A stretch of DNA of 64,000 nucleotides from an uncultured archaeon. GTDB taxonomy: Archaea > Aenigmatarchaeota > Aenigmatarchaeia > CG10238-14 > SCSR01. Shown piece after piece: positions 1-64,000 of this stretch. The stretch is taken from positions 10,356 through 74,355 of the forward strand of contig CAZICS010000002.1 in assembly GCA_964537835.1 (NCBI GenBank), written 5' to 3'. The notes under the pieces were generated by a model. That model was not told the DNA's origin. It saw only the letters and a program-made list of their open reading frames with translations, and searched no databases. A program made the translations under genes and the position numbers. The number at the start of each line of letters is the position of its first letter. Within the stretch, counting starts at the first letter, position 1.

Positions 1-138
1 GCGAATGAACTTAAAGAGTTTACCCAAAGAATAGCTCCTTGCCATTGTACGGGAGAAAAAGCTGTAGAAAAGTTTAAGGAGATTTTTGCATCAAATTTCA
101 TTCAGGCTAGGGCTGGAGAAATAATCGAGGTCCCTTGA
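1..138 (+). CDS. 3' end of a CDS truncated by the window edge; C-terminal PCHCTG motif reminiscent of COG1237-type metallo-beta-lactamase-fold proteins
   Basis: Frame 1 is open from base 1 to TGA at 136-138 (ANELKEFTQRIAPCHCTGEKAVEKF...IIEVP*). The stop overlaps the next ATG (TGATG). Confidence 0.3.
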   Translation, partial: ANELKEFTQRIAPCHCTGEKAVEKFKEIFASNFIQARAGEIIEVP

Positions 139-707
139 TGAAAGAGAAATTGCTGGAATTGAAAGCTGAAGCTGAAAAATGTAAAGAATGCGAGCTCTGG
201 AAAAATAGGAAGAAGTCTGTTTTTGACGAAGGGCCTTCTGATGCAAAAGTTATGCTTATTGGGTTGGCACCAGGCTATTGGGAAAATGAGAAAGGAAAAC
301 CTTTCGTTGGGGCAGCAGGAAAATTGTTGGATAAACTACTTTCTTTAGCTGGATTGAAAAGAGAGGAAGTTTATATTACGAATGTAGTTAAATGCTACTT
401 GCCAGAGAATAAAGTTACCCAAGAACAAGTCAGAATATGCACCTCTCTTTATCTAGACAAGCAAATCGAGCTAATCAAACCAAAAACTATTCTAACGCTA
501 GGAAACGTAGCAACCCAATACATTTTTAACAAGTTTAAGCTGGCTTTAGCACCCATGAGCCAAATTCATGGAAGAATATTTTTTGTTTCCAGTTTGTTTA
601 CAAGAATTAAAATAATTCCCATGTACCATCCGGCAGCAGCCCTAAGAAATCCTGGATTAAGAAATATAGTTGAAGAAGATTGGAAAAATTTGAAGGGAAG
701 ATTATGA
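138..707 (+). CDS. udg: Uracil-DNA glycosylase, family 4 (4Fe-4S type)
   Basis: Motifs GLAPGYWENEKGKPFVGAAGKLL and HPAAALRN match family-4 motifs A and B. Cys ligands are present (CKECE..., KCY..., ICT). ATG at 138 is preferred over TTG at 135. Confidence 0.85.
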   Translation: MKEKLLELKAEAEKCKECELWKNRKKSVFDEGPSDAKVMLIGLAPGYWENEKGKPFVGAAGKLLDKLLSLAGLKREEVYITNVVKCYLPENKVTQEQVRICTSLYLDKQIELIKPKTILTLGNVATQYIFNKFKLALAPMSQIHGRIFFVSSLFTRIKIIPMYHPAAALRNPGLRNIVEEDWKNLKGRL

Positions 708-1522
708 AGCTAATTGCTTCAACAGGAACGAAAGGAGGGGTAGGAAAATCAACTTTTGCCATACTTTTAGCCTTTAAACTTTTAAGAGAAGGAAAAAAAG
801 TTGTCCTGGCTGATTTGGATGTCGAATGCCCAAACGATTACCTTTTGTTGAATCAGGAATTGAAAAACCCAACCTATACTTTTATCGAATTTCCTGAGCT
901 AGATAGAGGAAAATGTAAGAAATGCGGAAAATGCTTTTCCGTTTGTAGGGAGCACGCAATCTTTTGGATTAAGGACAAGCATCCCATCTTCATTCGAAGC
1001 TTATGCTCAGGCTGTGGAGCCTGTTGGCTTGTTTGTCCTTTTAAGGCAATTAAGCCGAAAAAGGAGATTTCGGGAGAAGTTTTTGTTAATAAGGTAAGAG
1101 AAAACTTTTGGCTGATTACTGGTAAATCTAAAGCTGGGATTTCTGAAACGGGGCCAATAGTCAGGGAAGTAAAAGAAAAGGCAATAGAGTTTGCAAGGAG
1201 GAAGCATGCAGATTATTTAATCATCGATACTTCTCCAGGAACTCACTGCAACGTCATTCAAGCTTTGCTGAATTGCGATAAGGCTTACGCCGTTACTGAA
1301 CCAACTCCCTTGGGTGCGTACGATTTGAATTTAATCCTTGAGTTGCTAAAAAGAATTGGGGTAAAAGCTGAGATAGTGTTGAATAAAGCAAACGTTGGAA
1401 ATAGGGAGGAAATAGAAAGTATTGCCGAAAAGTTTGGAGTAAAAATTTCTTTCGAGATACCTTATTCAGAAGAGCTGCTTAAAGCTTATTGCGAGAAAAA
1501 TTTGGAAAAGGTCAAACTATGA
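704..1522 (+). CDS. MinD/ParA-superfamily P-loop ATPase with inserted 2x[4Fe-4S] ferredoxin domain (COG1149-like)
   Basis: Deviant Walker A GTKGGVGKST. Ferredoxin motifs CKKCGKCFSVC and CSGCGACWLVCP. ATG 704 forms an ATGA overlap with the udg stop; the ORF track start at 680 is a TTG. Confidence 0.8.
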   Translation: MKLIASTGTKGGVGKSTFAILLAFKLLREGKKVVLADLDVECPNDYLLLNQELKNPTYTFIEFPELDRGKCKKCGKCFSVCREHAIFWIKDKHPIFIRSLCSGCGACWLVCPFKAIKPKKEISGEVFVNKVRENFWLITGKSKAGISETGPIVREVKEKAIEFARRKHADYLIIDTSPGTHCNVIQALLNCDKAYAVTEPTPLGAYDLNLILELLKRIGVKAEIVLNKANVGNREEIESIAEKFGVKISFEIPYSEELLKAYCEKNLEKVKL

Positions 1523-1923
1523 GGGGGTCTTACATTTTGATAATAAAAGTTAAGGAAGATTTGAATTTAAAAATCGGTAGACTAGGAAAGCTAAATTTCA
1601 AGAAAGGATTTTATTGTTATGTAGGCTCAGCTTTGGGAAAAGGCACTAACTTAGAAAATAGGCTGCGAAGGCATTTCAAGAAAAAGAAAAGAATCAGATG
1701 GCATATAGATTATTTGCTTTCCAATCCAAAAGTCTCTATAGAAGGTGCCTTGATATTTCCAAGCAGAATGAAAAAAGAATGCAAGATTTCGAGAATTGTA
1801 GAAAAGCAAGCTAATTTTACTGTTAAAAATTTTGGTTCAAGCGATTGCAAGTGCAAAGGCCATTTACACTGGTTTAAAAGAAAAGAAAAATTGATCAAGG
1901 CGCTTGAAGATATAAATATTTAA
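1519..1923 (+). CDS. DUF123 / GIY-YIG (Uri) superfamily endonuclease-like protein
   Basis: GSYILII...IGRLGKLNFKKGFYCYVGSA...RLRRH...RWHIDYLL is the typical DUF123 signature. ATG 1519 forms an ATGA overlap with the upstream stop. Confidence 0.7.
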   Translation: MRGSYILIIKVKEDLNLKIGRLGKLNFKKGFYCYVGSALGKGTNLENRLRRHFKKKKRIRWHIDYLLSNPKVSIEGALIFPSRMKKECKISRIVEKQANFTVKNFGSSDCKCKGHLHWFKRKEKLIKALEDINI

Positions 1924-1942
1924 AATAATTTCGGATGATGAA

Positions 1943-2692
1943 ATGACAAAAAAGTATGGAAGGATAGAAAATAAGAAGTTACTCCAAGAATATATAGATG
2001 GTCTTTTATTAGGAGATGGAAGTATCCCCGTAGATAAAAGAAAGGGTCGTCTACCTTGGTTTAGCCAAACTATCAAGTTATCTTGTGTCGAATGGGCACA
2101 AAAAATTAAGAAGGATATAAATAAATTTGGCCTCAAATGCTTTATTTACGGACCTTATAATAGGTCTGAAGTAACCGTTAGAGTGGAAACTCACCCATTT
2201 TTCCTAAAAATGCGAGAACGCTGGTATTCTGATAAGAAAAAAATAGTGCCCAAAGATTTAATTATAACCCCAATTATTCTGGGTAACTGGTATTTGAGTG
2301 ATGGTAAATTAGATAAAGATGGTATGATTATACTCTTTACAGAAACCTTTACGTTTAGAGAAGTCGAAATGCTTTCGACTCTATTGAATGAATTTGTTGG
2401 AATAGAATCCTATGTCAAGAAAAATGAAAAAGGGAATCCAATAATAAAGATTAGAGCAAAGGAGGTCCCGATTTTCCTATCTTTTATCCCTAAGGAATTT
2501 CGATTAAGATGCTTTCTGTATAAGTTTAATGTTAAATCTGATCATCGAAGGATGAAATGGCTTCCTTCGGAAGACACATTTCTAAAGGAAGTTTATGGTA
2601 AAGTTCCAGCTCATATTATAGCAGATAAGTTAAGAAGGTCCATAAGCTCTATTTACCATCGAGCAAATAGATTAGGATTAAAAAGGAGGTGA
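1943..2692 (+). CDS. Free-standing LAGLIDADG-family homing-endonuclease-like protein with C-terminal HTH tail
   Basis: Two LAGLIDADG-type motifs (IDGLLLGDGSI and ILGNWYLSDGKL) about 95 aa apart. The basic C-terminal helix-turn-helix-like tail is ...IIADKLRRSISSIYHRANRLGLKRR. Confidence 0.7.
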   Translation: MTKKYGRIENKKLLQEYIDGLLLGDGSIPVDKRKGRLPWFSQTIKLSCVEWAQKIKKDINKFGLKCFIYGPYNRSEVTVRVETHPFFLKMRERWYSDKKKIVPKDLIITPIILGNWYLSDGKLDKDGMIILFTETFTFREVEMLSTLLNEFVGIESYVKKNEKGNPIIKIRAKEVPIFLSFIPKEFRLRCFLYKFNVKSDHRRMKWLPSEDTFLKEVYGKVPAHIIADKLRRSISSIYHRANRLGLKRR

Positions 2693-2696
2693 TCTT

Positions 2697-3561
2697 ATAA
2701 AAATAGTCGTAGCCTCTGGAAAGGCCTAAAAGCCCCAGAGAAGGCGGAGTAGGAAAATCGATGCTAGCCTCTTCTCTAGCCATTCTTTTCAGCAAAACTA
2801 AAAAAGTTGTTGCATGCGATTGCGACGTAGATGCTCCTAATCTTGGATTATGGTTAGGAGTAAAAGCTTATGAAAAGGTTGAAAAAATATCCACTTCTGA
2901 AAAAGCAAGGATAATTGACCAAAAAGCTTGCGATGAAAAAATTTTAGAGATTTGTAGGTTTCGTGCAATAGAGAAAAGGGATGGAGAATACTTTATCAAT
3001 CCGTTCTTATGCGAGGGATGCGGTGTTTGCAAAATATTTTACCCAAAGGCAGTAGAAATTGAGCCAGTAGAAAATGCTGAAATAAGGGTTGCAAAAACTC
3101 GATTCGGCTTTCCATTAATTTCTGCTCAGCTTTACCCAGGAGAAACTGGTTCAGGAAAAATAGTTCAAGCTTTAAGGAAAAGAGCAGAAGAGTTTGAGCA
3201 CGAATTAATGATCTTGGATGCAGCAGCAGGAATTGGTTGTCCAGTGATTGCTAGCTTGGTCGATTGTGATTATGCAATCTTAGTTGCCGAACCCACACCT
3301 TCTGGATTTTCTGACCTAAAAAGAGTTTTGGAAATAGTTAACCACTTCAAGTTACCCTATGGCATTGTAATAAACAAATGGGATATAAATCCCGAGCTCT
3401 CTAATAAAATTGAAGAATGGGCAAAGGAAAAGCTTCTGGGGAAAATTTCTTACGATAGAAAAGTTATAGATTGCATAGTCAATTTAAAGTCAGTAGTAGA
3501 GGTTGAATCGAAAGCTAAATCAGAGATAGAAAAGATATTTGAAAAATTAGCTTTTTCTTGA
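2697..3561 (+). pseudogene. Second MinD-ferredoxin ATPase paralog with a disrupted 5' end (start codon ATA, Walker A split by a 19-nt stop-containing insert); the 266-codon remainder (2761..3561) is intact
   Basis: Frame 0 reads I-K-I-V-V-A-S-G-K-A-stop (2697-2729). Frame 1 then reads ...GGVGKS-MLASS... into the 2761..3561 ORF. That ORF carries the ferredoxin motif CEGCGVCKIFYP and the MinD-like segment DAAAGIGCPV. Confidence 0.55.
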
Positions 3562-4353
3562 GAGCAAATAGATGATTAAAAAGAGTAAAGGAATTTCTAT
3601 AATCCCTAAGTTAAGGAAGTTTAATTCAAAAATTCCTAAGGGTATGGAGAAAATATTTTCAGCTTCCCAAGCAAGATAAATTCCTATTCCAACCATTATC
3701 AATCCTGCAATCAAGTGCAAGTATTTAATGTTCCTTTCTTTCCATTCAGAAACGTTTTCGACTAAGAGCAAACCTCCATAAATCCCAAAAGTAATTGCTA
3801 GCATCGGAGAAACGAATATCATGTTATACAGAAGCAGCCAGGGTAAGGCATTGAGTACTCCTAATTTCATGAGTAAAACGCAAGCTGTTACTAAGGGTCC
3901 CATCGTGCATGGAAGAAGGAAAAGAGTTACGAAAACTCCAACGCCAAAAGCTCCTTTGACGCTTGCCACTCCGCTTAAAATCTTCTTAACTTTTGGTCGC
4001 CACGACATCGGCATTTCTCTTAGGAGCCCACCCGGTTTGTACCAAATAAAATCTTTGATGTTAAAGCAACCCAAAGCTATGGCAAAAAGGCTAAATCCTC
4101 CGTAGACCCATCCTTCTATTCCGCCAAAAATTTCTGTGCTTGCATGCAAAACGTAGATTAAAACTATAGCATAGAGAAGGTAGATTATGTAGACAGCAAG
4201 CGTAAAAGAAAGTCCTGCAAGGAGTGCTTTAATTTTTTCCTTAGGATTGTGAGTTAAGAATGCAATAAGCATAAGCGTTAGAACTGCGAGCGCACAGGGG
4301 TTTATCGCATCTACCGCTGCTAGCGAAACGATGGCTGGAATTGTTAGCTCCAT
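3547..4353 (-). CDS. ccdA: CcdA/DsbD-family transmembrane thiol-disulfide electron transporter
   Basis: Polytopic membrane protein with the hallmark AINPCALAVL in TM1 and a second Cys in LLPCTMGPL. Confidence 0.75.
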   Translation of the reverse strand: MELTIPAIVSLAAVDAINPCALAVLTLMLIAFLTHNPKEKIKALLAGLSFTLAVYIIYLLYAIVLIYVLHASTEIFGGIEGWVYGGFSLFAIALGCFNIKDFIWYKPGGLLREMPMSWRPKVKKILSGVASVKGAFGVGVFVTLFLLPCTMGPLVTACVLLMKLGVLNALPWLLLYNMIFVSPMLAITFGIYGGLLLVENVSEWKERNIKYLHLIAGLIMVGIGIYLAWEAENIFSIPLGIFELNFLNLGIIEIPLLFLIIYLLSRKS

Positions 4354-5168
4354 TTAATTCTCACCTTTACTTTAAAAGCAAATAATAATAGGCAAATAAT
4401 TACTAGGCCTATCCCTAAGGATGCATATAAAATTAAATTTTGGTTGGAAGGAGCAGTTTGAGAAGCAAGATTACCTGTTATGTTTTCTTCGTTGAATTCT
4501 TCAAGAGGAAATCCTGTAATATTTTCATTACATTTCAGGATCCAGCTATCCTCTATCTTAAAGGCTTTTTTGAATTCTATTTGACCATAGGAGATTGGAG
4601 CAGGCTTAGCTGGAATTTCAACTATCCTATAATTAGAGTTCTTAAGCACTTTTTCTAGATTTTCTGCAAACAAGACTTCTCTAAGAAATTCACTCGAGAC
4701 ATTTCCTCTTTTTAGCCTTACTAGAAGTCTTCCGTTTGCCCAAATTTTTGGTTTGACGGGCAATTCATTAAAATCTAATTCTTCAAATGAAACGGTTTTA
4801 TCTAAAAGCCTGCATTTTTTATCCAAGCTTGAAAGCTTATTTTCTACGTCAAAAACCGATGGAAGACCTAAGGCATGCTCCTTCTCGAATATCAAGAGAG
4901 GGACAGCAGGGCTTATACCGAATTTTAATGCGTACTCCCCTAGCAGTATTGCATTGTCATCGTTCCATCCCTTAAAGACATACTCTATCAAAACCAAATC
5001 CTTATGTTTCTCTGGCCATTCTCCTAGTATTACAGGGTCTGTTTTAGCGCATACTGGGCACCCTATTTTTGTGAAATAAATAGAGCATATTCTTTCTTGA
5101 GCAAAAGCCCTAGGTAAGCTTAAATTTAGGAGGATTAATGCAATAACTATGCTCAATATTTTTCTCAT
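4344..5168 (-). CDS. Secreted, C-terminally membrane-anchored thioredoxin-like CxxC protein
   Basis: N-terminal signal peptide (MRKILSIVIALILLNLSLPRAFA), CPVC motif (KIGCPVCAKTDP) and a C-terminal TM helix. It overlaps ccdA by 10 nt. Confidence 0.55.
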   Translation of the reverse strand: MRKILSIVIALILLNLSLPRAFAQERICSIYFTKIGCPVCAKTDPVILGEWPEKHKDLVLIEYVFKGWNDDNAILLGEYALKFGISPAVPLLIFEKEHALGLPSVFDVENKLSSLDKKCRLLDKTVSFEELDFNELPVKPKIWANGRLLVRLKRGNVSSEFLREVLFAENLEKVLKNSNYRIVEIPAKPAPISYGQIEFKKAFKIEDSWILKCNENITGFPLEEFNEENITGNLASQTAPSNQNLILYASLGIGLVIICLLLFAFKVKVRIKWS

Positions 5169-5641
5169 AACCCTATCACTATAAATAATTTAAATAATAT
5201 ATAAGAAAATAAAATTCCTACTAAAAAGCTTAAAAAGATTTTAAGCTGTGGCATATAGTGCAGGCATTTGCAGTTAAAAGTTTGATAGAAAGGCATGGTT
5301 TTTTCCAGTTCTTTTCTCCACCCTCTCACCAAATCGAGCAAATCTCTTTTTGTATATCCATACCTTTTTTCCACCTTATCCAAAAAATTTCCAATCCTTT
5401 CGTTCAGCCCTTCAAATATTTTAACATTCTCTGGCTCTATTTCCAAAGCATGAGCAATAGCTTCTTCAACTTCCCCTTTTACAAGCATTAAATGCTTGAG
5501 AATGCATGCACCTTCTCCTTTAGTAAAGTTTAAAGTGTTTATATTTTTTATGTGCTGTTCTGCTTGAAGCAAATTGACTAGACAATTTCTTTTATTGTAA
5601 GATAAAAATTTCTTATCCATGCTTTTAATTTTTTTCTTCAT
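5165..5641 (-). CDS. Hypothetical protein with C-terminal TM anchor
   Basis: ORF with a 4-nt overlap to the downstream gene. ATG at 5641 overlaps the TGA of an upstream mini-ORF (TGATG). No recognisable motif. Confidence 0.5.
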   Translation of the reverse strand: MKKKIKSMDKKFLSYNKRNCLVNLLQAEQHIKNINTLNFTKGEGACILKHLMLVKGEVEEAIAHALEIEPENVKIFEGLNERIGNFLDKVEKRYGYTKRDLLDLVRGWRKELEKTMPFYQTFNCKCLHYMPQLKIFLSFLVGILFSYILFKLFIVIGL

Positions 5642-5778
5642 CAGCTGCAACACCTGAATTTCTCTAAAATTTTTTCAACACCCTCTTTAAACCTTCCTCT
5701 TTCCGAACATTTCTTTCCCAAGATTAAAGCTAAGACTAAAACTATGAATGCTGTTAGGACTAAGAGACTTTCATTCAT
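5641..5778 (-). CDS. Small membrane protein (45 aa), below the ORF-track cutoff
   Basis: Hand translation gives MNESLLVLTAFIVLVLALILGKKCSERGRFKEGVEKILEKFRCCS*. It has one TM helix, and its stop is coupled (TGATG) to the next gene. Confidence 0.4.
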   Translation of the reverse strand: MNESLLVLTAFIVLVLALILGKKCSERGRFKEGVEKILEKFRCCS

Positions 5779-5831
5779 ATTAAAAAACATGGATGAAACC
5801 ATATTTAAATCTAAGTTTCAGTTTTTGAAAC

Positions 5832-6305
5832 CTACTTACACAATACTTCATTAAACTTTTCGCTCAGTTTAATCCAATTAGTCTTACCATAAGCCTCCTT
5901 TTCAACGATACCCCTTCTTCTCAGATTTTCTACTATCCTGAAGCTCTTTACTTTTCCGAATTTTGAGGATAGTTTACTCTGAAGAATTTTTCCTTTATTT
6001 CTTATTAACTCCCTGATAACCTCTTTTTCCTCTTCCCTGAGTAGCTCGAGCAAGACTTCCAAATCCTTCCTCAACCGTTCTTTACTTTCCTCGATTCTAG
6101 GAAACATTAAATAATAGACTATCAGGCCAACAAAAATTCCTAAAGAGGAAAATGTGGGGATTAGCAATGGAATTGGTAGAGTGCAAGTACAGGCTGTTCC
6201 TTCGTATATATGAACTTGAACGTAGAGCGTGCTGAATGAGACAGTAAATACGAACCCAGCCAGGATTATGGCTATTATCACTACCTTTTTAGCAACTTGC
6301 ATCAA
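5832..6305 (-). CDS. Membrane-anchored winged-helix (MarR/COG2512-like) putative regulator
   Basis: Two N-terminal TM helices are followed by a wHTH-like segment EKEVIRELIRNKGKILQSKLSSKFGKVKSFRIVENLRRRGIVEKE. Confidence 0.5.
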   Translation of the reverse strand: MMQVAKKVVIIAIILAGFVFTVSFSTLYVQVHIYEGTACTCTLPIPLLIPTFSSLGIFVGLIVYYLMFPRIEESKERLRKDLEVLLELLREEEKEVIRELIRNKGKILQSKLSSKFGKVKSFRIVENLRRRGIVEKEAYGKTNWIKLSEKFNEVLCK

Positions 6306-6362
6306 AAAAATAATTAGTTAAATATTTATTTTAATGCTAATAACTTAATATCTTGTGAGATT

Positions 6363-7343
6363 ATGGAGGTATATGATGTTATAATTGTTGGCGGGTCTTC
6401 GGCAGGATTACCTGCAGCCATTTATTCATGCAGGAGAGGGATGAAAACTTTAGTTATTACGAAAGAAGTTGGCGGGCAAGCTTCTGAAGCCCCCAATATC
6501 GAAAACTATCCTGGTTTTCTCTCTATTTCTGGCTCAGAGCTTGTTAAAAGGTTTCAGGAGCAAGCCTTAAAGGCTGGTGCTCAAATAGTTTTCGACGAGG
6601 TTGTCGAGGTTGATGAAAGAATAGTTGATGAAAAAAGAGAGTTTAGAGTTAGGACTTTAAGCCAAAGAGAATATGCATGCAAAGCCTTAATCCTGGCTTT
6701 CGGAAAAACTCCTAGAAAGTTGAATGCGATGAATGAGGATAAGTTTTTGGGGAAGGGCGTAAGCTATTGTGCTACTTGCGACGGACCGCTTTTTAAAGAT
6801 AAAGTAGTTGGTGTTGTGGGCGGCGGCAATTCAGCCTTTGACGCGGCTTTATACCTAAGCTCCATTGTCAAAAAAGTTTATTTAATCCATAGGAGAGAGG
6901 GATTTAGGGCTTTTGAAAAGACCGTTGAGGAAGCTAAGAAAAGAGAGAATATAGAGTTTTTGCTGAATTACGTAGTTAAAGAAATCAGAGGAGATGAGTT
7001 CTTAAAATCAGTAATCTTAGAAAATACAAAGACTAACAAGACAAAGGAGTTAGAATTAGATGGTCTATTCATAGAAATTGGTTCTGAGCTCAAAACAGAT
7101 TGGGTTAAACATTTGGTTAAGGTTGATGAGATGAACCAGATAGTCGTTAATTTAAGATGTCAAACTTTTTATCCAAATAACGATGAAGTGAGGCCAGGAA
7201 TTTTTGCGGCAGGAGACGTTACTTCCATACCCTACAAGCAAATAGTAGTTTCAGCAGGAATGGGGGCGATAGCTGCTTTGGAAGCTTACAATTATTTGCA
7301 TGGTATAGAATCTAAAATTGTTGCAGACTGGAAGCATGGATGA
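6363..7343 (+). CDS. trxB: Thioredoxin-disulfide reductase
   Basis: FAD motif [10 protein letters not shown], redox-active CATC ([11 protein letters not shown]), NAD(P)H motif [14 protein letters not shown]...HRR, and C-terminal FAAGDV. Confidence 0.9.
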
Positions 7344-7410
7344 TTTGGAAGAAAGATTAATTAAGTTGAAGAAAATGAGGAATTTGATGAAGAGGTTAAG
7401 GGGTGGTGGA

Positions 7411-7743
7411 ATGGAAATAGTAGAAGTTAACGATGAAAATTTTGAGAAAGAGGTGATTGAAAGGTCGAAAGAAATTCCTGTAGTAGTAGATTTTTGGGCA
7501 CCTTGGTGTATGCCATGCTTGATTCTTGCACCAATCCTCGAGAAGCTTGCAGAAGAATTCAAGGGAAAGTTCGTTCTAGCTAAAGCTAACGTAGATAAAA
7601 CTCCAAAGTTAGCTGAAAAATATGAGATAAGGGGTATACCGAACGTGAAGCTTTTTAAGAATGGGGAAATAGCAAGCGAGTTTGTCGGTGCTTTACCGGA
7701 GGCTGAAGTGAGAGAATGGTTGAACAAAAATTTGGGTGATTGA
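7411..7743 (+). CDS. trx: Thioredoxin
   Basis: [12 protein letters not shown] active site (WCxPC). ATG 7411 is preceded by the GGGGTGGTGG SD-like sequence. The ORF track extends to 7318. Confidence 0.85.
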
Positions 7744-8841
7744 ATGATAAGCTACGACGATTTTGGGCCTGAGAAAATTTTGGAAATATACGACCCAAAA
7801 GTTAAGCTAAAAGCATTTCTAGTAATCGATAATACTGCTTTGGGTCCAGGAAAAGGTGGAATAAGAATGACGCCAAGCGTTACTAGGGAAGAAGTTTTTA
7901 GGCTAGCAAGGACGATGACATGGAAATGTGCACTAGCCGAACTGCCTTTTGGAGGAGCAAAATCTGGAATAATCGCTTCAAAAGAGGAAATCAAAAATAG
8001 GGAAAGGAAGAGAGAGCTTTTGATCGCTTTTGGCAAGGCTTTAAAAGGGATTGCTCCCGAAATGTACATTGCTGCACCAGACGTTAATACTGGGGAAGAG
8101 GAAATGAGATGGTTCGTTGAAGGAAATGGAAACCCAAAATCAACCACAGGAAAGCCAAGGGATTTGGGTGGCTTACCCCACGAACTAGGTTCTACCGGCT
8201 ATGGAGTTTTTCATTCGACCCTGGTTGCTCTAGAATTTTTGGGTTTAGATGTTAAGGATGTAAGTATAGCAATAGAAGGGTTTGGTAATGTAGGCTCTTT
8301 TACTGCAAAATTCTTAGCAGCTGAGGGAGCAAAAATCGTTGCGGTAAGCGATAGTAAGGGATGCATTTATGATAAAAATGGTTTAGATATAGAAAAGTTA
8401 ATTGAAATTAAAAATGAAACTGGTAAGGTAACGGAGTATAAGAATGGAGAAGTTTTACCGAATACAGCAATTTATGGGTTAGATGTTGATGTACTGATTC
8501 CAGCTGCCTTAGCTGATGTTATAAATGAGAGCAATGTAAACGAGGTTAAAGCTAAAGTAATAGTTGAAGGTGCAAACATTCCAATAACTTTGGATGCTGA
8601 AAAAAAACTGAATGAAAGGGGCGTTCTAATTGTTCCTGATTTTGTTGCGAACGCTGGCGGAGTAATCTCCAGCTATGCTGAATACATGGGTTATGATGAA
8701 AAGAAGGCTTTTGAACTGATAGAAGAGAAAATTAAAAGGAATACAAAGCTTGTTCTAGAAAGAGCTAAAGAGAAAAGAATTTCCCCAAGAGATGCTGCCT
8801 TAGAGATTGCTAAAGAAAGAGTAAAGAAGGCGATGGCTTGA
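7744..8841 (+). CDS. Glu/Leu/Phe/Val dehydrogenase family protein (short, 365 aa)
   Basis: GPGKGGIRM...PFGGAKSGI catalytic region and Rossmann motif IEGFGNVGS. Substrate is not assignable from sequence. Confidence 0.8.
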   Translation: MISYDDFGPEKILEIYDPKVKLKAFLVIDNTALGPGKGGIRMTPSVTREEVFRLARTMTWKCALAELPFGGAKSGIIASKEEIKNRERKRELLIAFGKALKGIAPEMYIAAPDVNTGEEEMRWFVEGNGNPKSTTGKPRDLGGLPHELGSTGYGVFHSTLVALEFLGLDVKDVSIAIEGFGNVGSFTAKFLAAEGAKIVAVSDSKGCIYDKNGLDIEKLIEIKNETGKVTEYKNGEVLPNTAIYGLDVDVLIPAALADVINESNVNEVKAKVIVEGANIPITLDAEKKLNERGVLIVPDFVANAGGVISSYAEYMGYDEKKAFELIEEKIKRNTKLVLERAKEKRISPRDAALEIAKERVKKAMA

Positions 8842-9527
8842 AAGTAACGATTGTAAGTAAGTATGATAAAAAGCCTATAGAAAAAATTTTGAGAAAGTTT
8901 AATTTTCGAGTAGTTAATAAAAATCCTGATGTAGTTTTAACCTATGGTGGAGATGGAACGATTTTATATAGTGAAAGAAAGTTTCCTTCGGTCCCTAAGC
9001 TTATCATTAAGTATAAATCAAGTATTTGTAGAAAATGCGATTATTCTTTTAAAGATTTGGAAAAAGTTTTGGAAAAGCTTTCCAGAGGCAAATTTAAAAT
9101 TTTAAAAGAAATGAAGCTCGAAGCGAAGTTTAAGGATAAAAGACTAATTGCCTTGAACGAAATTCAGATTCATAACAAATTTCCAACTAAAGCCATAAGA
9201 TTTTCTGTTTGGGTTAACGGAAAAAAATTTGAAAATTTGATAGGGGATGGTGTAATAATCGCAACACCCTTTGGTTCTACGGCTTACTATTCTTCGACAG
9301 GTGGAAAACCTTTCAAAAAAGGCATTGGGATTTCGTTCAACAACCTTTTTATAAAAAAGATTAAAAGTTTTGTTGTTCGAGAAAACTCAAAAATTAAAGT
9401 TAGAATTGAAAAAGGACCTGCTTTACTCTTAGCTGATAATTTGGAAAAATTTATAGAGCTTAAGGAAGGCGATGAAGTCCTAATTAAAAAAACTGGAGAA
9501 TATGCAAACTTTATCTTTTTTTCCTAG
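8838..9527 (+). CDS. nadK: NAD kinase
   Basis: GGDGTIL and GDGVIIATPFGSTAYYSS motifs. Probable TTG start overlapping the upstream stop (TTGA). Confidence 0.8.
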   Translation: MKVTIVSKYDKKPIEKILRKFNFRVVNKNPDVVLTYGGDGTILYSERKFPSVPKLIIKYKSSICRKCDYSFKDLEKVLEKLSRGKFKILKEMKLEAKFKDKRLIALNEIQIHNKFPTKAIRFSVWVNGKKFENLIGDGVIIATPFGSTAYYSSTGGKPFKKGIGISFNNLFIKKIKSFVVRENSKIKVRIEKGPALLLADNLEKFIELKEGDEVLIKKTGEYANFIFFS

Positions 9528-10086
9528 TTTTTTTCTTCATCCTTTCTTCTAAAATTTTTGAAAATCTTATTGCTGCTTCTTCTATTTCACTTCCCAAAAC
9601 CATTGCAACACTGACTAAAGCTACTATCGCCCAAATTATTATGACTATTAAAACTATTCCAGCCAATGCCGAATGTATTTGGTCGAGTAAGGGTTTGAAA
9701 AGAAGGAAGAAGAATGAAACGAGTAGAATGTTTGCTAGATTGCTGAAAGACCTTTGCAATCTTAAGAGCCTTTGCTTGCTAATTTTCTCTCTCTCGCTTC
9801 CAATATAATATGCAACAAAGCCTGCGCAAGCATCCGATACATTTCTTATTTCATTAAATGAAAGGATTATTAAAAGAATAAGAGCGAGAATTAAGATCAA
9901 GTTTATTATTCTTGAACTTTCTACTTCGTATATTTTAATCCCTGCTGTCAGCGGAATGAAAACGATTGTTCCAAATAGCCAGATTAAAATCGCAGACGAG
10001 ATGAAAACTATAAATTTTGGAAGGCTTGTTCGCAATTTTTTTGCAGCATCCAAGTAAACTTCTTCTATTCTATTCTCGTCTTTCAT
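9511..10086 (-). CDS. Hypothetical polytopic membrane protein
   Basis: Four hydrophobic segments; no recognised motif. Confidence 0.4.
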   Translation of the reverse strand: MKDENRIEEVYLDAAKKLRTSLPKFIVFISSAILIWLFGTIVFIPLTAGIKIYEVESSRIINLILILALILLIILSFNEIRNVSDACAGFVAYYIGSEREKISKQRLLRLQRSFSNLANILLVSFFFLLFKPLLDQIHSALAGIVLIVIIIWAIVALVSVAMVLGSEIEEAAIRFSKILEERMKKKTRKKR

Positions 10087-10186
10087 TAAGAAAAGTTTAG
10101 ATGGAAAAGCTTAAAAACTTTATTTCCCAAGTATTTTTAGTGAAATATAAAAGAGGAGGTTGAAGCTAACCGATTAATGACTATTT

Positions 10187-10223
10187 CTTAACCTACTTAG
10201 CCTAGCTAAGTAGTGAAGTTAAA
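10187..10223 (+). promoter_or_regulatory. Stable hairpin in the 5' leader of the TRAM gene, ending next to the GGAGG Shine-Dalgarno sequence
   Basis: Perfect 9-bp stem CTACTTAGC (10193-10201) / GCTAAGTAG (10205-10213) with a 3-nt loop. It is extended by 5 more pairs (TTAAC 10188-10192 with GTTAA 10218-10222). SD is at 10224-10228 and ATG at 10236. Confidence 0.5.
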
Positions 10224-10235
10224 GGAGGTTTTAAA

Positions 10236-10505
10236 ATGAGGAAAGGTTTTGGAAGAAGGGGTTTTAGACCAAGATTAGACTTGCCAAAGCCAGTAAAAGT
10301 TGGAGAAGAATACGATGTAGAGATAAACGAAGTAGGATCAAAAGGCGATGGGATAGCTAGAGTCAAAAATTTCGTAGTATTTGTAGGAGGAACGAAAAAA
10401 GGCGATAAAGCTCATATAAGAATAAAAGAGGTAAGGAATAGGTTTGCAATAGGTGAAAAGGTCGAGACCTCTTCTGAGGGTGAGAAGGAAGAAGTTAAAG
10501 AATAA
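10236..10505 (+). CDS. Small TRAM-domain (OB-fold, RNA-binding) protein
   Basis: GEEYDVEINEVGSKGDGIARVKNFVVFVGGTKKGDKAHIRIKEV is the typical archaeal stand-alone TRAM sequence. Strong SD. Confidence 0.8.
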   Translation: MRKGFGRRGFRPRLDLPKPVKVGEEYDVEINEVGSKGDGIARVKNFVVFVGGTKKGDKAHIRIKEVRNRFAIGEKVETSSEGEKEEVKE

Positions 10506-10530
10506 ATCAAAAGCTGAACTTTTCTCTTCT

Positions 10531-11268
10531 TTAGCTTTTTATTAATTTCAGGAATTGTTCAGCATTTTCTCTCATGAAAACATTGTTGAAGAAAACATAG
10601 ATTTCTTTAGCCTTAATTTCTTCTATTTTATTCTTCAATTCCTTGAGCTCTTTTTTCGAATATTTGTGCTTGTAATTAATTCTTCCTTTCTCGTATTTTC
10701 CATGCAATCTAAAATAGGCTATTCTTTTCTTGGAAAGCCAAAGAGGTTCAGAAATAAAGGGGTCAACGCAAGCTATCAAGTCAAATTTTTTGCATATTGC
10801 TTTAAAACCTTCTTTACTCCAACCCCTTAATTCTAGGGCAATCGAAATCCCATTCCTTCTAATTTTTGAGAAAAACTTTTCTGCATTCTTTAAATTTTCT
10901 TCATTTTCTTTAAAGCTAGCTGGTAGTTGGATTAATATAACCTTAGCATCTAAAGCTTTTGCAGCCTCTAAGCTTTTTTTCCAGGAATGAAAAACTTCTT
11001 TGCTTGCTTTTAAACTACCATAATTCTCCTTTTTTCCAAAAATTTCTCCCTTAAACCTTTTCCAGGTTGGAGATTTAAAAGTATGGGTAACTCCTTGAAA
11101 GCATTTAAGCGTGAAAATAAAATTCTTTGGTGCTAATTCTTTCCACTTTCTCAAAGTTTTTTCTTCGGGTACTTGATAAAAAGTTTTTTGAATCTCTACA
11201 GCTTGAAAAGTTTGAAAGTATTTTTTCATCCCAATGGGAAAGCCGCAGCAACCAACCAGAACTTTCAT
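10531..11268 (-). CDS. DUF72 (UPF0759) family protein
   Basis: N-terminal VGCCGFP, the central TIM-like pattern and YFRLHG near the C-terminus. Confidence 0.7.
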   Translation of the reverse strand: MKVLVGCCGFPIGMKKYFQTFQAVEIQKTFYQVPEEKTLRKWKELAPKNFIFTLKCFQGVTHTFKSPTWKRFKGEIFGKKENYGSLKASKEVFHSWKKSLEAAKALDAKVILIQLPASFKENEENLKNAEKFFSKIRRNGISIALELRGWSKEGFKAICKKFDLIACVDPFISEPLWLSKKRIAYFRLHGKYEKGRINYKHKYSKKELKELKNKIEEIKAKEIYVFFNNVFMRENAEQFLKLIKS

Positions 11269-11400
11269 AATTTAAATTTAAAAAGAAATTTTAAATTTAG
11301 TATTATCGTACGCTAACTTTAATAGGAGCTTAAGTGTTTAATCGCTCTTTCTCTTTTGGCTTTATCAATCGGAAATAATAATTCAATAGTAGCAGTTTAA

Positions 11401-11880
11401 TTAAATTCCGATTATCCTTCTAGACTTTGGCAGCAAATTTTTAATCCCATCTTCCAAAGCCAAGCTACATCCAAGAATATCATCCTTCCTCTTAATTATC
11501 ACAAAGTTGTGAGCTTCGCAATTTTTAGGCAGCTTAATCTTCAAGTCAGAACCTTGCATGAATTTTAAAGCATCGGCTTCATCTAATTCCAAAATATTTT
11601 TTGTAGCATTCTTTCCGACTAGCTGAGCACCTTCAGTCGATAAATGAATTTTCTCATTCCTCTTTAATTTTCCAAAGTAAAGGCCGAAAGAATTAATTTT
11701 CAACTTGCTTAAATCTATCTCAAAAAATTTTTTTGTTAGCAGCCAAACCTTCCTTTCCTTTCCGCTTTCGAAAACCAAGAACTTGCTTAAGTCGATTTTA
11801 CTCCCATAATTTTTTTCAACGATTCTTTCTAACTCTTTTATCTCCTCTCTACCGTAAAATCTTACTTCCTTAACTTGCAT
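11401..11880 (-). CDS. NIP7-like pre-PUA/PUA domain protein (probable)
   Basis: About 160 aa, with a C-terminal PUA-like segment (HNFVIIKRKDDILGCSLALEDG). It overlaps the upstream NOP2/Sun methyltransferase gene by 19 nt. Confidence 0.45.
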   Translation of the reverse strand: MQVKEVRFYGREEIKELERIVEKNYGSKIDLSKFLVFESGKERKVWLLTKKFFEIDLSKLKINSFGLYFGKLKRNEKIHLSTEGAQLVGKNATKNILELDEADALKFMQGSDLKIKLPKNCEAHNFVIIKRKDDILGCSLALEDGIKNLLPKSRRIIGI

Positions 11881-12764
11881 ACGAAAAACCCCTCCTTATC
11901 CCTTGGAATTACTCTTATGGCTTTTCTAACTTCCTCGCTAAAAACTTTTCCGTTCCAGCTTTTCAAACCTTCCATATATTCTAAACCCTTAATCTTTATT
12001 TCTTCGACGCTCAATCCAAGCTTTTTAACCGCAAAGTCAACTATTTCTTCGTTCTCCTCTGGCTCTAGAGAGCAAGTAGAGTAAACCAATATACCATTCT
12101 CCTCCAAGCATTTGGAAGCAGAGATCAAAAGCCTTTTTTGAATCCTAGTCAAATAATTCATCGTATACTTTCCTATTTGCTGGAAAATTCTAGGATTCAG
12201 GCTTCCGCTTCCGCTGCAGGGTACGTCTAACAAAATCTTTTTGAATTTTAGCCCAGTCTTCCAAAATTTTCTTCCATCCATCAAAGTAACTACTGTGTTG
12301 ATTACTCCAAGCCTCTGTAAATTCCCTCTCAAAGCCCTTAGCCTCTTAATTTTTACATCGTTAGCTATTATCAAGCCTGAATTTTCCATTAGCTGAGCAA
12401 TTTGGGTTGTTTTCGCTCCTGGAGCTGCACATAAATCCAAAATTATTTCATCCTTTTTTGGTTCTAAAGCTAGAGGAGGAATCATGCTTGAAACATTTTG
12501 GACGAAAAAGTAGCCAACCTGGTGCTCTATGGTTTTGCTTATATTTTCCCTAGCTTCAACGTAAAACCCTTCCTCATACCACTCAATTGGTTTAAATTTC
12601 CATCCTCTTCTTTCCATTTTTTTCTTGAATTCTTCAACCGAAATTTTCAGGGTATTGACTCTAATGGATTGAGGAGGTAGTTTGAGGAATTCAAAAAATT
12701 CTTTTCCGTAAATTTTTAGATATCTTTCTCTTTGAAATTCTTTGAGTGCAAATTCTACTTTCAT
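11862..12764 (-). CDS. NOL1/NOP2/Sun-family RNA cytosine-C5 methyltransferase
   Basis: SAM motif LDLCAAPGAKTTQIA and catalytic Cys motifs DVPCSGSG and YSTCSLEPEENE. Confidence 0.85.
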   Translation of the reverse strand: MKVEFALKEFQRERYLKIYGKEFFEFLKLPPQSIRVNTLKISVEEFKKKMERRGWKFKPIEWYEEGFYVEARENISKTIEHQVGYFFVQNVSSMIPPLALEPKKDEIILDLCAAPGAKTTQIAQLMENSGLIIANDVKIKRLRALRGNLQRLGVINTVVTLMDGRKFWKTGLKFKKILLDVPCSGSGSLNPRIFQQIGKYTMNYLTRIQKRLLISASKCLEENGILVYSTCSLEPEENEEIVDFAVKKLGLSVEEIKIKGLEYMEGLKSWNGKVFSEEVRKAIRVIPRDKEGFFVCKLRK

Positions 12765-12815
12765 ATTATTATTTAAGCTAAGGGTAAGTTTTATTTTTCA
12801 AAATTTCCATATAGT

Positions 12816-15503
12816 ATGCGCGATTTTATGATCCGCTTAGTCAATACAAAAAAACTGCCAAAAGACGAAAAAATTTTGAATTTGCTTAGACCTTATGTGA
12901 AAGAATGGTTCAAGAAAAATTTTAAAGAGTTCACTCTACCCCAAAAGTTTGCAATCCCCTTGATTCATAAAAAGAAAAATGTTCTAGTCACAGCTCCCAC
13001 TGGAAGCGGAAAAACCCTCTCAGCATTTTTAGCTATTCTGAATGAACTTTTTAGATTGGCTGAAAGGAATAGGCTTGAAAATAAAATTTATTGCATTTAT
13101 GTTTCACCCTTAAGAGCGCTCGATAACGATATTCATAGAAATTTAGAGATTCCGCTGAAAGAAATTCCAAAAATTGCGGAAAAGAAGTTTAAGATTAAGC
13201 TGGAAGAGGTTAGGGTTGGCATAAGGACTGGCGATACTTTACCCAGCGAGAAGCAAAAACAATTGAGAAAGCCACCTCACATTTTGATAACTACTCCTGA
13301 AACTTTAGCCATTTTATTAGGAACTAGAAAATTCAAGGAAAATTTGAAGGATGTTAAATGGGTAATAGTAGATGAGATTCACGAGCTTGCTAATTCTAAG
13401 CGTGGAATTCATTTGAGCCTAAGCTTGGAAAGATTACAGCATTTTGTTGGAAAGGAATTTGTTAGAATAGGCTTAGGAGCAACTTTAGAACCTTTGGAAG
13501 AGGCTGCTAAATTTTTAGTTGGGCTGAAAAAAGGAAAATTCAGGAGCTGCTATATTATAGATGCGAGATTCGTCAAGCCAATAGATATAAAAGTTCTAGT
13601 TCCCTCTAAAAATTTAATTTTTGAAAGCGCGGAGCAAATCAATAGAAAAATGTACAATTTGCTAGACAATTTAATTTCTAAGCATAGGACTACGCTCGTT
13701 TTTACCAATACAAGAAGTGGAGCTGAAAGAGTTCATTTCCATTTAAAACAATTATTTCCAACTAAGTACTTAGACGAATTTACTGGAGTACATCATTCAA
13801 GCGTTTCCAGGGAAATAAGGTTTGAGGTTGAGGAAAAGATGAAGAAAGGGGAGCTTAGGTGTGCGATTTCTAGTTCAAGCCTCGAGTTAGGCATAGATAT
13901 TGGTTATATTGATCTGGTTGTTCAAATCGGTTCGCCAAAGTCTGTTTCTAGATTGATGCAAAGGACTGGACGGGCAGGTCATAGATTACATGAAGTTTCA
14001 AAGGGAAGGATAATTTGTTTGGATAGGGATGATTTGGTCGAATGCTTGGTAATGGCTAAGAAGTGTTACGAATACTGGTTAGATAAATTTTACATGCCAA
14101 GGAATTGCCTGGATGTTTTAGCTCAGCATTTAGCAGGAATGGCTATAGAGAAGAAGTGGAATGTTAAAGAAGCTTTTAGCTTAGTTAAGCAAGCCTATCC
14201 TTTCAAAGATTTAAAATTCGAAACTTTTCTTAGGGTTTTAGAGTATTTGGCTGGCCATTATCATACGCTCGAAGACTACTCAGTTTATGGAAAGATTTGG
14301 TTTGACCCAAAAGACCAAATGTTTGGAAGGAGGGGAAAGTATGCGAGGGTAATTTATACTTTGAATATAGGAACGATTCCCGATGAAGTAAAGATTAAGA
14401 TTAAAACTCTAGAAGGAAAATGGGTTGGGTTTATCGAAGAAGGTTTCTTGGAAAGGTTGGTTCCTGGTGACATTTTTGTTCTAGGCGGAAAAACTTATGA
14501 GTTTGTAAAAGCTAGGAAAAGTACTGCTTACGTTAAGCATGTAAAGGAAAAAAGGCCGACCATTCCAAGCTGGTTTTCTGAGCAATTGCCTTTAAGCTTT
14601 GATTTAGCTTTAGAAATAGCAAGATTTAGGGGAAAGATGCTAAGAATGATTGAGAAGAAGAGTAAGAAGGAAGTAATCGAGTTTTTGAAGCAGAAATATT
14701 TGGCTAACAAAGAAGTTGCTCAAGCAATCTACGATTACATGCTATTGCAATTAAAGTTTTTGAAAAAGTTTGGAGTTAAAAATTATCCGAGCGATAAAGT
14801 AATTTTGGTCGAAAATGTTATCGAGCCGGATGCTCAAAATCTTGTTTTCCATACTTTGTACGGAAGAAGAGTTAACGACGCTTTGAGCAGGGCTTTCGCT
14901 TATGTTCTAATGAAAAAAGTTGGGAGAAGCATAGGCGTAGCTATAAGCGATAATGGCTTTATTCTAACCATACCTTTTGAAAGCTTCTCTGCTTCCAAAT
15001 GGTTGAGTATCAAATCTTTAAGAAGAAAGTTCAGGAAGTTTAACCCGAAGGAAATTGTAAAGCTCGTTAATTCGAAGAATTTTGAGGAAATTTTAAGGAA
15101 GGCTATCGAAAACACAGAGCTTATCAAAAGAAAATTCAGGCATTGCGCTGCGAGAGCATTCATGATTCTAAGGAATTATAAGGGTTATGAGATAAGCGTC
15201 GAGAAACAGCAAATGAATGCTGAAAGATTGATAAAGGTTGTTAAAAAATTGGGTAAGTTTCCAATTTTAGAAGAAACCTATAGGGAAATTCTAGAAGATT
15301 TTATGGACGTAAAGAATGCGAAAAAAATTTTGGAGGATATAGAAAAAGGGAAAGTTAAGCTTGAATTTTTGCCAGAAAGCAATGTTCCCTCACCATTCGC
15401 TCATAATCTATTCGTGATTAGCGAGAGCGATGTGATTTTGATGGAAGATAGGAAGAAGTTGTTGCTAGAGTTGCATAAGAAAGTAGTGAGTTCGATTAGC
15501 TAG
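12816..15503 (+). CDS. lhr: Lhr-family (Lhr-core) ATP-dependent DEAH-box helicase
   Basis: Walker A TAPTGSGKT, DEIH box (VDEIHEL), motif VI QRTGRAGH, and a long C-terminal Lhr WH/domain-4 region. About 895 aa. Confidence 0.85.
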   Translation: MRDFMIRLVNTKKLPKDEKILNLLRPYVKEWFKKNFKEFTLPQKFAIPLIHKKKNVLVTAPTGSGKTLSAFLAILNELFRLAERNRLENKIYCIYVSPLRALDNDIHRNLEIPLKEIPKIAEKKFKIKLEEVRVGIRTGDTLPSEKQKQLRKPPHILITTPETLAILLGTRKFKENLKDVKWVIVDEIHELANSKRGIHLSLSLERLQHFVGKEFVRIGLGATLEPLEEAAKFLVGLKKGKFRSCYIIDARFVKPIDIKVLVPSKNLIFESAEQINRKMYNLLDNLISKHRTTLVFTNTRSGAERVHFHLKQLFPTKYLDEFTGVHHSSVSREIRFEVEEKMKKGELRCAISSSSLELGIDIGYIDLVVQIGSPKSVSRLMQRTGRAGHRLHEVSKGRIICLDRDDLVECLVMAKKCYEYWLDKFYMPRNCLDVLAQHLAGMAIEKKWNVKEAFSLVKQAYPFKDLKFETFLRVLEYLAGHYHTLEDYSVYGKIWFDPKDQMFGRRGKYARVIYTLNIGTIPDEVKIKIKTLEGKWVGFIEEGFLERLVPGDIFVLGGKTYEFVKARKSTAYVKHVKEKRPTIPSWFSEQLPLSFDLALEIARFRGKMLRMIEKKSKKEVIEFLKQKYLANKEVAQAIYDYMLLQLKFLKKFGVKNYPSDKVILVENVIEPDAQNLVFHTLYGRRVNDALSRAFAYVLMKKVGRSIGVAISDNGFILTIPFESFSASKWLSIKSLRRKFRKFNPKEIVKLVNSKNFEEILRKAIENTELIKRKFRHCAARAFMILRNYKGYEISVEKQQMNAERLIKVVKKLGKFPILEETYREILEDFMDVKNAKKILEDIEKGKVKLEFLPESNVPSPFAHNLFVISESDVILMEDRKKLLLELHKKVVSSIS

Positions 15504-15507
15504 CCTT

Positions 15508-15525
15508 ATGTTATATGTATAACAT
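15508..15525. repeat. Copy 1 of the 18-nt palindrome family (ATGTTATA-TG-TATAACAT), 5 nt after the lhr stop
   Basis: Exact string ATGTTATATGTATAACAT, identical to the copy at 56291-56308. Confidence 0.9.
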
Positions 15526-15566
15526 TAAGTTTAAAACTATTTCTAAATTAACTTAGTTTGAGAGAT

Positions 15567-16304
15567 ATGCAAGTTTTTAAGGGAATAGAAACGGTTGACG
15601 GTTTTCCAGCAATTTTTCTCGAAGAGTTGAAAGCTATAGCAATAGCTGATTTGCATTTAGGCTATGAACTAGCTTTGGCTGAGCAAGGTATTTTTGTCCC
15701 TCAAACACAGCTTAAAGAAATAAAAAAGGATTTGAACGAAATTTTTAAGCTGGTTAAAGCAGAAAAGCTAATAATAGTTGGAGATTTGAAGCATGAATTT
15801 GGGGAAGCTTCCAAGCAGGAATGGAGAGAAGTTAAGGATCTAATGAATTTTCTTTGGAAAAAAGTTAAGCAAATAATTTTGGTAAGGGGGAATCATGACA
15901 ATTACTTACTAACCATAATCTCAAAGCTTGGAATTGATTTATTCGACCCTTATTATTTGGAAAAAGGAGTTTGTTTTATTCATGGTCATAAAAAAATTGA
16001 AATTCCAAAGGAAGCAAAAACTTTGATAATTGGTCATGAACATCCAAGCCTAATTTTAAAAGAAGGTTTTGATAGAGTTAAAGTTCCTTGTTTGCTTTAT
16101 GGAAGAACAAAAAGTAATTTAAATTTTATTTGCTTACCCGCATTCTCTAGCTGGGCTTCTGGGACTGATGTTAATCTGGTTTCTAAAGAAGATTTACTCT
16201 CTCCAATTTTAAGGGAAGAGGTCGAATTTGAGAATTTAATTCCAATAGGTTTGGAAAAGGGACTTAAACCTTTGAAATTCCCTAAGCTTAAAGAGTTAGT
16301 CTAA
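15567..16304 (+). CDS. Metallophosphoesterase (MPE / MJ0037-like), the usual partner of Lhr
   Basis: Calcineurin-like motifs DLHLG, GDLKHEF, RGNHDN and GHEHP. Lies directly downstream of lhr. Confidence 0.8.
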   Translation: MQVFKGIETVDGFPAIFLEELKAIAIADLHLGYELALAEQGIFVPQTQLKEIKKDLNEIFKLVKAEKLIIVGDLKHEFGEASKQEWREVKDLMNFLWKKVKQIILVRGNHDNYLLTIISKLGIDLFDPYYLEKGVCFIHGHKKIEIPKEAKTLIIGHEHPSLILKEGFDRVKVPCLLYGRTKSNLNFICLPAFSSWASGTDVNLVSKEDLLSPILREEVEFENLIPIGLEKGLKPLKFPKLKELV

Positions 16305-16852
16305 TCTATATCTTCAATTCTAATTAGTTTTACACCTTTCTGAACCATTTCCTCTATGGCTTTTCTTTCATCCTCGGCATTCACTCCTCTGCAAGCATCT
16401 TCGAGCAAGAAAACTTCAAACCCTTTTTCTAAAGCATCTAAGCAAGTTGCTTTAACACAATACTCAGTTGCAACACCTCCAACCCAAACTTTTCTAATTC
16501 CATTTTCCTTTAAAATTTTTTCTAAATCTGTATCTTCAAACCCTGAATAGGCTTCTTTCTTAGGGTTAGTTCCTTTCGAAATTATTATCGTATTTTCAGG
16601 AAGTTTGAGCTCTGGATGAAACTCAGCACCTTCGCTATTTTGAACGCAATGCCTAGGCCATTTTCCACCTTCTTCTTCGAAGGAAGTATGATTAGGAGGA
16701 TGCCAATCTTTTGTTGCGATTATGACTTTTCCTAAAAATTTTCCTATATATTTGTTGAGAATAGGAACAATTTCATCAGCTCCTGGAACTTCTAAACTCC
16801 CTCCCTTACAAAAATCCCTCTGCATATCGACTATTATCAATGCTTCGCTCAC
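16301..16852 (-). CDS. pncA: Nicotinamidase/pyrazinamidase (isochorismatase family)
   Basis: ALIIVDMQRDFC, DWHPPNHTSF and the catalytic Cys in ATEYCV. Confidence 0.8.
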   Translation of the reverse strand: MSEALIIVDMQRDFCKGGSLEVPGADEIVPILNKYIGKFLGKVIIATKDWHPPNHTSFEEEGGKWPRHCVQNSEGAEFHPELKLPENTIIISKGTNPKKEAYSGFEDTDLEKILKENGIRKVWVGGVATEYCVKATCLDALEKGFEVFLLEDACRGVNAEDERKAIEEMVQKGVKLIRIEDID

Positions 16853-16888
16853 AAAAATTATTCAAACTCAAAAAACTTAAATTGTTTT

Positions 16889-17881
16889 ATGAAAAAACTA
16901 GTTAGAATACCAGAGGATGCAGAAATTCCTTTGATTGGACTGATTCAAATTGGAATAATCGATAGGGGTACGAATCTTTTGCAAATAAGACCAATTTCTG
17001 TTTGTAATTTAAACTGTCCTTTTTGCTCCACAGATTCTGGCCCTTTTTCTAGGTTTCATGTCGCTGAGTATGTTGCAAGCTTAGATTATTTGATAGAATG
17101 GCTTAAGGAACTTATAGCCTTTAAAGGAAGAATTCATGCTTTCATTGATTCTGTAGGAGAGCCTTTAACTTATCCGAAGATAATCGAGTTAATCCAAGCC
17201 ATTTCTGAGTTAGAAGTAGAAAGTATTGCCTTGGAAACTAATGGGACTTTGCTTAATGAAGATAAAGTTGATGAGCTAGAGGAAGCTGGTTTGCAAAGGA
17301 TTAATTTATCCATTCATTCTCTAGATGGAAATTTAGCAAGAAATTTAGCGGGAATAGAAAGCTATGATATTAAAAGAATAGTTCAGGTTGCAGAGTATAT
17401 TGTTAAGAGTAAAATAGAACTTTTGGTAACACCAGTCTGGATTCCTGGAATAAACGATCAAGAAATTCCAAAAATAATAGAGTGGGTCAAAAAGATAAAT
17501 AAAAACAAGAGATGGCCCTGCTTAGGTATTCAAAAATACGAGGTTCATAAGTATGGTAGAAAAATAAAGGGTGTAAGAGCATTAACTTGGTGGAAATTTT
17601 TTAGGAAAATAGAAGAGTGGGAAAAACAGTTTAAGATTAAGTTAAGGATAAGGCCTAAGGATTTTGGCATAAGAAAAACAAAAATTTATCCAATAGTTTT
17701 TGAAAAGGGTGAAAAGACTAGGGTAAAAATTCTAGCTCCTGGATGGATGAGAAATGAGATGATTGGAGTAGCAAAGAATAGGAGTATAACAGTAGTTAAT
17801 TGCAATTCTAATCCAGGAGATGAGGTTAGAGTAAAAATTTTACGAACCAAACACAATTTGTATATTGCTGAGCGGATATGA
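16889..17881 (+). CDS. Radical SAM protein (COG2100-like) with C-terminal OB/TRAM-like tail
   Basis: CNLNCPFC (CxxxCxxC) cluster motif and an archaeal-type TIM half-barrel pattern. Confidence 0.7.
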   Translation: MKKLVRIPEDAEIPLIGLIQIGIIDRGTNLLQIRPISVCNLNCPFCSTDSGPFSRFHVAEYVASLDYLIEWLKELIAFKGRIHAFIDSVGEPLTYPKIIELIQAISELEVESIALETNGTLLNEDKVDELEEAGLQRINLSIHSLDGNLARNLAGIESYDIKRIVQVAEYIVKSKIELLVTPVWIPGINDQEIPKIIEWVKKINKNKRWPCLGIQKYEVHKYGRKIKGVRALTWWKFFRKIEEWEKQFKIKLRIRPKDFGIRKTKIYPIVFEKGEKTRVKILAPGWMRNEMIGVAKNRSITVVNCNSNPGDEVRVKILRTKHNLYIAERI

Positions 17882-18522
17882 TTAAAAAATCTGAACTGGA
17901 AATTCTTTTGCAAAAATTGACTGAACCTAAGCTGCCAAAAGTAAGCTTAGAACAATATACTATAACTGGCAATCTAGCTGCAGAAATTTTAAACCTTGCT
18001 TATTTGCATGGGGATATAAAAAATAAAGTAGTTTTTGACTTTGGCTGCGGTTCTGGAAGGCTTGCTATAGGGGCTGCAATGCTTGGAGCAAAGCTAGTTG
18101 TAGGAATTGACATAGATAAAGGTATGATAAAGCTTGCAAAGGAAAATTTAAAAAGGCATGAGGTTTTCATCTCCAAAAAGTTACCAGTTTATTTTGTCGT
18201 TTGCGACATTAGAAATTGGTTTTCCAAAGCTGATACAATAGTTCAAAACCCTCCTTTTGGAATTAAGTCAAGGCATGCTGACAGGATTTTCATAGAAGCT
18301 GCCTTGAGATGTGGAAAAAGAATTTATACTTTGCATAGAGATGGAAGGAAAAAGACGAGGAATTTTTTGATAAAATTTATCGAGAGCTTTAATGCAAGAG
18401 TTGAAAAAATTTTGAAGTTCGATTTTGTTTTGCCTCATACTTTCAAATTTCACAGGAAGCCAAGGGTTAAGTACTATGTTGATTTATATGTAGTAGAAAA
18501 ATTGAATAAGAGTGAAGGATAA
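17878..18522 (+). CDS. Class I SAM-dependent methyltransferase, METTL5/COG2263-like (NPPF type)
   Basis: VFDFGCGSGRLAIGAAMLGA (motif I) and QNPPFG (motif IV). Confidence 0.7.
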   Translation: MIKKSELEILLQKLTEPKLPKVSLEQYTITGNLAAEILNLAYLHGDIKNKVVFDFGCGSGRLAIGAAMLGAKLVVGIDIDKGMIKLAKENLKRHEVFISKKLPVYFVVCDIRNWFSKADTIVQNPPFGIKSRHADRIFIEAALRCGKRIYTLHRDGRKKTRNFLIKFIESFNARVEKILKFDFVLPHTFKFHRKPRVKYYVDLYVVEKLNKSEG

Positions 18523-18531
18523 AAATCAAAT

Positions 18532-19005
18532 ATGGAAGAAGTAAAGGGTTTGCGATGCAGGACAACAAGGATTTCCTATCTTTGGAATTATTTTTTAGTT
18601 GCTCTAATCGCTATTTTCTTAATCCTGCTCTTACCCTACTTGAGCTTTGAAAACTTATACTCTCAATTGATTTTTCTAATACTTTTTTCAATAATTCTAA
18701 TCCTTTTTCTCGAGCCAGAAGCGGAAAAAGTTTTGAGAGAATATATAGTGACTGATTCAGAGGTAAGAAAAATCGAAGGTATAATAACTAAAAAAACAGT
18801 TTCAATTCCCTATCAAAGTGTTGCTGACATTAAAACCATAAAAGGAGTGCTAGGAAGAATCTTTAACTTTGGTGATATTATAGTTAAGGGAGTAAAGGGA
18901 GATATTATAATCAAGGGTATAAAAGAGCCTGAAAGGATTTCTAAGATAATTGAAAATAGGATTGCAAGGCTTAGAGGAAGGAAAGAAGATGAAGAACCAG
19001 CTTAG
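18532..19005 (+). CDS. Membrane protein with bacterial-type PH domain (bPH_2/DUF304)
   Basis: Two TM helices followed by YIVTDSEVRKIEGIITKKTVSIPYQSVADIKTIKGVLGRIFNFGDIIV. Confidence 0.6.
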   Translation: MEEVKGLRCRTTRISYLWNYFLVALIAIFLILLLPYLSFENLYSQLIFLILFSIILILFLEPEAEKVLREYIVTDSEVRKIEGIITKKTVSIPYQSVADIKTIKGVLGRIFNFGDIIVKGVKGDIIIKGIKEPERISKIIENRIARLRGRKEDEEPA

Positions 19006-20095
19006 AAAAATTTTTGCAATCCAGGCTTTCAATTCATTGATTGTAGGAATTCTATTTGTAGCATTGCCTTTGCTCATGAGTGAGAGAAATATAAGCATAG
19101 TTGAAATAGGCTTGATTTATGCTTCACTTCCTCTAGTTTTTCAAACTTTTAGACTAATTTTTGCAATCCTTTCAGATTTAATAGGAAGAAAGAAATTTTT
19201 TATCCTCAACGCTTCCTTAAACTTTTTTACCCCCCTTATCTACATCTTCGCATTCAATCCATTCCAATTTCTTGCAGGAAAAATTACAGAAGGAGTAAAA
19301 AGCTCAGCTCTTTGGTCTGTTAATAGAGCTTCAATCTTAGAAGAAGCGAGGAATAAAGAAAAAGAGTTAAGAAGGTTAAGAGCAATTAGCTCTATTTTTC
19401 AAGCTCTCGCAATTCTTGCATTCGGTTTCCTCGTTACGTTTTTCTCTTTTCCAAAAATTCTACTAATCTCTTCTTTTATTTCGCTACCCCTCTTTTTTCT
19501 TTCCTTGAATTTAAAGTCCAAGCCGATGAAGAAGAGGAGGTTGAGAAAAATTTTGAGTTTAAAACAAAAGAAGGAAAAGTTTAAAAAAGGCTTAATTCTT
19601 TTTATTCTCTTAGGCATATCAATCGGTGGTATAGATAGCTATGTTTTACCTTTATTCCTGAGAGAAAAAGGCATATCAGAAAGCCTAATCGGATTTTTAT
19701 TAGGTTTCCAAATTTTAATGCAGGGTATATCAACTTATGAAATCCTTTTGCTCGGACTAGATTTTAAGCATCTAATGTTTCTAAACTTAGCCTTTCCTAT
19801 TTTTCTTTTTCTCCTCTCTTTTTCTCCTTTTTCTTTAATACCACTCTCTCTTCTTTTACTTGGGATCTCACGAGGTTTGGTTAATGCAGGAAACGAGACA
19901 ATAATCTCGAGGATAGCAGGGAAATACTCTTACGGAACAGACATAGGAATCATCTTCACAGGTTTTCATTTTGCAAGAGCTTTAATCATCGCATTTTCAG
20001 GTTTTTTAATCCTATTCTTTGGTTTTAGTTCGATTTTCATTCTTTCCTCCTTAATTTTTTTCTTATACATTCTTTTAACTCTAAAGTTTATCTGA
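18989..20095 (+). CDS. MFS-type transporter
   Basis: About 12 hydrophobic segments and an MFS loop motif-like DLIGRKK. ATG 18989 is preferred over the 18950 ORF-track start. Confidence 0.6.
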   Translation: MKNQLRKIFAIQAFNSLIVGILFVALPLLMSERNISIVEIGLIYASLPLVFQTFRLIFAILSDLIGRKKFFILNASLNFFTPLIYIFAFNPFQFLAGKITEGVKSSALWSVNRASILEEARNKEKELRRLRAISSIFQALAILAFGFLVTFFSFPKILLISSFISLPLFFLSLNLKSKPMKKRRLRKILSLKQKKEKFKKGLILFILLGISIGGIDSYVLPLFLREKGISESLIGFLLGFQILMQGISTYEILLLGLDFKHLMFLNLAFPIFLFLLSFSPFSLIPLSLLLLGISRGLVNAGNETIISRIAGKYSYGTDIGIIFTGFHFARALIIAFSGFLILFFGFSSIFILSSLIFFLYILLTLKFI

Positions 20096-20155
20096 AAGAA
20101 TTTGTTTAATACTCTGAACCAAAAAATTATTTTTCTTTCAATCTATATCTTTACC

Positions 20156-21430
20156 ATGAAAGTTTGCATCTTGGCTTATGGCTGCTCAGCAAGCTTTTCG
20201 GATTCGGAAATGATGGCAGGTTTGCTAAGAGAAAGTGGGTTTGAGATAGTCGATAGTCCGGAAAAAAGCGATTTGAATATAATTGTTACTTGTAATGTTA
20301 AGTTGCCAACTGAAAAGAAAATGATAAACAAGATAAAAGAATTGACTCAGCTTGAAAAACCTTTAATAGTAGCGGGATGCATGCCAGTAACCCAAAGAGA
20401 GATTATAGAAAAGATTAATCCAAAAGCTAGCTTAATTGGCCCGAATTCTATTCAGAAAATTGTTGAAGTTGCTAACGAAACTCTTAAAGGAAAGAAAGTT
20501 GTTTTTCTTGAAGATTTGAAAGAACCAAAAGTTTGCTTACCAAGAGTTCAAAGAAATCCTGTAATCCATATAACCCAAATCTCTAGTGGTTGTAATCATG
20601 CTTGTGCTTATTGTATAGTTAGATTTAACAAAGGTAGTTTATTCTGCTACCCAGCTGATTTAATAATTAAGGACATAAAAGATGCAATATCTCAAGGAAA
20701 AAAAGAAATTTGGATTACTTCCCAGGATAATGCTTCTTACAATTTTAACGGAAAAAATTTGGCTTCATTGCTAGAAGAAGTTTGTAAGCTTGATGGAAAG
20801 TTTTTTGTAAGAGTAGGGATGATGAATCCTGCTAGCATGAAAAAGATTTTGAACGAATTAATAGAAGTCTATAAAAATGAGAAAATCTTTAAATTTTTAC
20901 ATTTACCCTTGCAATCAGGAAGTAATAGAATTTTAGAACTTATGAATAGAGGTTATACAAAAGAAGAATTTTTAGAGATGGTTGAAAGTTTTAGGAAGAA
21001 TTTGCCTAGAATAACGATTGCTACAGATATAATACTAGGATTTCCTGGAGAAAGCGAGAAAGATTTTGAAGAAACGCTCGAAGTTCTTGAAGAAGTAAAA
21101 TTTGATACAGTAAACATTTCGAAATTTGGGGCAAGACCTTTAACTCCTGCAAGCAAGCTTAAGCAGCTAGATCAAAAAATAGTCAAGGAAAGATCCAGAA
21201 GAGCTCATGAGCTAGTTAATAGAATAAAAGAGGAATTAAACAAGAAATGGGTTGGATGGAAAGGAGAAGTTTTGGTCGATGAGAAAGGAATTGGAAATAC
21301 TTGGGTTGGAAGAAACTATTGCTACAAACCAATTGTGATAGAGAGTAAAGAAAATATTTTGGGTAAATTTGTTAAAGTTAAAATTAAAGAAGCAAAAGCC
21401 AATTATTTGGAAGGAGTTTTGCTTGAGTAA
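20156..21430 (+). CDS. MiaB-like radical-SAM methylthiotransferase, archaeal/eukaryotic MtaB (CDKAL1) type
   Basis: UPF0004 N-domain (AYGCSASFSDSEMMAG), radical SAM motif CNHACAYC and a C-terminal TRAM domain. Confidence 0.8.
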   Translation: MKVCILAYGCSASFSDSEMMAGLLRESGFEIVDSPEKSDLNIIVTCNVKLPTEKKMINKIKELTQLEKPLIVAGCMPVTQREIIEKINPKASLIGPNSIQKIVEVANETLKGKKVVFLEDLKEPKVCLPRVQRNPVIHITQISSGCNHACAYCIVRFNKGSLFCYPADLIIKDIKDAISQGKKEIWITSQDNASYNFNGKNLASLLEEVCKLDGKFFVRVGMMNPASMKKILNELIEVYKNEKIFKFLHLPLQSGSNRILELMNRGYTKEEFLEMVESFRKNLPRITIATDIILGFPGESEKDFEETLEVLEEVKFDTVNISKFGARPLTPASKLKQLDQKIVKERSRRAHELVNRIKEELNKKWVGWKGEVLVDEKGIGNTWVGRNYCYKPIVIESKENILGKFVKVKIKEAKANYLEGVLLE

Positions 21431-22051
21431 TCATTTCAGTATTTTTCCTGTTTCTAGATACCACAGATATAAATCGAGCTCAGCCAAGCTTAGGTTCAAC
21501 TTTTTTGCTATTCTTCTCAATTCACATTCAATTTCAAGGTATTTCTTCCTTGTTAGAGTTTTAGGTTTTCTGATAAGCTTATATTTGGTTAAAAGTTTAA
21601 GAATATGAAAATCAATTATAGCTAGGTTCTTGAATCCTATATTCCTTAAAAAATGACTTGCTTCCTTGTAGCCGATTCCTTTTATATTCTTAACTAACCA
21701 TTCTCTAAGTTCTTTTTCATCTTTGAAGGAGCTGAGGATTTTCTTTAATGAGTTCTTGTGTTTTCTCGCCTCAACTATATACTTTGCTCTTGTTTCTGGA
21801 TAGCGATGACCGAGCTTTCTTAATTCTTCGGCTAATTTTTTCTGAGAAAATGTAAGGAAACCATCCCCAATTTTTTCCTGGATTCTAATAGCTCTTTCAG
21901 CATTAAAGTTTGCTGTAAGTATACAAAAACATAGTTCTTTAAAAATTCGATTAAAACTTTTATTTTTCTCAAATTCTTTTACTCTTCTTTCAACTAATTT
22001 CCCTATTTTACTTCTTTTCAATCTTTTTATAGTTTTTGTAAGCTTCATCAA
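21431..22051 (-). CDS. ogg: N-glycosylase/DNA lyase, archaeal Ogg2-type 8-oxoguanine glycosylase
   Basis: HhH-GPD region IKGIGYKEASHFLRNIGFKNLAIIDFHI. About 206 aa, typical of Ogg2. Confidence 0.75.
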   Translation of the reverse strand: MMKLTKTIKRLKRSKIGKLVERRVKEFEKNKSFNRIFKELCFCILTANFNAERAIRIQEKIGDGFLTFSQKKLAEELRKLGHRYPETRAKYIVEARKHKNSLKKILSSFKDEKELREWLVKNIKGIGYKEASHFLRNIGFKNLAIIDFHILKLLTKYKLIRKPKTLTRKKYLEIECELRRIAKKLNLSLAELDLYLWYLETGKILK

Positions 22052-22088
22052 CTTAAATTTAAATGCTACCCTTTTATAATTTTCTTAG

Positions 22089-22412
22089 ATGAGTAAAGAA
22101 AGAGTTTATGTTATTCAAAAGCATCAGGCTAGAAAATTGCATTGGGATTTAAGATTAGAAATGAATGGTGTTCTAAAGAGTTGGGCTATACCTAAAGAGC
22201 TGGTAGATCAAAAAGGTGTGAAAAGGTTAGCTATTCAAGTAGAAGATCATTCTTTAGAGTATGCTAACTTTGAAGGGATAATTCCTGAAGGTTATTATGG
22301 AGCGGGAAAAGTTGAAATTTGGGATAAAGGGACTTATGAATTGGAGAAAAGGGAAGAAAATAAGATAGTAGTGAGAATAAAAGGAAAGAAGCTTAAGGGT
22401 AGTTCTGCTTAA
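22089..22412 (+). CDS. Stand-alone LigD 3'-phosphoesterase (PE) domain protein
   Basis: [27 protein letters not shown]...[34 protein letters not shown]. Confidence 0.8.
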
Positions 22413-22455
22413 TAAAATTAAAAAATAAGGAAAAAGAGTGGATTTTCTTTAGGTG

Positions 22456-22737
22456 TTAGCTTGTTAACTCTTCAACTTCTTCCCTTCCTTTTTTCAACTC
22501 TTCTTCCTGTTCTTTATCAAGTTTCAATAGCAATGCTTGAAACTCTCCAACATGAGTCTTTTCCTCTTTTGCTATATCTAAGAGAACCTTCTTTATATTT
22601 TCATTTTCTGTCATAGCAGCTAGCTGTTCATAGAGGTTTACAGCATCTAATTCAGCTATCATTCCAAGCCTTAGTATCTCTTTATCCAATTCTTCTTTCT
22701 TTACTTTTTCAAGATTTACAGGTGTTTGAGAAAGCAT
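22456..22737 (-). CDS. Small ferritin-like protein of the EncFtn / rubrerythrin-like di-iron family
   Basis: AELDAVNLYEQ...KKVLLDIAKEEKTHVGEFQALL carries the E...ExxH ligand pattern. 93 aa. Confidence 0.6.
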   Translation of the reverse strand: MLSQTPVNLEKVKKEELDKEILRLGMIAELDAVNLYEQLAAMTENENIKKVLLDIAKEEKTHVGEFQALLLKLDKEQEEELKKGREEVEELTS

Positions 22738-22770
22738 TTAACCACCTCTTAATACTTGATTTTAGGGATA

Positions 22771-23274
22771 TTAAAACTTCCTGAATTTTTCTTTAGGTGC
22801 CCCACAAATTGGGCATCTTTCAGGAGCTTCTCCTTCAACTGTATAACCGCAACCCTCGCATATGTAAATTGCTTCAAGCTCTATATCTTTTCCGCTCTCA
22901 ACAGCTTGTTTAGCTTTTTGATACATTCCAGCATGAACTTTTTCTGCTTGTAAAGCCCAATCAAAAGTTTTTTCTGCACCTTTTTCTGCTTGCAGCTCAG
23001 CCACTTGCTTAAAAGCTGGATACATTTCTTCAACTTCATAAGTTTCTCCGTTTATTGCAGCTTGCAAATTATTCGAAGAACTGCCAATCTCATTCAATTC
23101 CTTTAAATGATTTCTAGCATGTATTTGCTCAGCAAATGCAATCGCTCGGAAAAGTCTTGCGATATTTGGAAATCCTTCTTTTTCAGCTATCCCAGAAAAA
23201 ATTAAATATTTCATGTGTGCTTGACTTTCTCCAGCGAAAGCGTCTCTCAAATTTTTTTCAGTTATTCTCTTCAT
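22771..23274 (-). CDS. rbr: Rubrerythrin
   Basis: Four-helix di-iron domain (ESQAHMKY, AFAEQIHARNH, ...EKVHAGMY) plus a C-terminal rubredoxin-like CEGCGY...CPICGAPKEKF. Confidence 0.9.
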   Translation of the reverse strand: MKRITEKNLRDAFAGESQAHMKYLIFSGIAEKEGFPNIARLFRAIAFAEQIHARNHLKELNEIGSSSNNLQAAINGETYEVEEMYPAFKQVAELQAEKGAEKTFDWALQAEKVHAGMYQKAKQAVESGKDIELEAIYICEGCGYTVEGEAPERCPICGAPKEKFRKF

Positions 23275-23451
23275 ACTATCACCCTAAAATTATAGGAAGA
23301 GGTCGAATATAAAGTTTACAAAAAATAGATAGCTTTAAATACTCATTCTGAATATTCTTAATTATCAAAAAAAATCGAAAAGGAAAATGAAGAGACAATT
23401 TAAATTTCAGAGGGAGAAGAACTACTTCTTCTTAATGTAAAGGTGTTAGCT

Positions 23452-23967
23452 ATGATTTTTGGAAACAGAATTCCAAAAGACTATTTTATCACCTCAGGAA
23501 TTGGAGAAAGCGATATAGCAATCTATCCAGGAGCTTTTGATAAAGCTTTAAAGCAAGCAAAAATAGAGAATTGTAATATTATCACCTATACTTCAATTCT
23601 TCCCAAAGAAGCCAAAAAAATAGAAGAAATACCGAAGCTTAAACATGGCTGTGTTCTAGAAACCATAATGGCAAGACAAGATGGAAAAAAAGGAGAAAGG
23701 CTAACTGCTGGCTTAATAATAGGCTGGGTCTATAAAAACGGAGAGAAAATTGGAGGCTTAGTTTCTGAATATAACGGCAATTTGGATGAAGGGGAAGCAA
23801 AAGCTGAGCTTAGAAAAAGATTGGAAGAAATGTTTAAGGAAAGGTATGACGAAGAATATGAACTCAAGGATATAGAAATTCATTTGAGAAGTTTTATTCC
23901 TCAGAAAAAATTTGGTTGTGCAATAGTTGCGATTTGTTTTGTTAGCTATATTTATCCTGAAGCTTGA
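23452..23967 (+). CDS. pdaD: Pyruvoyl-dependent arginine decarboxylase
   Basis: IPKDYFITSGIGESD N-terminal signature containing the self-processing Ser region. About 170 aa. Confidence 0.75.
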   Translation: MIFGNRIPKDYFITSGIGESDIAIYPGAFDKALKQAKIENCNIITYTSILPKEAKKIEEIPKLKHGCVLETIMARQDGKKGERLTAGLIIGWVYKNGEKIGGLVSEYNGNLDEGEAKAELRKRLEEMFKERYDEEYELKDIEIHLRSFIPQKKFGCAIVAICFVSYIYPEA

Positions 23968-24821
23968 ATTATCTTGCAAAACTTGCAGATTTTGCTAAGA
24001 GATGGATAACTGCATTTTTTACAAAATTTCGTTTTAAATTTTTCTTCTGGTAATTTTTCTTTTATTTTAAGAAATGAGTTAACAAGATTCTTAACTTTAT
24101 CTGGATAATATTTCTCAAGAATTTCAGCAATCTTTTTTAAGCTAGTAGTAGGAGCTTCTTTAGAATAAGGACATTTACCTTTATAGAAAGGGATTTCATT
24201 CAGTATAGCAAATTTTTCGGTTTCTCTTTCCATCAGGAAATAAAGGGGTTTAACTCTTCCAACCAATTTTTTTCCCTTCATGCTTGGCAAAACTGGGCCT
24301 ATTCTTAAAAGTTGAGATACTTGGCCAGAAAGAAGGTTATTAAAAATAAAAACTAGTTCATCTGTTAAATTATGACCAGTAGCTACCCAATCGAGTTTAT
24401 TCTCAAAAGCAAATTTATTGCTTAAATATCTTTTTATAGTCCCGCAGTCGCTACACTTCTTTCCCTTTAGCTTATCTATGGTTATCCCATATTCTTTTTT
24501 CAAATCAATTATATGCGGCTCAAGCTTAAGTTCGCTGCATATTTTTCTAACAGCCTTCAAGCAATTTCTCGAATAGTTTTTAATACCTAGGTTTATATGA
24601 AAGGGAAAAATTTGCAAGTCTTTGAAGGTTGATAAAAGTTTTAAGCATGTGGCTGAATCTTTCCCTCCTGAAATAGCGACTGCTATCTTTCCTTTTACTT
24701 TAAATTTTCTAATCACGCTTTCAACTCTTCCTCTAACCCATTGATTAAAATGCTCTTTACAAGCATATTTTTTCCTTCTAATCAAAACTACTGCCTTTTC
24801 ATTGCACTTATAGCATTTCAT
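23952..24821 (-). CDS. PP-loop ATPase, TtuA/NcsA-type tRNA 2-thiolation protein
   Basis: PP-loop VAISGGKDS. N-terminal (CYKCNEKA...C) and C-terminal (CKKCSYPS...CKFC) zinc fingers. Central CSDCG motif. Confidence 0.75.
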   Translation of the reverse strand: MKCYKCNEKAVVLIRRKKYACKEHFNQWVRGRVESVIRKFKVKGKIAVAISGGKDSATCLKLLSTFKDLQIFPFHINLGIKNYSRNCLKAVRKICSELKLEPHIIDLKKEYGITIDKLKGKKCSDCGTIKRYLSNKFAFENKLDWVATGHNLTDELVFIFNNLLSGQVSQLLRIGPVLPSMKGKKLVGRVKPLYFLMERETEKFAILNEIPFYKGKCPYSKEAPTTSLKKIAEILEKYYPDKVKNLVNSFLKIKEKLPEEKFKTKFCKKCSYPSLSKICKFCKIIQASG

Positions 24822-24935
24822 TTTCTCCTAATAACTTTTGTTGGAGTAACAACTATATCAACTTTTGTCTCATAGGGGTTTTGATTATGTTTTGCTAGCA
24901 AGGAAAAATTAAAGAAATTGTGGGATAAGTTATAA

Positions 24936-26399
24936 TTATTTTTTCATAAACTTTTTAACTAGTTTTATTACATCTTGTGCATTAGCTCTTCCCCTAACCC
25001 TACTCATAACTAACCCAACTACTTTTCCAAAACTTAAATCAGGGGAAAAAGTTTCTTTAACAATTCTCTCTAATTCCTCTTTACTTAAAACCTCAAGCTT
25101 AAGCTCCTTGATGACATTTTCCACACTTTTTTCAGGATTTCTTGCTAAATACTTCAAAATTTCAGGAATTGCTTCTTTCACAATTTTATGTTTAGCTAGA
25201 AAATCAAAAACTTGAATAAAATGTTTATCTTTTAAATTTTCTATTTTCATATTTTCTCTTTTCTTCAAATCTTTAAGCAAAGAAACGAATGTATTCGCAA
25301 CTATGGATGCTTCAACTTTTTTTGTTTTTACTATTTGCTCAAATAAATCAAGCCAATCTGACCTTAAAATTTGTTTTGCTAAATCTTCAGACAATTTCAG
25401 TTCTTTTCTAAATCTTTCCAATTTTTTAGTCCAAGGTTCTGGTAGTTTTCTTTTTAATTCTCTAATATATTTTCTTGAAATTATTACTGGCTCTACATCA
25501 GTTTCAGGATACATTCTTGCGGCCCCAGGTAATGGTCTTAAAAATTTGGTAGTACCATCTGGTAAGGCAGCTCTCGTTTCTTCCTTAACTTTTTCTCCTT
25601 TTTCAATTAACTCTAACTGTCTTTTAACTTCTAGCTCAATCACTTTTGCTATTATTCCTAATTCTTGCACACCTTTAATTTCAACCCTAGCTCCATTTTT
25701 TATGCTAACATTCAAATCTTGTCTTATAGTTCCAATACCTCGCTTAACTTTTCCCGTTGATTTGCAAGTTATCCCAATTAAATAAGCAATTTCTTGAATC
25801 TCTTCTGGAGTAAAATCGGTTAGCAAGCCTGTACCAATCTCAACTAGTGGTATTCCAAGCCTATTCAAGCGATAGGTAACTTTTCCGTTTTCTTCTTTAA
25901 CTATTGCAGCTGCATCCTCTTCTAAAGCAATATGCGTAATCTCAATTTTTCTGTTTTTATATTTTAGATAACCATTTCTCCCTACTATCATAGTTCTTTG
26001 AAACCCCATAGGTGTACTACCATCTATAACAGTTTTTCTCATCACATGAATTTCTTCTGGTATAGAACAGTTAAATAGTAAGGCAATTTGAAGAGCAATT
26101 TCTAGAGCTTCTTTATTTAAGGGTAAGGGTGGTTCCTCATCTAAATCAATCAAACAAGTTTCGTTTTTAAAAACTTGATAATAGAATGTTCTGTTTCTCA
26201 AGTATTCATATTGAGCAGCTATGTCTACCTCTCCAAGCTCGCTAGCTACTGGATGTAATTTTCTTTTTACTATTGCCATAGGCTCTTTTTCCTCCATAGT
26301 AGTTAAACAATTGCAGAAAAGTTTATGCTTTGTATTTAATTGCAAATGAATCTCCAACCCAGCTTTTAACTCAAGTGTTTTATAATCTACTTTATTCAT
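24936..26399 (-). CDS. gatE: Glu-tRNA(Gln) amidotransferase subunit E, unusually short form
   Basis: GatE-type N-terminus DYKTLELKAGLEIHLQLNT..KLFCNC and SELGEVDIAAQYE. LEEDAAA, GTIRQDLNVSI, PGAARMYPETD and a GatB/YqeY-like tail are present. It is partnered with gatD. Confidence 0.8.
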   Translation of the reverse strand: MNKVDYKTLELKAGLEIHLQLNTKHKLFCNCLTTMEEKEPMAIVKRKLHPVASELGEVDIAAQYEYLRNRTFYYQVFKNETCLIDLDEEPPLPLNKEALEIALQIALLFNCSIPEEIHVMRKTVIDGSTPMGFQRTMIVGRNGYLKYKNRKIEITHIALEEDAAAIVKEENGKVTYRLNRLGIPLVEIGTGLLTDFTPEEIQEIAYLIGITCKSTGKVKRGIGTIRQDLNVSIKNGARVEIKGVQELGIIAKVIELEVKRQLELIEKGEKVKEETRAALPDGTTKFLRPLPGAARMYPETDVEPVIISRKYIRELKRKLPEPWTKKLERFRKELKLSEDLAKQILRSDWLDLFEQIVKTKKVEASIVANTFVSLLKDLKKRENMKIENLKDKHFIQVFDFLAKHKIVKEAIPEILKYLARNPEKSVENVIKELKLEVLSKEELERIVKETFSPDLSFGKVVGLVMSRVRGRANAQDVIKLVKKFMKK

Positions 26400-26794
26400 T
26401 TCTTCACCTGGAGAATATCAAAACTATTTCCATCCAAGTCTACAAAAGTAGCTCTTATTTCTCCCCAAGGCTTTTCCTCAGGCAACTTAACAAATTTAAT
26501 TCCTCTTTCTTCTAATTCTTTAACTAAACTTTCTATGTCATCCGTCTCAAAAATTACTCCAATGTACCTCCCTATTTCCTTTTTATACTCTTCCCAATCT
26601 TCCCCCCAGCTTGGATTCGGCTCCCCTATATCAAATTCTATTCCATCAAATTCTATTCCATCAAATTCCATGAGTGCACACTTATACTCTGGAAACTCTT
26701 CTATTATTCCAAACCCAAGTTTTTCTTTATACCATTCTTTTGCTTTTTCCAGATCTGAAACAAAAATTTGGATTGCACCAAATTTAAGTTTCAT
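26396..26794 (-). CDS. VOC/glyoxalase-family small protein
   Basis: The KFGAIQIFVSDLEKAKEWYKEKLGF opening and the C-terminal DLDGNSFDI are typical of glyoxalase/bleomycin-resistance folds. Confidence 0.6.
   Translation of the reverse strand: MKLKFGAIQIFVSDLEKAKEWYKEKLGFGIIEEFPEYKCALMEFDGIEFDGIEFDIGEPNPSWGEDWEEYKKEIGRYIGVIFETDDIESLVKELEERGIKFVKLPEEKPWGEIRATFVDLDGNSFDILQVKK
26631..26672. repeat. 15-nt tandem repeat (about 2.7 copies) inside the VOC gene, encoding EFDGI-EFDGI-EFD
   Basis: TCAAATTCTATTCCA occurs at 26631-26645 and 26646-26660, with a partial third unit. Confidence 0.9.
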
Positions 26795-26797
26795 TTT

Positions 26798-28141
26798 CTA
26801 CACCAAAAATCCTCTTTCATCAGTTCTCTCAGAAATTTCCCCAGCTATGTTAGTTAACATTATCTCCTTAACTTTTTTCATATTTTTTGTATGTCCTAAA
26901 ACCCACATTAGTTTGACATAAGCAACTTCTGGTAGCATATCTTGGCCAAAAATAGCACCTCTCTTCAGAAGTTCCCTTAGATTATGATAAACTGTTGGAT
27001 GAGTTCTTCCATAAATGCATTGAGATGTTATTACTACTGGGATTTCTGATTTAACAGCTTCTTCTATTTTAGGTAATAAAGAATATTTTCCTATAGTTGG
27101 TGTATGTCCTAAGCCAGTAGCTTCTATTACAAAACCTCTATACTCTCTTTTTATGTAAAAATCAAAAATTTCAGGATCTAATCCTGGATAAACTTTGATT
27201 AGGGCGACTTTTTTTTCAATCCTACCATCAACCTTAACTTTTTTCCTACTTCTTTTCCTATAATTTTCGTTCAAGATTTCTATTCTTTTCTTCTCCCAAT
27301 AAATTTTTGCTAATGGAATTTCATTTATGGAGCGAAATGCATCTCTCCTACTAGTATGCATCTTTCTGGCTTTTGTTCCCCTTATCGCCAAACAATAATC
27401 ATCATTTATACTTCCGTGCATTACTATGCATACCTCAGCAACATCAGAATTAGCAACAAAATTTGCTGCACACGAAACATTCATTACAGCATCGCTACTT
27501 CCTCTATCACTACTCCTTTGCGAACCAACCAGAGCTACTGGTACAGGCAAATTTTTAAGCATGAAACTAAGAGCGGCAGCTGTGTAATGTAAAGTATCTG
27601 TGCCATGCGTAACTATCACGCCTTCCGAACCATCGTTTATTTCTTTTGCTACAGCTTTGGCTATAACTTTCCATTTATCTGGTGTCATGTCCTCGCTCAT
27701 AACATTCATTATTTCCTCAACTCTAAGATTAGCAATTTCTTTTAACTCTGGGATTTGCGTTGCTATATCTTCAGGAGAAAAGGAAGCGTAAACTCCTCCA
27801 GTCCTATAATCTACCTTGCTTGCAATAGTCCCTCCTGTCCCAATTATAGAAATGGTTGGAAGTTTTTTATCAAATATAAGAATTCCCTTCTTCTTCCCTT
27901 TTTTCTTTTCAACTCTCCACTCTTTTCTTATTTTTTCTATTTTAGTATTCTTATCGAATTTTATCCCTAGGTTATAACCATTATCCAGCTTCAAAACCAA
28001 GCAATCTTTATCTCCCAATTCTATTCTCGGCATTAGAATTCCTTCATAACTTTCCTTACCTTTAACAACTTTTATCCTATCCCCAACCCCAATCCTAGAT
28101 TTTTTTAGAATTTTCTCGATTTTCTTCGAGTACATGGCCAC
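26798..28141 (-). CDS. gatD: Glu-tRNA(Gln) amidotransferase subunit D (asparaginase-like)
   Basis: Asparaginase motifs IIGTGGTIAS and VTHGTDT. The N-terminal GatD-specific beta domain is present. GTG 28141 or ATG 28135 is the start. Confidence 0.85.
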   Translation of the reverse strand: MAMYSKKIEKILKKSRIGVGDRIKVVKGKESYEGILMPRIELGDKDCLVLKLDNGYNLGIKFDKNTKIEKIRKEWRVEKKKGKKKGILIFDKKLPTISIIGTGGTIASKVDYRTGGVYASFSPEDIATQIPELKEIANLRVEEIMNVMSEDMTPDKWKVIAKAVAKEINDGSEGVIVTHGTDTLHYTAAALSFMLKNLPVPVALVGSQRSSDRGSSDAVMNVSCAANFVANSDVAEVCIVMHGSINDDYCLAIRGTKARKMHTSRRDAFRSINEIPLAKIYWEKKRIEILNENYRKRSRKKVKVDGRIEKKVALIKVYPGLDPEIFDFYIKREYRGFVIEATGLGHTPTIGKYSLLPKIEEAVKSEIPVVITSQCIYGRTHPTVYHNLRELLKRGAIFGQDMLPEVAYVKLMWVLGHTKNMKKVKEIMLTNIAGEISERTDERGFLV

Positions 28142-28181
28142 TAAATAAACTATAAATTTTGAAATTTAATTCTTTCTATTT

Positions 28182-31100
28182 ATGAGAGCTTACTACAATT
28201 CCCTTTGTCTGAACTGCAACGGAAGAATTTCGGATGAAAGATTGCTCAAGCTAGGCTTATGCGAGAATTGTGTTCCATTAGCTCCCAAAACAAGAAAAGA
28301 AATTCTTAAAGTTTTAACTAGAGAAAACAAGCTTTGGAACTATAAGAGTTTGCTAGAATTAGAAGAAAGTTATGAAGAATTTTCTAAATTTTTCAAAAAA
28401 GCTATTGGACAAAGGATGTGGTCCTTACAGCAAGTTTGGATAAGGAGGATAATGCTTAGAAGATCCTTTTCTTTACTCGCGCCCACAGGAGTAGGAAAAA
28501 CTTCCCTAGGCCTATTGTACGCTCTTTTCATTTCCCTCAAAAACAAGAAGAGCTATATAATAGTTCCAACTAGCATTCTAGTAGAGCAGCTAGCAAGAAA
28601 AGTAGAGGAATTGGCTGAAAAGTTAGGAGTGGATTTTGATTTTGTCTACTATCTTGCAACTATGAAGAAAAGGAAAAAGGAAGAATGCTTGGAAAGAATT
28701 AGAAATGGTAACTTCAAGATTCTAATCTCTACAGAAAGGTTTTTGATAAACAACTTTGAAAGCATAAGGTCCAACAATTTTGATTTCATTTTTATAGACG
28801 ATGTCGATTCTTTCCTTAAGTCAAGAAAAAATATAGATAAGGTTTTGATTTGTCTAGGTTTTTCAGAAGAAATAGTAAACGATTCTCTAAGACTTTTAGA
28901 ATTGAGAAAAGAGCTTAACAAGCTCAAGAAAATGAAAGTTTCGACCAAGAAAATTTCGAAAGAAATAGAGAGAATAAGGAAAAGGGTTGAAGAGTTTAAG
29001 CTAAGGAATAGGATTGGGATACTCGTAGTTTCGGGTGCTACTACAAAAGCTAAGAGAACGAAGAGAGTAAAACTTTTTAAAGAGCTTCTAGGCTTTGAGT
29101 TGGGCTATTTACCTCAATTCCTAAGGAATATAAGAGATTTTTATAAAGAGAGTAAGGAACTTGAAAAAGATACTCTCGAAATAATTAGGAAATTCGGTTC
29201 TGGTTGCTTGATTTTCGTTCCGATGGAAAAAGGAAAGGCTTATGCAAAGAATTTGGCTGAATACTTGAAGGCTAACGGAATTAATTCTTATGTTTACGAG
29301 AAAATGGAAGAAGATATTCTGGAAAATTTTGAGAATGGATTCTACGATTGCTTGGTTGGGGTTGCGAGCTTTCGGTCTCCTTTAGCAAGGGGAATCGATC
29401 TACCAGAAAGAATAAGGTATGTAATTTTTACAGGCATACCAAGGTTTGAGATAAGGTTGAGTGCAAAGGAATTCAATCCGACTAAGCTTTTGACTTTGAT
29501 TAAGAACATAAGAGAGTTTTTCGACGAAAAAACAAAAGAAAAAATTGATGATGTAATTGCGCAGCTCAAGAAAATAATTCCCTTAAGCAAAGAAGTAATT
29601 CAAAAGATTGAGGAAGCTTGTTCGAATAACTTAAGCCTAGAAGGTTTTGAAGGTTTTGCTCAAAAGATTATAATCAGGACGCAAAAGTTTTTGGAAAAAC
29701 TTCTTACAAGAGATTTGATAGAAAAAATTAGAAAGGATGAGACGATAAGCCTAAAGGAAAAGGCTAACGAATTTTATTTGATAATTTCAGACCCAGTTGC
29801 TTACATCCAAGCTTCTGGAAGGGCCTCTCGCCTATTTGCTGGTGGAATCTCAAGAGGAGCTAGCATTCTGTTGGTCGACGATAGAAAAGCTTTTAATGGG
29901 CTTGTTGAAAAGCTAAGCTATTTCCTCGAAGACATAAGCTGGGAAAGGTTTGAGCTTAAAAAGCTTGCTAGATGGTTTAAGCAAGTAGATAAGGATAGGA
30001 AGCTAATAAAAGAAATTTCAGAAGGTAAAGTTTCGAAGCGAATCAAGGATTATATTAAAGCTGCTCTTTTGATAGTAGAATCTCCAACAAAGGCAAAAAC
30101 TATTGCAAAATTTTTTGGAAAGCCGAGTAAAAGGTTAGTTGGTAATTTGACTGTCTATGAAACGAGTACTGGAGAGTATATATTGAACATAGTTGCAACC
30201 ATGGGTCATCTCTACGATTTAATCTTTTCGGAAGGTTTTCATGGCGTGCTTAAAAAAGAAAACAATTTTTATCCAATCTACGATTTCATCAAGAAATGTT
30301 TAAAGTGCGGACATCAGTTTACCGAATACGATTCTTGCCCTAAATGTAAAAGTTTGGAAATAGTTTCGAAGGAAAGTATAGTTGATTCCTTAAGAAAGAT
30401 AGCACTAGAGACTAACCTAATTTTTATAGCAACAGACCCTGATGCAGAAGGGGAAAAGATTGCTTACGATTTGTACTGCAGCCTTTACCCAATAAATAGC
30501 AAAATTTATAGGTTAGAGTTTCATGAGATAACTAAGAAAGCTATACTGAATGCGATCGCCAACAAGAGAGGAATAAACTTTAACCTGGTTGAAGCCCAGA
30601 TAGTAAGAAGGATAGAAGATAGATGGATAGGATTTGAATTGAGCCAGATTCTTTGGAAAGTTTTTAAAAACAGAAAGCTTTCTGCAGGAAGGGTTCAAAC
30701 CCCGGTTCTAGGATGGATAATCAAAAGGACTAAAGAAAGCTGGGAGAAAAAAATTGTCTTGAATGCAAAGTTAGAAAACAACCTTTCGATAAGAATAGAA
30801 GAACCCAAGCTTGAATTCGATTTCAGGGAAATTTACAAAAAAGCTAGAGAAGAGAAAGCAAAAGTTGAAGTTGTGAAGGAAGAAATTAGAAAAGTTTATC
30901 CCTTACCTCCTTATACTACCGATACTTTGCTCAAGGACGCTTCCCTAAAACTAAATTTTTCGGTAAACCAAACCATGAGAATTGCCCAAGATTTGTTTGA
31001 ATGCGGGCTGATAACTTATCATAGAACAGATTCCACAAGCGTTTCAACTTTTGGGATTAACCTGGCAAAAGATTATATTCAAAAGAATTTTGGAGAAGAG

Positions 31101-31784
31101 TTTTTTGTTGGAAGAAGCTATAGGAAGGAGGGGGCTCATGAATGTATTAGACCGACTAGAGCTATAGATCCAGCTAAACTTAAAGATTTGATTTTTTCAG
31201 GCAGAATAAGGTTTGTCAAAGCTTTGAGTAAAGAGCATTATATGCTTTACGATTTGATTTTCAAAAGGTTTATAGCAAGCCAAATGAGAGAAATTGAAGT
31301 TAAGTATCAAATTCTTAAAATTAAGGTTTTTGGGAATGAAGCAAGCTTGGAGTTAGCAATCGAAATTGTTAAGGAAGGCTTTAACAAGCTAGTTCATTTT
31401 GAAGTGAAGAGAAGAGTGGAAAGCGGGCTTTACAGAATAATCTTTGCAAGAATAAAAAGAGTTCCGAAAGCCTGGCCATTTTCGCAAGGAGAGGTTGTTG
31501 GTTTGATGAAGGAGAGAAATATAGGAAGGCCTAGCACCTATTCAAAAATTGTTCAAGTTTTGTTGGAAAAAAAATATGTGGTTGAAAAGAAGAATAAGCT
31601 AGTGAACACAAAGCTTGGTTTCAAGGTTTATAATTTCTTGATTAAAAATTATGGAGAATACATAAGCGAGGAAGTTACTCGAAAATTAGAAGCTATTATG
31701 GATAGGATTAAGGAAGGAAAAGAAGCTTATACGAATGTCTTGAATGAACTTTATGCTGAAATAATGAGATTAAAAGCTAGATGA
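28182..31784 (+). CDS. rgy: Reverse gyrase (helicase-like domain fused to a type IA topoisomerase)
   Basis: N-terminal Zn finger (CLNCNG...CENC), Walker A APTGVGKT, DDVD box, Toprim (VESPTKAKTI, DPDAEGEKIA) and topo IA catalytic region (ITYHRTDS). 1200 aa. Confidence 0.95.
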   Translation: MRAYYNSLCLNCNGRISDERLLKLGLCENCVPLAPKTRKEILKVLTRENKLWNYKSLLELEESYEEFSKFFKKAIGQRMWSLQQVWIRRIMLRRSFSLLAPTGVGKTSLGLLYALFISLKNKKSYIIVPTSILVEQLARKVEELAEKLGVDFDFVYYLATMKKRKKEECLERIRNGNFKILISTERFLINNFESIRSNNFDFIFIDDVDSFLKSRKNIDKVLICLGFSEEIVNDSLRLLELRKELNKLKKMKVSTKKISKEIERIRKRVEEFKLRNRIGILVVSGATTKAKRTKRVKLFKELLGFELGYLPQFLRNIRDFYKESKELEKDTLEIIRKFGSGCLIFVPMEKGKAYAKNLAEYLKANGINSYVYEKMEEDILENFENGFYDCLVGVASFRSPLARGIDLPERIRYVIFTGIPRFEIRLSAKEFNPTKLLTLIKNIREFFDEKTKEKIDDVIAQLKKIIPLSKEVIQKIEEACSNNLSLEGFEGFAQKIIIRTQKFLEKLLTRDLIEKIRKDETISLKEKANEFYLIISDPVAYIQASGRASRLFAGGISRGASILLVDDRKAFNGLVEKLSYFLEDISWERFELKKLARWFKQVDKDRKLIKEISEGKVSKRIKDYIKAALLIVESPTKAKTIAKFFGKPSKRLVGNLTVYETSTGEYILNIVATMGHLYDLIFSEGFHGVLKKENNFYPIYDFIKKCLKCGHQFTEYDSCPKCKSLEIVSKESIVDSLRKIALETNLIFIATDPDAEGEKIAYDLYCSLYPINSKIYRLEFHEITKKAILNAIANKRGINFNLVEAQIVRRIEDRWIGFELSQILWKVFKNRKLSAGRVQTPVLGWIIKRTKESWEKKIVLNAKLENNLSIRIEEPKLEFDFREIYKKAREEKAKVEVVKEEIRKVYPLPPYTTDTLLKDASLKLNFSVNQTMRIAQDLFECGLITYHRTDSTSVSTFGINLAKDYIQKNFGEEFFVGRSYRKEGAHECIRPTRAIDPAKLKDLIFSGRIRFVKALSKEHYMLYDLIFKRFIASQMREIEVKYQILKIKVFGNEASLELAIEIVKEGFNKLVHFEVKRRVESGLYRIIFARIKRVPKAWPFSQGEVVGLMKERNIGRPSTYSKIVQVLLEKKYVVEKKNKLVNTKLGFKVYNFLIKNYGEYISEEVTRKLEAIMDRIKEGKEAYTNVLNELYAEIMRLKAR

Positions 31785-33144
31785 ATAAATACCTTTCAAC
31801 TTCCCATGGATGAACTTGTGTCCTATACTCATCCCATTGCCTTTCATGCATTTCATAGAGCTTTTTTTGGATGAAGCTGCCCAAAGCATTTTCAACTATT
31901 TTACTCTTTCTCGTAAGTTCCATAGCCTCTCCCAAAGACCTGGGCAAAGTCTCTATGTAAAACTCCTTTAACTTTGCATCATCGAAATGATAAACGTCTT
32001 CTTCTATAGAATCAGGAAGTTCTATTTTCTTATCTATTCCGTATAAGCCAGCTTCAAGCATTACAGCATAGCCAAGGAAAGGATTCATAGAAGGGTCTGG
32101 CCATCTTGCTTCTAGCCTAGTTTCCTTCTCCTTTCCAGGAAAGTATTCTGGTTTCCTTATTAGGGCAGACCTATTCCTAGTTCCCCAGCAAACGTAAACA
32201 GGTGCTTCATAACCAACTACTAATCTTTTATAAGAATTGACAGTAGGATTAGTCACTCCAACTATCTCTTTCACGCATTTTAATTGTCCGGCGAGGAAAT
32301 GCTTTGCTAAGGAAGAAAGATGATATTCGTCTTTTTCATCGAAGAACAAGTTTTCCCCATTTTTCATAAGACTTTGATGGGTATGGGCTCCCGAGCCATA
32401 GACTCCATAAATTGGTTTTGGCATGAAGCTTGCGAGCAGACCATTTTCAGCGCTTGAGGTCTTAACGCAAAGCTTATAGTTCACGAAGTTTATGGCAGAT
32501 CTTAAGGCAGAATCATGCTTATAATCTATTTCATACTGACCCTTCGCTACCTCATGGTGCCCTTTACAGACTGTAAGACCTAAAGCTTGCATGTAATCTA
32601 TAGCTCTGTTCAAAGCTAGAGTCGTTTTGTGTAAAGGAGCATAGTCGAAATATCCGTAGACATCAGTTTTCAAAGGCCTGGTTATTATATCGTCTTTCAT
32701 CTCAAAAAGGAAAAACTCGATTTCGGAGCTTACTTGATAGGTTGTTCCTTTACCAAGCTTTCTCTCCAGCTTTTTCTCGCATCTTTTTAAAGCATAAATT
32801 GGGTCGCCTTCAAAAGGAAATCCCCCAGGTTTTAGGACTTCGCAAATAATCCTCCCTTCTTTTATCTCGTTTATTCTCCAAGGAAAAATTTTAAAGGTTG
32901 ATAGATCAGGCTTTAAGACCAAGTCGCTTTCAGCTATCCTAACAAAACCTTCTATCGAAGAACCATCAAAACCAACACCATTCTCCAGATAATCTTCAAA
33001 ATCCTTTAAGTTTTTTTCGGCCGTAGGTACGCTAACGCTTTTTAAGTTGCCGACAATATCGACGAACTGAAAATGGACTCTTTTTACCTTTTCTTTTTTT
33101 ACCGTTTCTAATATGCTATTTAACCCTTCCTTCTCTTTGTTCAT
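31777..33144 (-). CDS. glnA: Glutamine synthetase, type I
   Basis: FDGSSIEGF, the KPIYGVYGSGAHTHQS region and NPTVNSYKRLV...EAP motifs. Confidence 0.9.
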   Translation of the reverse strand: MNKEKEGLNSILETVKKEKVKRVHFQFVDIVGNLKSVSVPTAEKNLKDFEDYLENGVGFDGSSIEGFVRIAESDLVLKPDLSTFKIFPWRINEIKEGRIICEVLKPGGFPFEGDPIYALKRCEKKLERKLGKGTTYQVSSEIEFFLFEMKDDIITRPLKTDVYGYFDYAPLHKTTLALNRAIDYMQALGLTVCKGHHEVAKGQYEIDYKHDSALRSAINFVNYKLCVKTSSAENGLLASFMPKPIYGVYGSGAHTHQSLMKNGENLFFDEKDEYHLSSLAKHFLAGQLKCVKEIVGVTNPTVNSYKRLVVGYEAPVYVCWGTRNRSALIRKPEYFPGKEKETRLEARWPDPSMNPFLGYAVMLEAGLYGIDKKIELPDSIEEDVYHFDDAKLKEFYIETLPRSLGEAMELTRKSKIVENALGSFIQKKLYEMHERQWDEYRTQVHPWEVERYLFI

Positions 33145-33240
33145 TCATTACTTTTAAATCTAAAAATATAAATTTTTATAGTCTTGAAAATTGAACAAAA
33201 ATTCAAAAAATTTAATTTTATATTAACAAATATTTAATAG

Positions 33241-33696
33241 ATGAGGAGAAAGATAGAACTGGATGAGATAGACGTTAAAATCCTCAAGCTCTTGCTTTCA
33301 AACTCAAGGCTTTCTTTCAGAGAAATGGCCAGACATCTTAATCTATCAGTCGGTACAGTCATTTCTAGGATAAAATCGATGGAAAACGAAAGAATAATAA
33401 AGGGGTATGCAGCAATAGTTGACCACGAAAAGCTTGGCTATGAGTTGACTGCAGTGATAGAAATAACAGTTTCTAAGGGAAAGCTTCTGGAAGTTGAGAA
33501 AGAGGTAGCTAAGCTTAAGAATGTTTGTGCAGTTTATGACATCACTGGCTTGACAGATGCTTTGGTCATAGCTAAGTTTAGACGAAGACAGGAATTGAGC
33601 GAATTTGTCAAAAAAATTCTAGCGATGCCTTTTGTCGAAAGAACTAATACGCATTTAGTTTTGACTACAGTAAAAGAGGATTTTAGGTTAATTTAA
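33241..33696 (+). CDS. Lrp/AsnC-family transcriptional regulator
   Basis: N-terminal HTH (LDEIDVKILKLLLSNSRLSFREMARHLNLSVGTVISRI) plus a RAM domain. Divergent from glnA. Confidence 0.85.
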   Translation: MRRKIELDEIDVKILKLLLSNSRLSFREMARHLNLSVGTVISRIKSMENERIIKGYAAIVDHEKLGYELTAVIEITVSKGKLLEVEKEVAKLKNVCAVYDITGLTDALVIAKFRRRQELSEFVKKILAMPFVERTNTHLVLTTVKEDFRLI

Positions 33697-33722
33697 TTTT
33701 AACTCATTACGAATTATATATT

Positions 33723-34811
33723 ATGAAAACAATAGCAAAGGTTTTCTTTCTAATTCTTATTTTATTTGCTTTTGGACTAATTTTTTTCGAATATTACCAT
33801 AATCCAGTCTTTTTAGAGGCATCGAATTCTTTAAAAATTTTGAATGAAACTTTCGAGAAAATGAAAAGTCTCAAAAACTGGACAATAACTTACAAAATAT
33901 TTATAAGGAGTTTGAATAAATCAGAGACAGGCAAAGCTTTTTTCACCGGAGAGGATAAAAAAAGTAGAGTTGTTTTAATCTTCCAAACTTATCCTTCAAA
34001 CTTCTATTTCTCTCCGATATATCCCCTTCCCGTCTCAATTCATCATTTTTATCTTACATGGGAAATTAATGGTTTAAAGGAAAAATATAATTACACCTAT
34101 CCACCTCCAGAAGGAAATTTTACCTGTCATAAAGTTTCTCTGATAGAACCCAGTTATTATTGTAAGCCAATTAATTTTAGTGAATTTTTTCTTCCTCTGT
34201 TTTTTCAAATAGATTTAAGAAAGTGGGAGGAAATAGGTTTGACTCAAGTTTCCTATCTTGGAAAGGAAAAAATTTTGGGAAGAGAATGCTTTAGTTTTAG
34301 ATATGATATCGACTTAAGAGTTTTTAAAGAAACTGAGTTTTCTCATTGGATAAGCAATAAGACTCTAAATCTAACTTTCTTTTCGTGTTACGATGAGGAA
34401 ACAGGAATGCCTTTTATTGCCAAGATTAAAATGGGGATGAAAAGATATACAGTAGAAATGGATTACGAGGTCGTTAACTTTACTGAAAGAGTCGAAAATT
34501 TGCCTTACATTCCGAAGTATGAATTACTTGAAAGTTTTTGCGACCACACTTCTAATGAAATAAAATTTAAAATGAGAGCGCTTGAAGACTTGCCTGCTCA
34601 AAAAGCTTTTATACTCCTGGAGGAAGAAAAAACTAAATCAGAAGTTTTTCTTGATAGCACAAGAAAAGGTAAAACTAAAATAATTAATTTTACTTCGCCT
34701 ATTGATTTGGGTTATAAGAGAATTTATCAGGGTAAGTTCTATATAAATAATTCCTTGGCATGGGTTATATTTGCATTTTATTGTGATGCCCAGTGGAAGA
34801 GACCTTGGTAA
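33723..34811 (+). CDS. Hypothetical N-terminally anchored/secreted protein rich in N-x-S/T sequons
   Basis: Signal/anchor MKTIAKVFFLILILFAFGLIFF. Many NxS/T sites (NET, NWT, NKS, NYT, NFT, NFS, NKT, NLT...). Confidence 0.5.
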   Translation: MKTIAKVFFLILILFAFGLIFFEYYHNPVFLEASNSLKILNETFEKMKSLKNWTITYKIFIRSLNKSETGKAFFTGEDKKSRVVLIFQTYPSNFYFSPIYPLPVSIHHFYLTWEINGLKEKYNYTYPPPEGNFTCHKVSLIEPSYYCKPINFSEFFLPLFFQIDLRKWEEIGLTQVSYLGKEKILGRECFSFRYDIDLRVFKETEFSHWISNKTLNLTFFSCYDEETGMPFIAKIKMGMKRYTVEMDYEVVNFTERVENLPYIPKYELLESFCDHTSNEIKFKMRALEDLPAQKAFILLEEEKTKSEVFLDSTRKGKTKIINFTSPIDLGYKRIYQGKFYINNSLAWVIFAFYCDAQWKRPW

Positions 34812-34909
34812 TTATTTTTCTAAAAGCTACAATCACATCCTTATCTTTCAAAATATAACCATGGAAGAAGTTTATTTAAATTTTAAGGTAAAAAAAACTA
34901 AATTTAACT

Positions 34910-35537
34910 ATGGAAACTGCGGTAAAACTTTTCTTTTTAATACTTATTCTATCTGCATCTGGATTAATTTTCTTTGTAGGATATTATTATAACTGGTTTT
35001 TATCTTTCAGATATCTCGTCTGGAACAACTATTAGTTTTAGATTTAGTTCAATAAATGACTCTTATTCACGACAATTTGTAATAGGGATAGACTGTCCAG
35101 AAGTTAAAGGAAAAAGAGTTTACCCCCCTTATTATGAGTGTAAGAACTGCTCTAACGGTAAATATTGTTCTATGGGCACTTCTAGATATTCAAGCTATAC
35201 TTTTGATTCAGATTATCCCGGTTCTCATGAGATTTGTGTATGGCCGACAAGCGAGAAAGGATATATATGGAGGTTGGAATACTATGGCATAAGTAAAAAA
35301 ATAAAATTAGAGTCAGAAGTTTCGTTTGATGGAGCTACTAAAGGTGAAATAAAAATACTCAATTTTACTCTTCCTCGATCTCTAGAAAAAAATGAAGTCT
35401 ATTGGGTTTATTTCTACATAAACAATGTCAAACAATATACCTCTTGCTCTACCTATAAATCTAGAGCCTATCCTTTAACAGATTTCTTCGCTAAAATAAT
35501 CGAAAAACTTAGGAACATAACCCAATCTATCTTCTAA
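34910..35537 (+). pseudogene. Paralog of the 33723..34811 gene, apparently frameshifted in a T5 run (or an assembly error)
   Basis: ATG 34910 encodes METAVKLFFLILILSASGLIFFVGYYYNWF... and stops at 35033. A second frame is open from 34980 through 35537. The frames overlap at TTTTT (34997-35001). The C-terminal motif K.EIKILNFTLP...FYINN matches KTKIINFTSP...FYINN of the upstream gene. Confidence 0.45.
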
Positions 35538-36687
35538 AAGCTATTTCGATTACATCCTTATCCTTTAAAACATAATCAGCGGACAACCTCTTTTTTGTCC
35601 TGGCATCTATTCCACAAATAAACTTTTCCCCAATCTCAGTATGAATTTTAAAAGCAAATTCCTTTAAAGTAGTTCCTTTAGGCACAAGAAAGACATCTGG
35701 CAAGACATTTCCTTCCCTATCGCACAGCTTGTTAGAATCTGCAACAGGGTAGACGGCTATGTAGTTAAGCAACTCAAACACAGCTTTATTCAAGCTTGCT
35801 TGAATTCCTGTCGATCCATACTTTTCAATAACCCTTTCCCTTATGAGCTTTAAGGCTTTTAACTGCCTTTCATCAAGCTTGCTTTCATTCAAAATCTTAA
35901 AATCATTTCCTGGTAAATATTCTATTAAATTTTTCTCTGCAGCTTTTTTCAAGGCAATTTCAGCCTCAGCACTCGTAGGAACTATATGCTCATACCTTTC
36001 CTTCAATAGTTCAAAATTAGCTTGAGCTTGGGGTAAATCTATCTTGTTTGCAGCTATTAAAATCGGCTTGGAAATTTTCCTTAGAACTTTTGCAAAATTT
36101 TCCACATCGCTTATAGAAGCTTTTTCCAAAGCCTTCTCTATATGTTCTTTTTTAACTTCTAAGCCAGACAATTGTTCAGCTAGCACTTGAACTAAATCTG
36201 CTTTAGAAAATTTTGCAATCTTTTTTTCAAATTTTTGGATAGCTCTCTTAATTATGGAAGCGAACCACAAGTCAATTTCTTTTTCTAAAAATTCTATGTC
36301 CAATCTTGGATCATGATTTTTTGCTGGTCTTCCTTCCTCATCAGTTAAGCCAGAAAAATCAACCACATGGATTAGAACAGAAGCTTGTCTTAAATCATCT
36401 AAGAATTGATTACCCAAACCTCTACCTTTATGAGCATCAGGGACCAATCCAGCCACATCCACAAGCTTAATCGGGATAAATCTTTTTCCATTCTTGCAAT
36501 ACCCTTTCCTTGGATTGCATTCAACTCCAAACTCTTTGCATACACAATCTATCGAAACCCAACCAACAGCTACATTAGGCTTAATTGTGGTGAATGGAAC
36601 AGGAGAAATTCCAACTTCAGCTAGAGTAGCTGCTTTTAAAAAGCTAGATTTCCCACTATTCGGCTTTCCTACTAAGCCAACTATCAT
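35527..36687 (-). CDS. OBG-HflX-like GTPase/ATPase of the YchF/OLA1-DRG type with C-terminal TGS domain
   Basis: G1 GKPNSGKSSF, G3 DVAGLV, G4 ANKID and a C-terminal TGS-like segment (DYVLKDKDVIEI). Confidence 0.75.
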   Translation of the reverse strand: MIVGLVGKPNSGKSSFLKAATLAEVGISPVPFTTIKPNVAVGWVSIDCVCKEFGVECNPRKGYCKNGKRFIPIKLVDVAGLVPDAHKGRGLGNQFLDDLRQASVLIHVVDFSGLTDEEGRPAKNHDPRLDIEFLEKEIDLWFASIIKRAIQKFEKKIAKFSKADLVQVLAEQLSGLEVKKEHIEKALEKASISDVENFAKVLRKISKPILIAANKIDLPQAQANFELLKERYEHIVPTSAEAEIALKKAAEKNLIEYLPGNDFKILNESKLDERQLKALKLIRERVIEKYGSTGIQASLNKAVFELLNYIAVYPVADSNKLCDREGNVLPDVFLVPKGTTLKEFAFKIHTEIGEKFICGIDARTKKRLSADYVLKDKDVIEIAFRR

Positions 36688-36740
36688 CCAAAAATACTTA
36701 TTTTTTAACCTTTAAATACAAATTTTCCTAAATTAAAAAC

Positions 36741-37550
36741 ATGGGCATAATTGAGGTAATTTCAAGGAGTTTAAGAGAAATGCTCTGGCCGAGAAGGTTT
36801 CTTCCTTTCTTCCTCTTATACCTCATCTTCTCGCTTTCCTTGTTGATATTTCTTTTGCCAATACTTTCCAGAGTTCCATCTCTTTATACTTCTCCTTCTT
36901 CAGTTGACATACAAATCTTCTATGCCAATTTTGCTGGTATGGCAATAGTTTTAATAGCTACAGTGTTGGTAAACATTTGGTTTAGTGGTGCCTTAATTTG
37001 GGATATAAAATCGAAGAAAGGTTTTGAAAAATGCTTGAATTATTCTAAAAAGATTTACTTGCAAATGTTTGCTCTTTACCTGGTCATTTGCATTTTGCTT
37101 TTGTTTACCTTCTTCCTCAAGAATTTTTCGATAATATTCCAAATCCTCATAGACTGGATTTTTATCTTCGCTTTGCCAGCTGTTGTCATAAAAAAGGATA
37201 GCTTTGACTTTGCTTTAGCAAGGAGCTTTAGCCTGGTAAAGAAAAAAGTCTTCAGTACTTTTTCTTTCTGGGCATTAACGCGATTCATAATTTTTATCAT
37301 ATTCCTATTCTCCCTTTTCATTTCAACGGCAATCCTTTTGCCCATATTTTCCGAGCTTAGGTTCGTTATTTCTTCGACTCAAACATTTCAGTCTTATGAG
37401 GTTACAAGAGCAATTTCTTTAATCCTCCAGAACTATCACTTATTAGTAATAGAGGCAATAGTCGTATCTTTCTTCATTTCGATAATGTACGTATTTAACC
37501 TAATTTCAAAAACTTACTATTTTCTTGAAATTTCGAAAAAAATTAGATGA
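36741..37550 (+). CDS. Hypothetical polytopic membrane protein
   Basis: Six or more hydrophobic segments; no motif recognised. Confidence 0.4.
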   Translation: MGIIEVISRSLREMLWPRRFLPFFLLYLIFSLSLLIFLLPILSRVPSLYTSPSSVDIQIFYANFAGMAIVLIATVLVNIWFSGALIWDIKSKKGFEKCLNYSKKIYLQMFALYLVICILLLFTFFLKNFSIIFQILIDWIFIFALPAVVIKKDSFDFALARSFSLVKKKVFSTFSFWALTRFIIFIIFLFSLFISTAILLPIFSELRFVISSTQTFQSYEVTRAISLILQNYHLLVIEAIVVSFFISIMYVFNLISKTYYFLEISKKIR

Positions 37551-38607
37551 TTTCTAACTTTTTAAGAACTTTTTCAACCTCTTTTTCCTTTCCTTTCTTT
37601 ATTTTTAGCTCATCGAGTATGGTATACCTTTTTCTCATTTTTGAAGCATGAGTTACTGCTTTAATCAAAATCTTGCGAGGAATTTCTATCTCTCTATAGT
37701 TTGTAGGAAGCTTTAAAGTTTTGAGAACCTCTTTAACAAATTCAAAATCTTTTCCTTGATAATAGCTCATTATTAAAGTCCCCAAAGCGACTTTTTCTCC
37801 ATGTAAAGCTTGGCTTGAGGGATAGAGCCAATCTATTGCATGAGCGAATAAATGCTCAGAGCCTGAGCATGGTCTAGAAGAGCCAGCTATACACATTGCA
37901 TAACCACAGCTTATCAAAGCTTCTGTTAAGAGCCTTACTGCCGACTCATAGTTTTCTTTATATCTTGATGCATTTTCCATTATGACAGAAGCTGCAAGAG
38001 AAGTTATTTGAGCTGCATACTCCCCATAATATTCTCCTTTTCTTTCCTTTGCAAGTTCCCAATCAGTTACTGCAGTATACTTTGCTATAACATCTCCAGC
38101 ACCTGAAGCAAAAAATCTAAAGGGAGCTTTGGCCAAATACTTCATATCAGCGACTATAGCAGCAGGTGGGTCTGAAAATAAGGAATGTTTTTTCTTTCTT
38201 TTAAAAAGACTCGAACAAGCAGAAGCTATGCCATCGTGCGAAGGAATAGTTGGAATGCTTAAATAAGGTATTTTGAGCTTGAAGGCAGCAGTTTTTGCAA
38301 TATCTATATTCTTCCCTCCTCCGATTCCCAATAAAACTTGAGCTTTTAAAGCCTTAGCTTTTTTCTCCACTTTTTTAACGTTTGAAAAATCTGCTTTGTT
38401 TACGATGAATGAACTAACTTCAAATCCATTTATTCTTAGGATTTTCTCTATTCTTTTTCCAGCAAGTTCAGAAGTTAAAGGTCCATGAACTAAGAAAGCA
38501 GAGAAAACCCCAAGCTCTTCCAAGAGATTCGGTATGGTTTTAATCGCATTCTTTCCTATTGCTATTCTCCAGGGTATTTTTATTAGATGGACCTTATGGA
38601 AAGGCAT
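37543..38607 (-). CDS. egsA: sn-Glycerol-1-phosphate dehydrogenase
   Basis: Fe/Zn-ADH-like fold: GIGGGKNIDIAK, PSHDGIAS and SGSEHLFAH...LHGEKV. Lies adjacent to the GGGP synthase gene. Confidence 0.8.
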   Translation of the reverse strand: MPFHKVHLIKIPWRIAIGKNAIKTIPNLLEELGVFSAFLVHGPLTSELAGKRIEKILRINGFEVSSFIVNKADFSNVKKVEKKAKALKAQVLLGIGGGKNIDIAKTAAFKLKIPYLSIPTIPSHDGIASACSSLFKRKKKHSLFSDPPAAIVADMKYLAKAPFRFFASGAGDVIAKYTAVTDWELAKERKGEYYGEYAAQITSLAASVIMENASRYKENYESAVRLLTEALISCGYAMCIAGSSRPCSGSEHLFAHAIDWLYPSSQALHGEKVALGTLIMSYYQGKDFEFVKEVLKTLKLPTNYREIEIPRKILIKAVTHASKMRKRYTILDELKIKKGKEKEVEKVLKKLEII

Positions 38608-39338
38608 TATACCCTTTTATACACTTCTTTAGCAAACCTATAAATATCTTTTGGTTTTTGTTCGAAGTGAGTGCTTATTACCGGCTTAGTTCCTAAATCA
38701 AGCAAGAGTTTCAATTCTTCCAAGCTCCTAATTCCACCGCCTGCATGAAGAACCTTGTCGCTTGATAAAATCTCTCTAGCTCTTTTTATTAATTTTATCC
38801 TTTTACTCACCGGTACCCTTGCTCCAGACCCTCCTTCTACGTAAACTCCATAACAAGCTTTATTCTTCTCTAGATAATTTTCTATGCAAGCTAAAGCATC
38901 CTCATCGCTTATCCTAGCAGCTCCTGTAAAATCTCCAACGCTCGTTCCCGGTCCTAGGATTAGATAGCCAAAATCTAGCTCATAAGGAGGAGAGTAAGTA
39001 TATAAAAATCTGGTTGCAAGCTTTCCAAGTTTTGTGTACAGGCGAGCAAGAGAGTTTTTAAAAGAAGGAGTTTTGTTCAGTAACTCTGGTCTTAGGATAT
39101 ACTTAGCATCTTTTCCAGCCAACGCATGCCAAACTTGTCCTGGAAATAAGTATCTTTCTTCCAAACCTTCTTTTTCAAGCTTTTTTAACCAAAAGCTTAT
39201 GGCTTTAGAAGAGCCTTTAGTAGTTCCAACCCAAAAATCACAAACCTCTTTAATCATTTCTTTATGCTTAACGGTTTCTTCAAACATTCTTTCTGCTAAT
39301 AAAGGCTTATCAGGGTCGTAGAGTATGCAAAATTTCAT
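38607..39338 (-). CDS. Geranylgeranylglyceryl phosphate synthase (PcrB/GGGPS family)
   Basis: YDPDKP N-terminal motif, YVEGGSG and GGGIRSLEE phosphate-binding motifs. Its stop overlaps the egsA start by 1 nt (shared base 38607). Confidence 0.75.
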   Translation of the reverse strand: MKFCILYDPDKPLLAERMFEETVKHKEMIKEVCDFWVGTTKGSSKAISFWLKKLEKEGLEERYLFPGQVWHALAGKDAKYILRPELLNKTPSFKNSLARLYTKLGKLATRFLYTYSPPYELDFGYLILGPGTSVGDFTGAARISDEDALACIENYLEKNKACYGVYVEGGSGARVPVSKRIKLIKRAREILSSDKVLHAGGGIRSLEELKLLLDLGTKPVISTHFEQKPKDIYRFAKEVYKRV

Positions 39339-39413
39339 CGGATAGATATTCGATTTAAAAATTTTAAATCTTCTGGTACCAAGGATTTAAGGTTTACTCC
39401 AATTATTAGAAAT

Positions 39414-40553
39414 ATGAGCCTAAGCTTGAGGCTTAGAAACAAGCTAGAGATTTTCGGTCTTGGAGTAAAATATGGGAAGAATGCAAAAATTATTGGCAAA
39501 AAATATAACCTTCAAAACTTGATCGGAGCCAGGGAAGCTGAAAAAATTATCGAAAGGCTTTATGCTCAAGAGCATGAAATTTTAAAGATTATTAAGAGAA
39601 AGCTTAAAGAAACTAGACCGCCTTGGTTTATCAGAAACATAACCCTTTCTGCCTATGCTTCCAACCAAAATTATGAAAAAACTTTTTCTGAGGAATGTTT
39701 ATACGACATGATAACAGGGAGTGCATTCCTTTATCCAGGAGGGGATTCAGAAGATGATTTTTGCGATAGCTATCTGGAAAGTTTTATCAATTCAAACGAA
39801 AAATATGAGAGAATCTTGGATTTGTTAAGGGATGCTAAAAATTTAATTAGAATTTCTTCAAGGAATAGAGAAGCATCGAATTTGGCTAAAGCTGCTCATT
39901 ACTTGCTTACTGAAGGTTCAAGGAGGCTTAGAAGAAGAAGTAAAAGGGCTTTTGAAGAGTATTCGAGAAGAAAAAGAGAAAAATTAGACCCCATACAAGC
40001 AAAAGATTTTTACTACAGATTTTGTTTAAGAAAAGGAAGAATAGAAGAAGTGAGAAAGAACTTAGTCTCTCTCGAAAAAATTTTAGAAACCCAAAAAAAG
40101 CTTGGAGAAATAGGGGCTACATGGGCTGTGGTAAGCCATTTGTTGGCTGGTGGAGAGGAAAGATACTTAAAAGATTTGGAGAAATTTTACTTGAACGGAA
40201 CAAGCCTTTTAAATTTGGCCGCAGATGACTTAAAAGAAATAGAGGAAGATTTTGCTTATGATCCTAAAAGTAAGGTTGGGATAAAAAATCCTGCAAACGT
40301 TTTGGCTCTTAAGATGGTCTCAGAAGGTTATGATTATTTAAGCTTGAGAAAGTTGAAGAATTACCTGAAGGAAAATGCAACTGAAATTTCTAGGATGATG
40401 TTGTTGTATGCAGAAAATTTAGAGAATAGCTATGAAAACTTAAAGGATTCTCCGTATAAAGAAGATTTACCTTACGTGGTTGGTTTTATGAAAGAGATTG
40501 TTGAAAGAGAGGTTAAAAAATTCGAGAAGAAGTTCAAGATTAAAGTAAAGTAA
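39414..40553 (+). CDS. Hypothetical all-helical soluble protein embedded in the ether-lipid gene cluster
   Basis: Long ORF with a charged helical composition. No canonical DDxxD or other motif recognised. Confidence 0.45.
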   Translation: MSLSLRLRNKLEIFGLGVKYGKNAKIIGKKYNLQNLIGAREAEKIIERLYAQEHEILKIIKRKLKETRPPWFIRNITLSAYASNQNYEKTFSEECLYDMITGSAFLYPGGDSEDDFCDSYLESFINSNEKYERILDLLRDAKNLIRISSRNREASNLAKAAHYLLTEGSRRLRRRSKRAFEEYSRRKREKLDPIQAKDFYYRFCLRKGRIEEVRKNLVSLEKILETQKKLGEIGATWAVVSHLLAGGEERYLKDLEKFYLNGTSLLNLAADDLKEIEEDFAYDPKSKVGIKNPANVLALKMVSEGYDYLSLRKLKNYLKENATEISRMMLLYAENLENSYENLKDSPYKEDLPYVVGFMKEIVEREVKKFEKKFKIKVK

Positions 40554-40569
40554 TGGTCTAAGCTTACTT

Positions 40570-41742
40570 TTAACTATTAGACTCTCTCTTAGAATTATTC
40601 ATTTCGGTTTTTTTCTTGATGGCAGCTAGGAAAGTTTTAAGTTTCAGCTTACCTTCAAAGAGTTGGTCAATTAGTTCGGGTTTTCCTTCAGCTATATCAA
40701 AAAGAAAGTCCAAAACACTTTTGTTGTAAAAGTTTTCTATACCATCTTTAGGAATTACTATTTTTTCACCAAATTCCTCAACCCATTTCTTATCAAAATC
40801 TTCAAAGGAAGAATTGGTAATGTAAAGCTTTGCAGCAAGCTCCCCTGTTATCATCGCATAAGTAAGACCATCTCCTTCTAAAGGATGGACAAAACCACCT
40901 TCTTCTCCTATTATTACCCAATTTTTATCGCAATGCTTTGATTTGAAAAATTCTGCAGTTTTTGGACTAACTATTAGTGCAGCTCTCTCTTCTATATACT
41001 TTGGTTTTCTAATTTTTTCCTTAAGAAGTGGATGAACCTGAAGCAATTCATTCAAAGATTTTTTAAGATTCCCCTTGTATTCTACCTCGCATCCCAATCC
41101 TACCAAAACATAATCCTCTTTTGGAATAAGCCAACCATAACCCTTTCCAACATATTTATCATCGAGGAAAAGCAGGTACCAACCATCTTCAAAATACTCA
41201 TCTATATATTCCTTTTCAAACCCTAGTTTGAGGTCATAAGTCTTGCTAAGATGCTTTATCGGAAATGCCCCTATTTTTTTCTTTCTTAAGATTCCATTGA
41301 CCCCACCAGCTCCTACAGCATTTTCGACTTTAAATTCTCCCTCTTTAGTAGAAAGTATAAATCCCCCTCTTTTCTCTTCTACATCGTTTACCTTAAGCTT
41401 TTTCCATTCAGCTCCTTCATCCAATGCTTTTTCTAGTAAAAACCAATCAAATTTTTTTCTCGAAACTGAGCCGTGAGTTTTTTTATAAGTCCATCTAATC
41501 TTCTTGTAGGTAGGCGAGTACACTTCGCAAAAATTTAAATCCCTTTCGATTATATCAACAGGGACTGTATATCTCGATAAAAGAGTTGAACTTAAGATGC
41601 CTCCGCAAACTTTTTCTCTTGGTTGAGTATGGTCGAATATTATTACATCAACACCTTTTCTAGCTAGATAATAGGCACAAGTACTCCCTGCGGGCCCTCC
41701 TCCTATTATCCCAACTTCGTATTTCTTTCTCATACTCCTCAC
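40570..41742 (-). CDS. Geranylgeranyl reductase family flavoprotein
   Basis: FAD motif YEVGIIGGGPAGSTCAYYLARKG followed by CGG. About 390 aa. Confidence 0.8.
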   Translation of the reverse strand: MRSMRKKYEVGIIGGGPAGSTCAYYLARKGVDVIIFDHTQPREKVCGGILSSTLLSRYTVPVDIIERDLNFCEVYSPTYKKIRWTYKKTHGSVSRKKFDWFLLEKALDEGAEWKKLKVNDVEEKRGGFILSTKEGEFKVENAVGAGGVNGILRKKKIGAFPIKHLSKTYDLKLGFEKEYIDEYFEDGWYLLFLDDKYVGKGYGWLIPKEDYVLVGLGCEVEYKGNLKKSLNELLQVHPLLKEKIRKPKYIEERAALIVSPKTAEFFKSKHCDKNWVIIGEEGGFVHPLEGDGLTYAMITGELAAKLYITNSSFEDFDKKWVEEFGEKIVIPKDGIENFYNKSVLDFLFDIAEGKPELIDQLFEGKLKLKTFLAAIKKKTEMNNSKRESNS

Positions 41743-41764
41743 AGAGATTAAGGTAGTTAAAAAA

Positions 41765-42289
41765 TTAATCTTTTTCGACTATGTGATATTTGCAGTATTT
41801 GTCTCCTTCACTCATTCTTTTAAGTGGTATAAGCTTGAACTTAGGTCCGAAAAGTCTCTCTACTATACCTCTATTGTATTCCTCACACATTTTACAAATG
41901 AAGGGTTCGTGAAACTTCTTTATTATTTCGTTGAATGGGCAATTTACGATGAATGCATGAGTTTCTCCTTTTTCATCCTTTACTATTTTTAGGTCTAACC
42001 CAAGAAGCATTCCAGCTAGCCGTGTAAGCCTTTTCCTGTTCTTGAAAGTTTTTTTCATGTTGAAAAGCTTTTCCAACCTTTTTATATCATTCTTCCCTAA
42101 TTCTCTTATTTCTCTCGAGATTACTCTCGCAGCAATACCATAACCCATTGAATTGATCAAATGCTTGGCTAGGATGCATATTATATTTCCTAAAGTAATG
42201 CTCGTCGATCTAATCTTTTCTTTTTCTGGTACTTTTGAAAAAATTTTTTCCATTAAGTTTTTCTCCTTTTTATTCTCCTTAAATTCCAT
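41765..42289 (-). CDS. Hypothetical protein, possibly V4R-like Cys-containing small-molecule-binding domain
   Basis: C-terminal CPFNE...CKMCEEYNRGIVERLFG...CKYHI pattern. The assignment is weak. Confidence 0.3.
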   Translation of the reverse strand: MEFKENKKEKNLMEKIFSKVPEKEKIRSTSITLGNIICILAKHLINSMGYGIAARVISREIRELGKNDIKRLEKLFNMKKTFKNRKRLTRLAGMLLGLDLKIVKDEKGETHAFIVNCPFNEIIKKFHEPFICKMCEEYNRGIVERLFGPKFKLIPLKRMSEGDKYCKYHIVEKD

Positions 42290-42320
42290 CCTCTCACTTC
42301 TAAAGTGTTTTTAGATAAAT

Positions 42321-42872
42321 TTATTTCTTTTTCTCGAACGCTGGGCAGCTTGGACATCTTTCTTCATCATCAAATCTTAACCCGCAAGGTGCATACTCTG
42401 GATCATAGGGATAGAAAAATCTTAGGGGCAGATACTTCGGGACTATAATTGAATTGCTTATGTTTACTTCCACATGCCTAATTCCAGGCTCTGACCTTAT
42501 TTGCTTGTTTAAAAACTCTTCAAGCTGAGCAATATCCCTAGCAACCATGTTGATTATTAAATTATGATTTCCTGAAGTTTTTGCTAAATGAAAAACTAAA
42601 GGGCAATTTCTCAACTTTCTTACTATCAGATTAACTCCATCAGCATCAGCTTCTACTCCAATACAAGCACTCAACGGATAAAGATTTTCTGGATTTATCA
42701 AGGCACTTATGGTTATAACCTTCTTTTTTATTAACCTATCAACCCTCTCTTTAACTGCAGCAGGAGTTACCTTAAGCTTTTTTGCCAGCTCTGTAAGCTT
42801 AATCCTCCCATTCTTCAAAAGTTCTGAGATTATAAACCTATTGGTTTCATCTAAAAAATTTTTAGATTTCAT
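42321..42872 (-). CDS. Lrp/AsnC-type HTH regulator with C-terminal Cys-rich extension
   Basis: HTH IISELLKNGRIKLTELAKKLKVTPAAVKERVDRL, a RAM-like domain and a C-terminal CGLRFDDEERCPSCP. Confidence 0.7.
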   Translation of the reverse strand: MKSKNFLDETNRFIISELLKNGRIKLTELAKKLKVTPAAVKERVDRLIKKKVITISALINPENLYPLSACIGVEADADGVNLIVRKLRNCPLVFHLAKTSGNHNLIINMVARDIAQLEEFLNKQIRSEPGIRHVEVNISNSIIVPKYLPLRFFYPYDPEYAPCGLRFDDEERCPSCPAFEKKK

Positions 42873-42971
42873 AATTTTTCACTAAAAATTTTTCTAACTT
42901 TAAATATTTAAATTTTACTTTTTATAGGAAAAGCTTAAATACTCTAAAAATGTTTAAATATACACGAGAAG

Positions 42972-43472
42972 ATGGAAGTAATAAATGAAACACAGATTTG
43001 CAAATTGTGCTTAGAACCTTATACAACATTTATTTGTGTAGATTGCTTGACAAGAGATATTAAAAAATTCCTGTTTTCAGATAATCCAGAGCTTAGGAAA
43101 GAATTTGAATCCTTCCATAAAAAATTTTCAAAATTCTTTTTATTAACTAGTCCAGAAAAAAAAGTAAAATGCATAAGGTGTAAAAGGTATTTTGATGTGA
43201 TGGTTTGTCCCTATTGCTACCTAAATGAACTTTTCTGGTGGCTTTTTGAAAAAGATATAAATTTAGCTAGAAAATTAGCTCAATTCTTTAACTTCGATTT
43301 TTTAGGTACTGGTTATGTCTTAAAATTAAGGAAAGTTGAACCTATAATAATAGCCGAGGAGAAGGAAAAAGATTTGGAAATTGGGATTTGTGAAGCTTGT
43401 GGTCAAGCTTATGATGGACTGAAAAAAATCGAAGGAAAATGGTTATGCGAAAGTTGTAGGGATGAGATTTAA
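42972..43472 (+). CDS. Hypothetical multi-zinc-ribbon protein
   Basis: Three CxxC...CxxC pairs: CKLC..CVDC, CIRC..CPYC and CEAC..CESC. Confidence 0.5.
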   Translation: MEVINETQICKLCLEPYTTFICVDCLTRDIKKFLFSDNPELRKEFESFHKKFSKFFLLTSPEKKVKCIRCKRYFDVMVCPYCYLNELFWWLFEKDINLARKLAQFFNFDFLGTGYVLKLRKVEPIIIAEEKEKDLEIGICEACGQAYDGLKKIEGKWLCESCRDEI

Positions 43473-43554
43473 AATTTTTACATTTAGAAAAATTCGAGTT
43501 AGATAAATTGTAAAATTCCGCTTGAGTCACTTATTTTTGTTCTTGAAAATTTTC

Positions 43555-43809
43555 TTAACTAACCGCTAGCTTTCTTATTTCTATTAACAATCTTTCTATA
43601 ATTTTTAGTCTTTCTATCAAAGTTTCATTCTGAATCTTCAAGCTTTCCATTTGAGTTAAGATTAAATCCATCTTCGCTTTAAGATTTTCTAGAGTTGCCG
43701 GTTCTAAGCTTGTTTCTAAAGCCTTTTCCTCTGGAATTTCAGGCAGTTCTTCTATTGGTTCTTCTTTCTTCCTTCTAAAGATACCCTTCATCTTTGAAAA
43801 TATTCCCAT
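43555..43809 (-). CDS. Small coiled-coil protein with basic amphipathic N-terminus (unknown function)
   Basis: MGIFSKMKGIFRRKKEEP..., then an acidic linker, then heptad-like LENLKAKMDLILTQMESLKIQNETLIERLKIIERLLIEIRKL. Its start overlaps the upstream stop by 1 nt. Confidence 0.55.
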   Translation of the reverse strand: MGIFSKMKGIFRRKKEEPIEELPEIPEEKALETSLEPATLENLKAKMDLILTQMESLKIQNETLIERLKIIERLLIEIRKLAVS

Positions 43810-44324
43810 TATCTTACCCTCTCAGATACAGGCAATTTGAATAGAGCTCTTAATTCTAAGTGCAATTCTTCAATAAGTCTATTACACAAATGAATATAAC
43901 TTCTTTTTACTTCTTCATAAAAAAGCTTGTGATAAACCCATACAAAAGCTTTGTAAAGAGGAGAACGTTGGAAAAATGATTTTAAATCATACTCGGTTCT
44001 TAGTCTTCCGCTTATTCTAATAGTTACCTTACCCTTTTTACTTGGATCAGAAGGTTGCAAGCCCTGAATAGTTATTTCAATCATCATTCCAGTCCTTGCA
44101 TCTATCCCTTTCCTTACATACATTCTCATATAAAAAGGTCTTGGGTCAGAGCTTATATCCCACCTAAAATCTCTTTCCCATAGATCTATAGTTTCAACTT
44201 GGAAAATCCTTCCAAGCATTCCTCTTAAAACTCTACAAACCCTAAAAGGATCAGGGCCGCTATATTCGATAGTTAAAGTCCTTTCTGGGGCTAGGCAATC
44301 ATCTTCGAAAACCCAGCGTGGCAT
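43809..44324 (-). CDS. Uncharacterised protein, paralog B of a tandem pair
   Basis: Shares the motifs DDCLA, Y.GP[DN]P, ERDF.WD, GK..IRI.GR[IL]RTEY and YH[KR]L.YEE with the upstream gene. The two genes abut with no intergenic gap. Confidence 0.6.
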   Translation of the reverse strand: MPRWVFEDDCLAPERTLTIEYSGPDPFRVCRVLRGMLGRIFQVETIDLWERDFRWDISSDPRPFYMRMYVRKGIDARTGMMIEITIQGLQPSDPSKKGKVTIRISGRLRTEYDLKSFFQRSPLYKAFVWVYHKLFYEEVKRSYIHLCNRLIEELHLELRALFKLPVSERVR

Positions 44325-44879
44325 TTATCTCTCCCTTGGAAGAATATTGAGGAAAGCTTTTAGCTCATCTTGAAACCTTAGAAGCCATTCCCTGCATTGA
44401 TTTTTGTATCTTTGTCTTTTCTCTTCATAGATTAGCCTATGATACAAAACTCTAAACATTTCATAGAATAAGCTTCTTTGCCAAAGAGTATCCTGAGGAT
44501 ATTCTGTTCTTATCCTTCCCTCTATCCTTATCTTTGCCTTTCCTTCCCTTCCAAATTCCTTGCTTGGTCGGGCTTCACCTTCTAGAGTAACTATTACCTG
44601 AATAAAAGAAAATCTATCCATATCCTTTATGAGTTCAAACCTTACCCTAAACTTTTCTCCTGCTTCACTCTTATCCCAAACAAAGTCTCTTTCTTGCAAT
44701 TCCCCAGGATCGTGCCTAAAAATTGTTGCAAAAAGCTCTTTTATTTTTTCATACAAACGCTGAGGATTTGGACCTTCGTAAGTTAAAAGCAAGTAAGGAA
44801 CTCCAGGTAAAACGCTTCCTGGAGCAGTAGCTAAACAATCATCATGTATAACTAGCTTAGTTCTTGCAAACACTGGCAT
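44325..44879 (-). CDS. Uncharacterised protein, paralog A of a tandem pair
   Basis: As above. It is the first gene of the minus-strand operon. Confidence 0.6.
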   Translation of the reverse strand: MPVFARTKLVIHDDCLATAPGSVLPGVPYLLLTYEGPNPQRLYEKIKELFATIFRHDPGELQERDFVWDKSEAGEKFRVRFELIKDMDRFSFIQVIVTLEGEARPSKEFGREGKAKIRIEGRIRTEYPQDTLWQRSLFYEMFRVLYHRLIYEEKRQRYKNQCREWLLRFQDELKAFLNILPRER

Positions 44880-44910
44880 ATTTAAAATTTGGTTTTAAGA
44901 AACTAAAAAG

Positions 44911-44918
44911 TTATAAAT
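44911..44918. promoter_or_regulatory. Candidate bidirectional TATA box (TTATAAAT) in the 59-bp divergent intergenic region
   Basis: A-rich BRE-like tracts lie on both sides (AAAAAG upstream on +, CCAAAA upstream on -). The element centre is about 25 nt from ATG 44939 (+) and about 35 nt from ATG 44879 (-). Confidence 0.4.
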
Positions 44919-44938
44919 TTTTGGTAGAAATTTTATTC

Positions 44939-45148
44939 ATGCTCGAAAAGCTTGAAAAAATTTTAGAATTGATTAAATTGGTAACCTTACCGCCTCTAAT
45001 TTCTAAGCTTCTGGGAGCAATCCTAATGTTTTTTGGAAGCATTTTTATCTTTGGCTTAGTTTATGCTGGAAATCAGAAAAACTTTTTATTCCAGCTTTTC
45101 TTCGGACCGATATTTATTTATCTTGGATGGGAGTTACTTAAATTATGA
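44939..45148 (+). CDS. Small two-TM membrane protein (69 aa)
   Basis: MLEKLEKILELIKLVTLPPLISKLLGAILMFFGSIFIFGLVY...FFGPIFIYLGWELLKL. The ORF-track start at 44864 is a TTG inside the opposite gene. Confidence 0.5.
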   Translation: MLEKLEKILELIKLVTLPPLISKLLGAILMFFGSIFIFGLVYAGNQKNFLFQLFFGPIFIYLGWELLKL

Positions 45149-45309
45149 TAAACAAGATAGCCGGAGGATTTTTATTTTTCATTGGTTTGCTAATAGTAGT
45201 TAAGTTTCCTTTTACTGGCTCTAAATACCAACCATTTGAAATGCAAAGAGCAGGAGTATTGTTTGGAATACTTTTGATGATAATTGGTTTAGTTTTGCTT
45301 CGACTATAA
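45145..45309 (+). CDS. Small two-TM membrane protein (54 aa), below the ORF-track cutoff
   Basis: Hand translation gives MINKIAGGFLFFIGLLIVVKFPFTGSKYQPFEMQRAGVLFGILLMIIGLVLLRL*. It has an ATGA overlap with the preceding gene. Confidence 0.5.
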   Translation: MINKIAGGFLFFIGLLIVVKFPFTGSKYQPFEMQRAGVLFGILLMIIGLVLLRL

Positions 45310-45311
45310 TT

Positions 45312-47150
45312 TTGAATAATAAGATTTCAAAAAAACAAATTTATATTATGCCAATAATTATTCCAGAATTTCCTGCACCAAGACCATGGTTTGTTATCCC
45401 TCCAGAGAGACCAGAGGCTAAACTCAAGTTTGAGCTAGGAGAGCTAATAAACGCTGTTCCTTATGAAGGGGAGATGCTCCTAGATTTTACTTCTTCCTTA
45501 GGAAAAGTTAGCGAAGTTTTTTATGCTCTATCTTTTCAACTACCAAAATGGGGATTTTTTACTGCAAAAATAGAAGAAAGTATTTTTGTATCTCCTGTTT
45601 TTAGAGAATACTATGAGATGACTCTAAGACAAAAAGAAGCTTTGGAAGCAAGAATTAAAGAGGGTTTAGCAAGTGTTGCAAGAGCCATTTCAGATTTTGA
45701 GCTAGCTTTGCATGATTTGAGAAGGTATAAGGAATACATGAATCATTTTCTTAAAATTGAAAAAGGAAAAAGACTGATTAAAGAAGGAAAAAAAGAAGAA
45801 GGAGAAAAGCTTGTAAGAGAAGCAGAACAAACTCTTAAAGCAATTTTTATAGATCAAGTTGATGTTCACACAGGAGAAGGGATTGCTTTAAAGCTAATTG
45901 CTCCAAGATGGCCTACTATTATAGCTGATTTCATGAAGTTAACTGACGAGGATACAGACCCAAAAGAAATTGCTAAAAAATATGGGGTTTCTGAGGCCCA
46001 AGGCGTTGTTCTAGCCACTAAAAACAAGCTTTACAAGGAATGGAGAGAGATGTTCAAGAAAAATGTGAGAGAAAGATATAAAAGGATTTTAAGCGTGGTT
46101 GAAATGAGGAAAGCTTCTATAGAGGAATATAGAGAGATGCTTAAACCAACCATTGCAAGGTATAAAATGATTACAGATGCCCTCAGTACTCCTCCTGGAA
46201 GAGCAGGCATATTAAAAACTGCCCACATGAGGCCGGATGCTCAAGCAATTTCTGTGGATAAAGTTACCCTTTGGGCCTGGAAACCATTTCAGGTTGCTGA
46301 AAAGTATAAGATTACTAGAGAATACTTTGACCAAATTCCAGTTTCGAAGGCAGGCTTTACTAGGAGCGAGATTTTGGAGATTAAAAAGCATTTGGGAGAA
46401 AAATGGGACGAAAAAGTTTCTGGATTGCCTCAAGAACCTTCCATAGATAGGGTTGTTAGAGCCTTTATTCCAATAATAGAAAAAGAATATGGAGTTGAGA
46501 TAACAGCTTATGATTTATATAAAGCTAGGGAAATGCTTTTGGATCAATTTAGAAAATCTTTGCCAGCTCTAGGCGGAAAAGAACCATGGGTTTTTAGCCC
46601 ATACTTCACTTTTATTTGCATTCCGATGGAAAGAACTGTTCTAAGATTGCCCAATGGCGCTCAAGTCGAAGATTTGTGGATAGAGAATTTGTATGCCGCA
46701 ACCAGAACTCAGAACTTGATACTCGTTAATTGTTTGGAGCTTATAGCAAGGGATAAGCAGTTGGAGCAGTACATAAACAGAATGCTTGGAGAGATGGGGG
46801 AAAAGGAAGGGAAAATTCTCTCGATAGAAAAAATAGTTGAAGAAAGATATAAGGAAGTTTACAAAACTCTTGAAGAGATAGAAAAAGAAGAGAAAGAAAG
46901 AGAGCTAAAGGAAAAATTGGAGAAAGCTGAGGAATCTAGGAAAAGGTTTAAGGAATTAGGTAAGAAAATTAGATTGGGTATAGGAAAGTTCTTCGCAACT
47001 TTTGGCCTAGAGCTTCGATTCTTTAGAGCTGTGGGGCCTTACGAGTTTGCCATGCACCATAGGCTTGCAAAATATCATCAAAGGGAGACGGGAGGGAATT
47101 TTGCAAGAATAGTTAGATACTTGAAGAAAAGTTTTGGGGTGCCCGGTTAG
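45312..47150 (+). CDS. Large uncharacterised, largely helical protein (about 600 aa)
   Basis: Uninterrupted 612-codon ORF; an alternative ATG lies at 45348. Pro-rich N-terminus PIIIPEFPAPRPWFVIPPERP, long predicted coiled-coil stretches and a KE-rich segment near the C-terminus. No NTP-binding or catalytic motif recognised. Confidence 0.6.
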   Translation: MNNKISKKQIYIMPIIIPEFPAPRPWFVIPPERPEAKLKFELGELINAVPYEGEMLLDFTSSLGKVSEVFYALSFQLPKWGFFTAKIEESIFVSPVFREYYEMTLRQKEALEARIKEGLASVARAISDFELALHDLRRYKEYMNHFLKIEKGKRLIKEGKKEEGEKLVREAEQTLKAIFIDQVDVHTGEGIALKLIAPRWPTIIADFMKLTDEDTDPKEIAKKYGVSEAQGVVLATKNKLYKEWREMFKKNVRERYKRILSVVEMRKASIEEYREMLKPTIARYKMITDALSTPPGRAGILKTAHMRPDAQAISVDKVTLWAWKPFQVAEKYKITREYFDQIPVSKAGFTRSEILEIKKHLGEKWDEKVSGLPQEPSIDRVVRAFIPIIEKEYGVEITAYDLYKAREMLLDQFRKSLPALGGKEPWVFSPYFTFICIPMERTVLRLPNGAQVEDLWIENLYAATRTQNLILVNCLELIARDKQLEQYINRMLGEMGEKEGKILSIEKIVEERYKEVYKTLEEIEKEEKERELKEKLEKAEESRKRFKELGKKIRLGIGKFFATFGLELRFFRAVGPYEFAMHHRLAKYHQRETGGNFARIVRYLKKSFGVPG

Positions 47151-47151
47151 T

Positions 47152-48942
47152 ATGGCTTATTTGATTGGAGTTTCGAGCGGAATATTCGGGGCAGTGCCTG
47201 AAGCCGAAAGAATTCAGTATGCAGGATTGGCGAAGAAAGCTGAGTATTGTATAACTAAAGGCGTGCAGTTTGTTCAGATAGATTTGGAATCTGTCTCTGA
47301 GTTTAAGGCACCAAATTTGAAAGAAGATATGGAGAAGATAAGGAAGTTAGGGGTAAGGTATGGGATTCACTCTGAAACTCGGGCTTTTGGAGTTGAGGTT
47401 GCTGAGTTAGATTCTGCTATAGAAACGGATTATAAGTTTGGGCATGAAAGGTTGAGAGAGATTCTGGAAAAATCCGGAGAAATAAAAAGCGAGTATGTTT
47501 TAATCCATTCTTCTGAATCTCACCCATTTTTATTACTCGAAAGGCATCTACAGCCAGCAGCTTTAGTTGATTTCTTCGGAAATCCTTTAAGAGAATTCTT
47601 AGAAGAAAATAAAGATTTACTGGATTGGGCTCTAGGAGGAGGGGTTGAAGATATTTCTGAATGTGTATATGATGTATGGTTAAAAAAGAAGAAAGGGATA
47701 AGCGTAGAGGATATAAAAGGAGCTTTTAAAGCAAGTGGTCTCAATCCCCAAGATTTTATATGGATTGAAGTTATTGGAAGGCCTTTAGCAGAAATTCTAA
47801 GAGGAAGAATCTTAGATAGAGTCGAAACATGGGAGATAGAAACTGGAAAAGATTATGAGAGTTTGGAACCTGACAAGAAAAAAATAGTCAATGAACAAAT
47901 TAAGAGAAGTTTAAATGTTTTGGTCTCTGATATAAGAACAGCTCTCTTAAACTATGTTCAATCAAGAACTCTGCATTATGGTCCTGAGAGAATAGCTTAC
48001 TATTTCATTGCAAAATGGATGGAAAAAACTAGTGATCCTCTCTGGAATAACATAGTAAATGCAACCATAGAATTTTTTGCTAGGAGCGAGAAAAAAAGCG
48101 TAGAAGAATGGCTGAGAGAAAAAGGAATAAAGGAGAAAAGTATAGACGATGAAAATTTTAGGAAGTACAGCTATCTATGGGTTCCTGCAGTTTCCGCTAA
48201 ATACATATGGGGCCATTTGAACCAAGATAAAAATCCAAAGAAAACTTACTATGATTTAAAAAAAATAATAAAGAAGTATAACATGCCTCTAGTTCTAGAA
48301 ACTCCGATGGCTCATAGAGGCATAGAAGAATGGCTCCGCTTACCAAATCCAATTCAAATGTATTATCTGGCTAGACAAGTTAATGAAGAGGCCGGTTTCT
48401 TCTGCCTAGCTGTAGCGATGGATTTTGAGCATATGTTGAGCATAAGATTAGACCCAGAGGTTGTAATAGATTGCTTACCAGAGGAGGCAGGAAAATTTGT
48501 AATCGTTCTTCATGTAGGTTATCCCTCCCCTCTAGCCCCCGCTCACATACCAATTCCTTTGGGTTCGGAGCAGCAATTGTACCTTTACAAGCTAATGTAT
48601 AAGCTGAGAAAGAAAGGTTTTGGGAAGGATGAGAAAGATTACTACATAGTTTTTGAGAGAGGAGGAGGTCCAGACCCTATCAAGCAATCCATAATTGCTT
48701 TAAGGAAAATAGTTGAATTTTTGGAAAAAGATGTACCGCCCGAAAAACTACCGATGGAATTCTATGGTTTTGCTACTGGCGAAATAGCTTCTTTGGAAAG
48801 GCAAAGAGCAATAATATTCGAGCACGCTCTAGACCCTTTGAAAGGTTTAGTTTATGTACCCGAAGAGGAGCATACTTTCCTGGGAAGGGCTGCCACCGAA
48901 AGAGTTGCCCCTGAAAAATGGAAGAAAGAAGAGTTGAGATAA
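47152..48942 (+). CDS. Expanded xylose-isomerase-like (AP-endonuclease-2 / sugar-phosphate isomerase) TIM-barrel protein with a large insertion
   Basis: The strand-end motif series YGIHSE, VLIHSS, LVLETPM, AMDFEHM, VLHVGYP and VFERGGG parallels the HAP / FHPG / ENM / YDVAH / HIHD series of the neighbouring canonical 320-aa enzyme. The ATG lies 1 nt after the upstream stop. Confidence 0.55.
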   Translation: MAYLIGVSSGIFGAVPEAERIQYAGLAKKAEYCITKGVQFVQIDLESVSEFKAPNLKEDMEKIRKLGVRYGIHSETRAFGVEVAELDSAIETDYKFGHERLREILEKSGEIKSEYVLIHSSESHPFLLLERHLQPAALVDFFGNPLREFLEENKDLLDWALGGGVEDISECVYDVWLKKKKGISVEDIKGAFKASGLNPQDFIWIEVIGRPLAEILRGRILDRVETWEIETGKDYESLEPDKKKIVNEQIKRSLNVLVSDIRTALLNYVQSRTLHYGPERIAYYFIAKWMEKTSDPLWNNIVNATIEFFARSEKKSVEEWLREKGIKEKSIDDENFRKYSYLWVPAVSAKYIWGHLNQDKNPKKTYYDLKKIIKKYNMPLVLETPMAHRGIEEWLRLPNPIQMYYLARQVNEEAGFFCLAVAMDFEHMLSIRLDPEVVIDCLPEEAGKFVIVLHVGYPSPLAPAHIPIPLGSEQQLYLYKLMYKLRKKGFGKDEKDYYIVFERGGGPDPIKQSIIALRKIVEFLEKDVPPEKLPMEFYGFATGEIASLERQRAIIFEHALDPLKGLVYVPEEEHTFLGRAATERVAPEKWKKEELR

Positions 48943-49905
48943 CTAAAAGCTGTCTGGAATGCCAAAAATTTCTCTTAATTTTTTCAGGCTAAGCCTGAAC
49001 TCAACTTCTAAAGGAGTGACTTCATAGATCACAAGCTTTTTCCTTCCCGCAACTTTTAAAATCGCTTCGTTCGGAACCTTTCCCTTCCCTATTAGCGGAA
49101 CCAAGTGCAAATCTCCTATTCCTTCTGCATAATCCACTCTACCATAAAGTCCTGGCTTGCAAAGGTTGTCGTGAATGTGGAGCTTTACAACCTGGTCGGC
49201 TATTTCCATAAAATTTTTAACCTGGTCAAACTTATAATAGCTTGCAGCCAGCGCAGCATGAGCTACATCGTAGGTTATTTTCAAAAACTTATTCCCAACA
49301 GCTTTAACCACTTCTTTGGTTTCAGAAGGATGGGTTAATAAATAGCCAACATCTATCCTTGGTTCCATGTTTTCTATGGTAATGGTTAAACCATTCTTTT
49401 CTGCATAGCTTGCAAGTTTTTTTAAGCTTTCTATCAAATATTTTTTTGCTTCATGCAAGTAGTTGGATAAAAATCTCTCCTTCCCCAAACTAAGGCCCTT
49501 GTAAACGTAGCCTGGATGGAAAGTTACAAACTCAGCTTCTAGCAAGTAAGCCAAATCTATGGTCGAAAGCGCATAGTTTAGAGAAGTCTTTCTTTCCTCC
49601 TTACTTAAAGAGCACAGATTTAAATCCGGCATTAGCTTCTCGTTTATATGGGGGGCGTGAATGGTTAGCTTAAAACCTCTTTTATCGGCAACTCTTCTGA
49701 TCTTGAGAGCAACTTGCTTTTTAATTCCTTTTCTGCTGGCTCCAAAAACTTCTGGGAATGCACTTATTCCAAGCTCGACGTACCACTCTTCCCTCCTTTT
49801 CAATCTCTCAAAAATTTCTAAGAACATGTCGAGAATCTTAAACCTCTTACTCAAAGGATAGTTCCAGAGCAAGCGGCGAGAAGCATTAACTCCAACCTTA
49901 ATCAT
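48943..49905 (-). CDS. Sugar phosphate isomerase/epimerase (xylose isomerase-like TIM barrel)
   Basis: LTIHAPH, FVTFHPGY, ITIENME, ITYDVAHAALA, LHIHDN and GDLH motifs. Confidence 0.7.
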   Translation of the reverse strand: MIKVGVNASRRLLWNYPLSKRFKILDMFLEIFERLKRREEWYVELGISAFPEVFGASRKGIKKQVALKIRRVADKRGFKLTIHAPHINEKLMPDLNLCSLSKEERKTSLNYALSTIDLAYLLEAEFVTFHPGYVYKGLSLGKERFLSNYLHEAKKYLIESLKKLASYAEKNGLTITIENMEPRIDVGYLLTHPSETKEVVKAVGNKFLKITYDVAHAALAASYYKFDQVKNFMEIADQVVKLHIHDNLCKPGLYGRVDYAEGIGDLHLVPLIGKGKVPNEAILKVAGRKKLVIYEVTPLEVEFRLSLKKLREIFGIPDSF

Positions 49906-49972
49906 TTAAAAATTTTGGTTTTTTGAAAAATTAAATTTTAAATCTTAAGCTTAACTAAATTTTAAATTAACC

Positions 49973-50506
49973 ATGGAAGACACAAAACCAAAAATAGCCC
50001 TGGCTATTTCTTTCCTAGCTTGTGCATTAGTCTTTTTGACTAAGCAAGTCTTCTTGATAGCTTGCATGCTCGTTTTGATAGAGAAATGTATAATAGGAAG
50101 GCTTAATCCAACTACCATAGGAGGAATAGAATTTACCACCATTTCAACCATTTTAGTTACTCTAAAGTATGGTTTGCTTCCGGGCATTTATTTTTGTATT
50201 TTTCTTCTGATAGCTCCAGGTATAGTCAATGCAATTTTAGGGGACAGATGGGTTTATAATCCGAGCTTCAACCCTTCTTCCATAGGACCGGGAAATCCCA
50301 GGGATTTTATAGCCGTTCTCTTGATCTATTTCCTTTCAGGTTTGGGCCTAAGCTTGGTTTGGATCATGCTGATAGTCCTAGCTTTTAAGAATTTTGCGAA
50401 GTACGAAGGCTTTGGGGAGATGGATTTAATTTCGATACCAGTGAACTTCATCTTTAATCTTATTCTTTTGCAGTTGCTGAACCCCATCTTGCCTTACTTG
50501 CTCTAA
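49973..50506 (+). CDS. Hypothetical polytopic membrane protein
   Basis: Five hydrophobic segments; no motif. Confidence 0.4.
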   Translation: MEDTKPKIALAISFLACALVFLTKQVFLIACMLVLIEKCIIGRLNPTTIGGIEFTTISTILVTLKYGLLPGIYFCIFLLIAPGIVNAILGDRWVYNPSFNPSSIGPGNPRDFIAVLLIYFLSGLGLSLVWIMLIVLAFKNFAKYEGFGEMDLISIPVNFIFNLILLQLLNPILPYLL

Positions 50507-50570
50507 TGTTTTCACTTATGAGTGGTTAAAAATAGAAAAATATTTAAATAGGTTATCCCAAAAGATAAAT

Positions 50571-51419
50571 ATGGCTTTGGAAAAGCTAGAAGAGGAATTG
50601 GAAAAAGCTGAGAAATTGGTCGAAGAGGTTAAGGAAGTAAAAAAACCTTCTAAGGAAGTTTATTCAAAAGTCATAGCTTTTACTAATGAAGCTAGAAAGC
50701 AGTACGGTGAGATAATTAAATCAGTTTTAATCTTTGGTTCTGCGGCCAGAGGGATGATGAAGGAGGGTAGCGATATAGATGTTTGGGTCATTCTGGATGA
50801 TACGGCCACAAAAAGCTCGGAGGATTTGCAAAAGGTTAACACCCAGCTTTACCTAATTGCTCAAGAGCTTAAGGATTTACACATCCAAACAACCACGCTT
50901 ACAGAATTCTGGAATTGGATAAAGCTCGGCTCCCCAGAGCTAATAAATTTTTTGAGGTATGGATTAGCCATCTATGATACAGGTTTTATCAAGCCCGTTC
51001 AAAGAATGCTCCAGATGGGTTTGATACCGCCTAGCGAAGAAGCTGTAAAGCTAAAGGCAAGGGCTAGCGAAGCAAGAATCAAGAAGATCGAGCTTGACTT
51101 AAAATCGATGATTTTTGAGTTGAGGTATGCGGCAACCGATGCTTGCCAAGCTGTAATAATGTATTATTATAAGGCTCAGCCAGACCAAAAGGCTATCCCA
51201 GGCTTTTTGGAAAAGCTCGTGAAGGAGAAAAAATTAGAACCAGAATTTATAGAAAAGTTTAAGGAGTTGGATAAGCTCTGGAAAGATATCGATCATAAAA
51301 TAGTTAAGGAAGTAGATCCAGCTTACTTGGAAAAAGCACTAAAGCTTGCAAAGGAAATAATCGAGAGGATGAAAAAATTATTGCCAAAAGATATTATGGA
51401 AGAGATGGAAGGTGAGTAG
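50571..51419 (+). CDS. Minimal-nucleotidyltransferase (pol-beta fold) domain fused to a HEPN-like helical domain; degenerate W-x4-H paralog
   Basis: NTase motif IFGSAARGMMKEGSDIDVWVILDD. C-terminal helical domain with LWKDIDHK at the position of the Rx4H motif in the paralog. Coiled-coil N-terminal leader. Confidence 0.65.
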   Translation: MALEKLEEELEKAEKLVEEVKEVKKPSKEVYSKVIAFTNEARKQYGEIIKSVLIFGSAARGMMKEGSDIDVWVILDDTATKSSEDLQKVNTQLYLIAQELKDLHIQTTTLTEFWNWIKLGSPELINFLRYGLAIYDTGFIKPVQRMLQMGLIPPSEEAVKLKARASEARIKKIELDLKSMIFELRYAATDACQAVIMYYYKAQPDQKAIPGFLEKLVKEKKLEPEFIEKFKELDKLWKDIDHKIVKEVDPAYLEKALKLAKEIIERMKKLLPKDIMEEMEGE

Positions 51420-51420
51420 G

Positions 51421-51642
51421 ATGGAATACAAGTGTAAAGGGAATTTTATGGACAAGCAGGGAAGATGCTTGTTGCCAGCTAACAGAGTAAAAACTTCTGA
51501 CTTGAGTAGGTTGAAAGAAAGAGACCCTTATGTTTTTTCTTTGGTAAAAGAGCATGCTCATAAGCAAGGAGAAGAGTACATTCCAAAGTGTGAAGAAGTT
51601 TCGCTCTGTCCTTTAAGGGTTGAAGTTAAAAGGAGTGGTTAG
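51421..51642 (+). CDS. Small Cys-containing protein (73 aa) between the two NTase genes
   Basis: MEYKCKGNFMDKQGRCLLPA...PKCEEVSLCPL. The start lies 1 nt after the upstream stop, and its stop abuts the next ATG (TAGATG). Confidence 0.45.
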   Translation: MEYKCKGNFMDKQGRCLLPANRVKTSDLSRLKERDPYVFSLVKEHAHKQGEEYIPKCEEVSLCPLRVEVKRSG

Positions 51643-52773
51643 ATGGCAAAAAAAGAAAAAAAGAAGGAAGAGAAGCTTGAGACAAAGGAGGAAGTTTTGG
51701 AAAAGGTGAAAAAATTTGCGAAGAAGGTTTTAGACAAGTATGGAAAGTATGTTAAGTGCATAGTGATGATGGGTTCTGTCGCAAGAGAAGAGTTTAAGCC
51801 GAAGAGCGACGTAGATGTTTTTGTTGTCATAGACGATGCTAGCTTTAAAATAACTCCAGAATTTCAAGAAAAGCTTGACGAGGATTTGGAGCAAATAGCC
51901 AAGAAAATTTCCGAAAGAATTTCTGTTCAGCCTAGCTATACTCTAACCGAATTCTGGGATTATGCAAGAGTTTGTCATCCAATAATTTATAACTTTATAA
52001 AAGAGGGGGTTGCAATTTATGATACAGGCTTCTTTACACCAATAAAAAAACTTTTAGAGATGGGGAGAATTCCTGCTACAAGGGAAGCTATAGAAAGCTA
52101 CATGGAAGGGGCTCCTAAAAAGCTAATGAGAGCAAAGACTGTTAAGCTCTTAATGCTTGCTGAAGATTGCTATTATGCTATGCTGAATACTGCACAAGCC
52201 GTCCTAATGTTCATGGGTCTAGCTCCTCCTGTTCCGAGTAAAGCCTATCAAGAAGTTAAGAAATATCTGGTCGAGCCGGGTATTTTAGAGCCAGAGTATG
52301 CAGAATGGTTGAGAGAAATAATCGAAATCAGGAAAAAGATTGAGCATAAAGAGCTAATGGATGTGAGCGGAGCTTTTGTCGACGAGTGGATCGATAAAGC
52401 GGAAAAGTTCGTTAACAAGATGTTTAGCTTGCTCAATGCTTTGGAGCTGAGGAAAAGGGAAAAGATTTTAGAAAGGACGCATGAAGTGCTTTATAAGGCA
52501 GCTATCACCGCTTTAAAAACTTTGAAGAAAGAACCTAAGAAAGCGGAAGAGATTCCTTTGGCTTTCAAGCGAGAGTTCATCGATAAAAAGCTTGTAGAAG
52601 GCTATTACTGGGACATTTGGAAGCGAATCGAAGATTTGAAGAAGCTAGCAGACCAAAAGAAAATAGACCAAATTCCCGATAAGGAAGTTTATGAAATGCG
52701 TGAATATGTGAGAAGGCTTATTCGTGAGCTAGCTAGAGTTTTGAAGAAGAAAGAAAGGAAGGGAAAGAAGTAA
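51643..52773 (+). CDS. Minimal-nucleotidyltransferase domain fused to a HEPN-like helical domain (Rx4H retained) plus a C-terminal helical extension
   Basis: NTase motif MMGSVAREEFKPKSDVDVFVVIDD. HEPN-like IEIRKKIEHK (R-x4-H). It is a clear paralog of 50571..51419 (TLTEFW..., AIYDTGF..., IP...EA). Confidence 0.65.
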   Translation: MAKKEKKKEEKLETKEEVLEKVKKFAKKVLDKYGKYVKCIVMMGSVAREEFKPKSDVDVFVVIDDASFKITPEFQEKLDEDLEQIAKKISERISVQPSYTLTEFWDYARVCHPIIYNFIKEGVAIYDTGFFTPIKKLLEMGRIPATREAIESYMEGAPKKLMRAKTVKLLMLAEDCYYAMLNTAQAVLMFMGLAPPVPSKAYQEVKKYLVEPGILEPEYAEWLREIIEIRKKIEHKELMDVSGAFVDEWIDKAEKFVNKMFSLLNALELRKREKILERTHEVLYKAAITALKTLKKEPKKAEEIPLAFKREFIDKKLVEGYYWDIWKRIEDLKKLADQKKIDQIPDKEVYEMREYVRRLIRELARVLKKKERKGKK

Positions 52774-52800
52774 AATTATATCTCCATTCTCATAATTTTT

Positions 52801-53124
52801 CTAATTTCTTTGAATCCTATTTTTTTCCTCTACAAACACGTCTAAAATATACCCATATTTTCTTATTTTTCTAATAGGAGGATTTTCTTTTATAAAACCT
52901 AGAGCATAGCTGATTATTCTATTTTTGTGAAGTGCAACCAGTAATACGCTCTTATCATCTTTTATCCTTTTCTTTGCAAATTTAATCCAAATTGTTTTCC
53001 CATTATTATTTCTTGCGTAATATTTTGGATCTAATTTTCTATGATGGAGATTCAACTTTCTGTGTAATTCTGCTATTTTTTCAACTTCTTGGATTTTAGC
53101 TTCTCTTATTATAAATTCTTCCAT
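52801..53124 (-). pseudogene. N-terminal fragment of a GNAT acetyltransferase (acetyl-CoA-binding motif A missing)
   Basis: IIREAKIQEVEKIAELHR...LLVALHKNRIISYALGF...GYILDVFVEEKNR then stops before the expected Q/RxxGxG/A motif. There is no room downstream, since the next gene ends at 52773. Confidence 0.5.
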
Positions 53125-53166
53125 AATTTTTACTAGGTTAAGAGTGAGATAAAACTATTTCCTCTA

Positions 53167-53736
53167 TTAATGTTTTGTTAATTCTAAAATCAACATTCCA
53201 GTTTTCAAAGCTTTCAATTCCCTTTTGCTCAACTTTCTTCGCTTCGCTTTCTCAGAAATTATCCCAGAATTTCCAAAGGGGTCTTTTATTATCAAGCTAA
53301 ACTTTTCCTTCCCTTCTCTCATCCTTTCAATTTTTTTGATCAGCTGCTTAACTTTTTCTAGTTTTTTCCCTTTTTGAACTCTAAGCTGAAATCTCAAAAC
53401 ATTTTCCACTCTTTCCAAAACTCCTTCCACGTTTGTAATAAATCCTTGGGCATAGCTTCCTGGCTCAATCTTAACTCCAAGCTCGGGAATTATTAGAGTA
53501 GCAGAAGAAGCTCTAATAACCTTTGCTGTTAAATCCTTTTCACTCTCGATTTCAATCTTGTAGCTTAAGGGTTCTTTTATCTCAACATTAAAAACATCGC
53601 TATGCTTAAACTTACAGTTTTCACATTTGGTGCTTAGGATTAAAATTTTTCCAAAATGCGGGATTTCTTGCGTACTCATGGAAAGTACTAAACTTTGTTT
53701 TTTACAGACAGGACAAATTGCTAGTTCCATATTCAA
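53167..53736 (-). CDS. ZPR1-type zinc-finger protein (archaeal ZPR1 homolog, COG1779)
   Basis: CPVCKK...QEIPHFGKILILSTKCENCKF zinc ribbon followed by the ZPR1 beta domain. Confidence 0.7.
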   Translation of the reverse strand: MNMELAICPVCKKQSLVLSMSTQEIPHFGKILILSTKCENCKFKHSDVFNVEIKEPLSYKIEIESEKDLTAKVIRASSATLIIPELGVKIEPGSYAQGFITNVEGVLERVENVLRFQLRVQKGKKLEKVKQLIKKIERMREGKEKFSLIIKDPFGNSGIISEKAKRRKLSKRELKALKTGMLILELTKH

Positions 53737-53766
53737 AATTATGAGAAAATAAATTAAAAGTCTTCT

Positions 53767-54624
53767 TTAAACAAAACTCTTGATCAATCCGAAAGAATGG
53801 TACAAGAAATCTTCGCATTCCATGCCTAGATAAACCAGCGTATAAATTAACTTTGCTTTTCTTTCGTTCCTTATTCCAGAGTCCAACAAAGCTTTCCCTA
53901 AAATTCTTTCCCAATTTTCTCTTTGGGTCAAATAATTCAAAGCATCTCTATAATTCTTCAAATATTTTTCTCTCAAAATCTCGTAGGTTTGCGAAATAGT
54001 ATTGTATTCTTTCTTGACAATCTCAACTTTTCCTTTTCTCAAAGCCTGGATTATACTATCTTTATCATTCCTAGAATTAACTTCGAGCAAAACTTTTCCA
54101 AGAGTTTTTAGAGAATGGGAATCGCTTCCTGCTAGGGCAATCTTATTCTCTTTCTCACAAAAAATTCTCGCTCTTAGGTTTGCTAGAGGATTTGCTTGAG
54201 AGTTAAAAATTTCTATCGCATCGACAAGCTTAGCTCTTTCTTTCATTCCAGCTATGCTAAAGCAATGGGGAGCTACGGTTAAGCCAGCCTGCTCTCTAAC
54301 CCAATCACAAAATTCCTCCAAAGATTTGGATTTTTGAAATTCCTCTATGCCTAAAGCTATTGCATGGTATTGCTCATCCCAAAACCAAAATTTTCTTCCA
54401 GTCTTAAAAGTTACTTCTACTCCAGGAATTATCACAAGCTCATACTTCTTTCCAGCTCTAATCCAAGCATTCAAGCCTTTTAAAGTATTGTGCTCAGTAA
54501 AACCAATCCATTCAAAGCCTAATTTTTTTGCGTATTTAACTATTTGGTTTGGAGAATAGCATGAGTCGAATTTTAAAATATCTCCGCTAGAATAAATGCT
54601 GTGGATATGATAATCTCCTTTCAT
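53767..54624 (-). CDS. PHP-domain metal-dependent phosphoesterase with C-terminal helical extension
   Basis: GDYHIHSIYS, FTEHN, APH and GSDSH motifs. Confidence 0.7.
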   Translation of the reverse strand: MKGDYHIHSIYSSGDILKFDSCYSPNQIVKYAKKLGFEWIGFTEHNTLKGLNAWIRAGKKYELVIIPGVEVTFKTGRKFWFWDEQYHAIALGIEEFQKSKSLEEFCDWVREQAGLTVAPHCFSIAGMKERAKLVDAIEIFNSQANPLANLRARIFCEKENKIALAGSDSHSLKTLGKVLLEVNSRNDKDSIIQALRKGKVEIVKKEYNTISQTYEILREKYLKNYRDALNYLTQRENWERILGKALLDSGIRNERKAKLIYTLVYLGMECEDFLYHSFGLIKSFV

Positions 54625-54662
54625 GCAAAATATTTTTTAAAATTTTCTTTGAAATAATTATT

Positions 54663-54818
54663 ATGAATTTTGGTGAGCTTGCATTAGCTGTTCTAGATTC
54701 TCTAGAAGATTTTGTTAATCAGCGGAAGATGCTAAGAAAAAGCTCGATGATTTTCTCGAAAAATCTGGTTATTCGCTATGGAGCGATTTCAGCAAAGATA
54801 GATACCAATGCCACGTAG
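54663..54818 (+). CDS. Possible small ORF (51 aa) in the largest intergenic gap
   Basis: Hand translation gives MNFGELALAVLDSLEDFVNQRKMLRKSSMIFSKNLVIRYGAISAKIDTNAT*. No RBS or motif support. Confidence 0.15.
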   Translation: MNFGELALAVLDSLEDFVNQRKMLRKSSMIFSKNLVIRYGAISAKIDTNAT

Positions 54819-54923
54819 AACTTTTAAGAGACCGAGAATTGTTTCTGTAGAATTTTTTTGTCATCAATTGTTAAGTCTAGCCGAAGTAAATGATTTAAAT
54901 TTTTAGCTTTAGATAATTGATGC

Positions 54924-55244
54924 ATGGGTAGGAGAGAAAGATTGCTTGTTATTTATGATATTTTAAAAGCCGCTAACGAAAAAGATGTTTTTGGCGAAGG
55001 GAGAGGAGCGACTAGAACGAGGATAATGTATAAAGCTAACTTAAACTCCGAGCAGCTCAAGATCTACCTTCCTTTACTCATCCAGCTAGGACTTTTGGAA
55101 GAAGCAAAAAATGGTAGGAATGTAAGGTATAGGCCGACAGAAGAAGGAATTAGATTTTTGAATTATATGGAGCCTGTTCGAAAATTTTTTATCGAATTCA
55201 TAAAGGCTGAAAGAGCCTATAAGCTTAAAAATAAGAGCTCCTGA
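54924..55244 (+). CDS. Winged-helix DNA-binding protein (COG3432/HTH_45-like)
   Basis: RLLVIYDILKAA...GATRTRIMYKANLNSEQLKIYLPLLIQLGLLEE...RYRPTEEGIRFL. Confidence 0.65.
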   Translation: MGRRERLLVIYDILKAANEKDVFGEGRGATRTRIMYKANLNSEQLKIYLPLLIQLGLLEEAKNGRNVRYRPTEEGIRFLNYMEPVRKFFIEFIKAERAYKLKNKSS

Positions 55245-55252
55245 TTTTAATT

Positions 55253-55747
55253 GTGAGGATTTATACGCTCGGCCACTCAACCCGAAGCTTTGAAGAATTC
55301 CTTTCCATCCTAAAAAAGTTTCGAGTAGAGCTAGTAATCGACGTAAGAAGGTTTCCTTCCAGCAAAAAATTCCCTTGGTTTAATAAAGAAAATCTGGAAA
55401 GAGAATTGGGGAAAGAAAAGATTGAGTACATCCATTTTCCTGAGCTCGGTGGCTATAGAAAAGAAGGTTATGCAAATTTTGCAAAGAGCGAGGAATTCAA
55501 AAAAGCTGTTGAAAAACTTTTGGAAGTTATAGACGAAAAGGTTGCTGCCATCTTTTGCTCAGAAATTCTATGGTGGCGCTGTCATCGAAGGTATATTGCA
55601 AACCATTTGGCAAAGCTTGGCCATCGAGTGATCCATATTTTCGACAAGGATAGGATTCAGGAGCACAGGCTTAAGGATAAGGAAATCCAAGAAAAGATGA
55701 AGTTGGTTGTTTATTGCGATAAGAAGGCTAGAAAGTTAAAGAGTTAA
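55253..55747 (+). CDS. DUF488-family protein
   Basis: IYTLGHSTRSFEEF...VIDVRRFPSSKKFPWFNKE...CSEILWWRCHRRYIANHL. GTG start. Confidence 0.75.
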   Translation: MRIYTLGHSTRSFEEFLSILKKFRVELVIDVRRFPSSKKFPWFNKENLERELGKEKIEYIHFPELGGYRKEGYANFAKSEEFKKAVEKLLEVIDEKVAAIFCSEILWWRCHRRYIANHLAKLGHRVIHIFDKDRIQEHRLKDKEIQEKMKLVVYCDKKARKLKS

Positions 55748-55764
55748 TGTTATATGTGTAACAT
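55747..55764. repeat. Palindrome family copy 2 (ATGTTATATGTGTAACAT; arms extend to TTAATGTTA/TAACATTAA), overlapping the DUF488 stop codon
   Basis: Exact string read at 55747-55764. Its exact reverse complement lies at 55843-55860. Confidence 0.9.
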
Positions 55765-55842
55765 TAAAAATAAATTGAATAAAGATATCCGTTGTAAAGT
55801 TCTTTAGCTTTTTACTAACCTTTTTCCAACCAGCCCCTAAAG

Positions 55843-55860
55843 ATGTTACACATATAACAT
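55843..55860. repeat. Palindrome family copy 3 (ATGTTACACATATAACAT), 5 nt beyond the stop of the minus-strand 111-aa gene
   Basis: Exact reverse complement of copy 2. Confidence 0.9.
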
Positions 55861-55865
55861 TTTTC

Positions 55866-56198
55866 TCAATCCAAATCAAGCTTTTTAATTTTGTATTCAA
55901 TCCCAGCGTTTATACAGTAAGCATTCAAGGAAGAAAGAATTTTCTCATAGTTGTACCAGCTTTTAGTAGTTTCAAGCAATACAAGTTCCCCTCCTTTCTC
56001 ATTCTCCTCCAGCAAGACGAACAAAATTCTTACCACATCCTTCTCAGCCAAGCTTCTTGTAATCAAGACGTCTTTAGTAGGCTGAAAAATCTGGTAGGTT
56101 CTTTTTAATCTCTCCGCTACTTCCTCCAAACTTTTCGCTTCCTTATACTCATAGTTGAAAGTCAAAACCCTCTTGAGAGTTTTTGAGAAAGTTTTCAT
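55866..56198 (-). CDS. Hypothetical protein (110 aa), ORFan
   Basis: ORF with ATG at 56198; the track start at 56201 is a TTG. An A/T-rich TATA-like TTTTTAAAAA lies about 30 nt upstream. No motif. Confidence 0.45.
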   Translation of the reverse strand: MKTFSKTLKRVLTFNYEYKEAKSLEEVAERLKRTYQIFQPTKDVLITRSLAEKDVVRILFVLLEENEKGGELVLLETTKSWYNYEKILSSLNAYCINAGIEYKIKKLDLD

Positions 56199-56290
56199 CA
56201 AAGCTTATAATAGGGTTAAGGTTTTTAAAAATTTTGTCACGCAAGCATAATTTTAATTAAGCGTTAAATTAATTACTCTAAACTGGCTGA

Positions 56291-56308
56291 ATGTTATATG
56301 TATAACAT
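56291..56308. repeat. Palindrome family copy 4 (ATGTTATATGTATAACAT)
   Basis: Identical to copy 1 at 15508. Confidence 0.9.
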
Positions 56309-56330
56309 TAATACGAATTCACGCATAAGC

Positions 56331-56348
56331 ATGTTACACATATAACAA
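56331..56348. repeat. Palindrome family copy 5 (ATGTTACACATATAACAa; 17/18 match to copy 3)
   Basis: Read at 56331-56348. It lies 6 nt beyond the stop of a hand-found 37-aa minus-strand ORF. Confidence 0.85.
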
Positions 56349-56354
56349 AAAAAG

Positions 56355-56468
56355 CTATTCCAAGAAAGGCATGTATTTTTTCACATAATCTTTCAAGTCA
56401 GCTTTTGTTAGATTCTTAGAAGTAAGGCTTAGCCATTCTTTTTTCTCCTTTTCCAATTCCTCCAGCAT
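56355..56468 (-). CDS. Possible mini-ORF (37 aa)
   Basis: Hand translation gives MLEELEKEKKEWLSLTSKNLTKADLKDYVKKYMPFLE*. It lies between the 195-aa gene and the palindrome pair. Confidence 0.25.
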   Translation of the reverse strand: MLEELEKEKKEWLSLTSKNLTKADLKDYVKKYMPFLE

Positions 56469-56498
56469 AATTTCTTTTAGAAGCCTAAGCCTTTTAAA

Positions 56499-57086
56499 TC
56501 ATGCAATGTATCTCAAAGCCTCCTTATCAATTTTTTTCTTCCTCAAAACTTTTTTAATTTTAATATTACCCTTTTTAACCTCTTCCCGCAATTTTTCGTA
56601 CAACTCGACAAAAGGACAAACCAAAGCAGCAACCCTTAGAGTAAAAATTTTAATCTTTCTAACTCGCTTTTCCAAATTCTCAAAATTTTCTTTCTCCCCT
56701 TTACTCAGCAAAACAAAAGCTGCCTTAGCTAAGCTAGAAGGAATTTTACTAACCTGTACTTTTCCTTGCAAGATATACCTGAGCAAAACAAAGTTTATGA
56801 AGTCATCTCTGCTAGCTTTTTTGTTCAAGAATTTAGCCAATTTTAAAAATCTTTCCTCAAAATCCTTCGGCTTATTCTTGATTTTTATCAAGGAAGTTTT
56901 TAAATTGTTTAGAGCAAACGCAACAAACTCGAGCATTTCCTCAGCCATCCTTTGCTTTTCGTCGAAGGGTATTTTTACAACCTTCCTTTTAGTAAAATAA
57001 ATGTCATCGCAAGTTTTGCAAATCTCTAGCAAAAACTTTTGATAGAGGAAATCTTCTAGCGCAATCTCAAACTCGAGTTCCCTCAT
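56499..57086 (-). CDS. Hypothetical helical protein (195 aa), ORFan
   Basis: It is the longest ORF at this locus. The overlapping plus-strand ORF (56506..57000) is an L/F/S/K-rich shadow of this K/E-rich frame. Confidence 0.5.
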   Translation of the reverse strand: MRELEFEIALEDFLYQKFLLEICKTCDDIYFTKRKVVKIPFDEKQRMAEEMLEFVAFALNNLKTSLIKIKNKPKDFEERFLKLAKFLNKKASRDDFINFVLLRYILQGKVQVSKIPSSLAKAAFVLLSKGEKENFENLEKRVRKIKIFTLRVAALVCPFVELYEKLREEVKKGNIKIKKVLRKKKIDKEALRYIA

Positions 57087-57132
57087 CCTCTCAAGTATAA
57101 GTTTGGTTTAAGGATTTTAAAAAGGTTGATAG

Positions 57133-57297
57133 CTAAAAGTAGAGCTGCTCCAAATAATCTCCACATCCTAAGTTGATCAATACCATTCGCGTAAATGGTC
57201 GGAGAACTTCCTTAAACTTGCAAAGAGTCGAATTTTTATCACGAATTGGCTTCTTGTTAGCTAAGACCTTATAATCTTTTGCAAACTTTATAGCCAT
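57133..57297 (-). CDS. Possible small ORF (54 aa from the internal ATG)
   Basis: MAIKFAKDYKVLANKKPIRDKNSTLCKFKEVLRPFTRMVLINLGCGDYLEQLYF. The ATG lies 11 nt after the stop of the 89-aa gene. The track start at 57351 is a TTG inside that gene. Confidence 0.3.
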   Translation of the reverse strand: MAIKFAKDYKVLANKKPIRDKNSTLCKFKEVLRPFTRMVLINLGCGDYLEQLYF

Positions 57298-57308
57298 AGG
57301 AGAAGGAT

Positions 57309-57578
57309 TTACCAAGCTAACCCATCCAGGCTGTAGTAAGGTAAATCCCAATAATACTTTATTCCTGGTTTTTCCAATAGATTCCCTATCTCATCCTCGA
57401 TTTCTACCAAGCCATTATCCCAAAAGCTAACCCTAGCCTTTCTTCTAACTCTTCCGTCTTTCTCTAATTCAACAAAAACTTTTATCTCATGTATACCATA
57501 AGCTTCTTTAAGCTCCTTGAATTTCCTTCCCTCAATTTCAGCTATTATTTCTCTCCAATCTTTTTCCATTCGGATCAT
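57309..57578 (-). CDS. Hypothetical protein (89 aa), first gene of the ORFan operon
   Basis: ORF divergent from the LAGLIDADG-wHTH gene; no motif. Confidence 0.45.
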   Translation of the reverse strand: MIRMEKDWREIIAEIEGRKFKELKEAYGIHEIKVFVELEKDGRVRRKARVSFWDNGLVEIEDEIGNLLEKPGIKYYWDLPYYSLDGLAW

Positions 57579-57748
57579 TTTTAGATTGTTCTTAAACCTT
57601 TTATTTTTTTCTTAGCTTCGAAAAATTTTCTTTTCCGAGCGAGTTCTCTCCAATTTCTTCTTTTCTAATTTCTTTACCGGAAATGAACTCCAGTAAAGTT
57701 TAAATACTAGTTTTATAAATTATATTTATAGAAATTAAATTTTACAAG

Positions 57749-58930
57749 GTGAAATGTATGGAGTTTGGTATTGAGTCTGAAACAAAAGATTTTATGGTTG
57801 AAAGAAATGGAAAAAGATTCATCGACCTAACAAAGATTTTGCCAGAAAGATTGCCGAGCGGGAAGCTAATTTTGTGGAAGCAAATAGATGAGGAAAAAAT
57901 AGAAATTTTTGTCGACAAGCATTCAGCGCCAGGCGGGAATCCCAAGCCGATAAGGATAAAGAGGTTTATCGAGATAAATGAATTACTATTTGAAGGGCTT
58001 GGGTTAAGATTTGGGGATGGATTAAAAATACAAGGAGGGAAAAAAATCGTGTTTGGTTTTTCTAATACGAATCTAGAGCTTCATAAACATTTTCTCAAAT
58101 TTGCAAAAGAATGCCTAGGAATAGACTCAAAAGAGTTTAGAGTCGCATTAACTATTCCACCTGTCCTAAGTGATAAAATTAAAGAATTGGAAGAGAAAAT
58201 TTCGAGAGAGCTAAGAATTCCTTTAGAAAATTTTTTCACTGCCAGGATTTTAGAGAAAAGTAAGCAACCTATTATAAACACCAAAATAAACTCTGCGATA
58301 TTGGGTAGGGTTATAGAGAGAATGTTCCAAAGCTTGAAAGATATTCTATTGAATAGGACTTTTTCTGCAGCCTTTTTAAAAGGCGTTATCGCTTCTGAAG
58401 CGAACATTAGCTTACGAAATGGTAAACTAGATGAAATTTCCATCGGAAGCAAGGAAAAACCAAATCGAGAACTTATTCGCCTACTTTTACTAAATTTAAG
58501 TATTTTTCCAAACAAGGATAAAGAAATAGAAGGACAAGAAGCTGTGCTCCTTCATGGGCTTTCTAACTTTAGAAAAATGAGAGAATGGAACTTAGTTTCC
58601 TTACATCCAGAAAAATTTGAAGCATTTGAAAGGGGACTAAAAGGTTTTAAGAAAGAGGAATTTAGAAAGGGGGAGGCAAAATTGCTCATTCTTCAAAGTT
58701 TGACCAAATCTTCAAAAAATATTACTCAATTAGCAAAAGAACTTGGAAGAGCTTGGAGGTCGATAGTAGATCATCTCTGGGTTTTAGAAGATCTAGGATT
58801 AGTTGGAAGGAGAAGAGTTAGCAGAAGAGTTATCTGGTTTATTACAGAAAAAGGTAAGGAAATGCTTAAAGATGAAAATGCATTAGAAAAATTAAGAATA
58901 GGTCTTCCTCGAAAGAAAAGTAACCACTGA
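57749..58930 (+). CDS. LAGLIDADG-like double-motif protein fused to a C-terminal winged-helix domain
   Basis: Motifs FEGLGLRFGDGLKI and AAFLKGVIASEANISL lie about 125 aa apart. C-terminal wHTH is ITQLAKELGRAWRSIVDHLWVLEDLGLVGRRRVSRRVIWFITEKGKE. GTG 57749 or ATG 57758 is the start. Confidence 0.55.
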   Translation: MKCMEFGIESETKDFMVERNGKRFIDLTKILPERLPSGKLILWKQIDEEKIEIFVDKHSAPGGNPKPIRIKRFIEINELLFEGLGLRFGDGLKIQGGKKIVFGFSNTNLELHKHFLKFAKECLGIDSKEFRVALTIPPVLSDKIKELEEKISRELRIPLENFFTARILEKSKQPIINTKINSAILGRVIERMFQSLKDILLNRTFSAAFLKGVIASEANISLRNGKLDEISIGSKEKPNRELIRLLLLNLSIFPNKDKEIEGQEAVLLHGLSNFRKMREWNLVSLHPEKFEAFERGLKGFKKEEFRKGEAKLLILQSLTKSSKNITQLAKELGRAWRSIVDHLWVLEDLGLVGRRRVSRRVIWFITEKGKEMLKDENALEKLRIGLPRKKSNH

Positions 58931-58936
58931 ACTGTT

Positions 58937-59890
58937 TTATTCCTCTTTAGCCTTTCTTTCTACTTCTTCTTCTATCCCAAGCTTTTCGACCAATTCTTTA
59001 TATCTGTTACGGATCGTCACCTCGGTGATTCCGCATATGTCTGCAACCTCACGCTGTGTCCTCTTTTCTCCAACCAGAACGCAAGCTATGTAAATTGCGG
59101 CTGCAGCAACTCCAGTGGGCCCTTTTCCGCTAGTTACATCAAACTTCTTAGCTTTCTTCAAAATTTCAACAGCCTTTGCCTGAACCTTATCGCTCAGCCC
59201 AAGCATTGAACAGAAACGAGGAACAAAAGTTACTGGATCTGCTGGCAAAATTCTTATTCCAAGCTCTCTTGCAACGTAACGATAGGTTCTTCCTATTTCC
59301 TTTTTCTCGACTCCACTTGCCTCTGAAATTTCATCCAAAGTTCGAGGAGAGCCAAACTCTCTCGAAACAGCATAAGTTAGAGCTGCGATCACGCTCTCAA
59401 TGCTCCTCCCTCTTACTAATCCTTTATTGACAGCTTCCTCGTAATACCTTGCTATTCTCTCGTGGATTGAGCGAGATAGATTCAAGAAAGAAACGATCCT
59501 TTGCAATTCGGACAGAGCAAAGCTTAGGTTTCTGTCTTTTGACTTGATTAACCTCTTATGCCATTTGGTTAATCTATAGTACTGAGCTCTTTTCCTTGCT
59601 GGCACTTTATAAAGCTCTCCAACTCCTTTTCCAATTTCTGTGGTTAAACCCTTATCATGCTTAGTAAAAGTTAAAGGAGCACCACCTCTAGCTCTTCTTG
59701 TCATTTGCTCGCTGTCGAAAGCTCTCCATTCTTGTCCCGTATCGATTATATCCTCTTTAACTATTGCTCCGCATGACTTGCAAAACAATTCTCCTCTTGA
59801 AGGATCTTCTATGATGTCATAACTTCCGCATTCAGGGCAGCGCAAAGCCCTTCTTCTTGCAACAGCTTTTCTCTTCTTTTTTCTTGGCAT
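58937..59890 (-). CDS. tfb: Transcription initiation factor IIB (TFB)
   Basis: N-terminal Zn ribbon CPECGS...CKSCG, B-reader/linker region and two cyclin-fold repeats (…GRSIESVIAALTYAVSRE…, …PTGVAAAAIYIA…). Confidence 0.95.
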   Translation of the reverse strand: MPRKKKRKAVARRRALRCPECGSYDIIEDPSRGELFCKSCGAIVKEDIIDTGQEWRAFDSEQMTRRARGGAPLTFTKHDKGLTTEIGKGVGELYKVPARKRAQYYRLTKWHKRLIKSKDRNLSFALSELQRIVSFLNLSRSIHERIARYYEEAVNKGLVRGRSIESVIAALTYAVSREFGSPRTLDEISEASGVEKKEIGRTYRYVARELGIRILPADPVTFVPRFCSMLGLSDKVQAKAVEILKKAKKFDVTSGKGPTGVAAAAIYIACVLVGEKRTQREVADICGITEVTIRNRYKELVEKLGIEEEVERKAKEE

Positions 59891-59911
59891 ATTTTATCAC
59901 TTTTTGGTAGG

Positions 59912-59919
59912 TATTTAAA
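59912..59919 (-). promoter_or_regulatory. Candidate TATA box (TTTAAATA on the minus strand) for tfb; implies a leaderless or near-leaderless mRNA
   Basis: The element centre is about 25 nt upstream of the tfb ATG (59890). Confidence 0.4.
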
Positions 59920-60012
59920 CCGAAAGGTTAATAAAAGTATGTACCGAAAAATATTTAAAGATTTTGTTTTTGCATAACTCCTCAATCGTCGAGGTATTAT
60001 TCCAAAATAAGA

Positions 60013-60207
60013 ATGAGTAAGCAAAAGATCGGAGAATTGACCATCTTTAAAACCTGGGGAATTTATGATATCGTCGTTGAAGTTAGAGCTTCTAAGTATA
60101 AGCCTAAAGAAATCAAGGAAAAGATTAAGAAAATGGATGGAGTAAGGAGATTTGTACTGCTCACGACCTCTCCTCCAGAAAAATATGATGAAAAATCTTT
60201 AGGTTAA
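60013..60207 (+). CDS. Small protein resembling a stand-alone Lrp/AsnC RAM (ligand-binding) half-domain
   Basis: WGIYDIVVEVRAS...IKEKIKKMDGVRRFVLLTT. Confidence 0.35.
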   Translation: MSKQKIGELTIFKTWGIYDIVVEVRASKYKPKEIKEKIKKMDGVRRFVLLTTSPPEKYDEKSLG

Positions 60208-60238
60208 GCTTATAAATCTTCGACTTCATTTAAGTTCT

Positions 60239-60460
60239 ATGCAAAAAGTTAGTTTTGAGCTTGAAGATGAAATTTATGAAGAAGCTAGAAAATTGGTTGG
60301 TACTCGCTACGCTAGTTTAAGAGAATTAGTTCAAACTGCCATTAAAGATGATTACGAGAAAAAATTTGGAGGATGGCCACCCTCTAAATATCCAAAAAGG
60401 AAATCTGTATATGAAGTAATTCTGGAGAGAAGACTTAAAAAATTGAAAGAGAAAGCTTGA
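60239..60460 (+). CDS. Small putative ribbon-helix-helix (CopG-like) protein
   Basis: The N-terminal beta-strand/helix pattern KVSFELEDEIYEEARKLVG...LRELVQTAI. Confidence 0.35.
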   Translation: MQKVSFELEDEIYEEARKLVGTRYASLRELVQTAIKDDYEKKFGGWPPSKYPKRKSVYEVILERRLKKLKEKA

Positions 60461-60485
60461 TTTAATCCCAAACCTAAATTTAATT

Positions 60486-60746
60486 ATGAAAGCTCAGGGT
60501 GCTTTGCTCTTTCTCTTCATGCTAATCCTTTTTGTAATAACCCTAATCTTTCTTCTATTCTGGAGGCAATCGGCTCCGACAGGAGTTTTTAAGTGCGAAT
60601 GCGAAGTTCCGGAGTACGGTAAAAAAGAAGTTCTAGTAACTGTTCAAATCAAGGGCGAAGAATGGCCCGCTAAAGTGCTCTACCCAACTAATATAACTCT
60701 AAACATCCTTGGTTACTCTGTTCCTTGCGTTTGCAAGACCTATTGA
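60486..60746 (+). CDS. Small N-terminally anchored Cys-containing protein
   Basis: TM helix LLFLFMLILFVITLIFLLFW, then CECEVPE...CVCKTY. Confidence 0.35.
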   Translation: MKAQGALLFLFMLILFVITLIFLLFWRQSAPTGVFKCECEVPEYGKKEVLVTVQIKGEEWPAKVLYPTNITLNILGYSVPCVCKTY

Positions 60747-61084
60747 GCTTTTTTCAAATTATTTATGGCTTCTATAGCTAACCGATAAGATTCTTCGTTT
60801 ATTTTAAGAAGTTGGTAAAGCATACAACCCATTTTAGTCAAATCATCTTCAGAAGCCTTGCACTCATCTTTTACTATTTCATAAGTTAAATAAGCTAAAA
60901 TTTCATCAGCTGAATTATTGCGAAAGGTAGGATAAAGTGAAATCGCTTTATCCCTAAGCTTGTCCGCAAATTTTTGAGTTAATGTAATTTTATTGTCATC
61001 TGGAGTTTTTCCTTTCTCGATAACTTCTATCAGTCCTACCTTCTCAAGCCTTAAAGCCAATTCCTTATATTTTTCATCTTCCAT
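60740..61084 (-). CDS. Hypothetical helical protein downstream of nob1
   Basis: ORF 11 nt after the nob1 stop; no motif. Confidence 0.4.
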   Translation of the reverse strand: MEDEKYKELALRLEKVGLIEVIEKGKTPDDNKITLTQKFADKLRDKAISLYPTFRNNSADEILAYLTYEIVKDECKASEDDLTKMGCMLYQLLKINEESYRLAIEAINNLKKAQ

Positions 61085-61095
61085 GTTTAACCAAA

Positions 61096-61572
61096 TTAAA
61101 TATTCTCAATTAATTTTAAATTTTTAGGCCTTCTTACTAGCTTGCTTCCGCATACAGGGCAAACTTTTCCTTCAAAAAATTTTTTGCAATTCTTGCAGTA
61201 TCTCCCCCAAGCTATTAGCTTAGATATTTTCTTGCTAAAAATTGAAATGTATTTAATTCCAAGCTTCCCGGCAACGTTTTGCACGCTTCTATCGTCTGAA
61301 ATTATCGTGCAATCCTTTTCTTTTGCTAGGGCAATAACTTTCAAATCTGTTTCAGAAAGTTTTTCCAGATCTCCCGTTTCTCTAGCAGCATTTCTAACAA
61401 TTTCCAAGCTTTCTCTCTCAGGTTCTTCGACTTTTAAATTCAAGCTAGAAAGTTTTAAGCTACTAATCCTATCTTTTACTTCCTCTAAAACTTCTTCTAC
61501 GGTAAAGATTTCCTCGAATTTTCTAAAATCGCTTAAGTAAATTATCGCCGAAGTATCCAGAACAACTTTCAT
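61096..61572 (-). CDS. nob1: Endoribonuclease Nob1 (PIN domain plus zinc ribbon)
   Basis: PIN N-terminus MKVVLDTSAIIYL, the acidic residues (…ETDLKVIALA…, SDDRSVQN) and C-terminal CKNCKKFFEGKVCPVCGSKL. Confidence 0.75.
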   Translation of the reverse strand: MKVVLDTSAIIYLSDFRKFEEIFTVEEVLEEVKDRISSLKLSSLNLKVEEPERESLEIVRNAARETGDLEKLSETDLKVIALAKEKDCTIISDDRSVQNVAGKLGIKYISIFSKKISKLIAWGRYCKNCKKFFEGKVCPVCGSKLVRRPKNLKLIENI

Positions 61573-61665
61573 ATTCTAATAGAGAATTTTCAAGTTTTAA
61601 TAATTACAGCTTTTTTTCAAAAAATTTAAGTTAAAGGTTGAATAAATTACTAATAAGGTGTTTGC

Positions 61666-61884
61666 TTGCCAAAAGAGTTTCCTTTATTGCCACTAGAAAA
61701 AATTGCAAAAAAGGCGGGGAAAGAAGTGGGAGTGGATAGAATTTCTTTAGCTGCGGTTAAAGAATTGAGGAATACTTTGCTTGAGCTCGCTGATATAATT
61801 GCTAGGGATGCGGTAGCTGCTTGCCACCATGCTAAAAGGGTTACTGTTAAAAGGGAAGATATTTTAATGGCCGTTAGAAGGTGA
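61666..61884 (+). CDS. Archaeal histone (HMf family, single histone fold)
   Basis: LPLEKIAKKAGKEVGVDRISLAAVKELRNTLLELADIIARDAVAACHHAKRVTVKREDILMAV. TTG start. Confidence 0.85.
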   Translation: MPKEFPLLPLEKIAKKAGKEVGVDRISLAAVKELRNTLLELADIIARDAVAACHHAKRVTVKREDILMAVRR

Positions 61885-61889
61885 GTTGA

Positions 61890-62279
61890 ATGGAAAAGAC
61901 TACAACAACCATAAAAGATTTGAAACCCGGAGGATTTGTTTTGATAGATAATGTTCCCTGTAGGGTTGAAAAAGTAACTGTATCGACGAGCGGAAAGCAT
62001 GGGGCAGCTAAGGCTAGGGTTGATGCAGTTGGTTTATTCGATGGAAGGAGAAGAAGCATAATTAAGCCAGCAGACGATACGGTTGAAGTCCCAATAATAA
62101 CCAAAAAAACTGCTCAAGTTTTAGCGATTGTAGGAGATAATGTTCAGTTAATGGATTTAACCGATTATTCTGTTTTTGAGTTGCCTATACCAGAAGAAAT
62201 GAAAGGAGAGATTAAGCAAGGAGAAGAGATTGCTTACTATGAAGTCATGGGGATGAAAACTATTAAGCCGATTAAATAA
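61890..62279 (+). CDS. eif5a: Translation initiation factor 5A (aIF5A)
   Basis: Hypusination loop STSGKHGAAKARV and a C-terminal OB domain. Confidence 0.9.
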   Translation: MEKTTTTIKDLKPGGFVLIDNVPCRVEKVTVSTSGKHGAAKARVDAVGLFDGRRRSIIKPADDTVEVPIITKKTAQVLAIVGDNVQLMDLTDYSVFELPIPEEMKGEIKQGEEIAYYEVMGMKTIKPIK

Positions 62280-62312
62280 GCTTAAAAAATTTTATTGTTA
62301 CATCTTTTTTGT

Positions 62313-62672
62313 ATGGGTAGGAAGCTGATTATAGATTTCATTAAAGGAGGTATTCATACAGTTTTGGGAGCAGGAATGTTTTTGATTACAGATTTGTTGA
62401 GGAATGGGTCGATAAACTATCCGCTTACCGATTTAGCTGCTGGCTCAGGAGTGGCTGGAGGTTATAACATCGCAAACAGAAAGAAAGGAGGTATCATCGC
62501 AAGCTTCCTAGCTTTTCTCGGTCCTTTATCTCCATATTTAGTCGAATACCTGAAAACAGGAGATCTAGGCTATTTTGGGATGAAGCTTGTTGGGAAGTGT
62601 TTTGAATTTTCCTTAGGTGCCTTCTTGGGGTATGGTATAGGTGAAATTTTGAAGACCGATAAAGAGGAGTAA
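62313..62672 (+). CDS. Small Gly-rich membrane protein
   Basis: Four hydrophobic/Gly-rich segments. ATG 62313 is preferred over the TTG at 62295. Confidence 0.4.
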   Translation: MGRKLIIDFIKGGIHTVLGAGMFLITDLLRNGSINYPLTDLAAGSGVAGGYNIANRKKGGIIASFLAFLGPLSPYLVEYLKTGDLGYFGMKLVGKCFEFSLGAFLGYGIGEILKTDKEE

Positions 62673-62732
62673 AAGAGATAGGTATTTTTTCTAAGTAAAT
62701 TTTTAAGCTAACCCTTTCCCAATTATTTTAAA

Positions 62733-63944
62733 GTGGCAAGAAATATAGTTGTTGAGCAATTGGCTCAAGTGCCGATAGAAGAGCAGAAGATAGAGATTGT
62801 TGAAAGGAAGGGCTTGGGTCATCCTGATACTATTTGCGATTCGATAATGAACGAGATTTCCGTCGAGTTAAGCAAATTTTATCTTAAAAAATTTGGCTTT
62901 ATCCTGCATCACAACATAGATAAGGCTTTGCTTGCAGCTGGTGAAGCTGAGCATAGGTTTGGTGGAGGTAAAATTAAAAAACCAATGCTTTTAGTTATTG
63001 GCGATAGAGCAACTTACCTAGTTGAAAGCGAAGCCATTCCTGTTGAGGAAATAGCAATTTCTACTGCAAAAAAATGGTTTAGAGAGAATTTAAGGTTTGT
63101 AGATCCAGAGGAGCATGTTAAATATCAGGTCGAATTGAAGCAAGTTTCTTCAGCTCTGGCTGAAATTTTTAGAAAAAGGGATAGGATTTTAGGGGCTAAC
63201 GATACTTCGGCTGCAGTAGGCTATGCTCCTCTAAGCAAAACTGAAAGAATTGTTTTGAAGCTGGAAAAATTCTTGAACTCGAAGGATTTTAAGGAAGAAT
63301 TTCCTGAATCTGGCGAGGATGTAAAAGTTATGGGCTTGAGGGTTGGTAATAGCTTGAATTTAACTGTAGCGATGGCTTTTGTAGACAGGTTTATCGATTC
63401 AGAAGAAACTTATTTCAAAAGAAAAGAAGAGGTTAAGCAAGCCATTAAAGATTTTGTAACTTCAAACTCTAGCTTTGAAAAAGTTGAAATTGAATTGAAC
63501 ACTCTAGACCAAAAGGGAAAGGGAGAAGCCGGCTTGTATTTAACTGTTTGCGGAACTTGTGCTGATGGGGCAGATTCTGGTCAGGTAGGAAGGGGGAATA
63601 GGGCTAGCGGAGTAATTCCCTTAAATAGGCCGACAAGCTCGGAGGCTGCAGCCGGCAAAAATCCTGTTTCCCATGTGGGAAAAATCTATAATGTTTTATC
63701 CTACAAAATTGCTAGGGAAATCTTTGAGCAAGTAAATGGCTTAAAAGAAGTTTATTTCTGGTTGTTGAGCGAGATAGGCAGACCAATCAATCAGCCAAAA
63801 ATAGCTGCTGCTCAAGTTATCCTAGAAAAAGGGAATTCGCTGAAAGCCATAGAAAAGGAAGTCGAAGAAGTGATCAGCAAGGAATTGGAAAATATAGACA
63901 AGTTTTGTTTAAAATTGGCAAGAGGAGAAATTTCTGTTTGCTAG
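62733..63944 (+). CDS. mat: S-adenosylmethionine synthetase, archaeal type
   Basis: ERKGLGHPDTICDSI, TVCGTCADGADSGQVGRGNR and NPVSHVGKIYN are signature archaeal MAT segments. GTG start. Confidence 0.9.
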   Translation: MARNIVVEQLAQVPIEEQKIEIVERKGLGHPDTICDSIMNEISVELSKFYLKKFGFILHHNIDKALLAAGEAEHRFGGGKIKKPMLLVIGDRATYLVESEAIPVEEIAISTAKKWFRENLRFVDPEEHVKYQVELKQVSSALAEIFRKRDRILGANDTSAAVGYAPLSKTERIVLKLEKFLNSKDFKEEFPESGEDVKVMGLRVGNSLNLTVAMAFVDRFIDSEETYFKRKEEVKQAIKDFVTSNSSFEKVEIELNTLDQKGKGEAGLYLTVCGTCADGADSGQVGRGNRASGVIPLNRPTSSEAAAGKNPVSHVGKIYNVLSYKIAREIFEQVNGLKEVYFWLLSEIGRPINQPKIAAAQVILEKGNSLKAIEKEVEEVISKELENIDKFCLKLARGEISVC

Positions 63945-63949
63945 TTATC

Positions 63950-64000
63950 TCAAATAAGCCCAAAGTTTTGCGCCGGTATGCAACAAATGCAAAGCTCTTT
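63950..64000 (-). CDS. 3' end of a minus-strand CDS truncated by the window edge
   Basis: The reverse frame reads ...KELCICCIPAQNFGLI* with its stop at 63950-63952. Too short to identify. Confidence 0.2.
   Translation of the reverse strand, partial: KELCICCIPAQNFGLI

Follow-up and report, generated by a model that had tools for sequence, protein, structure and literature searches.

The seven genes found between positions 43555 and 48942 of the window (the whole stretch of 64,000 nucleotides that was analyzed) form, together with two nucleotidyltransferase-HEPN (NT-HEPN) genes downstream of them, one conserved functional module of about nine genes, which is present throughout the Aenigmatarchaeota, symbiotic archaea of very small size, and in some other DPANN archaea. 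The host DNA is the chromosome of a thermophilic member of the Aenigmatarchaeota (DPANN). An earlier note on this DNA had regarded the seven genes as one functional module, unless their linkage proved accidental; the module stands and the linkage is not accidental, as the synteny is near-universal and survives the shuffling of gene order in distant DPANN.

Organization and Conservation of the Locus

Three genes of the module lie on the minus strand, namely cc84 (43555-43809), p171 (43809-44324), and p184 (44325-44879), with a 1-nt overlap between cc84 and p171 and a 0-nt gap between p171 and p184. A divergent control region of 59 bp (44880-44938) separates them from four plus-strand genes, tm69 (44939-45148), tm54 (45145-45309), h600 (45348-47150), and tim596 (47152-48942), of which tm69 and tm54 are coupled through an ATGA overlap, while the ATG of tim596 lies 1 nt past the h600 stop. 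The seven ORFs, their couplings, and the divergent spacer are all as the earlier note described, including the 54-aa ORF found by hand (tm54), which is real, since a two-TM ORF of 47-62 aa occupies the same position in most related loci. Relatives of tm69 are mostly 47-49 aa long, so that the first 20 aa of tm69 may be peculiar to its lineage or may remain untranslated. The start codon of h600 is probably the ATG at 45348, which matches the N-termini of the homologs, rather than the TTG at 45312. The coordinates previously given for the seven genes were confirmed, but not the end of the module, which runs on to nt282 (50571-51419) and nt376 (51643-52773), both on the plus strand. These two members, which had gone unseen, surpass all others of the module in conservation (60-90% identity across the phylum), with nt376 ranking first.

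Across 61 loci, the median divergent spacer measures 63 bp. In the window it contains, on the plus strand (44903-44918), a BRE-like ctaaaaag (44903-44910) followed by a TATA-like ttataaat (44911-44918), the box being centered about 24 nt upstream of the tm69 ATG. The orientation and spacing of this putative promoter are consistent with a leaderless plus-strand transcript, and the motif TAAAA[AG] was present in 40 of the 61 loci, mostly at a distance of 21-32 nt from the plus-strand ATG. The single symmetric TATA-like box proposed before is retained as a TATA-like element, although one oriented for the plus strand, for which bidirectional use is plausible.

At least 79 species-level genomes have the same locus with the same partner genes, the sequences being highly conserved. 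Among the GTDB species genomes, where contigs allowed the comparison, the p184/p171 pair flanks h600 in 63 of 67 loci and tim596 follows h600 in 68 of 70. Mini two-TM ORFs (tm54 or tm69 HMM) were detected in 70/78 loci and cc84 in 52 of the 63 loci having enough upstream sequence, and at least one NT gene was located downstream of tim596 in 41/47 loci, two of them in 32/47. In the distant DPANN loci L084-L089, order and strand are rearranged and the same families are still adjacent: tm54 HMM matches occur in L084, L085, and L088, and nt376 HMM matches adjoin the TIM gene in L084, L086, L087, and L089. In some of these loci (L084, L087, and L089) the p184/p171 pair or h600 is absent from the sequenced neighborhood. 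Other neighbors are poorly kept, such as Lrp (17/83 loci), xi320 (7/83), and GGR near h600 (3/83); Lrp, zn166, and a YchF GTPase are also partly syntenic. Archaeal lipid genes are located 3-7 kb upstream within the window. No integrase or transposase genes were found, and the GC content is uniform.

Predicted Proteins of the Module

The product of tim596 is a putative metalloenzyme with a divergent endonuclease-IV-type barrel (AP_endonuc_2 superfamily), a link that is statistically marginal (best E 0.0037). The protein of the window had no match in Pfam. Among 50 members of its family, AP_endonuc_2 was the only recurrent Pfam match (8/50, best E 8e-5), reaching E 5e-7 in distant members and remaining below the gathering threshold in every member seen (30.0 bits in the distant member P0422 vs 31.1 bits). 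Against the PDB, the full-length profile found nothing, whereas with the insertion described below deleted the six best matches were all Endo IV/AP endonucleases (E 0.0037-0.13), with no epimerases. The metal ligands of Endo IV follow the order H, H, E, D, H, H, D, H, E on beta2-beta8, and eight of the nine are present in tim596, where the alignment places H73 on beta2, H119 on beta3, E383 on beta4, D424 and H427 on beta5, H454 on beta6, H465 on beta7, and E502 on beta8. The exception is the Asp of the beta7 D-x-H motif, before H465, which is Ala. In a diverse alignment these ligand-type residues are the most conserved of the family, H73, H119, E383, D424, H465, and E502 being invariant and H427 and H454 conserved in at least 90%. 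Unlike Endonuclease IV (Nfo/Apn1), tim596 is twice as long and is always encoded with h600 and NT-HEPN proteins; the beta3 and beta4 ligands are set apart by a helical insertion of about 235 aa (about residues 135-370), the corresponding insertion in the family being helical or coiled-coil and 235-500 aa long. A C-terminal extension of about 90 aa is conserved. The family is closed; at 50% identity it comprises 214 clusters, and such source labels as were seen, few in number, all name Aenigmatarchaeota or DPANN. The AP_endonuc_2 superfamily also holds sugar isomerases and epimerases. Another protein of the same TIM-barrel superfamily, xi320 (MJ1311 family, PDB 3wqo, E 4e-39), convergently abuts tim596 here; in contrast to tim596, its size (320 aa) is ordinary and its assignment clear, and it is not a core member because it is near the module in so few loci.

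For h600, a stalk protein with 394 homologs, a confident AF2 model (pLDDT 80.9, pTM 0.73) was obtained, with an alpha/beta head to which strands from both termini contribute. Helices 86-145 and 216-280 make up a coiled coil of about 60 residues, on which sits an apex domain of high conservation (149-215, RWPTIIADF). Read off the secondary-structure map, the two long helices appear to pair antiparallel. Foldseek returned no PDB match at E <= 1e-3 and one low-TM match in BFVD; the best PDB matches were of the coiled-coil type only (dynein stalk, SMC, and JetC; E >= 0.15, TM <= 0.18). Weak PADLOC coiled-coil matches were obtained to PbeC (3e-5) and LmuB (9e-4), and neither an [AG]x4GK[ST] motif nor a Pfam SMC/AAA match was found. 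The predicted arrangement, with an N-/C-terminal head, very long helices between, and a conserved distal domain, recalls SMC and Rad50 proteins, and the weak structural and profile matches go to the coiled coils of SMC, JetC, Rad50, and LmuB. However, h600 has no Walker A/B, ABC signature, or zinc hook, no significant fold match, and a stalk of only about 60 residues. The resemblance to Mre11-Rad50/SbcCD and SMC-type systems, in which a metal-dependent phosphoesterase gene adjoins that of a stalk protein, as tim596 adjoins h600 here, is a functional analogy only, and unlike Mre11 the presumptive phosphoesterase tim596 would be a TIM barrel and not a calcineurin-like fold.

The paralogy of p184 and p171 was confirmed (33% identity, E = 2e-29). 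Homologs of p184 number 330, and every source name giving an organism is Aenigmatarchaeota. A joint profile of the pair had no Pfam and no PDB sequence matches. In the AF2 model of p184 (pLDDT 79, pTM 0.69), a beta-beta-alpha-beta4 arrangement is followed by a 46-residue C-terminal helix, and p171 would likewise have an alpha/beta fold with a long C-terminal helix; Cys15 (DDC motif) and Cys162 of p184 are invariant. Foldseek matched this model to Cyt1Aa/volvatoxin and SRPBCC/Bet v 1/Ups1-PRELID proteins (E 1e-4 to 1e-3, rmsd 8-18 A) with a probability of up to 1.0 for the Cyt toxins, at TM scores of 0.13-0.34 that do not reach 0.5. An SRPBCC/Cyt-like alpha/beta fold is therefore suggested for the pair at marginal significance. 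The model shares with SRPBCC/Bet v 1-like proteins (Ups1/PRELID1, PYR/PYL, and CoxG) and with Cyt/volvatoxin an antiparallel sheet packed by helices and a long C-terminal helix, but differs from them in having one helix, not two, between strands, in always occurring as a paralog pair with invariant Cys, and in lacking sequence-family membership.

The 84-aa product of cc84 consists of a basic amphipathic N-terminal motif (MGIFSKMKGIFRRKK; hydrophobic moment of residues 2-13, 0.56-0.67), an acidic/Pro linker, and a C-terminal coiled coil; the family alignment shows conservation of the MGIFS..F.RRKK N-terminus and of the coiled coil, and Pfam gave no match. Among the seven products scanned, TM segments occur only in the mini two-TM proteins tm69 and tm54, the latter a hairpin with a conserved FP...YQP loop. 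In line with the earlier note, which could assign no motif of the first six products to a known family, none of the seven products matched a family in Pfam or NCBIfam or had a Walker A motif, and no confident matches to characterized families were obtained for h600 (previously given as 612 aa), p184/p171, or cc84. The broader description of the proteins as unrecognizable no longer fits the endonuclease-IV-like tim596 or, at marginal significance, p184/p171.

Both downstream genes encode Pol-beta-type nucleotidyltransferases, fused to a HEPN-like domain in nt282 (Pfam NTP_transf_2, 1e-8; HEPN, 2.8e-4) and to a helical HEPN-type domain in nt376 (Pfam NTP_transf_2; Kanamycin NTase N-domain, E 3e-5). 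GS..DxD is conserved in both, with an additional DD in nt282, the NT motifs being at least 90% conserved. The HEPN motif R230x4H235 of nt376 is also at least 90% conserved, and that of nt282 is degenerate (W237x4H242, Arg missing). In one lineage only, an HhH nucleic-acid-binding domain is fused to the NT protein. The best NCBIfam and PADLOC matches are to MntA-type NTases. With HEPN-MNT (type VII) TA systems, their fused form FhepTA, and kanamycin nucleotidyltransferase, nt282 and nt376 have in common an N-terminal minimal Pol-beta NTase and, after it, a helical HEPN-type domain, Rx4H being kept in nt376. However, nt282 and nt376 are a chromosomal, housekeeping, paralogous pair linked to five other families, and they are not patchy or mobile, being located downstream of tim596 in most loci at high identity.

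Possible Role of the Module

The best explanation, which we hold tentatively and at somewhat less than an even chance, is that this vertically inherited housekeeping module encodes one membrane-tethered multiprotein complex whose chemistry is the making and breaking of phosphodiester (nucleotidyl) bonds, with nucleic acid as the probable substrate. In such a complex, h600 and tim596, made 1:1 from their coupled genes, would form a stalk-plus-phosphodiesterase pair loosely analogous to Rad50-Mre11 without the ATPase. An NT-HEPN heterodimer would add nucleotidyl groups and possibly cut RNA, and the Endo-IV-like tim596 would remove or trim phosphodiester-linked groups. From this addition and removal it would follow that the complex works on the inner side of the membrane, where it processes the 3' ends or the nucleotidylated groups of a nucleic acid, a protein substrate being less likely, while tm54/tm69, cc84, and a p184/p171 heterodimer may anchor or regulate it there. 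The composition recognized earlier (small membrane anchors, a protein that is coiled-coil or amphipathic, a large helical protein resembling a scaffold, and a metal-dependent enzyme of the TIM-barrel type) holds, but the membrane assembly or remodeling machine proposed with it becomes less likely, the three recognizable catalytic domains (Endo IV-type phosphodiesterase, Pol-beta NTase, and HEPN with Rx4H) pointing to phosphodiester/nucleotidyl chemistry. The HhH-NT fusion, the NT motifs with the Rx4H of nt376, and, for tim596, the ligands and the profile matches to Endo IV count in favor of this reading. Counted against it are the marginal Endo IV link of tim596, below the Pfam gathering score and with one ligand missing, and the isomerases and epimerases of its superfamily. 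For Pol-beta NTases of the KNTase/MNT type, the usual targets are small molecules or proteins and not polynucleotides. In addition, a nucleic-acid role leaves the lipid-binding-like fold of p184/p171 and the membrane anchors unexplained, the HhH fusion is limited to one lineage, and the pair or h600 is absent in three distant loci.

A machine handling membrane lipids or envelope precursors is closest to the earlier membrane idea. Here p184/p171 would bind lipid or isoprenoid, the NT pair would activate or cap the head-group, tim596 would be a sugar-phosphate isomerase or lipid-linked phosphodiesterase, and h600 would be a scaffold on tm54/tm69. In fold, p184 best matches proteins that bind lipids or membranes (Cyt1Aa, volvatoxin, Ups1/PRELID1, and Bet v 1/SRPBCC), two conserved TM mini-proteins accompany the amphipathic N-terminus of cc84, sugar isomerases and the CbiR phosphodiesterase belong to the tim596 superfamily, a homolog of tim596 is labeled "sugar phosphate isomerase/epimerase" in one JGI source, the hydroxyls of small molecules are substrates of KNTase-type NTases, and lipid genes lie upstream in the window. 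This explanation is nevertheless unlikely: the fold similarity is at the margin of significance (E about 1e-4, TM 0.2-0.34, rmsd > 8 A), Endo IV proteins are the only PDB matches of tim596, which also keeps the extra His ligands typical of them, the lipid genes are not syntenic elsewhere (as seen for GGR), and the conserved HEPN Rx4H is left without a role. Less probable still is a domesticated HEPN-MNT switch, in which the NT would AMPylate HEPN (or h600, p184, or p171), keeping the RNase silent, tim596 would serve as a de-AMPylase eraser, and the membrane-associated subunits would connect the switch with a signal from the envelope or from contact with the host. The fused MNT-HEPN architecture, the Rx4H of nt376, and the MntA-type matches agree with it, and a precedent is given by type VII TA systems, including the fused form, which work by oligo-AMPylating a Tyr close to the Rx4-6H motif (PMC7641770, PMC13000451). 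A phosphodiesterase is chemically suited to hydrolyze Tyr-O-AMP, and the co-inheritance of NT, HEPN, and phosphodiesterase would be explained. However, to our knowledge no TA system shows universal conservation throughout a phylum at 60-90% identity, as this NT pair does, we know of no de-AMPylase of the Endo IV type, and the Arg of the motif is missing in nt282.

That unrelated lineage-specific genes are adjacent through shared ancestry alone, with no common function, is very improbable. Most loci come from one phylum, in which synteny has perhaps not decayed, and Lrp, zn166, and the YchF GTPase are partly syntenic too; against this, the same families remain adjacent in distant DPANN where order and strand differ, unrelated neighbors (Lrp, xi320, and GGR) are lost fast, and start and stop codons are coupled. 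A defense island or mobile element cargo can hardly be credited. HEPN and MNT domains are common in defense and TA loci, and h600 has the weak matches to PbeC and LmuB, but the core proteins matched no defense-system model in PADLOC, apart from generic NT-domain and coiled-coil matches, and no PHROGs family, and viral contigs held no relatives of the module proteins. The conservation of locus and partners, the uniform GC, and the lack of integrase or transposase genes argue against it as well, and the earlier view that this is not a classical defense or metabolic operon agrees with the universal distribution and housekeeping context of the module.

The proteins nt282 and nt376 fit a family already listed as a DPANN priority target, the DPANN-wide MNT-HEPN fusion in a housekeeping context (Makarova et al. 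2019, PMC6393860). They very likely belong to this family (cls.004259/NEQ050), the published description of which they match in architecture, taxon range, context, and unusual conservation. However, that study treats MNT-HEPN as a single orphan gene and describes no linkage to an Endo-IV-like enzyme, a stalk protein, an alpha/beta pair, or mini-TM proteins (PMC6393860). The module of about nine genes to which the pair belongs is hitherto undescribed.

Gene organisation and linkage across genomes

ORF calling in the window exactly reproduced the gene map and the operon layout given in the earlier note. The minus-strand operon comprises the genes of the coiled-coil protein cc84 (43555-43809) and of the paired proteins p171 (43809-44324) and p184 (44325-44879), with a 1-nt overlap at the first junction and a 0-nt junction at the second. 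The plus-strand operon opens with two mini transmembrane (TM) proteins, tm69 (44939-45148) and tm54 (45145-45309), joined by an ATGA overlap, and continues with h600, a 600-aa protein running from an ATG at 45348 to a stop codon ending at 47150, and the predicted TIM-barrel protein tim596, whose ATG at 47152 lies one base past that stop. Read from 45348, h600 aligns with its homologs over the whole length. TM segments are confined to tm69 and tm54 among the seven products; a Walker A motif is absent from all of them, and the Pfam and NCBIfam scans assigned none of the seven to a family. Single-sequence PDB searches returned no matches for h600, tim596 or p184, and no significant match emerged when h600, tim596 and p184/p171 were compared, as single sequences or as profiles, with Pfam, NCBIfam and PDB. 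A Candidatus Aenigmatarchaeota MAG protein is 99% identical to tim596, and wherever the source names the organism of an h600, tim596 or p184 homolog, it is always Aenigmatarchaeota; the rest are called 'hypothetical protein' or, in a few cases, carry automatic JGI labels.

The divergent spacer between p184 and tm69 measures 59 bp and contains the sequence ctaaaaag (44903-44910) directly followed by the TATA-like box ttataaat (44911-44918). The box is centred about 24 nt from the start codon of tm69, a position that would suit a leaderless archaeal plus-strand transcript, and a TAAAA[AG] element occurs in 40 of 61 loci, its distance to the plus-strand ATG being 21-32 nt in most of them. A GTGAT-like Shine-Dalgarno sequence precedes p184 in many relatives and is lacking in the window. 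A single TATA box might be used in both directions.

The conservation of this neighbourhood was scanned in one genome per GTDB species, which yielded h600 relatives in 96 genomes and 79 retrieved loci. Where the locus titles name a phylum it is Aenigmatarchaeota, with the exception of one Micrarchaeota; the others read only 'uncultured archaeon'. Co-occurrence was scored by HMM matches, counting only loci whose contig reached far enough. Both p184/p171 members were found upstream of h600 in 63/67 loci and at least one accompanied it in 66/67, tim596 lay directly 3' of h600 in 68/70, a tm54- or tm69-type ORF was present in 70/78 and cc84 in 52/63. Unrelated neighbours were lost quickly (Lrp 17/83, zn166 16/83, xi320 7/83, GGR 3/83). 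The earlier note had limited the module to seven genes; these stand as members, but the module is larger, since two genes were missed. In most loci, tim596 is directly followed by two paralogous nucleotidyltransferase (NT) genes, which correspond in the window to nt282 (50571-51419) and nt376 (51643-52773), where xi320 and a membrane-protein gene, inserted as a pair, separate them from tim596. Among loci with enough downstream sequence, 41 of 47 carry at least one NT gene and 32 of 47 carry two.

Distant relatives, which provide the stronger evidence for the linkage, were reached by a tim596 profile search of 1.84 billion representative proteins. The search gave six further loci (L084-L089), one of them labelled 'DPANN group archaeon', with altered gene order and strand and the same families kept. 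In L085 and L086, h600-like and tm54-like genes on one strand face p184-like, p171-like and TIM genes on the other, and L086 also has an NT gene downstream. L087 and L089 show the order h600-like, TIM, NT; in L084, a tm54-like gene faces p184-like and p171-like genes followed by TIM and NT, with no h600 homolog within 18 kb; and in L088 a p184-like gene faces tm54-like and TIM genes. The linkage thus outlasts rearrangement, which argues for functional coupling rather than residual synteny. With the expected co-localisation kept both within the phylum and in the rearranged DPANN loci, the genes very probably form one functional module, and their accidental linkage is very unlikely.

Predicted folds and active sites

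In the AlphaFold2 model of h600, built from a 50-sequence alignment (pLDDT 80.9, pTM 0.73), helices alternate with strands that come from the N-terminal part (42-49, 71-81), from the middle (301-313) and from the C-terminal third (419-454). A small helical region (149-215), which holds the densest invariant run, F167...R187 W188 P189 T190...L198, sits between two very long helices (86-145 and 216-280). With helix pairing taken from the secondary-structure map, the model can be read as a head and an antiparallel stalk with a conserved apex. In Foldseek, no PDB structure reached E <= 1e-3; the highest-ranking were the dynein stalk, SMC/JetC coiled coils and RipA (E >= 0.15, TM <= 0.18). Nothing meaningful appeared among viral models (BFVD), and in both databases the matches amounted to coiled-coil noise; those to levivirus maturation proteins had a TM below 0.14. 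The protein is without a detectable sequence or fold relative outside its own family.

The only Pfam family matched repeatedly by the tim596 family is AP_endonuc_2 (8/50 members, best E = 8e-5), with distant members matching at 5e-7 and 3e-4 over the N-terminal third of the barrel; tim596 itself scores under the curated threshold, and its full-length profile found no match in PDB. A diverse alignment was prepared by aligning 135 members to the profile, deleting the insertion (approximately residues 133-371) and keeping 17 relatives, chosen at <42% pairwise identity and 26-42% identical to the window protein. In these 17 sequences G37, H73, H119, E383, D424, P458, H465, E502, G504 and G538 are invariant, and H427 and H454 are at least 90% conserved. 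When the insertion-deleted profile was run against 177,635 distinct PDB sequences, the six best matches were all endonuclease IV (Endo IV)/AP endonuclease proteins (E 0.0037-0.13), and in the alignments H73, H119, E383 and D424/H427 coincide with ligand positions of Endo IV. Comparison by hhalign with the neighbouring MJ1311-type family was not significant at full length (Prob 0.08%); split halves gave E 0.11-0.33 with all ligands of the C-terminal half in register, and in these non-significant alignments E383, D424/H427, H454, H465 and E502 register with MJ1311-type ligands. Motif conservation and the marginal E-values of the Endo IV matches point to tim596 as a divergent, putative Endo-IV-type metalloenzyme with eight of nine ligands. 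A helical insertion lies between beta3 and beta4, a conserved C-terminal extension follows, and the family spans about 500-860 aa, with coiled-coil inserts in longer members. The L084 TIM protein has 818 aa and a coiled-coil insert matching Seryl_tRNA_N and V-SNARE-type profiles. The family is closed, with 214 clusters at 50% identity and no spill into the wider superfamily. The convergent neighbour xi320 (48943-49905, minus strand, 320 aa), which adjoins tim596 with zero intergenic bases, is a clear MJ1311-family xylose-isomerase-like TIM barrel (PDB 3wqo, E 4e-39) with the full H/H/E/D/H/H/D/H/E ligand pattern. One superfamily is thus represented by a highly derived and an ordinary member side by side; xi320 is near the module in only 7/83 loci.

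No genes of the region are better conserved than the NT genes, whose products share 60-90% identity throughout the phylum. Both products combine a Pol-beta-type nucleotidyltransferase with intact GS..DxD and DD motifs and a helical HEPN-type domain; nt282 matches HEPN in Pfam (E = 2.8e-4), and nt376 resembles the kanamycin nucleotidyltransferase N-domain (E = 3e-5). The motif Rx4H is the HEPN RNase signature, and nt376 has R230-x4-H235 (at least 90% conserved), whereas the equivalent position of nt282 is W237x4H242, so that the Arg is kept in nt376 alone. An Arg in only one paralog is the usual pattern in heterodimers that have one functional composite site. The distant NT-HEPN protein of L084 (10537-12096, 520 aa) has gained an N-terminal helix-hairpin-helix (HhH) domain, with AF1548-like_C above the Pfam cut-off and HHH_5 just under it. 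A CCA-adding enzyme was rejected for the pair, the TIGR03671 match (E 5.5e-4) covering only about 70 N-terminal residues at 18.8 versus a cut-off of 281 bits. By published description, nt282 and nt376 fit the DPANN-specific MNT-HEPN cluster cls.004259 (NEQ050) listed by Makarova, Wolf and Koonin in 2019, who made this 'housekeeping MNT-HEPN' protein a priority target (PMC6393860); no later literature on the cluster was found.

The suspected paralogy of p184 and p171 was borne out (33% identity, E = 2e-29). The p184 model (pLDDT 79, pTM 0.69) shows a beta-beta-alpha-beta4 arrangement and then a 46-residue helix, and Foldseek gave 13 PDB matches at E <= 1e-3 (TM 0.13-0.34), led by Cyt1Aa and volvatoxin and followed by SRPBCC/Bet v 1 proteins and the Ups1/PRELID1 lipid carriers; these marginal matches are suggestive of lipid or membrane binding. 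Both proteins have a DDC motif near the N-terminus, and its Cys15 and the Cys162 of the p184 C-terminal helix are invariant in the p184 alignment, the window's p171 included; this pair could form a redox or metal site. The small cc84 protein has a conserved N-terminal MGIFS..F.RRKK with high hydrophobic moment, which a variable Pro/acidic linker connects to a coiled coil that is again conserved. An ESCRT-III/PspA analogy for cc84 and h600, prompted by the MGxF..RRKK N-terminus and the helical hairpins, was dropped as unsupported, because cc84 is far too short and neither protein has a Pfam Snf7 or PspA match; both families are absent from the top PDB fold matches, and a phage PspA/IM30 protein appeared only as BFVD noise (E 0.48). 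The tm54 protein forms a hairpin of two TM segments joined by a conserved FP...YQP loop, and a c-ring-like role was dropped for lack of a conserved membrane-embedded carboxylate; tm69 relatives are mostly 47-49 aa. In one clade (L040, L041, L042, L044, L047) the p184-h600 spacer is 51-100 bp and holds no mini-TM ORF, so the membrane anchors are dispensable or encoded elsewhere there.

Genomic surroundings of the module

The window is ordinary chromosome, with a uniform GC content of 31-39% and genes for reverse gyrase, Lhr helicase, GatD/GatE, glutamine synthetase, SAM synthetase and a YchF-type GTPase; over the whole 64 kb, ARAGORN found no tRNA and no Rfam family reached the gathering threshold. 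Reverse gyrase (28182-31784, plus strand, 1200 aa; helicase, topoisomerase IA and zf_Rg) is a marker of (hyper)thermophily, so a thermophilic source is implied, in agreement with relatives among hot-spring and hydrothermal MAGs. An archaeal membrane-lipid gene group occupies 37543-41742, with a G1P-dehydrogenase-like Fe-ADH_2 protein (37543-38607), a weak PcrB/GGGP-synthase-like match under the Pfam cut-off (38607-39338), a 379-aa ORF with no Pfam match (39414-40553) and a 390-aa putative geranylgeranyl reductase, judged from its sequence alone (40570-41742). These genes were rejected as partners, as they are not syntenic with the module in other loci. Beside the module lies a trio of an ATC_hydrolase-like protein (p174, 41765-42289), an Lrp/AsnC regulator (42321-42872) and zn166, with several CxxC pairs and no Pfam family (42972-43472); the trio genes adjoin the module in 11-17 related loci (p174 in 11/83), and Lrp could be a local regulator. 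The YchF/Obg-like GTPase (MMR_HSR1, YGR210-like_G4 and TGS; 35527-36687) is about 7 kb from the module; in two groundwater relatives it adjoins cc84 (L001, 5252-6394) or lies two ABC-transporter genes from it (L003, 3638-4780). A 393-aa ORF (57749-58930, plus strand) with a LAGLIDADG-like domain and winged-helix/ArsR-type HTH domains could be a homing-endonuclease-derived regulator.

Candidate functions and significance

It is established that the genes are co-inherited and coupled at codon level, that catalytic motifs are conserved, that membrane segments are present and that ATPase motifs are lacking. We infer that the Endo-IV-type site, the Pol-beta nucleotidyltransferase and the HEPN Rx4H motif all act on phosphodiester or nucleotidyl linkages, and these three elements, together with the HhH domain in one lineage, favour a nucleotidyl/phosphodiester complex; a phosphodiester or nucleic-acid mechanism is put forward tentatively, at somewhat less than an even chance. 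Such a complex, tethered to the membrane, would add nucleotidyl or phosphodiester-linked groups and remove them, nucleic-acid ends being the most likely target, with h600 and tim596 as a stalk-plus-phosphodiesterase pair, nt282 and nt376 as a heterodimer with one complete HEPN motif, and cc84, p184/p171 and the mini-TM proteins as anchors or regulators.

The fold matches of p184 and the membrane components would also be in keeping with a lipid or envelope-precursor pathway, which we consider improbable. The same NT-HEPN and Endo-IV-like proteins could make up a domesticated HEPN-MNT AMPylation switch and its eraser, a distinctly doubtful prospect. Defence or mobile cargo is extremely unlikely, as PADLOC and PHROGs were negative for the core proteins and viral relatives were absent from IMG/VR scans; a defence origin was rejected by the first of these and a viral origin by the other two. 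The module may even be a DPANN-specific membrane-anchored nucleic-acid processing machine without counterpart in other archaea, the long-sought set of functional partners of the housekeeping MNT-HEPN protein, built on a new h600 fold and an Endo IV barrel with a coiled-coil insertion. This fuller proposal, rather unlikely as it stands, could for example mean that the ends of RNA or DNA, possibly host-acquired, are trimmed, healed and tailed at the membrane.

The DPANN archaea, tiny symbionts, form a large radiation that is mostly uncultured, and to our knowledge their lineage-specific core genes are almost entirely uncharacterised. The individual domains come from known superfamilies (AP_endonuc_2/Endo IV, Pol-beta NTase, HEPN), and tim596 is architecturally unprecedented. 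No description of this combination of families was found in the literature, the sole prior mention being a 2019 list of DPANN dark matter that includes the MNT-HEPN gene (PMC6393860). At the level of the system we regard the module as categorically new, with a function that is proposed and an Endo IV assignment based on motif conservation and marginal E-values. It supplies genomic partners for the 'housekeeping MNT-HEPN' orphan (Makarova et al. 2019) and a testable biochemistry, with an Endo-IV-type phosphodiesterase, two NTases and a HEPN motif, and at least one of its proteins has a confident model and no structural neighbour. Essentially universal in the Aenigmatarchaeota, recurring in other DPANN and conserved on a par with information-processing genes, the module, once understood, could bring to light a process peculiar to symbiotic life with a reduced genome, or a new ATPase-free design of a phosphodiesterase-stalk complex.

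Follow-up and report, generated by a model that had tools for sequence, protein, structure and literature searches.

The window analyzed here is a 64,000-nucleotide stretch of an Aenigmatarchaeota (DPANN) genome (G000). Two paralogous genes in it, A and B, each encode a nucleotidyltransferase (NTase) domain followed by a HEPN-like helical domain. They belong to a conserved operon whose other genes lie upstream on the same strand, and they are separated by a small open reading frame, S. The features of the locus are as follows.

43555-44879, − strand: m184, m171, and m84, divergent orphan genes, operon-linked in 14 of 20 relatives
44939-45148, + strand: tm1, small membrane protein, opening the conserved operon
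45145-45309, + strand: tm2, small membrane protein
45312-47150, + strand: p612, 612-aa orphan protein
47152-48942, + strand: w602, divergent EndoIV/xylose-isomerase-like TIM barrel with an insert of ~250 aa
48943-50506: lineage-specific insertion between w602 and A, with a 320-aa AP_endonuc_2 TIM barrel (− strand) and a 177-aa membrane protein (+ strand)
50540-50550, + strand: TATA-like element atatttaaata, preceded by an A-rich tract, ~25 nt upstream of the ATG of A
50571-51419, + strand: gene A, 282 aa, short paralogue; Pol-beta NTase domain and HEPN-fold domain with WKDIDH
50733-50783, + strand: NTase motif of A, FGSAARGMMKEGSDIDV, residues 55-71
51279-51296, + strand: WKDIDH at the HEPN-motif position of A, residues 237-242
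51421-51642, + strand: gene S, 73 aa, with four Cys (C5, C17, C58, and C64), between A and B
51643-52773, + strand: gene B, 376 aa, long paralogue; NTase domain, HEPN domain (RKKIEH), and second HEPN-like domain
51769-51819, + strand: NTase motif of B, MGSVAREEFKPKSDVDV, residues 43-59
52330-52347, + strand: HEPN motif RKKIEH of B, residues 230-235
52498-52767, + strand: C-terminal extension of B, four helices, residues 286-375

The TATA-like element is probably A's own promoter in this genome.

A preliminary description of this DNA had reported NTase signatures in both proteins. Membership of the Pol-beta NTases was judged by the motif hG[GS]-x9-13-Dh[DE]h, a third carboxylate downstream, and a score above the Pfam threshold. 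Both signatures are present and are matched by PF01909 (NTP_transf_2; cut-off, 21 bits), with scores of 35.7 bits for A (E = 1e-8) and 38.2 bits for B (E = 2e-9), placing both proteins in the Pol-beta NTases. Invariant residues are G56, S57, S67, D68, and D70, then D76-D77, among A orthologues, and G44, S45, S55, D56, and D58, then D64-D65, among B orthologues. For B, the DUF294 NTase model is above its threshold as well (26 versus 21 bits). BLASTP aligned A and B with 32% identity over 247 aa (E = 3e-32), confirming that they are paralogues; W237 of A lies opposite R230 of B, and H242 opposite H235. Orthologues of A in related genomes are 52 to 96% identical, and B is 76 to 98% identical across >100 clusters. 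In its extension, B is matched a second time by the HEPN section of the family HMM; the sequence at the motif position there is KKLADQ, with neither R nor H, and this second HEPN-like domain is degenerate.

As the criterion for the HEPN fold, we used an up-down bundle of four helices with homology to HEPN proteins (Pfam clan KNTase_C, PF05168). PF05168 scored 21.4 bits against A, just under the 22-bit cut-off. A profile of the family matched the HEPN protein AF0298 (PDB 2hsb) over the whole helical domain (E = 8e-7), and the column occupied by R or W fell on AF0298's motif Arg. Profile alignment to kanamycin nucleotidyltransferase (KNTase) covered the NTase region only. AF2 models of A and B (pLDDT, 84.7 and 84.4, respectively) were compared with known structures using Foldseek. 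The model of B matched 2hsb (TMt, 0.84; rmsd, 1.9 Å), KNTase, AAD(9), HalB, and GlnE, and that of A matched KNTase and the HepT toxins 7ae9 and 7bxo (TMt for the latter, 0.58). Thus, the KNTase likeness suggested earlier was recovered for both proteins, and the HEPN fold anticipated for their C-terminal domains is supported by the near-threshold PF05168 score, the family profile, and the predicted structures.

The contrast between Arg in B and Trp in A, first noted in this one genome, is conserved among orthologues. All 23 B orthologues share R230, K231, I233, E234, and H235 (RKxIEH), and all 22 A orthologues share W237, K238, and H242 (WKxxxH). The expectation that the R-x4-H residues are conserved among homologues therefore holds for B but fails for the wider family, in which the frequency of the Arg is 3% among short forms, 37% among those of mid length, and 60% among long ones; it is missing from both partners of the L033 pair. 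The family-wide constants are GS, DxD, and DD of the NTase domain with K(+1) (89%) and H(+5) (74%); the Arg is not among them. Since the Arg is not conserved family-wide, the central activity of the family is unlikely to be that of a canonical HEPN RNase. A catalytic HEPN RNase would have a conserved Rx4-6H in both HEPN units of the dimer; here B has the invariant RKKIEH, but A has WKDIDH. B itself may have RNase activity, as its Arg-x4-His is invariant in Aenigmatarchaeota and common in long forms.

S begins 1 nt past the TAG of A, and its own TAG directly abuts the ATG of B. The coupling described for this four-Cys reading frame is thus present, and from its layout S is translationally coupled on both sides. 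However, the preliminary description had treated the three genes as a triad in which S was a metal-binding adaptor. S was found in 3 of 41 related genomes, all within one genus, which rules it out as a conserved adaptor. Between this genome and its relative G001, dN/dS for S is about 0.34 and all Cys are kept; no match to S was found in Pfam, NCBIfam, PADLOC, or PHROG. We concluded that S is a young, genus-specific accessory inserted at the A-B junction, outside the conserved machine. What the preliminary description reported from the sequence is otherwise correct throughout, but the word "triad" needs correcting, since S is not a conserved member. In 15 of 23 loci, A and B lie directly end to end or overlap (gap, −7 to +21 nt).

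We compared this genome with 41 relatives. A followed by B was found in 39, always adjacent, and in 18 of 18 high-quality genomes. Adjacency is strict, with coupled or overlapping start and stop codons, across a whole order. Open frames of 659 to 744 aa had suggested an A-B fusion inside Aenigmatarchaeota; this was rejected, since every locus has a stop codon, and the junction often reads TAAATG or TGAATG. Mean identity to G000 over 23 genomes was 79.6% for EF-1α, 71.5% for B, 67.1% for A, and 61.1% for the CCA-adding enzyme, and B was more conserved than the CCA-adding enzyme in 22 of the 23. In a second DPANN phylum the family was present in all 151 genomes, about 126 of which had exactly two copies, in most cases a short paralogue and a long one. 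In Nanoarchaeota the two forms usually lie at separate, unlinked loci. By source name, the homologues come from Aenigmatarchaeota, Nanoarchaeota, Woesearchaeota, and Altiarchaeota. No relatives of A or B were found in PHROGs, plasmids, phages, or IMG/VR viral contigs, and a mobile-element or viral origin was rejected accordingly. We concluded that A and B are a core, single-copy, vertically inherited, and slowly evolving pair. The preliminary description had named, as a case against its own proposal, housekeeping NTases lacking partner linkage; the housekeeping-like context was indeed found, but the linkage of A to B is strict.

The operon runs tm1, tm2, p612, w602, A, B in 18 of 20 relatives, with p612, w602, A, and B colinear. 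We found no family matches for p612, tm1, or tm2. w602 is present in 38 of 41 relatives, and in most it is the gene immediately preceding A; one genus (g24) has A-B detached from it. PF01261 matched 4 of 14 w602 orthologues (best E = 2.8e-7), and a series of H, E, and D residues is invariant among the orthologues. Comparison of w602 with the 612-aa TIM barrel of L033 gave E = 8e-5 with hhalign; BLASTP found no homology between the two, so that this relationship is supported at the profile level only. An Altiarchaeota-labelled genome also has the order TIM barrel, A-like, B-like. The 320-aa protein inserted between w602 and A in the present genome is an ordinary AP_endonuc_2 TIM barrel (PF01261, E = 7e-31), and the 177-aa membrane gene (Mem177) lies upstream of A elsewhere in G002 only; neither inserted gene was found at the loci of the other relatives, where w602 sits just upstream of A.

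True B-A fusions are confined to two distant acidic proteins, P0393 and P0124, which form one closely related pair. Each is a natural single chain with a B-like module followed by an A-like module. The A module keeps WKDYEH and has lost its NTase motif (G to L, DxD to DxS), and the B module has lost its Arg. This pattern is the one expected if a site composed of the NTase domain of B and the HEPN domain of A is indispensable.

We consider it probable that A·B is an ancient, obligate two-subunit, KNTase-like nucleotidyltransferase, domesticated from MNT-HEPN, with a housekeeping role in the DPANN core set. The subunits would form a pseudo-symmetric heterodimer built like the KNTase dimer, each NTase site being completed by the helical domain of the partner. 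Such an arrangement would give two non-equivalent sites, NTase(B) with HEPN(A) (W-K...H) and NTase(A) with HEPN(B) (R-K...E-H). Domestication of MNT-HEPN into KNTase- and GlnE-type enzymes has been described previously (Anantharaman et al. 2013, PMC3710099). The KNTase group (ANT(4')-Ia, ANT, and AadA; 1kny, 6un8, 6sxj, and 5g4a) shares the NTase plus HEPN-like helical architecture and is the best whole-chain structural match to A and B (E about 1e-5). In contrast to A and B, which are two diverged paralogues and core genes, with the Rx4H and an extra domain kept in B, KNTase is a homodimer of one gene product with antibiotic substrates, a patchy distribution, and no Rx4H. GlnE (1v4a and 3k7d; structural match, E about 2e-3) resembles A·B in having tandem paralogous NTase and helical modules with non-equivalent activities; however, it is one polypeptide with a known protein substrate, and A and B have no family membership in common with it at the sequence level.

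A·B would transfer a nucleotide to a housekeeping substrate and, in Aenigmatarchaeota, would work with the operon products w602 (as an EndoIV-like metal phosphoesterase), p612, and the small membrane proteins. Two specific roles were rejected. A and B do not replace a missing CCA-adding enzyme: a canonical cca gene is present (TIGR03671, 458.5 versus 281.3 bits; C11:9898-11316 of G000), as it is in 39 of 41 relatives. Nor are they an RNA-tailing stand-in for a missing exosome, since genes for the RNase PH ring occur in 26 of 26 genomes. With low confidence, and with the EndoIV-like neighbor as the one basis, we suggest nucleic acid 3′-end processing, in which the phosphoesterase would clear a blocked end before nucleotide addition. 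A more elaborate version, which we regard as rather improbable, makes A·B and w602 a hitherto undescribed, essentially DPANN-wide machine for nucleic acid 3′ ends. Here, the R-x4-H of B, completed asymmetrically by the W-x4-H of A, would cut or grip RNA; the tri-metal TIM-barrel phosphoesterase would strip the 3′-phosphate or cyclic phosphate thus formed; nucleotides would then be added at one or the other NTase site; and the small transmembrane proteins and the 612-aa orphan would tether the complex at the membrane, possibly handling nucleic acids or nucleotides from the host cell.

Alternatively, A and B could be small-molecule or sugar NTases of the KNTase/ANT type. Their partners would then be membrane proteins and TIM barrels of the sugar-isomerase type, and the pathway one of the cell envelope or of metabolite modification. 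The best whole-chain matches are to the aminoglycoside NTases ANT(4'), AAD(9), and AadA, w602 and its 320-aa neighbor are both members of the xylose-isomerase-like superfamily, where sugar enzymes are numerous, and small membrane proteins are part of the operon. However, ANT family models score far under their cut-offs (ANT(4')-I, NCBIfam NF033061: 31.6 versus 350 bits for B, over the N-terminal NTase region only), the weak PDB sequence matches of w602 within the superfamily are all to endonuclease IV (2x7v and 4hno; E = 0.47), some distant homologues carry an HhH nucleic-acid-binding motif, and the tails of both A and B are Lys-rich. No single point is decisive either way, and overall we consider a sugar or small-molecule substrate unlikely.

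KNTase and HEPN proteins are typically homodimers. A and B might accordingly be paralogous enzymes that share a transcript but work independently, as two homodimers with different substrates and without forming an A·B complex. Aenigmatarchaeota have kept both NTase sites intact, and the unlinked short and long forms of Nanoarchaeota would fit two independent enzymes too. We nevertheless judge this quite unlikely: it sits poorly with the strict adjacency and coupled or overlapping codons of the order, with the complementary motif loss in the natural B-A fusions, and with the joint retention of both types in nearly all genomes of two phyla.

Type VII toxin-antitoxin (TA) systems are built from MNT and HEPN domains, and the preliminary description had suggested that an active/inactive fused pair with a small metal-binding adaptor could be a self-contained regulatory or defense-type module. 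On that view, B would be an active HEPN RNase (Rx4H), A an inactive regulating paralogue (acting, e.g., by NMPylation), and S the adaptor. A and B share both domain families, and their N-to-C order, with HepT/MntA and FhepTA, a fused MNT-HEPN TA protein; their HEPN domains superpose on HepT toxins, structural matches include the MNT antitoxin 8xeo as well as 7ae9 and 7bxo, NCBIfam MntA and PADLOC PDC-S09 weakly match the NTase domains, and the Rx4H is invariant in B. However, the MntA scores are 24 to 30 bits versus a 60-bit cut-off. In HepT and FhepTA, the acceptor Tyr AMPylated by MNT lies adjacent to or within the R-phi-xxx-H motif (PMC7641770, PMC13000451), whereas no Tyr lies in or beside the motif in B (RKKIEHKEL) or A (WKDIDHKIV). 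The motif Arg is missing from 97% of short forms and from both L033 partners. A and B are two fused proteins, not one, and in place of the short hydrophobic linker of FhepTA they have a linker region of ~45 residues with invariant D-x-G-F-x-x-P and E residues. Nor is their distribution the patchy, mobile-element type expected of TA systems: they are off mobile elements and have no mobile or viral relatives, are core genes evolving nearly as slowly as EF-1α, and occur in 39 of 41 relatives and in all 151 genomes of a second phylum, with S present in just 3 of the 41. The earlier view that A and B are distinct from classical two-gene MntA/HepT systems was correct, but a TA or defense module of the proposed kind is very unlikely. 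Least probable of all, to the point of being hardly credible, is an enzyme like HalB or the CBASS cyclases, making a signaling nucleotide or oligonucleotide to be sensed by the HEPN domains or membrane proteins, as the Foldseek match to Hailong HalB (9dbj; E about 1e-3) and the weak NCBIfam HalB and CBASS cyclase matches (20 to 22 bits versus 190- to 200-bit cut-offs) span only the generic NTase core, and A and B are conserved in the manner of core rather than defense genes.

A family of this kind has been flagged before. Makarova, Wolf, and Koonin (2019, PMC6393860) listed the DPANN cluster cls.004259 (NEQ050), "MNT fused to HEPN ... typically in house-keeping context," among the top-priority uncharacterized families and remarked that its behavior contradicts the usual TA behavior of MNT-HEPN; the cluster was treated in one table line, without analysis. 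A and B resemble it in domain architecture, DPANN restriction, unusually broad conservation, and nondefense context, and on the basis of architecture and DPANN distribution they probably belong to it. Absent from that report are the short and long paralogue complement, the asymmetry between R and non-R motifs, the extra HEPN-like domain at the end of B, the single-chain B-A fusions, the operon linkage to an EndoIV-like TIM barrel, and the near-EF-1α rate of evolution. DPANN archaea have tiny genomes with very few lineage-specific core genes. If A·B is the two-subunit nucleotidyltransferase that we favor, toxin-antitoxin building blocks have here been turned into an apparently essential enzyme, and its substrate could reveal a DPANN-specific step in nucleic acid or nucleotide handling that is relevant to the symbiotic lifestyle.

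The three consecutive plus-strand ORFs A, S, and B occupy exactly the positions given in the preliminary description, which suggested that they could be a self-contained regulatory or defense-type module. The features considered here are as follows.

47152-48942, plus strand: w602, a 602-aa endonuclease IV (EndoIV)-like TIM-barrel ORF with orthologues in 38 of 41 genomes
48943-50506: insertion between w602 and A, holding a 320-aa TIM barrel on the minus strand and a membrane protein
50571-51419, plus strand: A, 282 aa
51421-51642, plus strand: S, 73 aa
51643-52773, plus strand: B, 376 aa

A and B each passed the 21-bit Pfam threshold for PF01909, the Pol-beta-type nucleotidyltransferase (NTase) domain (35.7 and 38.2 bits, respectively), confirming the domain predicted for both. 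Their proposed paralogy was borne out by BLASTP (32% identity over 247 residues; E = 3e-32). In this alignment, the A residues W237 and H242 pair with R230 and H235 of B, respectively; the Trp-for-Arg swap in the Rx4H motif does fall at an equivalent position. Low-confidence Lys/Glu-rich tails form the N termini of A (window positions 50571-50650) and B (51643-51690), and B ends in KKKERKGKK (52740-52773). Nucleic acid binding is one possible role for such basic tails; alternatively, they may merely reflect DPANN amino-acid composition.

AlphaFold2 monomer models of both proteins were confident (mean pLDDT, 84.4 for B and 84.7 for A). Using Foldseek, we found that the best whole-chain PDB matches of A and B were two-domain aminoglycoside nucleotidyltransferases (KNTase/ANT(4'), AAD(9), and AadA); B also matched HalB and GlnE. 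At the domain level, the matches were HEPN proteins: B matched AF0298 (2hsb; TMt, 0.84; rmsd, 1.9 Å; 120 columns), and A matched the HepT toxins 7ae9 and 7bxo. When 50 diverse members of the family were combined into a profile, it aligned with AF0298 over the entire helical domain (E = 8e-7), with the R/W column falling on the AF0298 motif Arg. The Foldseek domain matches and the profile alignment together confirm the HEPN fold and the motif position, the two points that the preliminary description proposed to check first. The extra C-terminal part of B (residues 286-375) consists of four helices and scores a second time against the HEPN segment of the family HMM; this second HEPN-like region has no motif R or H. 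Residues R230, K231, I233, E234, and H235 were invariant in 23 B orthologues, as were W237, K238, and H242 in 22 A orthologues, and the G-S, D-x-D, and D-D residues were intact across both sets. Judging from this invariance, the R/W dichotomy first noted in the window is real and old.

Homologues of A and B carry the label Aenigmatarchaeota. Of 41 genomes from the order to which the window's genome belongs, 39 encode the family; all 18 high-quality genomes do. Where contigs allowed, a single copy of each type was seen per genome, with the B-type gene adjacent to and following the A-type gene. B showed 76 to 98% identity over >100 clusters (clusters set at 90% identity). The window's own genome, G000, is 773 kb. 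Mean identity to it across 23 genomes was 79.6% for EF-1α, 71.5% for B, 67.1% for A, and 61.1% for the CCA-adding enzyme; within the family, the corresponding means were 83.7, 79.3, 73.5, and 66.0%. In some genomes, the identity of B equaled or exceeded that of EF-1α. Since these identities lie close to EF-1α and above the CCA-adding enzyme, the rate of A and B is, on sequence comparison, that of core housekeeping proteins, unlike that of a toxin-antitoxin (TA) or defense gene. The type VII HepT/MntA system and the fused FhepTA require a Tyr at the motif and are located on mobile elements (PMC7641770, PMC13000451). This Tyr is missing from A and B, and we found no relatives of either in PHROGs, plasmids, phages, or IMG/VR.

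As the preliminary description stated, S starts 1 base past the TAG of A, and its own TAG directly abuts the ATG of B. We dissected the A-B junction in 23 loci and found zero fusions. In 15 of these, A and B are separated by -7 to +21 nt, the stop and start codons either overlapping as ATGA or abutting as TAAATG/TGAATG, which indicates that the two products are co-translated. Open-frame lengths of 659 to 744 aa in relatives reflect in-frame stop/ATG junctions rather than real fusions. At five junctions (L020, L021, L022, L025, and L027), the ATG of B directly follows the stop of A in frame, and a single read-through would yield an A-B fusion protein. Homologues of S were detectable in just 3 of the 41 genomes, and these 3 share a genus; in another genome of that genus (G005), A and B overlap, leaving no space for S. 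Between G000 and G001, S had a pN of 0.34 and a pS of 0.62 (dN/dS, about 0.34), with all four Cys kept; pN for A and B was 0.07 to 0.08. S is probably a genuine gene, but a young and rapidly changing one that entered at the A-B junction; it does not belong to the conserved unit. A 95-aa four-Cys ORF (MGKCVKGH...C...C-x4-C) occupies the position of S in G013 (L010:1189-1479), and a 31-aa three-Cys ORF lies between A and B in G018 (L006); neither has detectable homology to S. Small Cys proteins thus seem to be gained readily at this junction. The sequence-level observation itself is confirmed. The slow core-gene rate, the lack of a motif Tyr and of relatives in the phage, plasmid, and viral sets searched, and the restriction of S largely refute a TA/defense triad.

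According to a proposal by Anantharaman et al. (2013; PMC3710099), MNT-HEPN TA pairs gave rise on repeated occasions to domesticated fused enzymes, KNTase and GlnE among them, in which the HEPN domain is the substrate-binding domain. The clusters listed by Makarova, Wolf and Koonin (2019; PMC6393860) include one specific to DPANN, "MNT fused to HEPN ... typically in house-keeping context," and these authors emphasized that its conservation is un-TA-like. A domestication picture for A and B fits this work, and their architecture, taxonomy, and distribution would place them in that cluster, which includes NEQ050 of Nanoarchaeum equitans.

Directly upstream of A in relatives, on the same strand, is the w602 orthologue. 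Although w602 itself had no Pfam match, 4 of 14 orthologues matched the PF01261 xylose-isomerase-like TIM barrel (best E = 2.8e-7); the alignment has an invariant H/H/E/D-x-x-H/H/E series, and the profile weakly matched endonuclease IV. The insertion separating w602 from A is present in G000 and at least in part in G002. Its 320-aa AP_endonuc_2 TIM barrel is of an ordinary type (PF01261; E = 7e-31), and its 177-aa multi-pass membrane protein (Mem177) was seen upstream of A elsewhere only in G002. In other relatives, w602 is just upstream of A (about 40 to 170 nt in most loci, several hundred in a few). A in G000 has a TATA-like element of its own about 25 nt upstream. In wider locus fetches, two small membrane proteins (tm1 and tm2), the 612-aa orphan p612, w602, A, and B were colinear in 18 of 20 relatives, with a divergent set of orphans, m184/m171(/m84), in 14 of 20; A-B was detached from this module only in genus g24. 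The module genes other than w602, A, and B had no family matches. A 107-aa minus-strand ORF (52801-53124), convergent with B and ending 27 nt from its stop, resembles the N-terminal half of a GNAT acetyltransferase.

A HMMER scan with A returned 244 representatives at E <= 1e-10, and a profile search named Nanoarchaeota, Woesearchaeota, and Altiarchaeota. An Altiarchaeota-labelled contig (L033) encodes a 612-aa TIM barrel (PF01261, 34.4 bits), then an A-like and a B-like protein, both without the motif Arg. By hhalign, its barrel and the w602 profile align along the E...D-x-x-H strands (E = 8e-5; probability, 61%). A Tsr3-type rRNA aminocarboxypropyltransferase gene (Ribo_biogen_C; L033:7072-7539) follows, and AspRS, TFIIS, and TFIIB genes are nearby, a housekeeping context. 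In the phylum holding the Woesearchaeota match, the family occurred in 151 of 151 sampled genomes. In about 126 of these, the number of matches was exactly two: a short form of about 270 aa and a long form of about 600 to 650 aa, usually unlinked. Long forms comprise a degenerate NTase-only module and then a complete B-like protein. Family-wide, the share of proteins with the motif Arg was 3% (short forms), 37% (mid-length forms), and 60% (long forms); K(+1) was conserved in 89% and H(+5) in 74%, and NTase residues were almost always intact. G000 also encodes a separate 108-aa minimal NTase (contig C32:183-461; L013:159-485; PF01909, E = 1e-14). With the following 100-aa ORF, which had no family match, it could form a classical small MNT-type pair, contrasting with the core A/B.

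True fusions do exist in two very acidic metagenomic proteins, P0393 (634 aa) and P0124 (633 aa), probably from halophilic DPANN: each joins a B-like module, including the extension, to an A-like module in one polypeptide. In both, WKDYEH is retained in the A-like module but the NTase G-S/D-x-D there is gone; the B-like module retains its NTase, and its motif Arg is replaced by T. Judging from these complementary losses, the indispensable site would be NTase(B)+HEPN(A). From strict co-occurrence, coupling, and fusions, we infer an A·B heterodimer. Our reading is that A and B are the subunits of one KNTase-like enzyme, in which they would together form two non-equivalent composite sites. Nucleic-acid ends are the substrate we lean towards, given the Lys-rich tails, the EndoIV-like neighbor, and the HhH motif of one distant homologue; a sugar or small molecule as acceptor is a live rival. 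Replacement of the CCA-adding enzyme or the exosome was rejected, as a canonical CCA enzyme and the RNase PH ring are present.

P0393 and P0124 would be useful natural constructs for structural work. We conclude that A and B belong to a known yet uncharacterized DPANN core family, for which the paralogue pair, the catalytic asymmetry, and the operon with an EndoIV-like enzyme are newly resolved.

Follow-up and report, generated by a model that had tools for sequence, protein, structure and literature searches.

Five copies of a short palindrome, ATGTTAYAYRTRTAACAT, lie in the window, which is the 64,000-nt stretch of DNA from an uncultured Aenigmatarchaeota archaeon analysed here, and the question raised by this locus is what such copies do. 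An earlier note on this DNA put forward three options: a REP-like element that stabilises or terminates RNA, binding sites for a dimeric DNA-binding protein, or remnants of a tiny mobile element. Comparison of genomes suggests that the sites are most likely bound by an undescribed DNA-binding protein derived from Cas2 and are not RNA terminators or REP elements. The copies and their neighbours are listed below.

15508 to 15525, no strand assigned: copy 1, ATGTTATATGTATAACAT, 4 nt past the stop of an lhr-like helicase ORF
15530 to 15537, plus strand: TATA-like box TTTAAAAC, centred 33 nt ahead of the ATG at 15567; it would serve the next gene
55253 to 55747, plus strand: gene of DUF488 type, its stop codon touching copy 2; kept in genus relatives, where the adjoining island differs
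55747 to 55764, no strand assigned: copy 2, ATGTTATATGTGTAACAT, overlapping the DUF488 stop codon by its final base, between convergent genes
55843 to 55860, no strand assigned: copy 3, ATGTTACACATATAACAT; the 111-aa gene on the minus strand stops 5 nt away
55866 to 56201, minus strand: 111-aa ORFan between copy 3 and copies 4 and 5; no Pfam family; found in genomes G000 and G002 only
56291 to 56308, no strand assigned: copy 4, ATGTTATATGTATAACAT, with no adjacent stop, 90 nt upstream of the 111-aa start codon
56331 to 56348, no strand assigned: copy 5, ATGTTACACATATAACAA, matching at 17 of 18 positions, 22 nt from copy 4 and downstream of a 195-aa gene

A pattern search of the window allowing up to two mismatches recovered exactly these five intervals. 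The chance expectation is 0.01 matches, and none of 100 shuffles reached five. The five-copy family described earlier is thus borne out, with a single mismatch in copy 5, as is the identity of copies 1 and 4 and the reverse complementarity of copies 2 and 3. The claim that every copy adjoins a stop codon holds in part. Copies 1, 2 and 3 do lie beside stops (lhr-like ORF, 15503; DUF488, 55747; 111-aa gene, 55866), copy 5 adjoins only a doubtful 37-aa ORF, and copy 4 has no such neighbour. The 3' end of copy 1 lies 4 nt from its TATA-like box. The LAGLIDADG-wHTH gene (57749-58930) belongs to an island that is absent from genus relatives.

The family extends well beyond the window. Its 14-nt core, GTTAYAYRTRTAAC, occurs 27 times with at most one mismatch, at 17 loci, in the 773-kb Aenigmatarchaeota genome to which the window belongs (G000; assembly 88% complete), and is the most repeated 14-16-mer there, tRNA T-arms aside. 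The G000 copies have unrelated flanks, which limits the element to 14-18 nt, and a larger conserved element or MITE was discarded on the same grounds. All 27 copies are intergenic except for overlaps with doubtful short ORFs. Tabulated genome-wide against stop codons, about 10 of the 27 fall within 25 nt of a stop, and stop adjacency is not a general rule across the genome. Divergent gene pairs hold six of the 27 copies, and convergent pairs hold five of the 17 loci. Between tandem genes, in G000 and in the relative G030, the site keeps close to the stop of the upstream gene, with no less than 40 nt left before the next start, as expected if it must clear a promoter. By eye, a recurrent layout across sites is the palindrome, a gap of a few to about 12 nt, and then a TATA box, as at copy 1 and also at a TFB promoter. 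Contigs C2 and C3 hold a concentration of sites, and the 164-kb contig C1 has none. An association with tRNAs or known RNAs was dropped, since only one of the sites has a tRNA nearby and nothing in the window matches Rfam. Clusters of the same 14-mer are also present on phage and bacterial contigs.

The palindromes are a real, selected family. Across 18 orthologous site pairs between G000 and its close relative G002, none of 198 arm positions (11 per site) has changed, against 8.3% divergence in the flanks; the arms have been under strong purifying selection throughout the divergence of the two genomes. The centre behaves differently from the arms, with CG changed to TG or CA in 12 of the 18 pairs. 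The G002 orthologue of copy 1 is GTTATACGTATAAC, and that of copy 2 has a CG centre. Genome-wide, ACGT has been lost to ATGT or ACAT at 58% in G000 versus 12% in the reverse direction. Since the centre changes match this loss, the YAYRTR centre, where relatives have ACGT-centred TACGTA or CACGTG, is a by-product of lineage-wide, genome-wide ACGT/CpG decay. A C5-methylase was considered as the source of the decay, and none was found in G000. Orthology of sites is limited to G000 and G002. In more distant relatives the sites occupy non-orthologous places, and indel breakpoints often adjoin them; because of both observations, some spread or turnover of sites is real, though they do not establish the third option, remnants of a tiny mobile element. 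A conserved regulon was rejected, as the genes beside the G030 sites are not orthologues of those beside the G000 sites.

Transcription of the palindrome at gene ends, as a terminator or a 3'-end stabilising hairpin, would account for the several copies found 1-10 nt past stop codons. It would also suit a hand count in which about nine of 11 asymmetric G000 copies have U-G, not C-A, as the closing pair on the strand read by the nearest gene; C-to-T change on the non-template strand explains that bias equally well. The predicted hairpins have 6-10 A-U-rich pairs and energies of -3.3 to -7.1 kcal/mol (z from 0 to -3.3), and two of the five are no better than shuffles. No T-tract follows the copies, no terminator-like match falls on them, and six copies lie between divergent genes. 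At the cognate gene described below, the site is upstream of the inferred transcription start and so would not be transcribed. A profile search for Y1/RAYT transposases (PF01797) gave no match in G000, G002, G030 or G034, the last two being site-rich. A role at the RNA level, the first of the three options, is therefore extremely improbable.

The second option fared better, although the protein that tracks the sites is neither of the two first proposed. The COG3432 wHTH protein (54924-55244) has weak, scattered matches in relatives and none in G030 or G034. It was searched in one concatenated query together with the 111-aa ORFan, a TrmB-like 132-aa protein, an 82-aa wHTH protein, the 195-aa ORF, an 89-aa ORF and a 90-aa wHTH protein (C2:74300), and none of these was found in G030 or G034. 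The 90-aa protein is, in addition, common in genomes that do not have the motif. The factor that does track the sites is a 68-aa Cas2-like protein encoded elsewhere, here called mini-Cas2, which is the candidate dimeric binder. Relatives with the motif carry one copy between the TATA box and the start codon of the mini-Cas2 gene, and all 13 motif-positive relatives have the family (one-sided Fisher p of about 0.001, hand calculation). Genus member G005 has neither a mini-Cas2 gene nor any variant of the palindrome.

The position between TATA box and ATG is the classical place for an archaeal repressor to bind. In G002, G027, G035 and G034/L067 the site lies 3-8 nt ahead of the ATG of the 68-69-aa gene, and the TATA centre lies about 26 nt ahead of the ATG, which implies a leaderless mRNA. 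The same layout of TATA box, palindrome and ATG was found in about 35 family members from more than 20 genomes. Paralogues carry their own perfect 14-20-bp palindrome at this position (about 45 members examined, with some exceptions), including GTAATACGTATTAC, GTAAAACGTTTTAC, GTTAGACGTCTAAC, GTCTCACGTGAGAC, TTCACACGTGTGAA, GATACACGTGTATC, GTCCAACGTTGGAC and GAAATACGTATTTC, among others, and about 20 different 14-bp specificities can be read from the genomes. Elsewhere in the same genome, each private palindrome recurs between genes; G001, for example, has 10 dispersed copies of its variant GTTAGACGTCTAAC. Comparison of neighbourhoods revealed no conserved partner gene beside mini-Cas2 that might bind the sites in its place. 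Its neighbours include HEPN-MNT in G002, an Endonuc_Holl nuclease in G027 and G035, and TFB paralogues.

Across paralogues, the sequence of helix α1 changes in step with the palindrome half-site. TERRQLNR pairs with GTCTCAC in G006, G030 and G010, VAVAVKVWR with GTAAAAC in G010 and G009, and A/LRVRxFR with GTAATAC in five genomes. When the operator type was predicted from α1 alone for six metagenome proteins kept out of hypothesis building, four predictions were correct (P0016, P0051, P0099 and P0053), and five of the six genes had the TATA-palindrome-ATG layout. It is because the relatives' site sits on the promoter of this gene and changes in step with its protein that a Cas2-derived binder is considered most likely.

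Mini-Cas2 is predicted to share the Cas2 fold. Its AlphaFold model has a pLDDT of 95 and β-α-β-β-α-β topology, and the top PDB matches found by Foldseek are all Cas2 or VapD, with a TM-score of about 0.7. Sequence scores fall just under the curated cut-offs (21.4 against 23.8 for Pfam; 23.2 against 24.5 for TIGR01573). The metal-binding Asp of Cas2 at the end of β1, within an 'xDI' motif, is kept in at least 90% of members, and the 'VQxSVW/F' signature of β2-β3 is conserved as well. Mini-Cas2 thus shares its predicted fold topology and its signature with Cas2, the CRISPR adaptation subunit, and the toxin VapD, although at about 68 aa it has no C-terminal extension of the canonical Cas2 kind. 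It also differs from Cas2 in reaching up to 18 copies per genome, in having a private palindromic operator for each gene, and in that most carriers have no Cas1 or CRISPR array. Cas1 occurs in five of 41 relatives and is absent from G000, G002, G030 and G034, while a repeat scan of G000 returned only this palindrome family and tRNA arms, with no CRISPR-like repeat; on these two grounds mini-Cas2 does not depend on CRISPR. Cas2 homologues that occur alone are generally taken for toxins. We are aware of no Cas2 that recognises a specific DNA sequence, and a literature search found neither such a protein, nor the motif in a relevant context, nor a description of the mini-Cas2 family.

Taken together, the palindromes are probably operator-type sites of a dimeric, autorepressing mini-Cas2, with the dispersed copies acting close to promoters or as roadblocks. 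A mini-Cas2 homodimer would read two half-sites (GTTAYAC in this lineage) through helix α1 and, once bound, would repress the promoter of its own gene. Extra binding sites would be provided by the dispersed copies, among them the five in the window. Where a copy adjoins the BRE/TATA of a gene downstream, it may modulate initiation, and copies just behind stops or between convergent genes could act as bidirectional protein roadblocks or insulators. The placement of the sites right behind stops, never within genes and upstream of the next promoter is compatible with a roadblock.

Several observations weigh against this explanation. The evidence for the candidate binder is genomic covariation, and the retained β1 Asp is no less expected of a nuclease than of a pure regulator. 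The sole family member in G000 (C4:45294-45500) has the operator GAAATAYRTATTTC, which is unlike the window motif, and the cognate GTTAYAC-type gene is absent from the incomplete G000 assembly; a metagenome contig that matches the beginning of G000 contig C32 exactly has a different gene where G002 has a site and mini-cas2. A subset of members beside NusG-L11-L1, as well as P0062, have no palindrome. The lack of a conserved regulon in distant, site-rich G030 also counts against it, and at the five loci between convergent genes a classical operator would have nothing to regulate.

The signs of site turnover could instead point to selfish, REP-like palindromes, in which a 14-18-nt element copies itself into intergenic DNA, mini-Cas2 is the nuclease or mobilising enzyme and effects on neighbouring genes are incidental. 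This would suit the patchy phyletic distribution of the motif, its presence in every intergenic class, and the at least 33 copies in G030, where an invariant 14-mer at non-orthologous places holds information far beyond the need of about 30 sites. It would also suit the multi-copy gene family (18 in G009, with copies at contig ends in G030), the conserved catalytic Asp and the indel or rearrangement breakpoints beside sites, among them a 2.3-kb G002 insertion between direct copies where G000 has a single site. Self-copying is nevertheless unlikely. No flank is common to the copies, which leaves no transposable unit beyond the palindrome, and no Y1/RAYT, serine or correlated tyrosine recombinase was found. 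No true empty-site polymorphism was found, and the only site confined to G002 corresponds to a decayed one in G000. Purifying selection has acted on the arms over the G000-G002 divergence, and the constant placement of the site at the cognate gene, between its TATA box and ATG, argues for a regulatory operator. Members of the family on viral contigs were looked for and none was found.

A related version, which we regard as distinctly improbable, makes mini-Cas2 a Cas1-independent, sequence-specific nuclease or nickase. The palindromes would then be cut sites and hot spots for the gain, loss and shuffling of cassettes such as ORFans, toxin-antitoxin pairs, defence genes and TFB paralogues in minimal genomes. 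A gene order in G002 (site, site, lyase-like gene, site, RelE/RHH pair, site), where G000 has one site, has also been weighed as evidence for crossover sites at which cassettes such as the 111-aa ORFan or the G002 toxin-antitoxin pair are inserted and excised, in the manner of Acinetobacter pdif modules or integron attC. Single genes bracketed by sites in G000, G030 and G035 fit such crossovers, as do the window sites within an island that differs between genus members. However, the sole tyrosine recombinase (XerA-like, C26; PF00589) also occurs in motif-less relatives and was undetected in G030 and G034, no serine recombinases were found, and the conserved 14-18 bp are shorter than an 11-6-11 Xer site. 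Short-repeat deletion between identical 14-mers explains the G000/G002 indel with no dedicated enzyme. Dedicated crossover sites are very unlikely.

Centromere-like or chromosome-organising sites bound by a ParB-type protein were considered because some G002 copies (TGTTACACGTGTAACA) match the bacterial parS consensus, TGTTNCACGTGNAACA. The concentration of sites on C2 and C3, their absence from C1, and the 14-mer clusters on phage and bacterial contigs would agree with parS. The sites are, however, strictly intergenic, and the paralogue-specific variants track mini-Cas2 genes and not a partition operon. ParB_N (PF02195) was unmatched in G000, in a search whose control worked in 11 of 14 reference genomes. 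We give a parS-type function hardly any probability.

Operator-type sites of mini-Cas2 would have parallels in several known systems. C proteins, which act on the C-boxes of restriction-modification systems, and autoregulated antitoxins are very small dimers that bind palindromes in their own promoters with orthogonal specificities. Like mini-Cas2, their genes lie beside accessory or defence-type cargo. C proteins and most antitoxins have HTH or RHH folds and sites confined to their own operon, whereas mini-Cas2 has a different fold and dozens of extra genomic copies of its site. The DNA-binding domains of papillomavirus E2 and EBNA1 are ferredoxin-like β-α-β-β-α-β dimers that read a short palindrome through helix α1. 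They have no sequence relationship to mini-Cas2 and serve only as a precedent that such a fold reads palindromic DNA. Bacterial REP elements and their RAYT transposases offer another likeness, as short, lineage-specific extragenic palindromes that are often paired and just past stops. REPs are imperfect palindromes of 20-40 nt, present in hundreds of copies and flanking a RAYT gene, whereas the present sites are perfect palindromes of 14-18 nt that also occur in divergent promoters, and no Y1 transposase was found.

Cluster A mycobacteriophages (L5 gp71 and relatives) encode a small repressor with a promoter site and more than 20 further 13-14-bp copies, the stoperators, in the short intergenic spaces of a compact genome. 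The extra copies are proposed to halt RNA polymerase during elongation, and among relatives the specificity of the repressor and that of its site diversify in concert (PMC9283540, PMC6550527). Both systems combine a promoter site with dispersed intergenic copies, with roadblock activity at mini-Cas2 sites being putative. Stoperators, which lack symmetry and follow the direction of transcription, belong to a phage genome and are recognised by a monomeric HTH protein of two domains. Mini-Cas2 sites, in contrast, are perfect, unoriented palindromes in a cellular archaeal genome, and their candidate binder has a Cas2 fold.

If confirmed, this would be the first demonstration that a protein with the Cas2 fold recognises a particular DNA sequence, and the family would provide small, mutually orthogonal repressor-operator pairs with an apparent recognition code in one helix. 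It would also be a cellular archaeal counterpart of phage stoperators. The finding would account for a prominent family of repeats in Aenigmatarchaeota genome bins, along with the contig breaks beside it, and it bears on the open question of how transcription units are insulated in archaea with tiny intergenic regions. It bears as well on the evolutionary origin of Cas2, for which a toxin-like ancestor of the CRISPR adaptation module has been proposed. Were the nuclease version true, mini-Cas2 would be a free-living relative of that ancestor, with a readily evolving specificity helix.

A pattern search of the window recovered all five copies of ATGTTAYAYRTRTAACAT reported in the earlier note, with the same positions and sequences:

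15508-15525, copy 1
55747-55764, copy 2
55843-55860, copy 3
56291-56308, copy 4
56331-56348, copy 5

Only 0.01 matches are expected in the window by chance, and at least five were reached in none of 100 shuffles. The description of a dispersed family holds genome-wide: the assembly of the window's genome, G000 (773 kb, 34 contigs, 35% G+C; the window is C2:10356-74355), contains 27 copies of the 14-nt core GTTAYAYRTRTAAC (at most one mismatch) at 17 loci. The source names of homologues place this genome in the Aenigmatarchaeota, a DPANN lineage. Copies are frequently paired or tripled at 36-96 bp spacing. Because their flanks are unrelated, the element spans no more than 14-18 nt. Apart from tRNA T-arms, the core is the most repeated 14-16-mer of the genome; the 14-16-mer repeat search found no CRISPR-like repeat. 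Contigs C2 and C3 hold 19 of the 27 copies and the 164-kb contig C1 holds none, and the composition of the contigs gives no sign of a chimeric bin. The family is real, selected and intergenic (27/27 copies).

The placement immediately 3' of stop codons described in the earlier note applies to copies 1-3; copy 4 precedes a start codon by 90 nt and copy 5 adjoins only a doubtful 37-aa ORF. Based on simple ORF calls, the G000 loci are tandem (9), convergent (5) or divergent (3), and a distant relative shows a similar mix. Between tandem genes, the site is found close behind the upstream stop and 40-70 nt before the next start codon, and a TATA-like box, judged by eye across sites, often starts 9-12 nt past the core; in the window, TTTAAAAC at 15530-15537 comes after copy 1. 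A REP-like element for RNA stability or termination, as the earlier note suggested, is not supported, given weak hairpins and the absence of a T-tract and of RAYT. RNA hairpins range from -3.3 to -7.1 kcal/mol, two of five being no better than shuffles; T-tracts are absent 3' of the copies, and no terminator-like matches fall on them. Rfam families gave no match in the window, and no tie of the sites to tRNAs was found. The motif resembles bacterial parS, yet ParB_N is absent from G000. A tyrosine recombinase target was rejected because the single XerA-like gene (C26) is equally common in motif-free relatives; in G030 and G034, both site-rich, no such recombinase was detected. Targets of a serine recombinase or Y1/RAYT transposase were rejected as both enzyme classes are absent.

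Among 40 relatives, the exact 16-mer has a patchy distribution: G002 (same genus, about 90% nucleotide identity) has 27 copies, G030 (another family) has 26, all of them the perfect palindrome TGTTATACGTATAACA, and ten other genomes have 1-9 each; the remaining 28 relatives, including four same-genus members, have none. There is no conserved regulon, because G030 sites flank genes that are not orthologous to those beside G000 sites. G000 and G002 share orthologous sites. Across 18 aligned pairs, 0 of 198 arm positions (11 each) have changed, and the 60-nt flanks diverge by 8.3%; judged from these alignments, the arms are under strong selection. The central CG has become TG or CA in 12 of 18 G000 copies relative to G002. 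This change is not special to the sites: over 55 kb aligned, 58% of G002 ACGT are ATGT or ACAT in G000 (12% in the reverse direction) and CpG loss is 37% (reverse, 18%). CpG/ACGT decay across the lineage therefore accounts for the YAYRTR degeneracy, and by the same comparison the site centre tolerates any pyrimidine-purine step. The C5-methyltransferase PF00145, considered as cause of the decay, is absent from the G000 assembly. GATC is strongly under-represented in G000 (O/E 0.48, Markov estimate), with GCGC at 0.68 and GTAC at 0.73, deficits that hint at past or present restriction systems targeting these tetranucleotides.

As a class, the sites for a dimeric DNA-binding protein proposed in the earlier note are putatively upheld. 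Seven neighbouring proteins, among them the COG3432 wHTH, one of the two binders it suggested, do not track the motif in 41 relatives; the protein that tracks it instead is mini-Cas2. The mini-cas2 gene was found as a small ORF in the genus of G027 and G035, whose few sites are clustered in one region, and its homologues always have a site directly upstream. Members are about 68 aa long and score slightly under curated Cas2 cut-offs. The AlphaFold model (pLDDT 95) has β-α-β-β-α-β topology, and its top PDB matches in a structural search are all Cas2 or VapD. A profile search detected members in 27 of 41 relatives, with as many as 18 in one genome; all 13 motif-bearing genomes have the family, and public metagenomes contain more than 117 clusters, chiefly from Aenigmatarchaeota. 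Cas1 occurs in only 5 of the 41 relatives, and no conserved neighbour gene was found across the family. Mini-Cas2 has, as modelled, a Cas2 fold, and it is independent of CRISPR. One subfamily (L103, L100, L099, L101; G007, G008, G021, G024) has a conserved NusG-L11-L1 ribosomal-protein neighbourhood and lacks the upstream palindrome; this subfamily could represent the ancestral form, without dispersal.

About 35 of the 45 members inspected have a perfect 14-20-bp palindrome between BRE/TATA (conserved as 'atagaaaaRtatttatataa') and ATG. The spacing from TATA centre to ATG, about 26 nt, implies that the mRNA is leaderless and that the site covers the region where transcription starts. The operator centre is chiefly ACGT; the arms vary among paralogues even inside one genome, e.g. 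seven operators for seven paralogues in G010. The same arms pair with the same motif of helix α1, the proposed reading helix, in different genomes, a covariation that rests on the sequences listed here.

Helix α1 motifs, half-sites and genomes
TERRQLNR; GTCTCAC; G006, G030 (two copies), G010
VAVAVKVWR; GTAAAAC; G010, G009
(A/L)RVRxFR; GTAATAC; G031, G030, G011, G038, G009
LRV(R/K)VNR or ERVxIxR; GTTATAC; G002, G027, G035, G034, G010
LQVQVNR; GTTAGAC; G001
ERK(R/H); TCACAC; G011, G009

Six operators were predicted from protein sequence alone, using metagenome proteins not previously used.

Predicted half-sites and outcomes
P0016; GTTAGAC; correct
P0051; GTAATAC; correct
P0099; GTTAYAC; correct
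P0053; GAAATAC; correct
P0058; GTAAAAC; wrong type, but a new palindrome, GTGATACGTATCAC, at the expected position
P0062; GTTATAC; palindrome absent

The architecture, the covariation, the co-occurrence and the predictions that succeeded show, at the level of sequence, that the sites are cognate to mini-Cas2 genes. Unrelated bacteria and phages also have this 14-mer in pairs; in Parafrankia, for instance, a pair separates a LacI-type regulator from the divergent gene that it targets. The shape of the sequence is therefore that of a generic operator and does not indicate homology. Phage contigs L070 (IMG/VR) and L069 carry 6-7 copies of GTTACACGTG(T/A)AAC, several in L070 directly 3' of structural-gene stop codons, a layout that looks stoperator- or parS-like in an unrelated system.

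Dispersal is a property of the mini-Cas2/palindrome system. G001, a same-genus genome that lacks the exact 16-mer, carries its own paralogue's operator, GTTAGACGTCTAAC, at ten dispersed places (three copies in G004, one in G003); G011, G038 and G019 have 3-4 dispersed copies each of their own operator types; and G005, without the gene family, has none of 36 operator variants. In G001, G012 and a metagenome relative, the TATA of the TFB paralogue following mini-cas2 has an extra copy about 11 nt ahead of it. G030 has a candidate cognate paralogue for its GTTATAC sites (operator GCGTATACGTATAACAC), with two gene copies at contig ends. The sole member in the G000 assembly (88% complete) is C4:45294-45500, whose operator GAAATATGTATTTC is single-copy. 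Downstream of it is a 64-aa remnant of a TFB zinc ribbon, at the position of a full 310-aa TFB paralogue with its own upstream palindrome in G001, G012 and the metagenome relative. The position of the G002 cognate gene is a contig gap in G000, where the site would be expected 19 nt from the start of C32. In a metagenome contig with a sequence identical to the C32 start, another gene occupies this position; the GTTAYAC-type gene of G000 is therefore elsewhere and unassembled, or was lost recently, and complete arm conservation argues against an old loss. Both G000 and metagenome contig Ga0190363_1000086 have an internally deleted version of the HEPN-type gene that is divergent from mini-cas2 in G002 (G000 C32 start; L002 8560-8900; L132). 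Just past the window, C2:74672-74793 (window coordinates 64317-64438) holds three more copies, flanked by the genes of a conserved 90-aa wHTH and of a HAD-type hydrolase. Ahead of the first is a TATA-like 'gatatttataaaagat' that no gene follows, perhaps what is left of a mini-cas2 promoter.

Sites often adjoin indel and rearrangement breakpoints between G000 and G002. The clearest example is the order site-site-lyase-like gene-site-RelE/RHH pair-site in G002 against one site in G000:

L002 (G002:C5) 3105-5448 versus G000 C27:1722, 2.3-kb insertion in G002 with a 491-aa lyase-like gene and a RelE/RHH toxin-antitoxin pair

Palindromes bound each block of the insertion, and one palindrome occupies the equivalent G000 place. 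Mini-Cas2 may have a nuclease or mobility role, as this adjacency and conservation of the catalytic Asp of Cas2 in the family would suggest. The window also contains a variable island at 53100-58930, between a conserved 371-aa gene and TFB. In G000 and G002 it holds a PHP-type gene, the COG3432 wHTH, DUF488, 111-, 195- and 89-aa ORFans and a LAGLIDADG-wHTH gene; in G001 DUF488 is accompanied by just one other gene, and G005 has a different pair. The G002 contig lacks the LAGLIDADG gene found at G000 C3:56071-56901 but is otherwise collinear.

Of the systems described, the repressor and stoperators of Cluster A mycobacteriophages come closest; there, more than 20 operator copies in short intergenic spaces are proposed to stop elongation (PMC9283540); a roadblock role in the archaeon is one that we infer. 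As a regulator, a mini-Cas2 dimer would bind the palindrome through helix α1 and would repress its own promoter. The dispersed copies would then be further binding sites, acting on nearby promoters or as bidirectional roadblocks.
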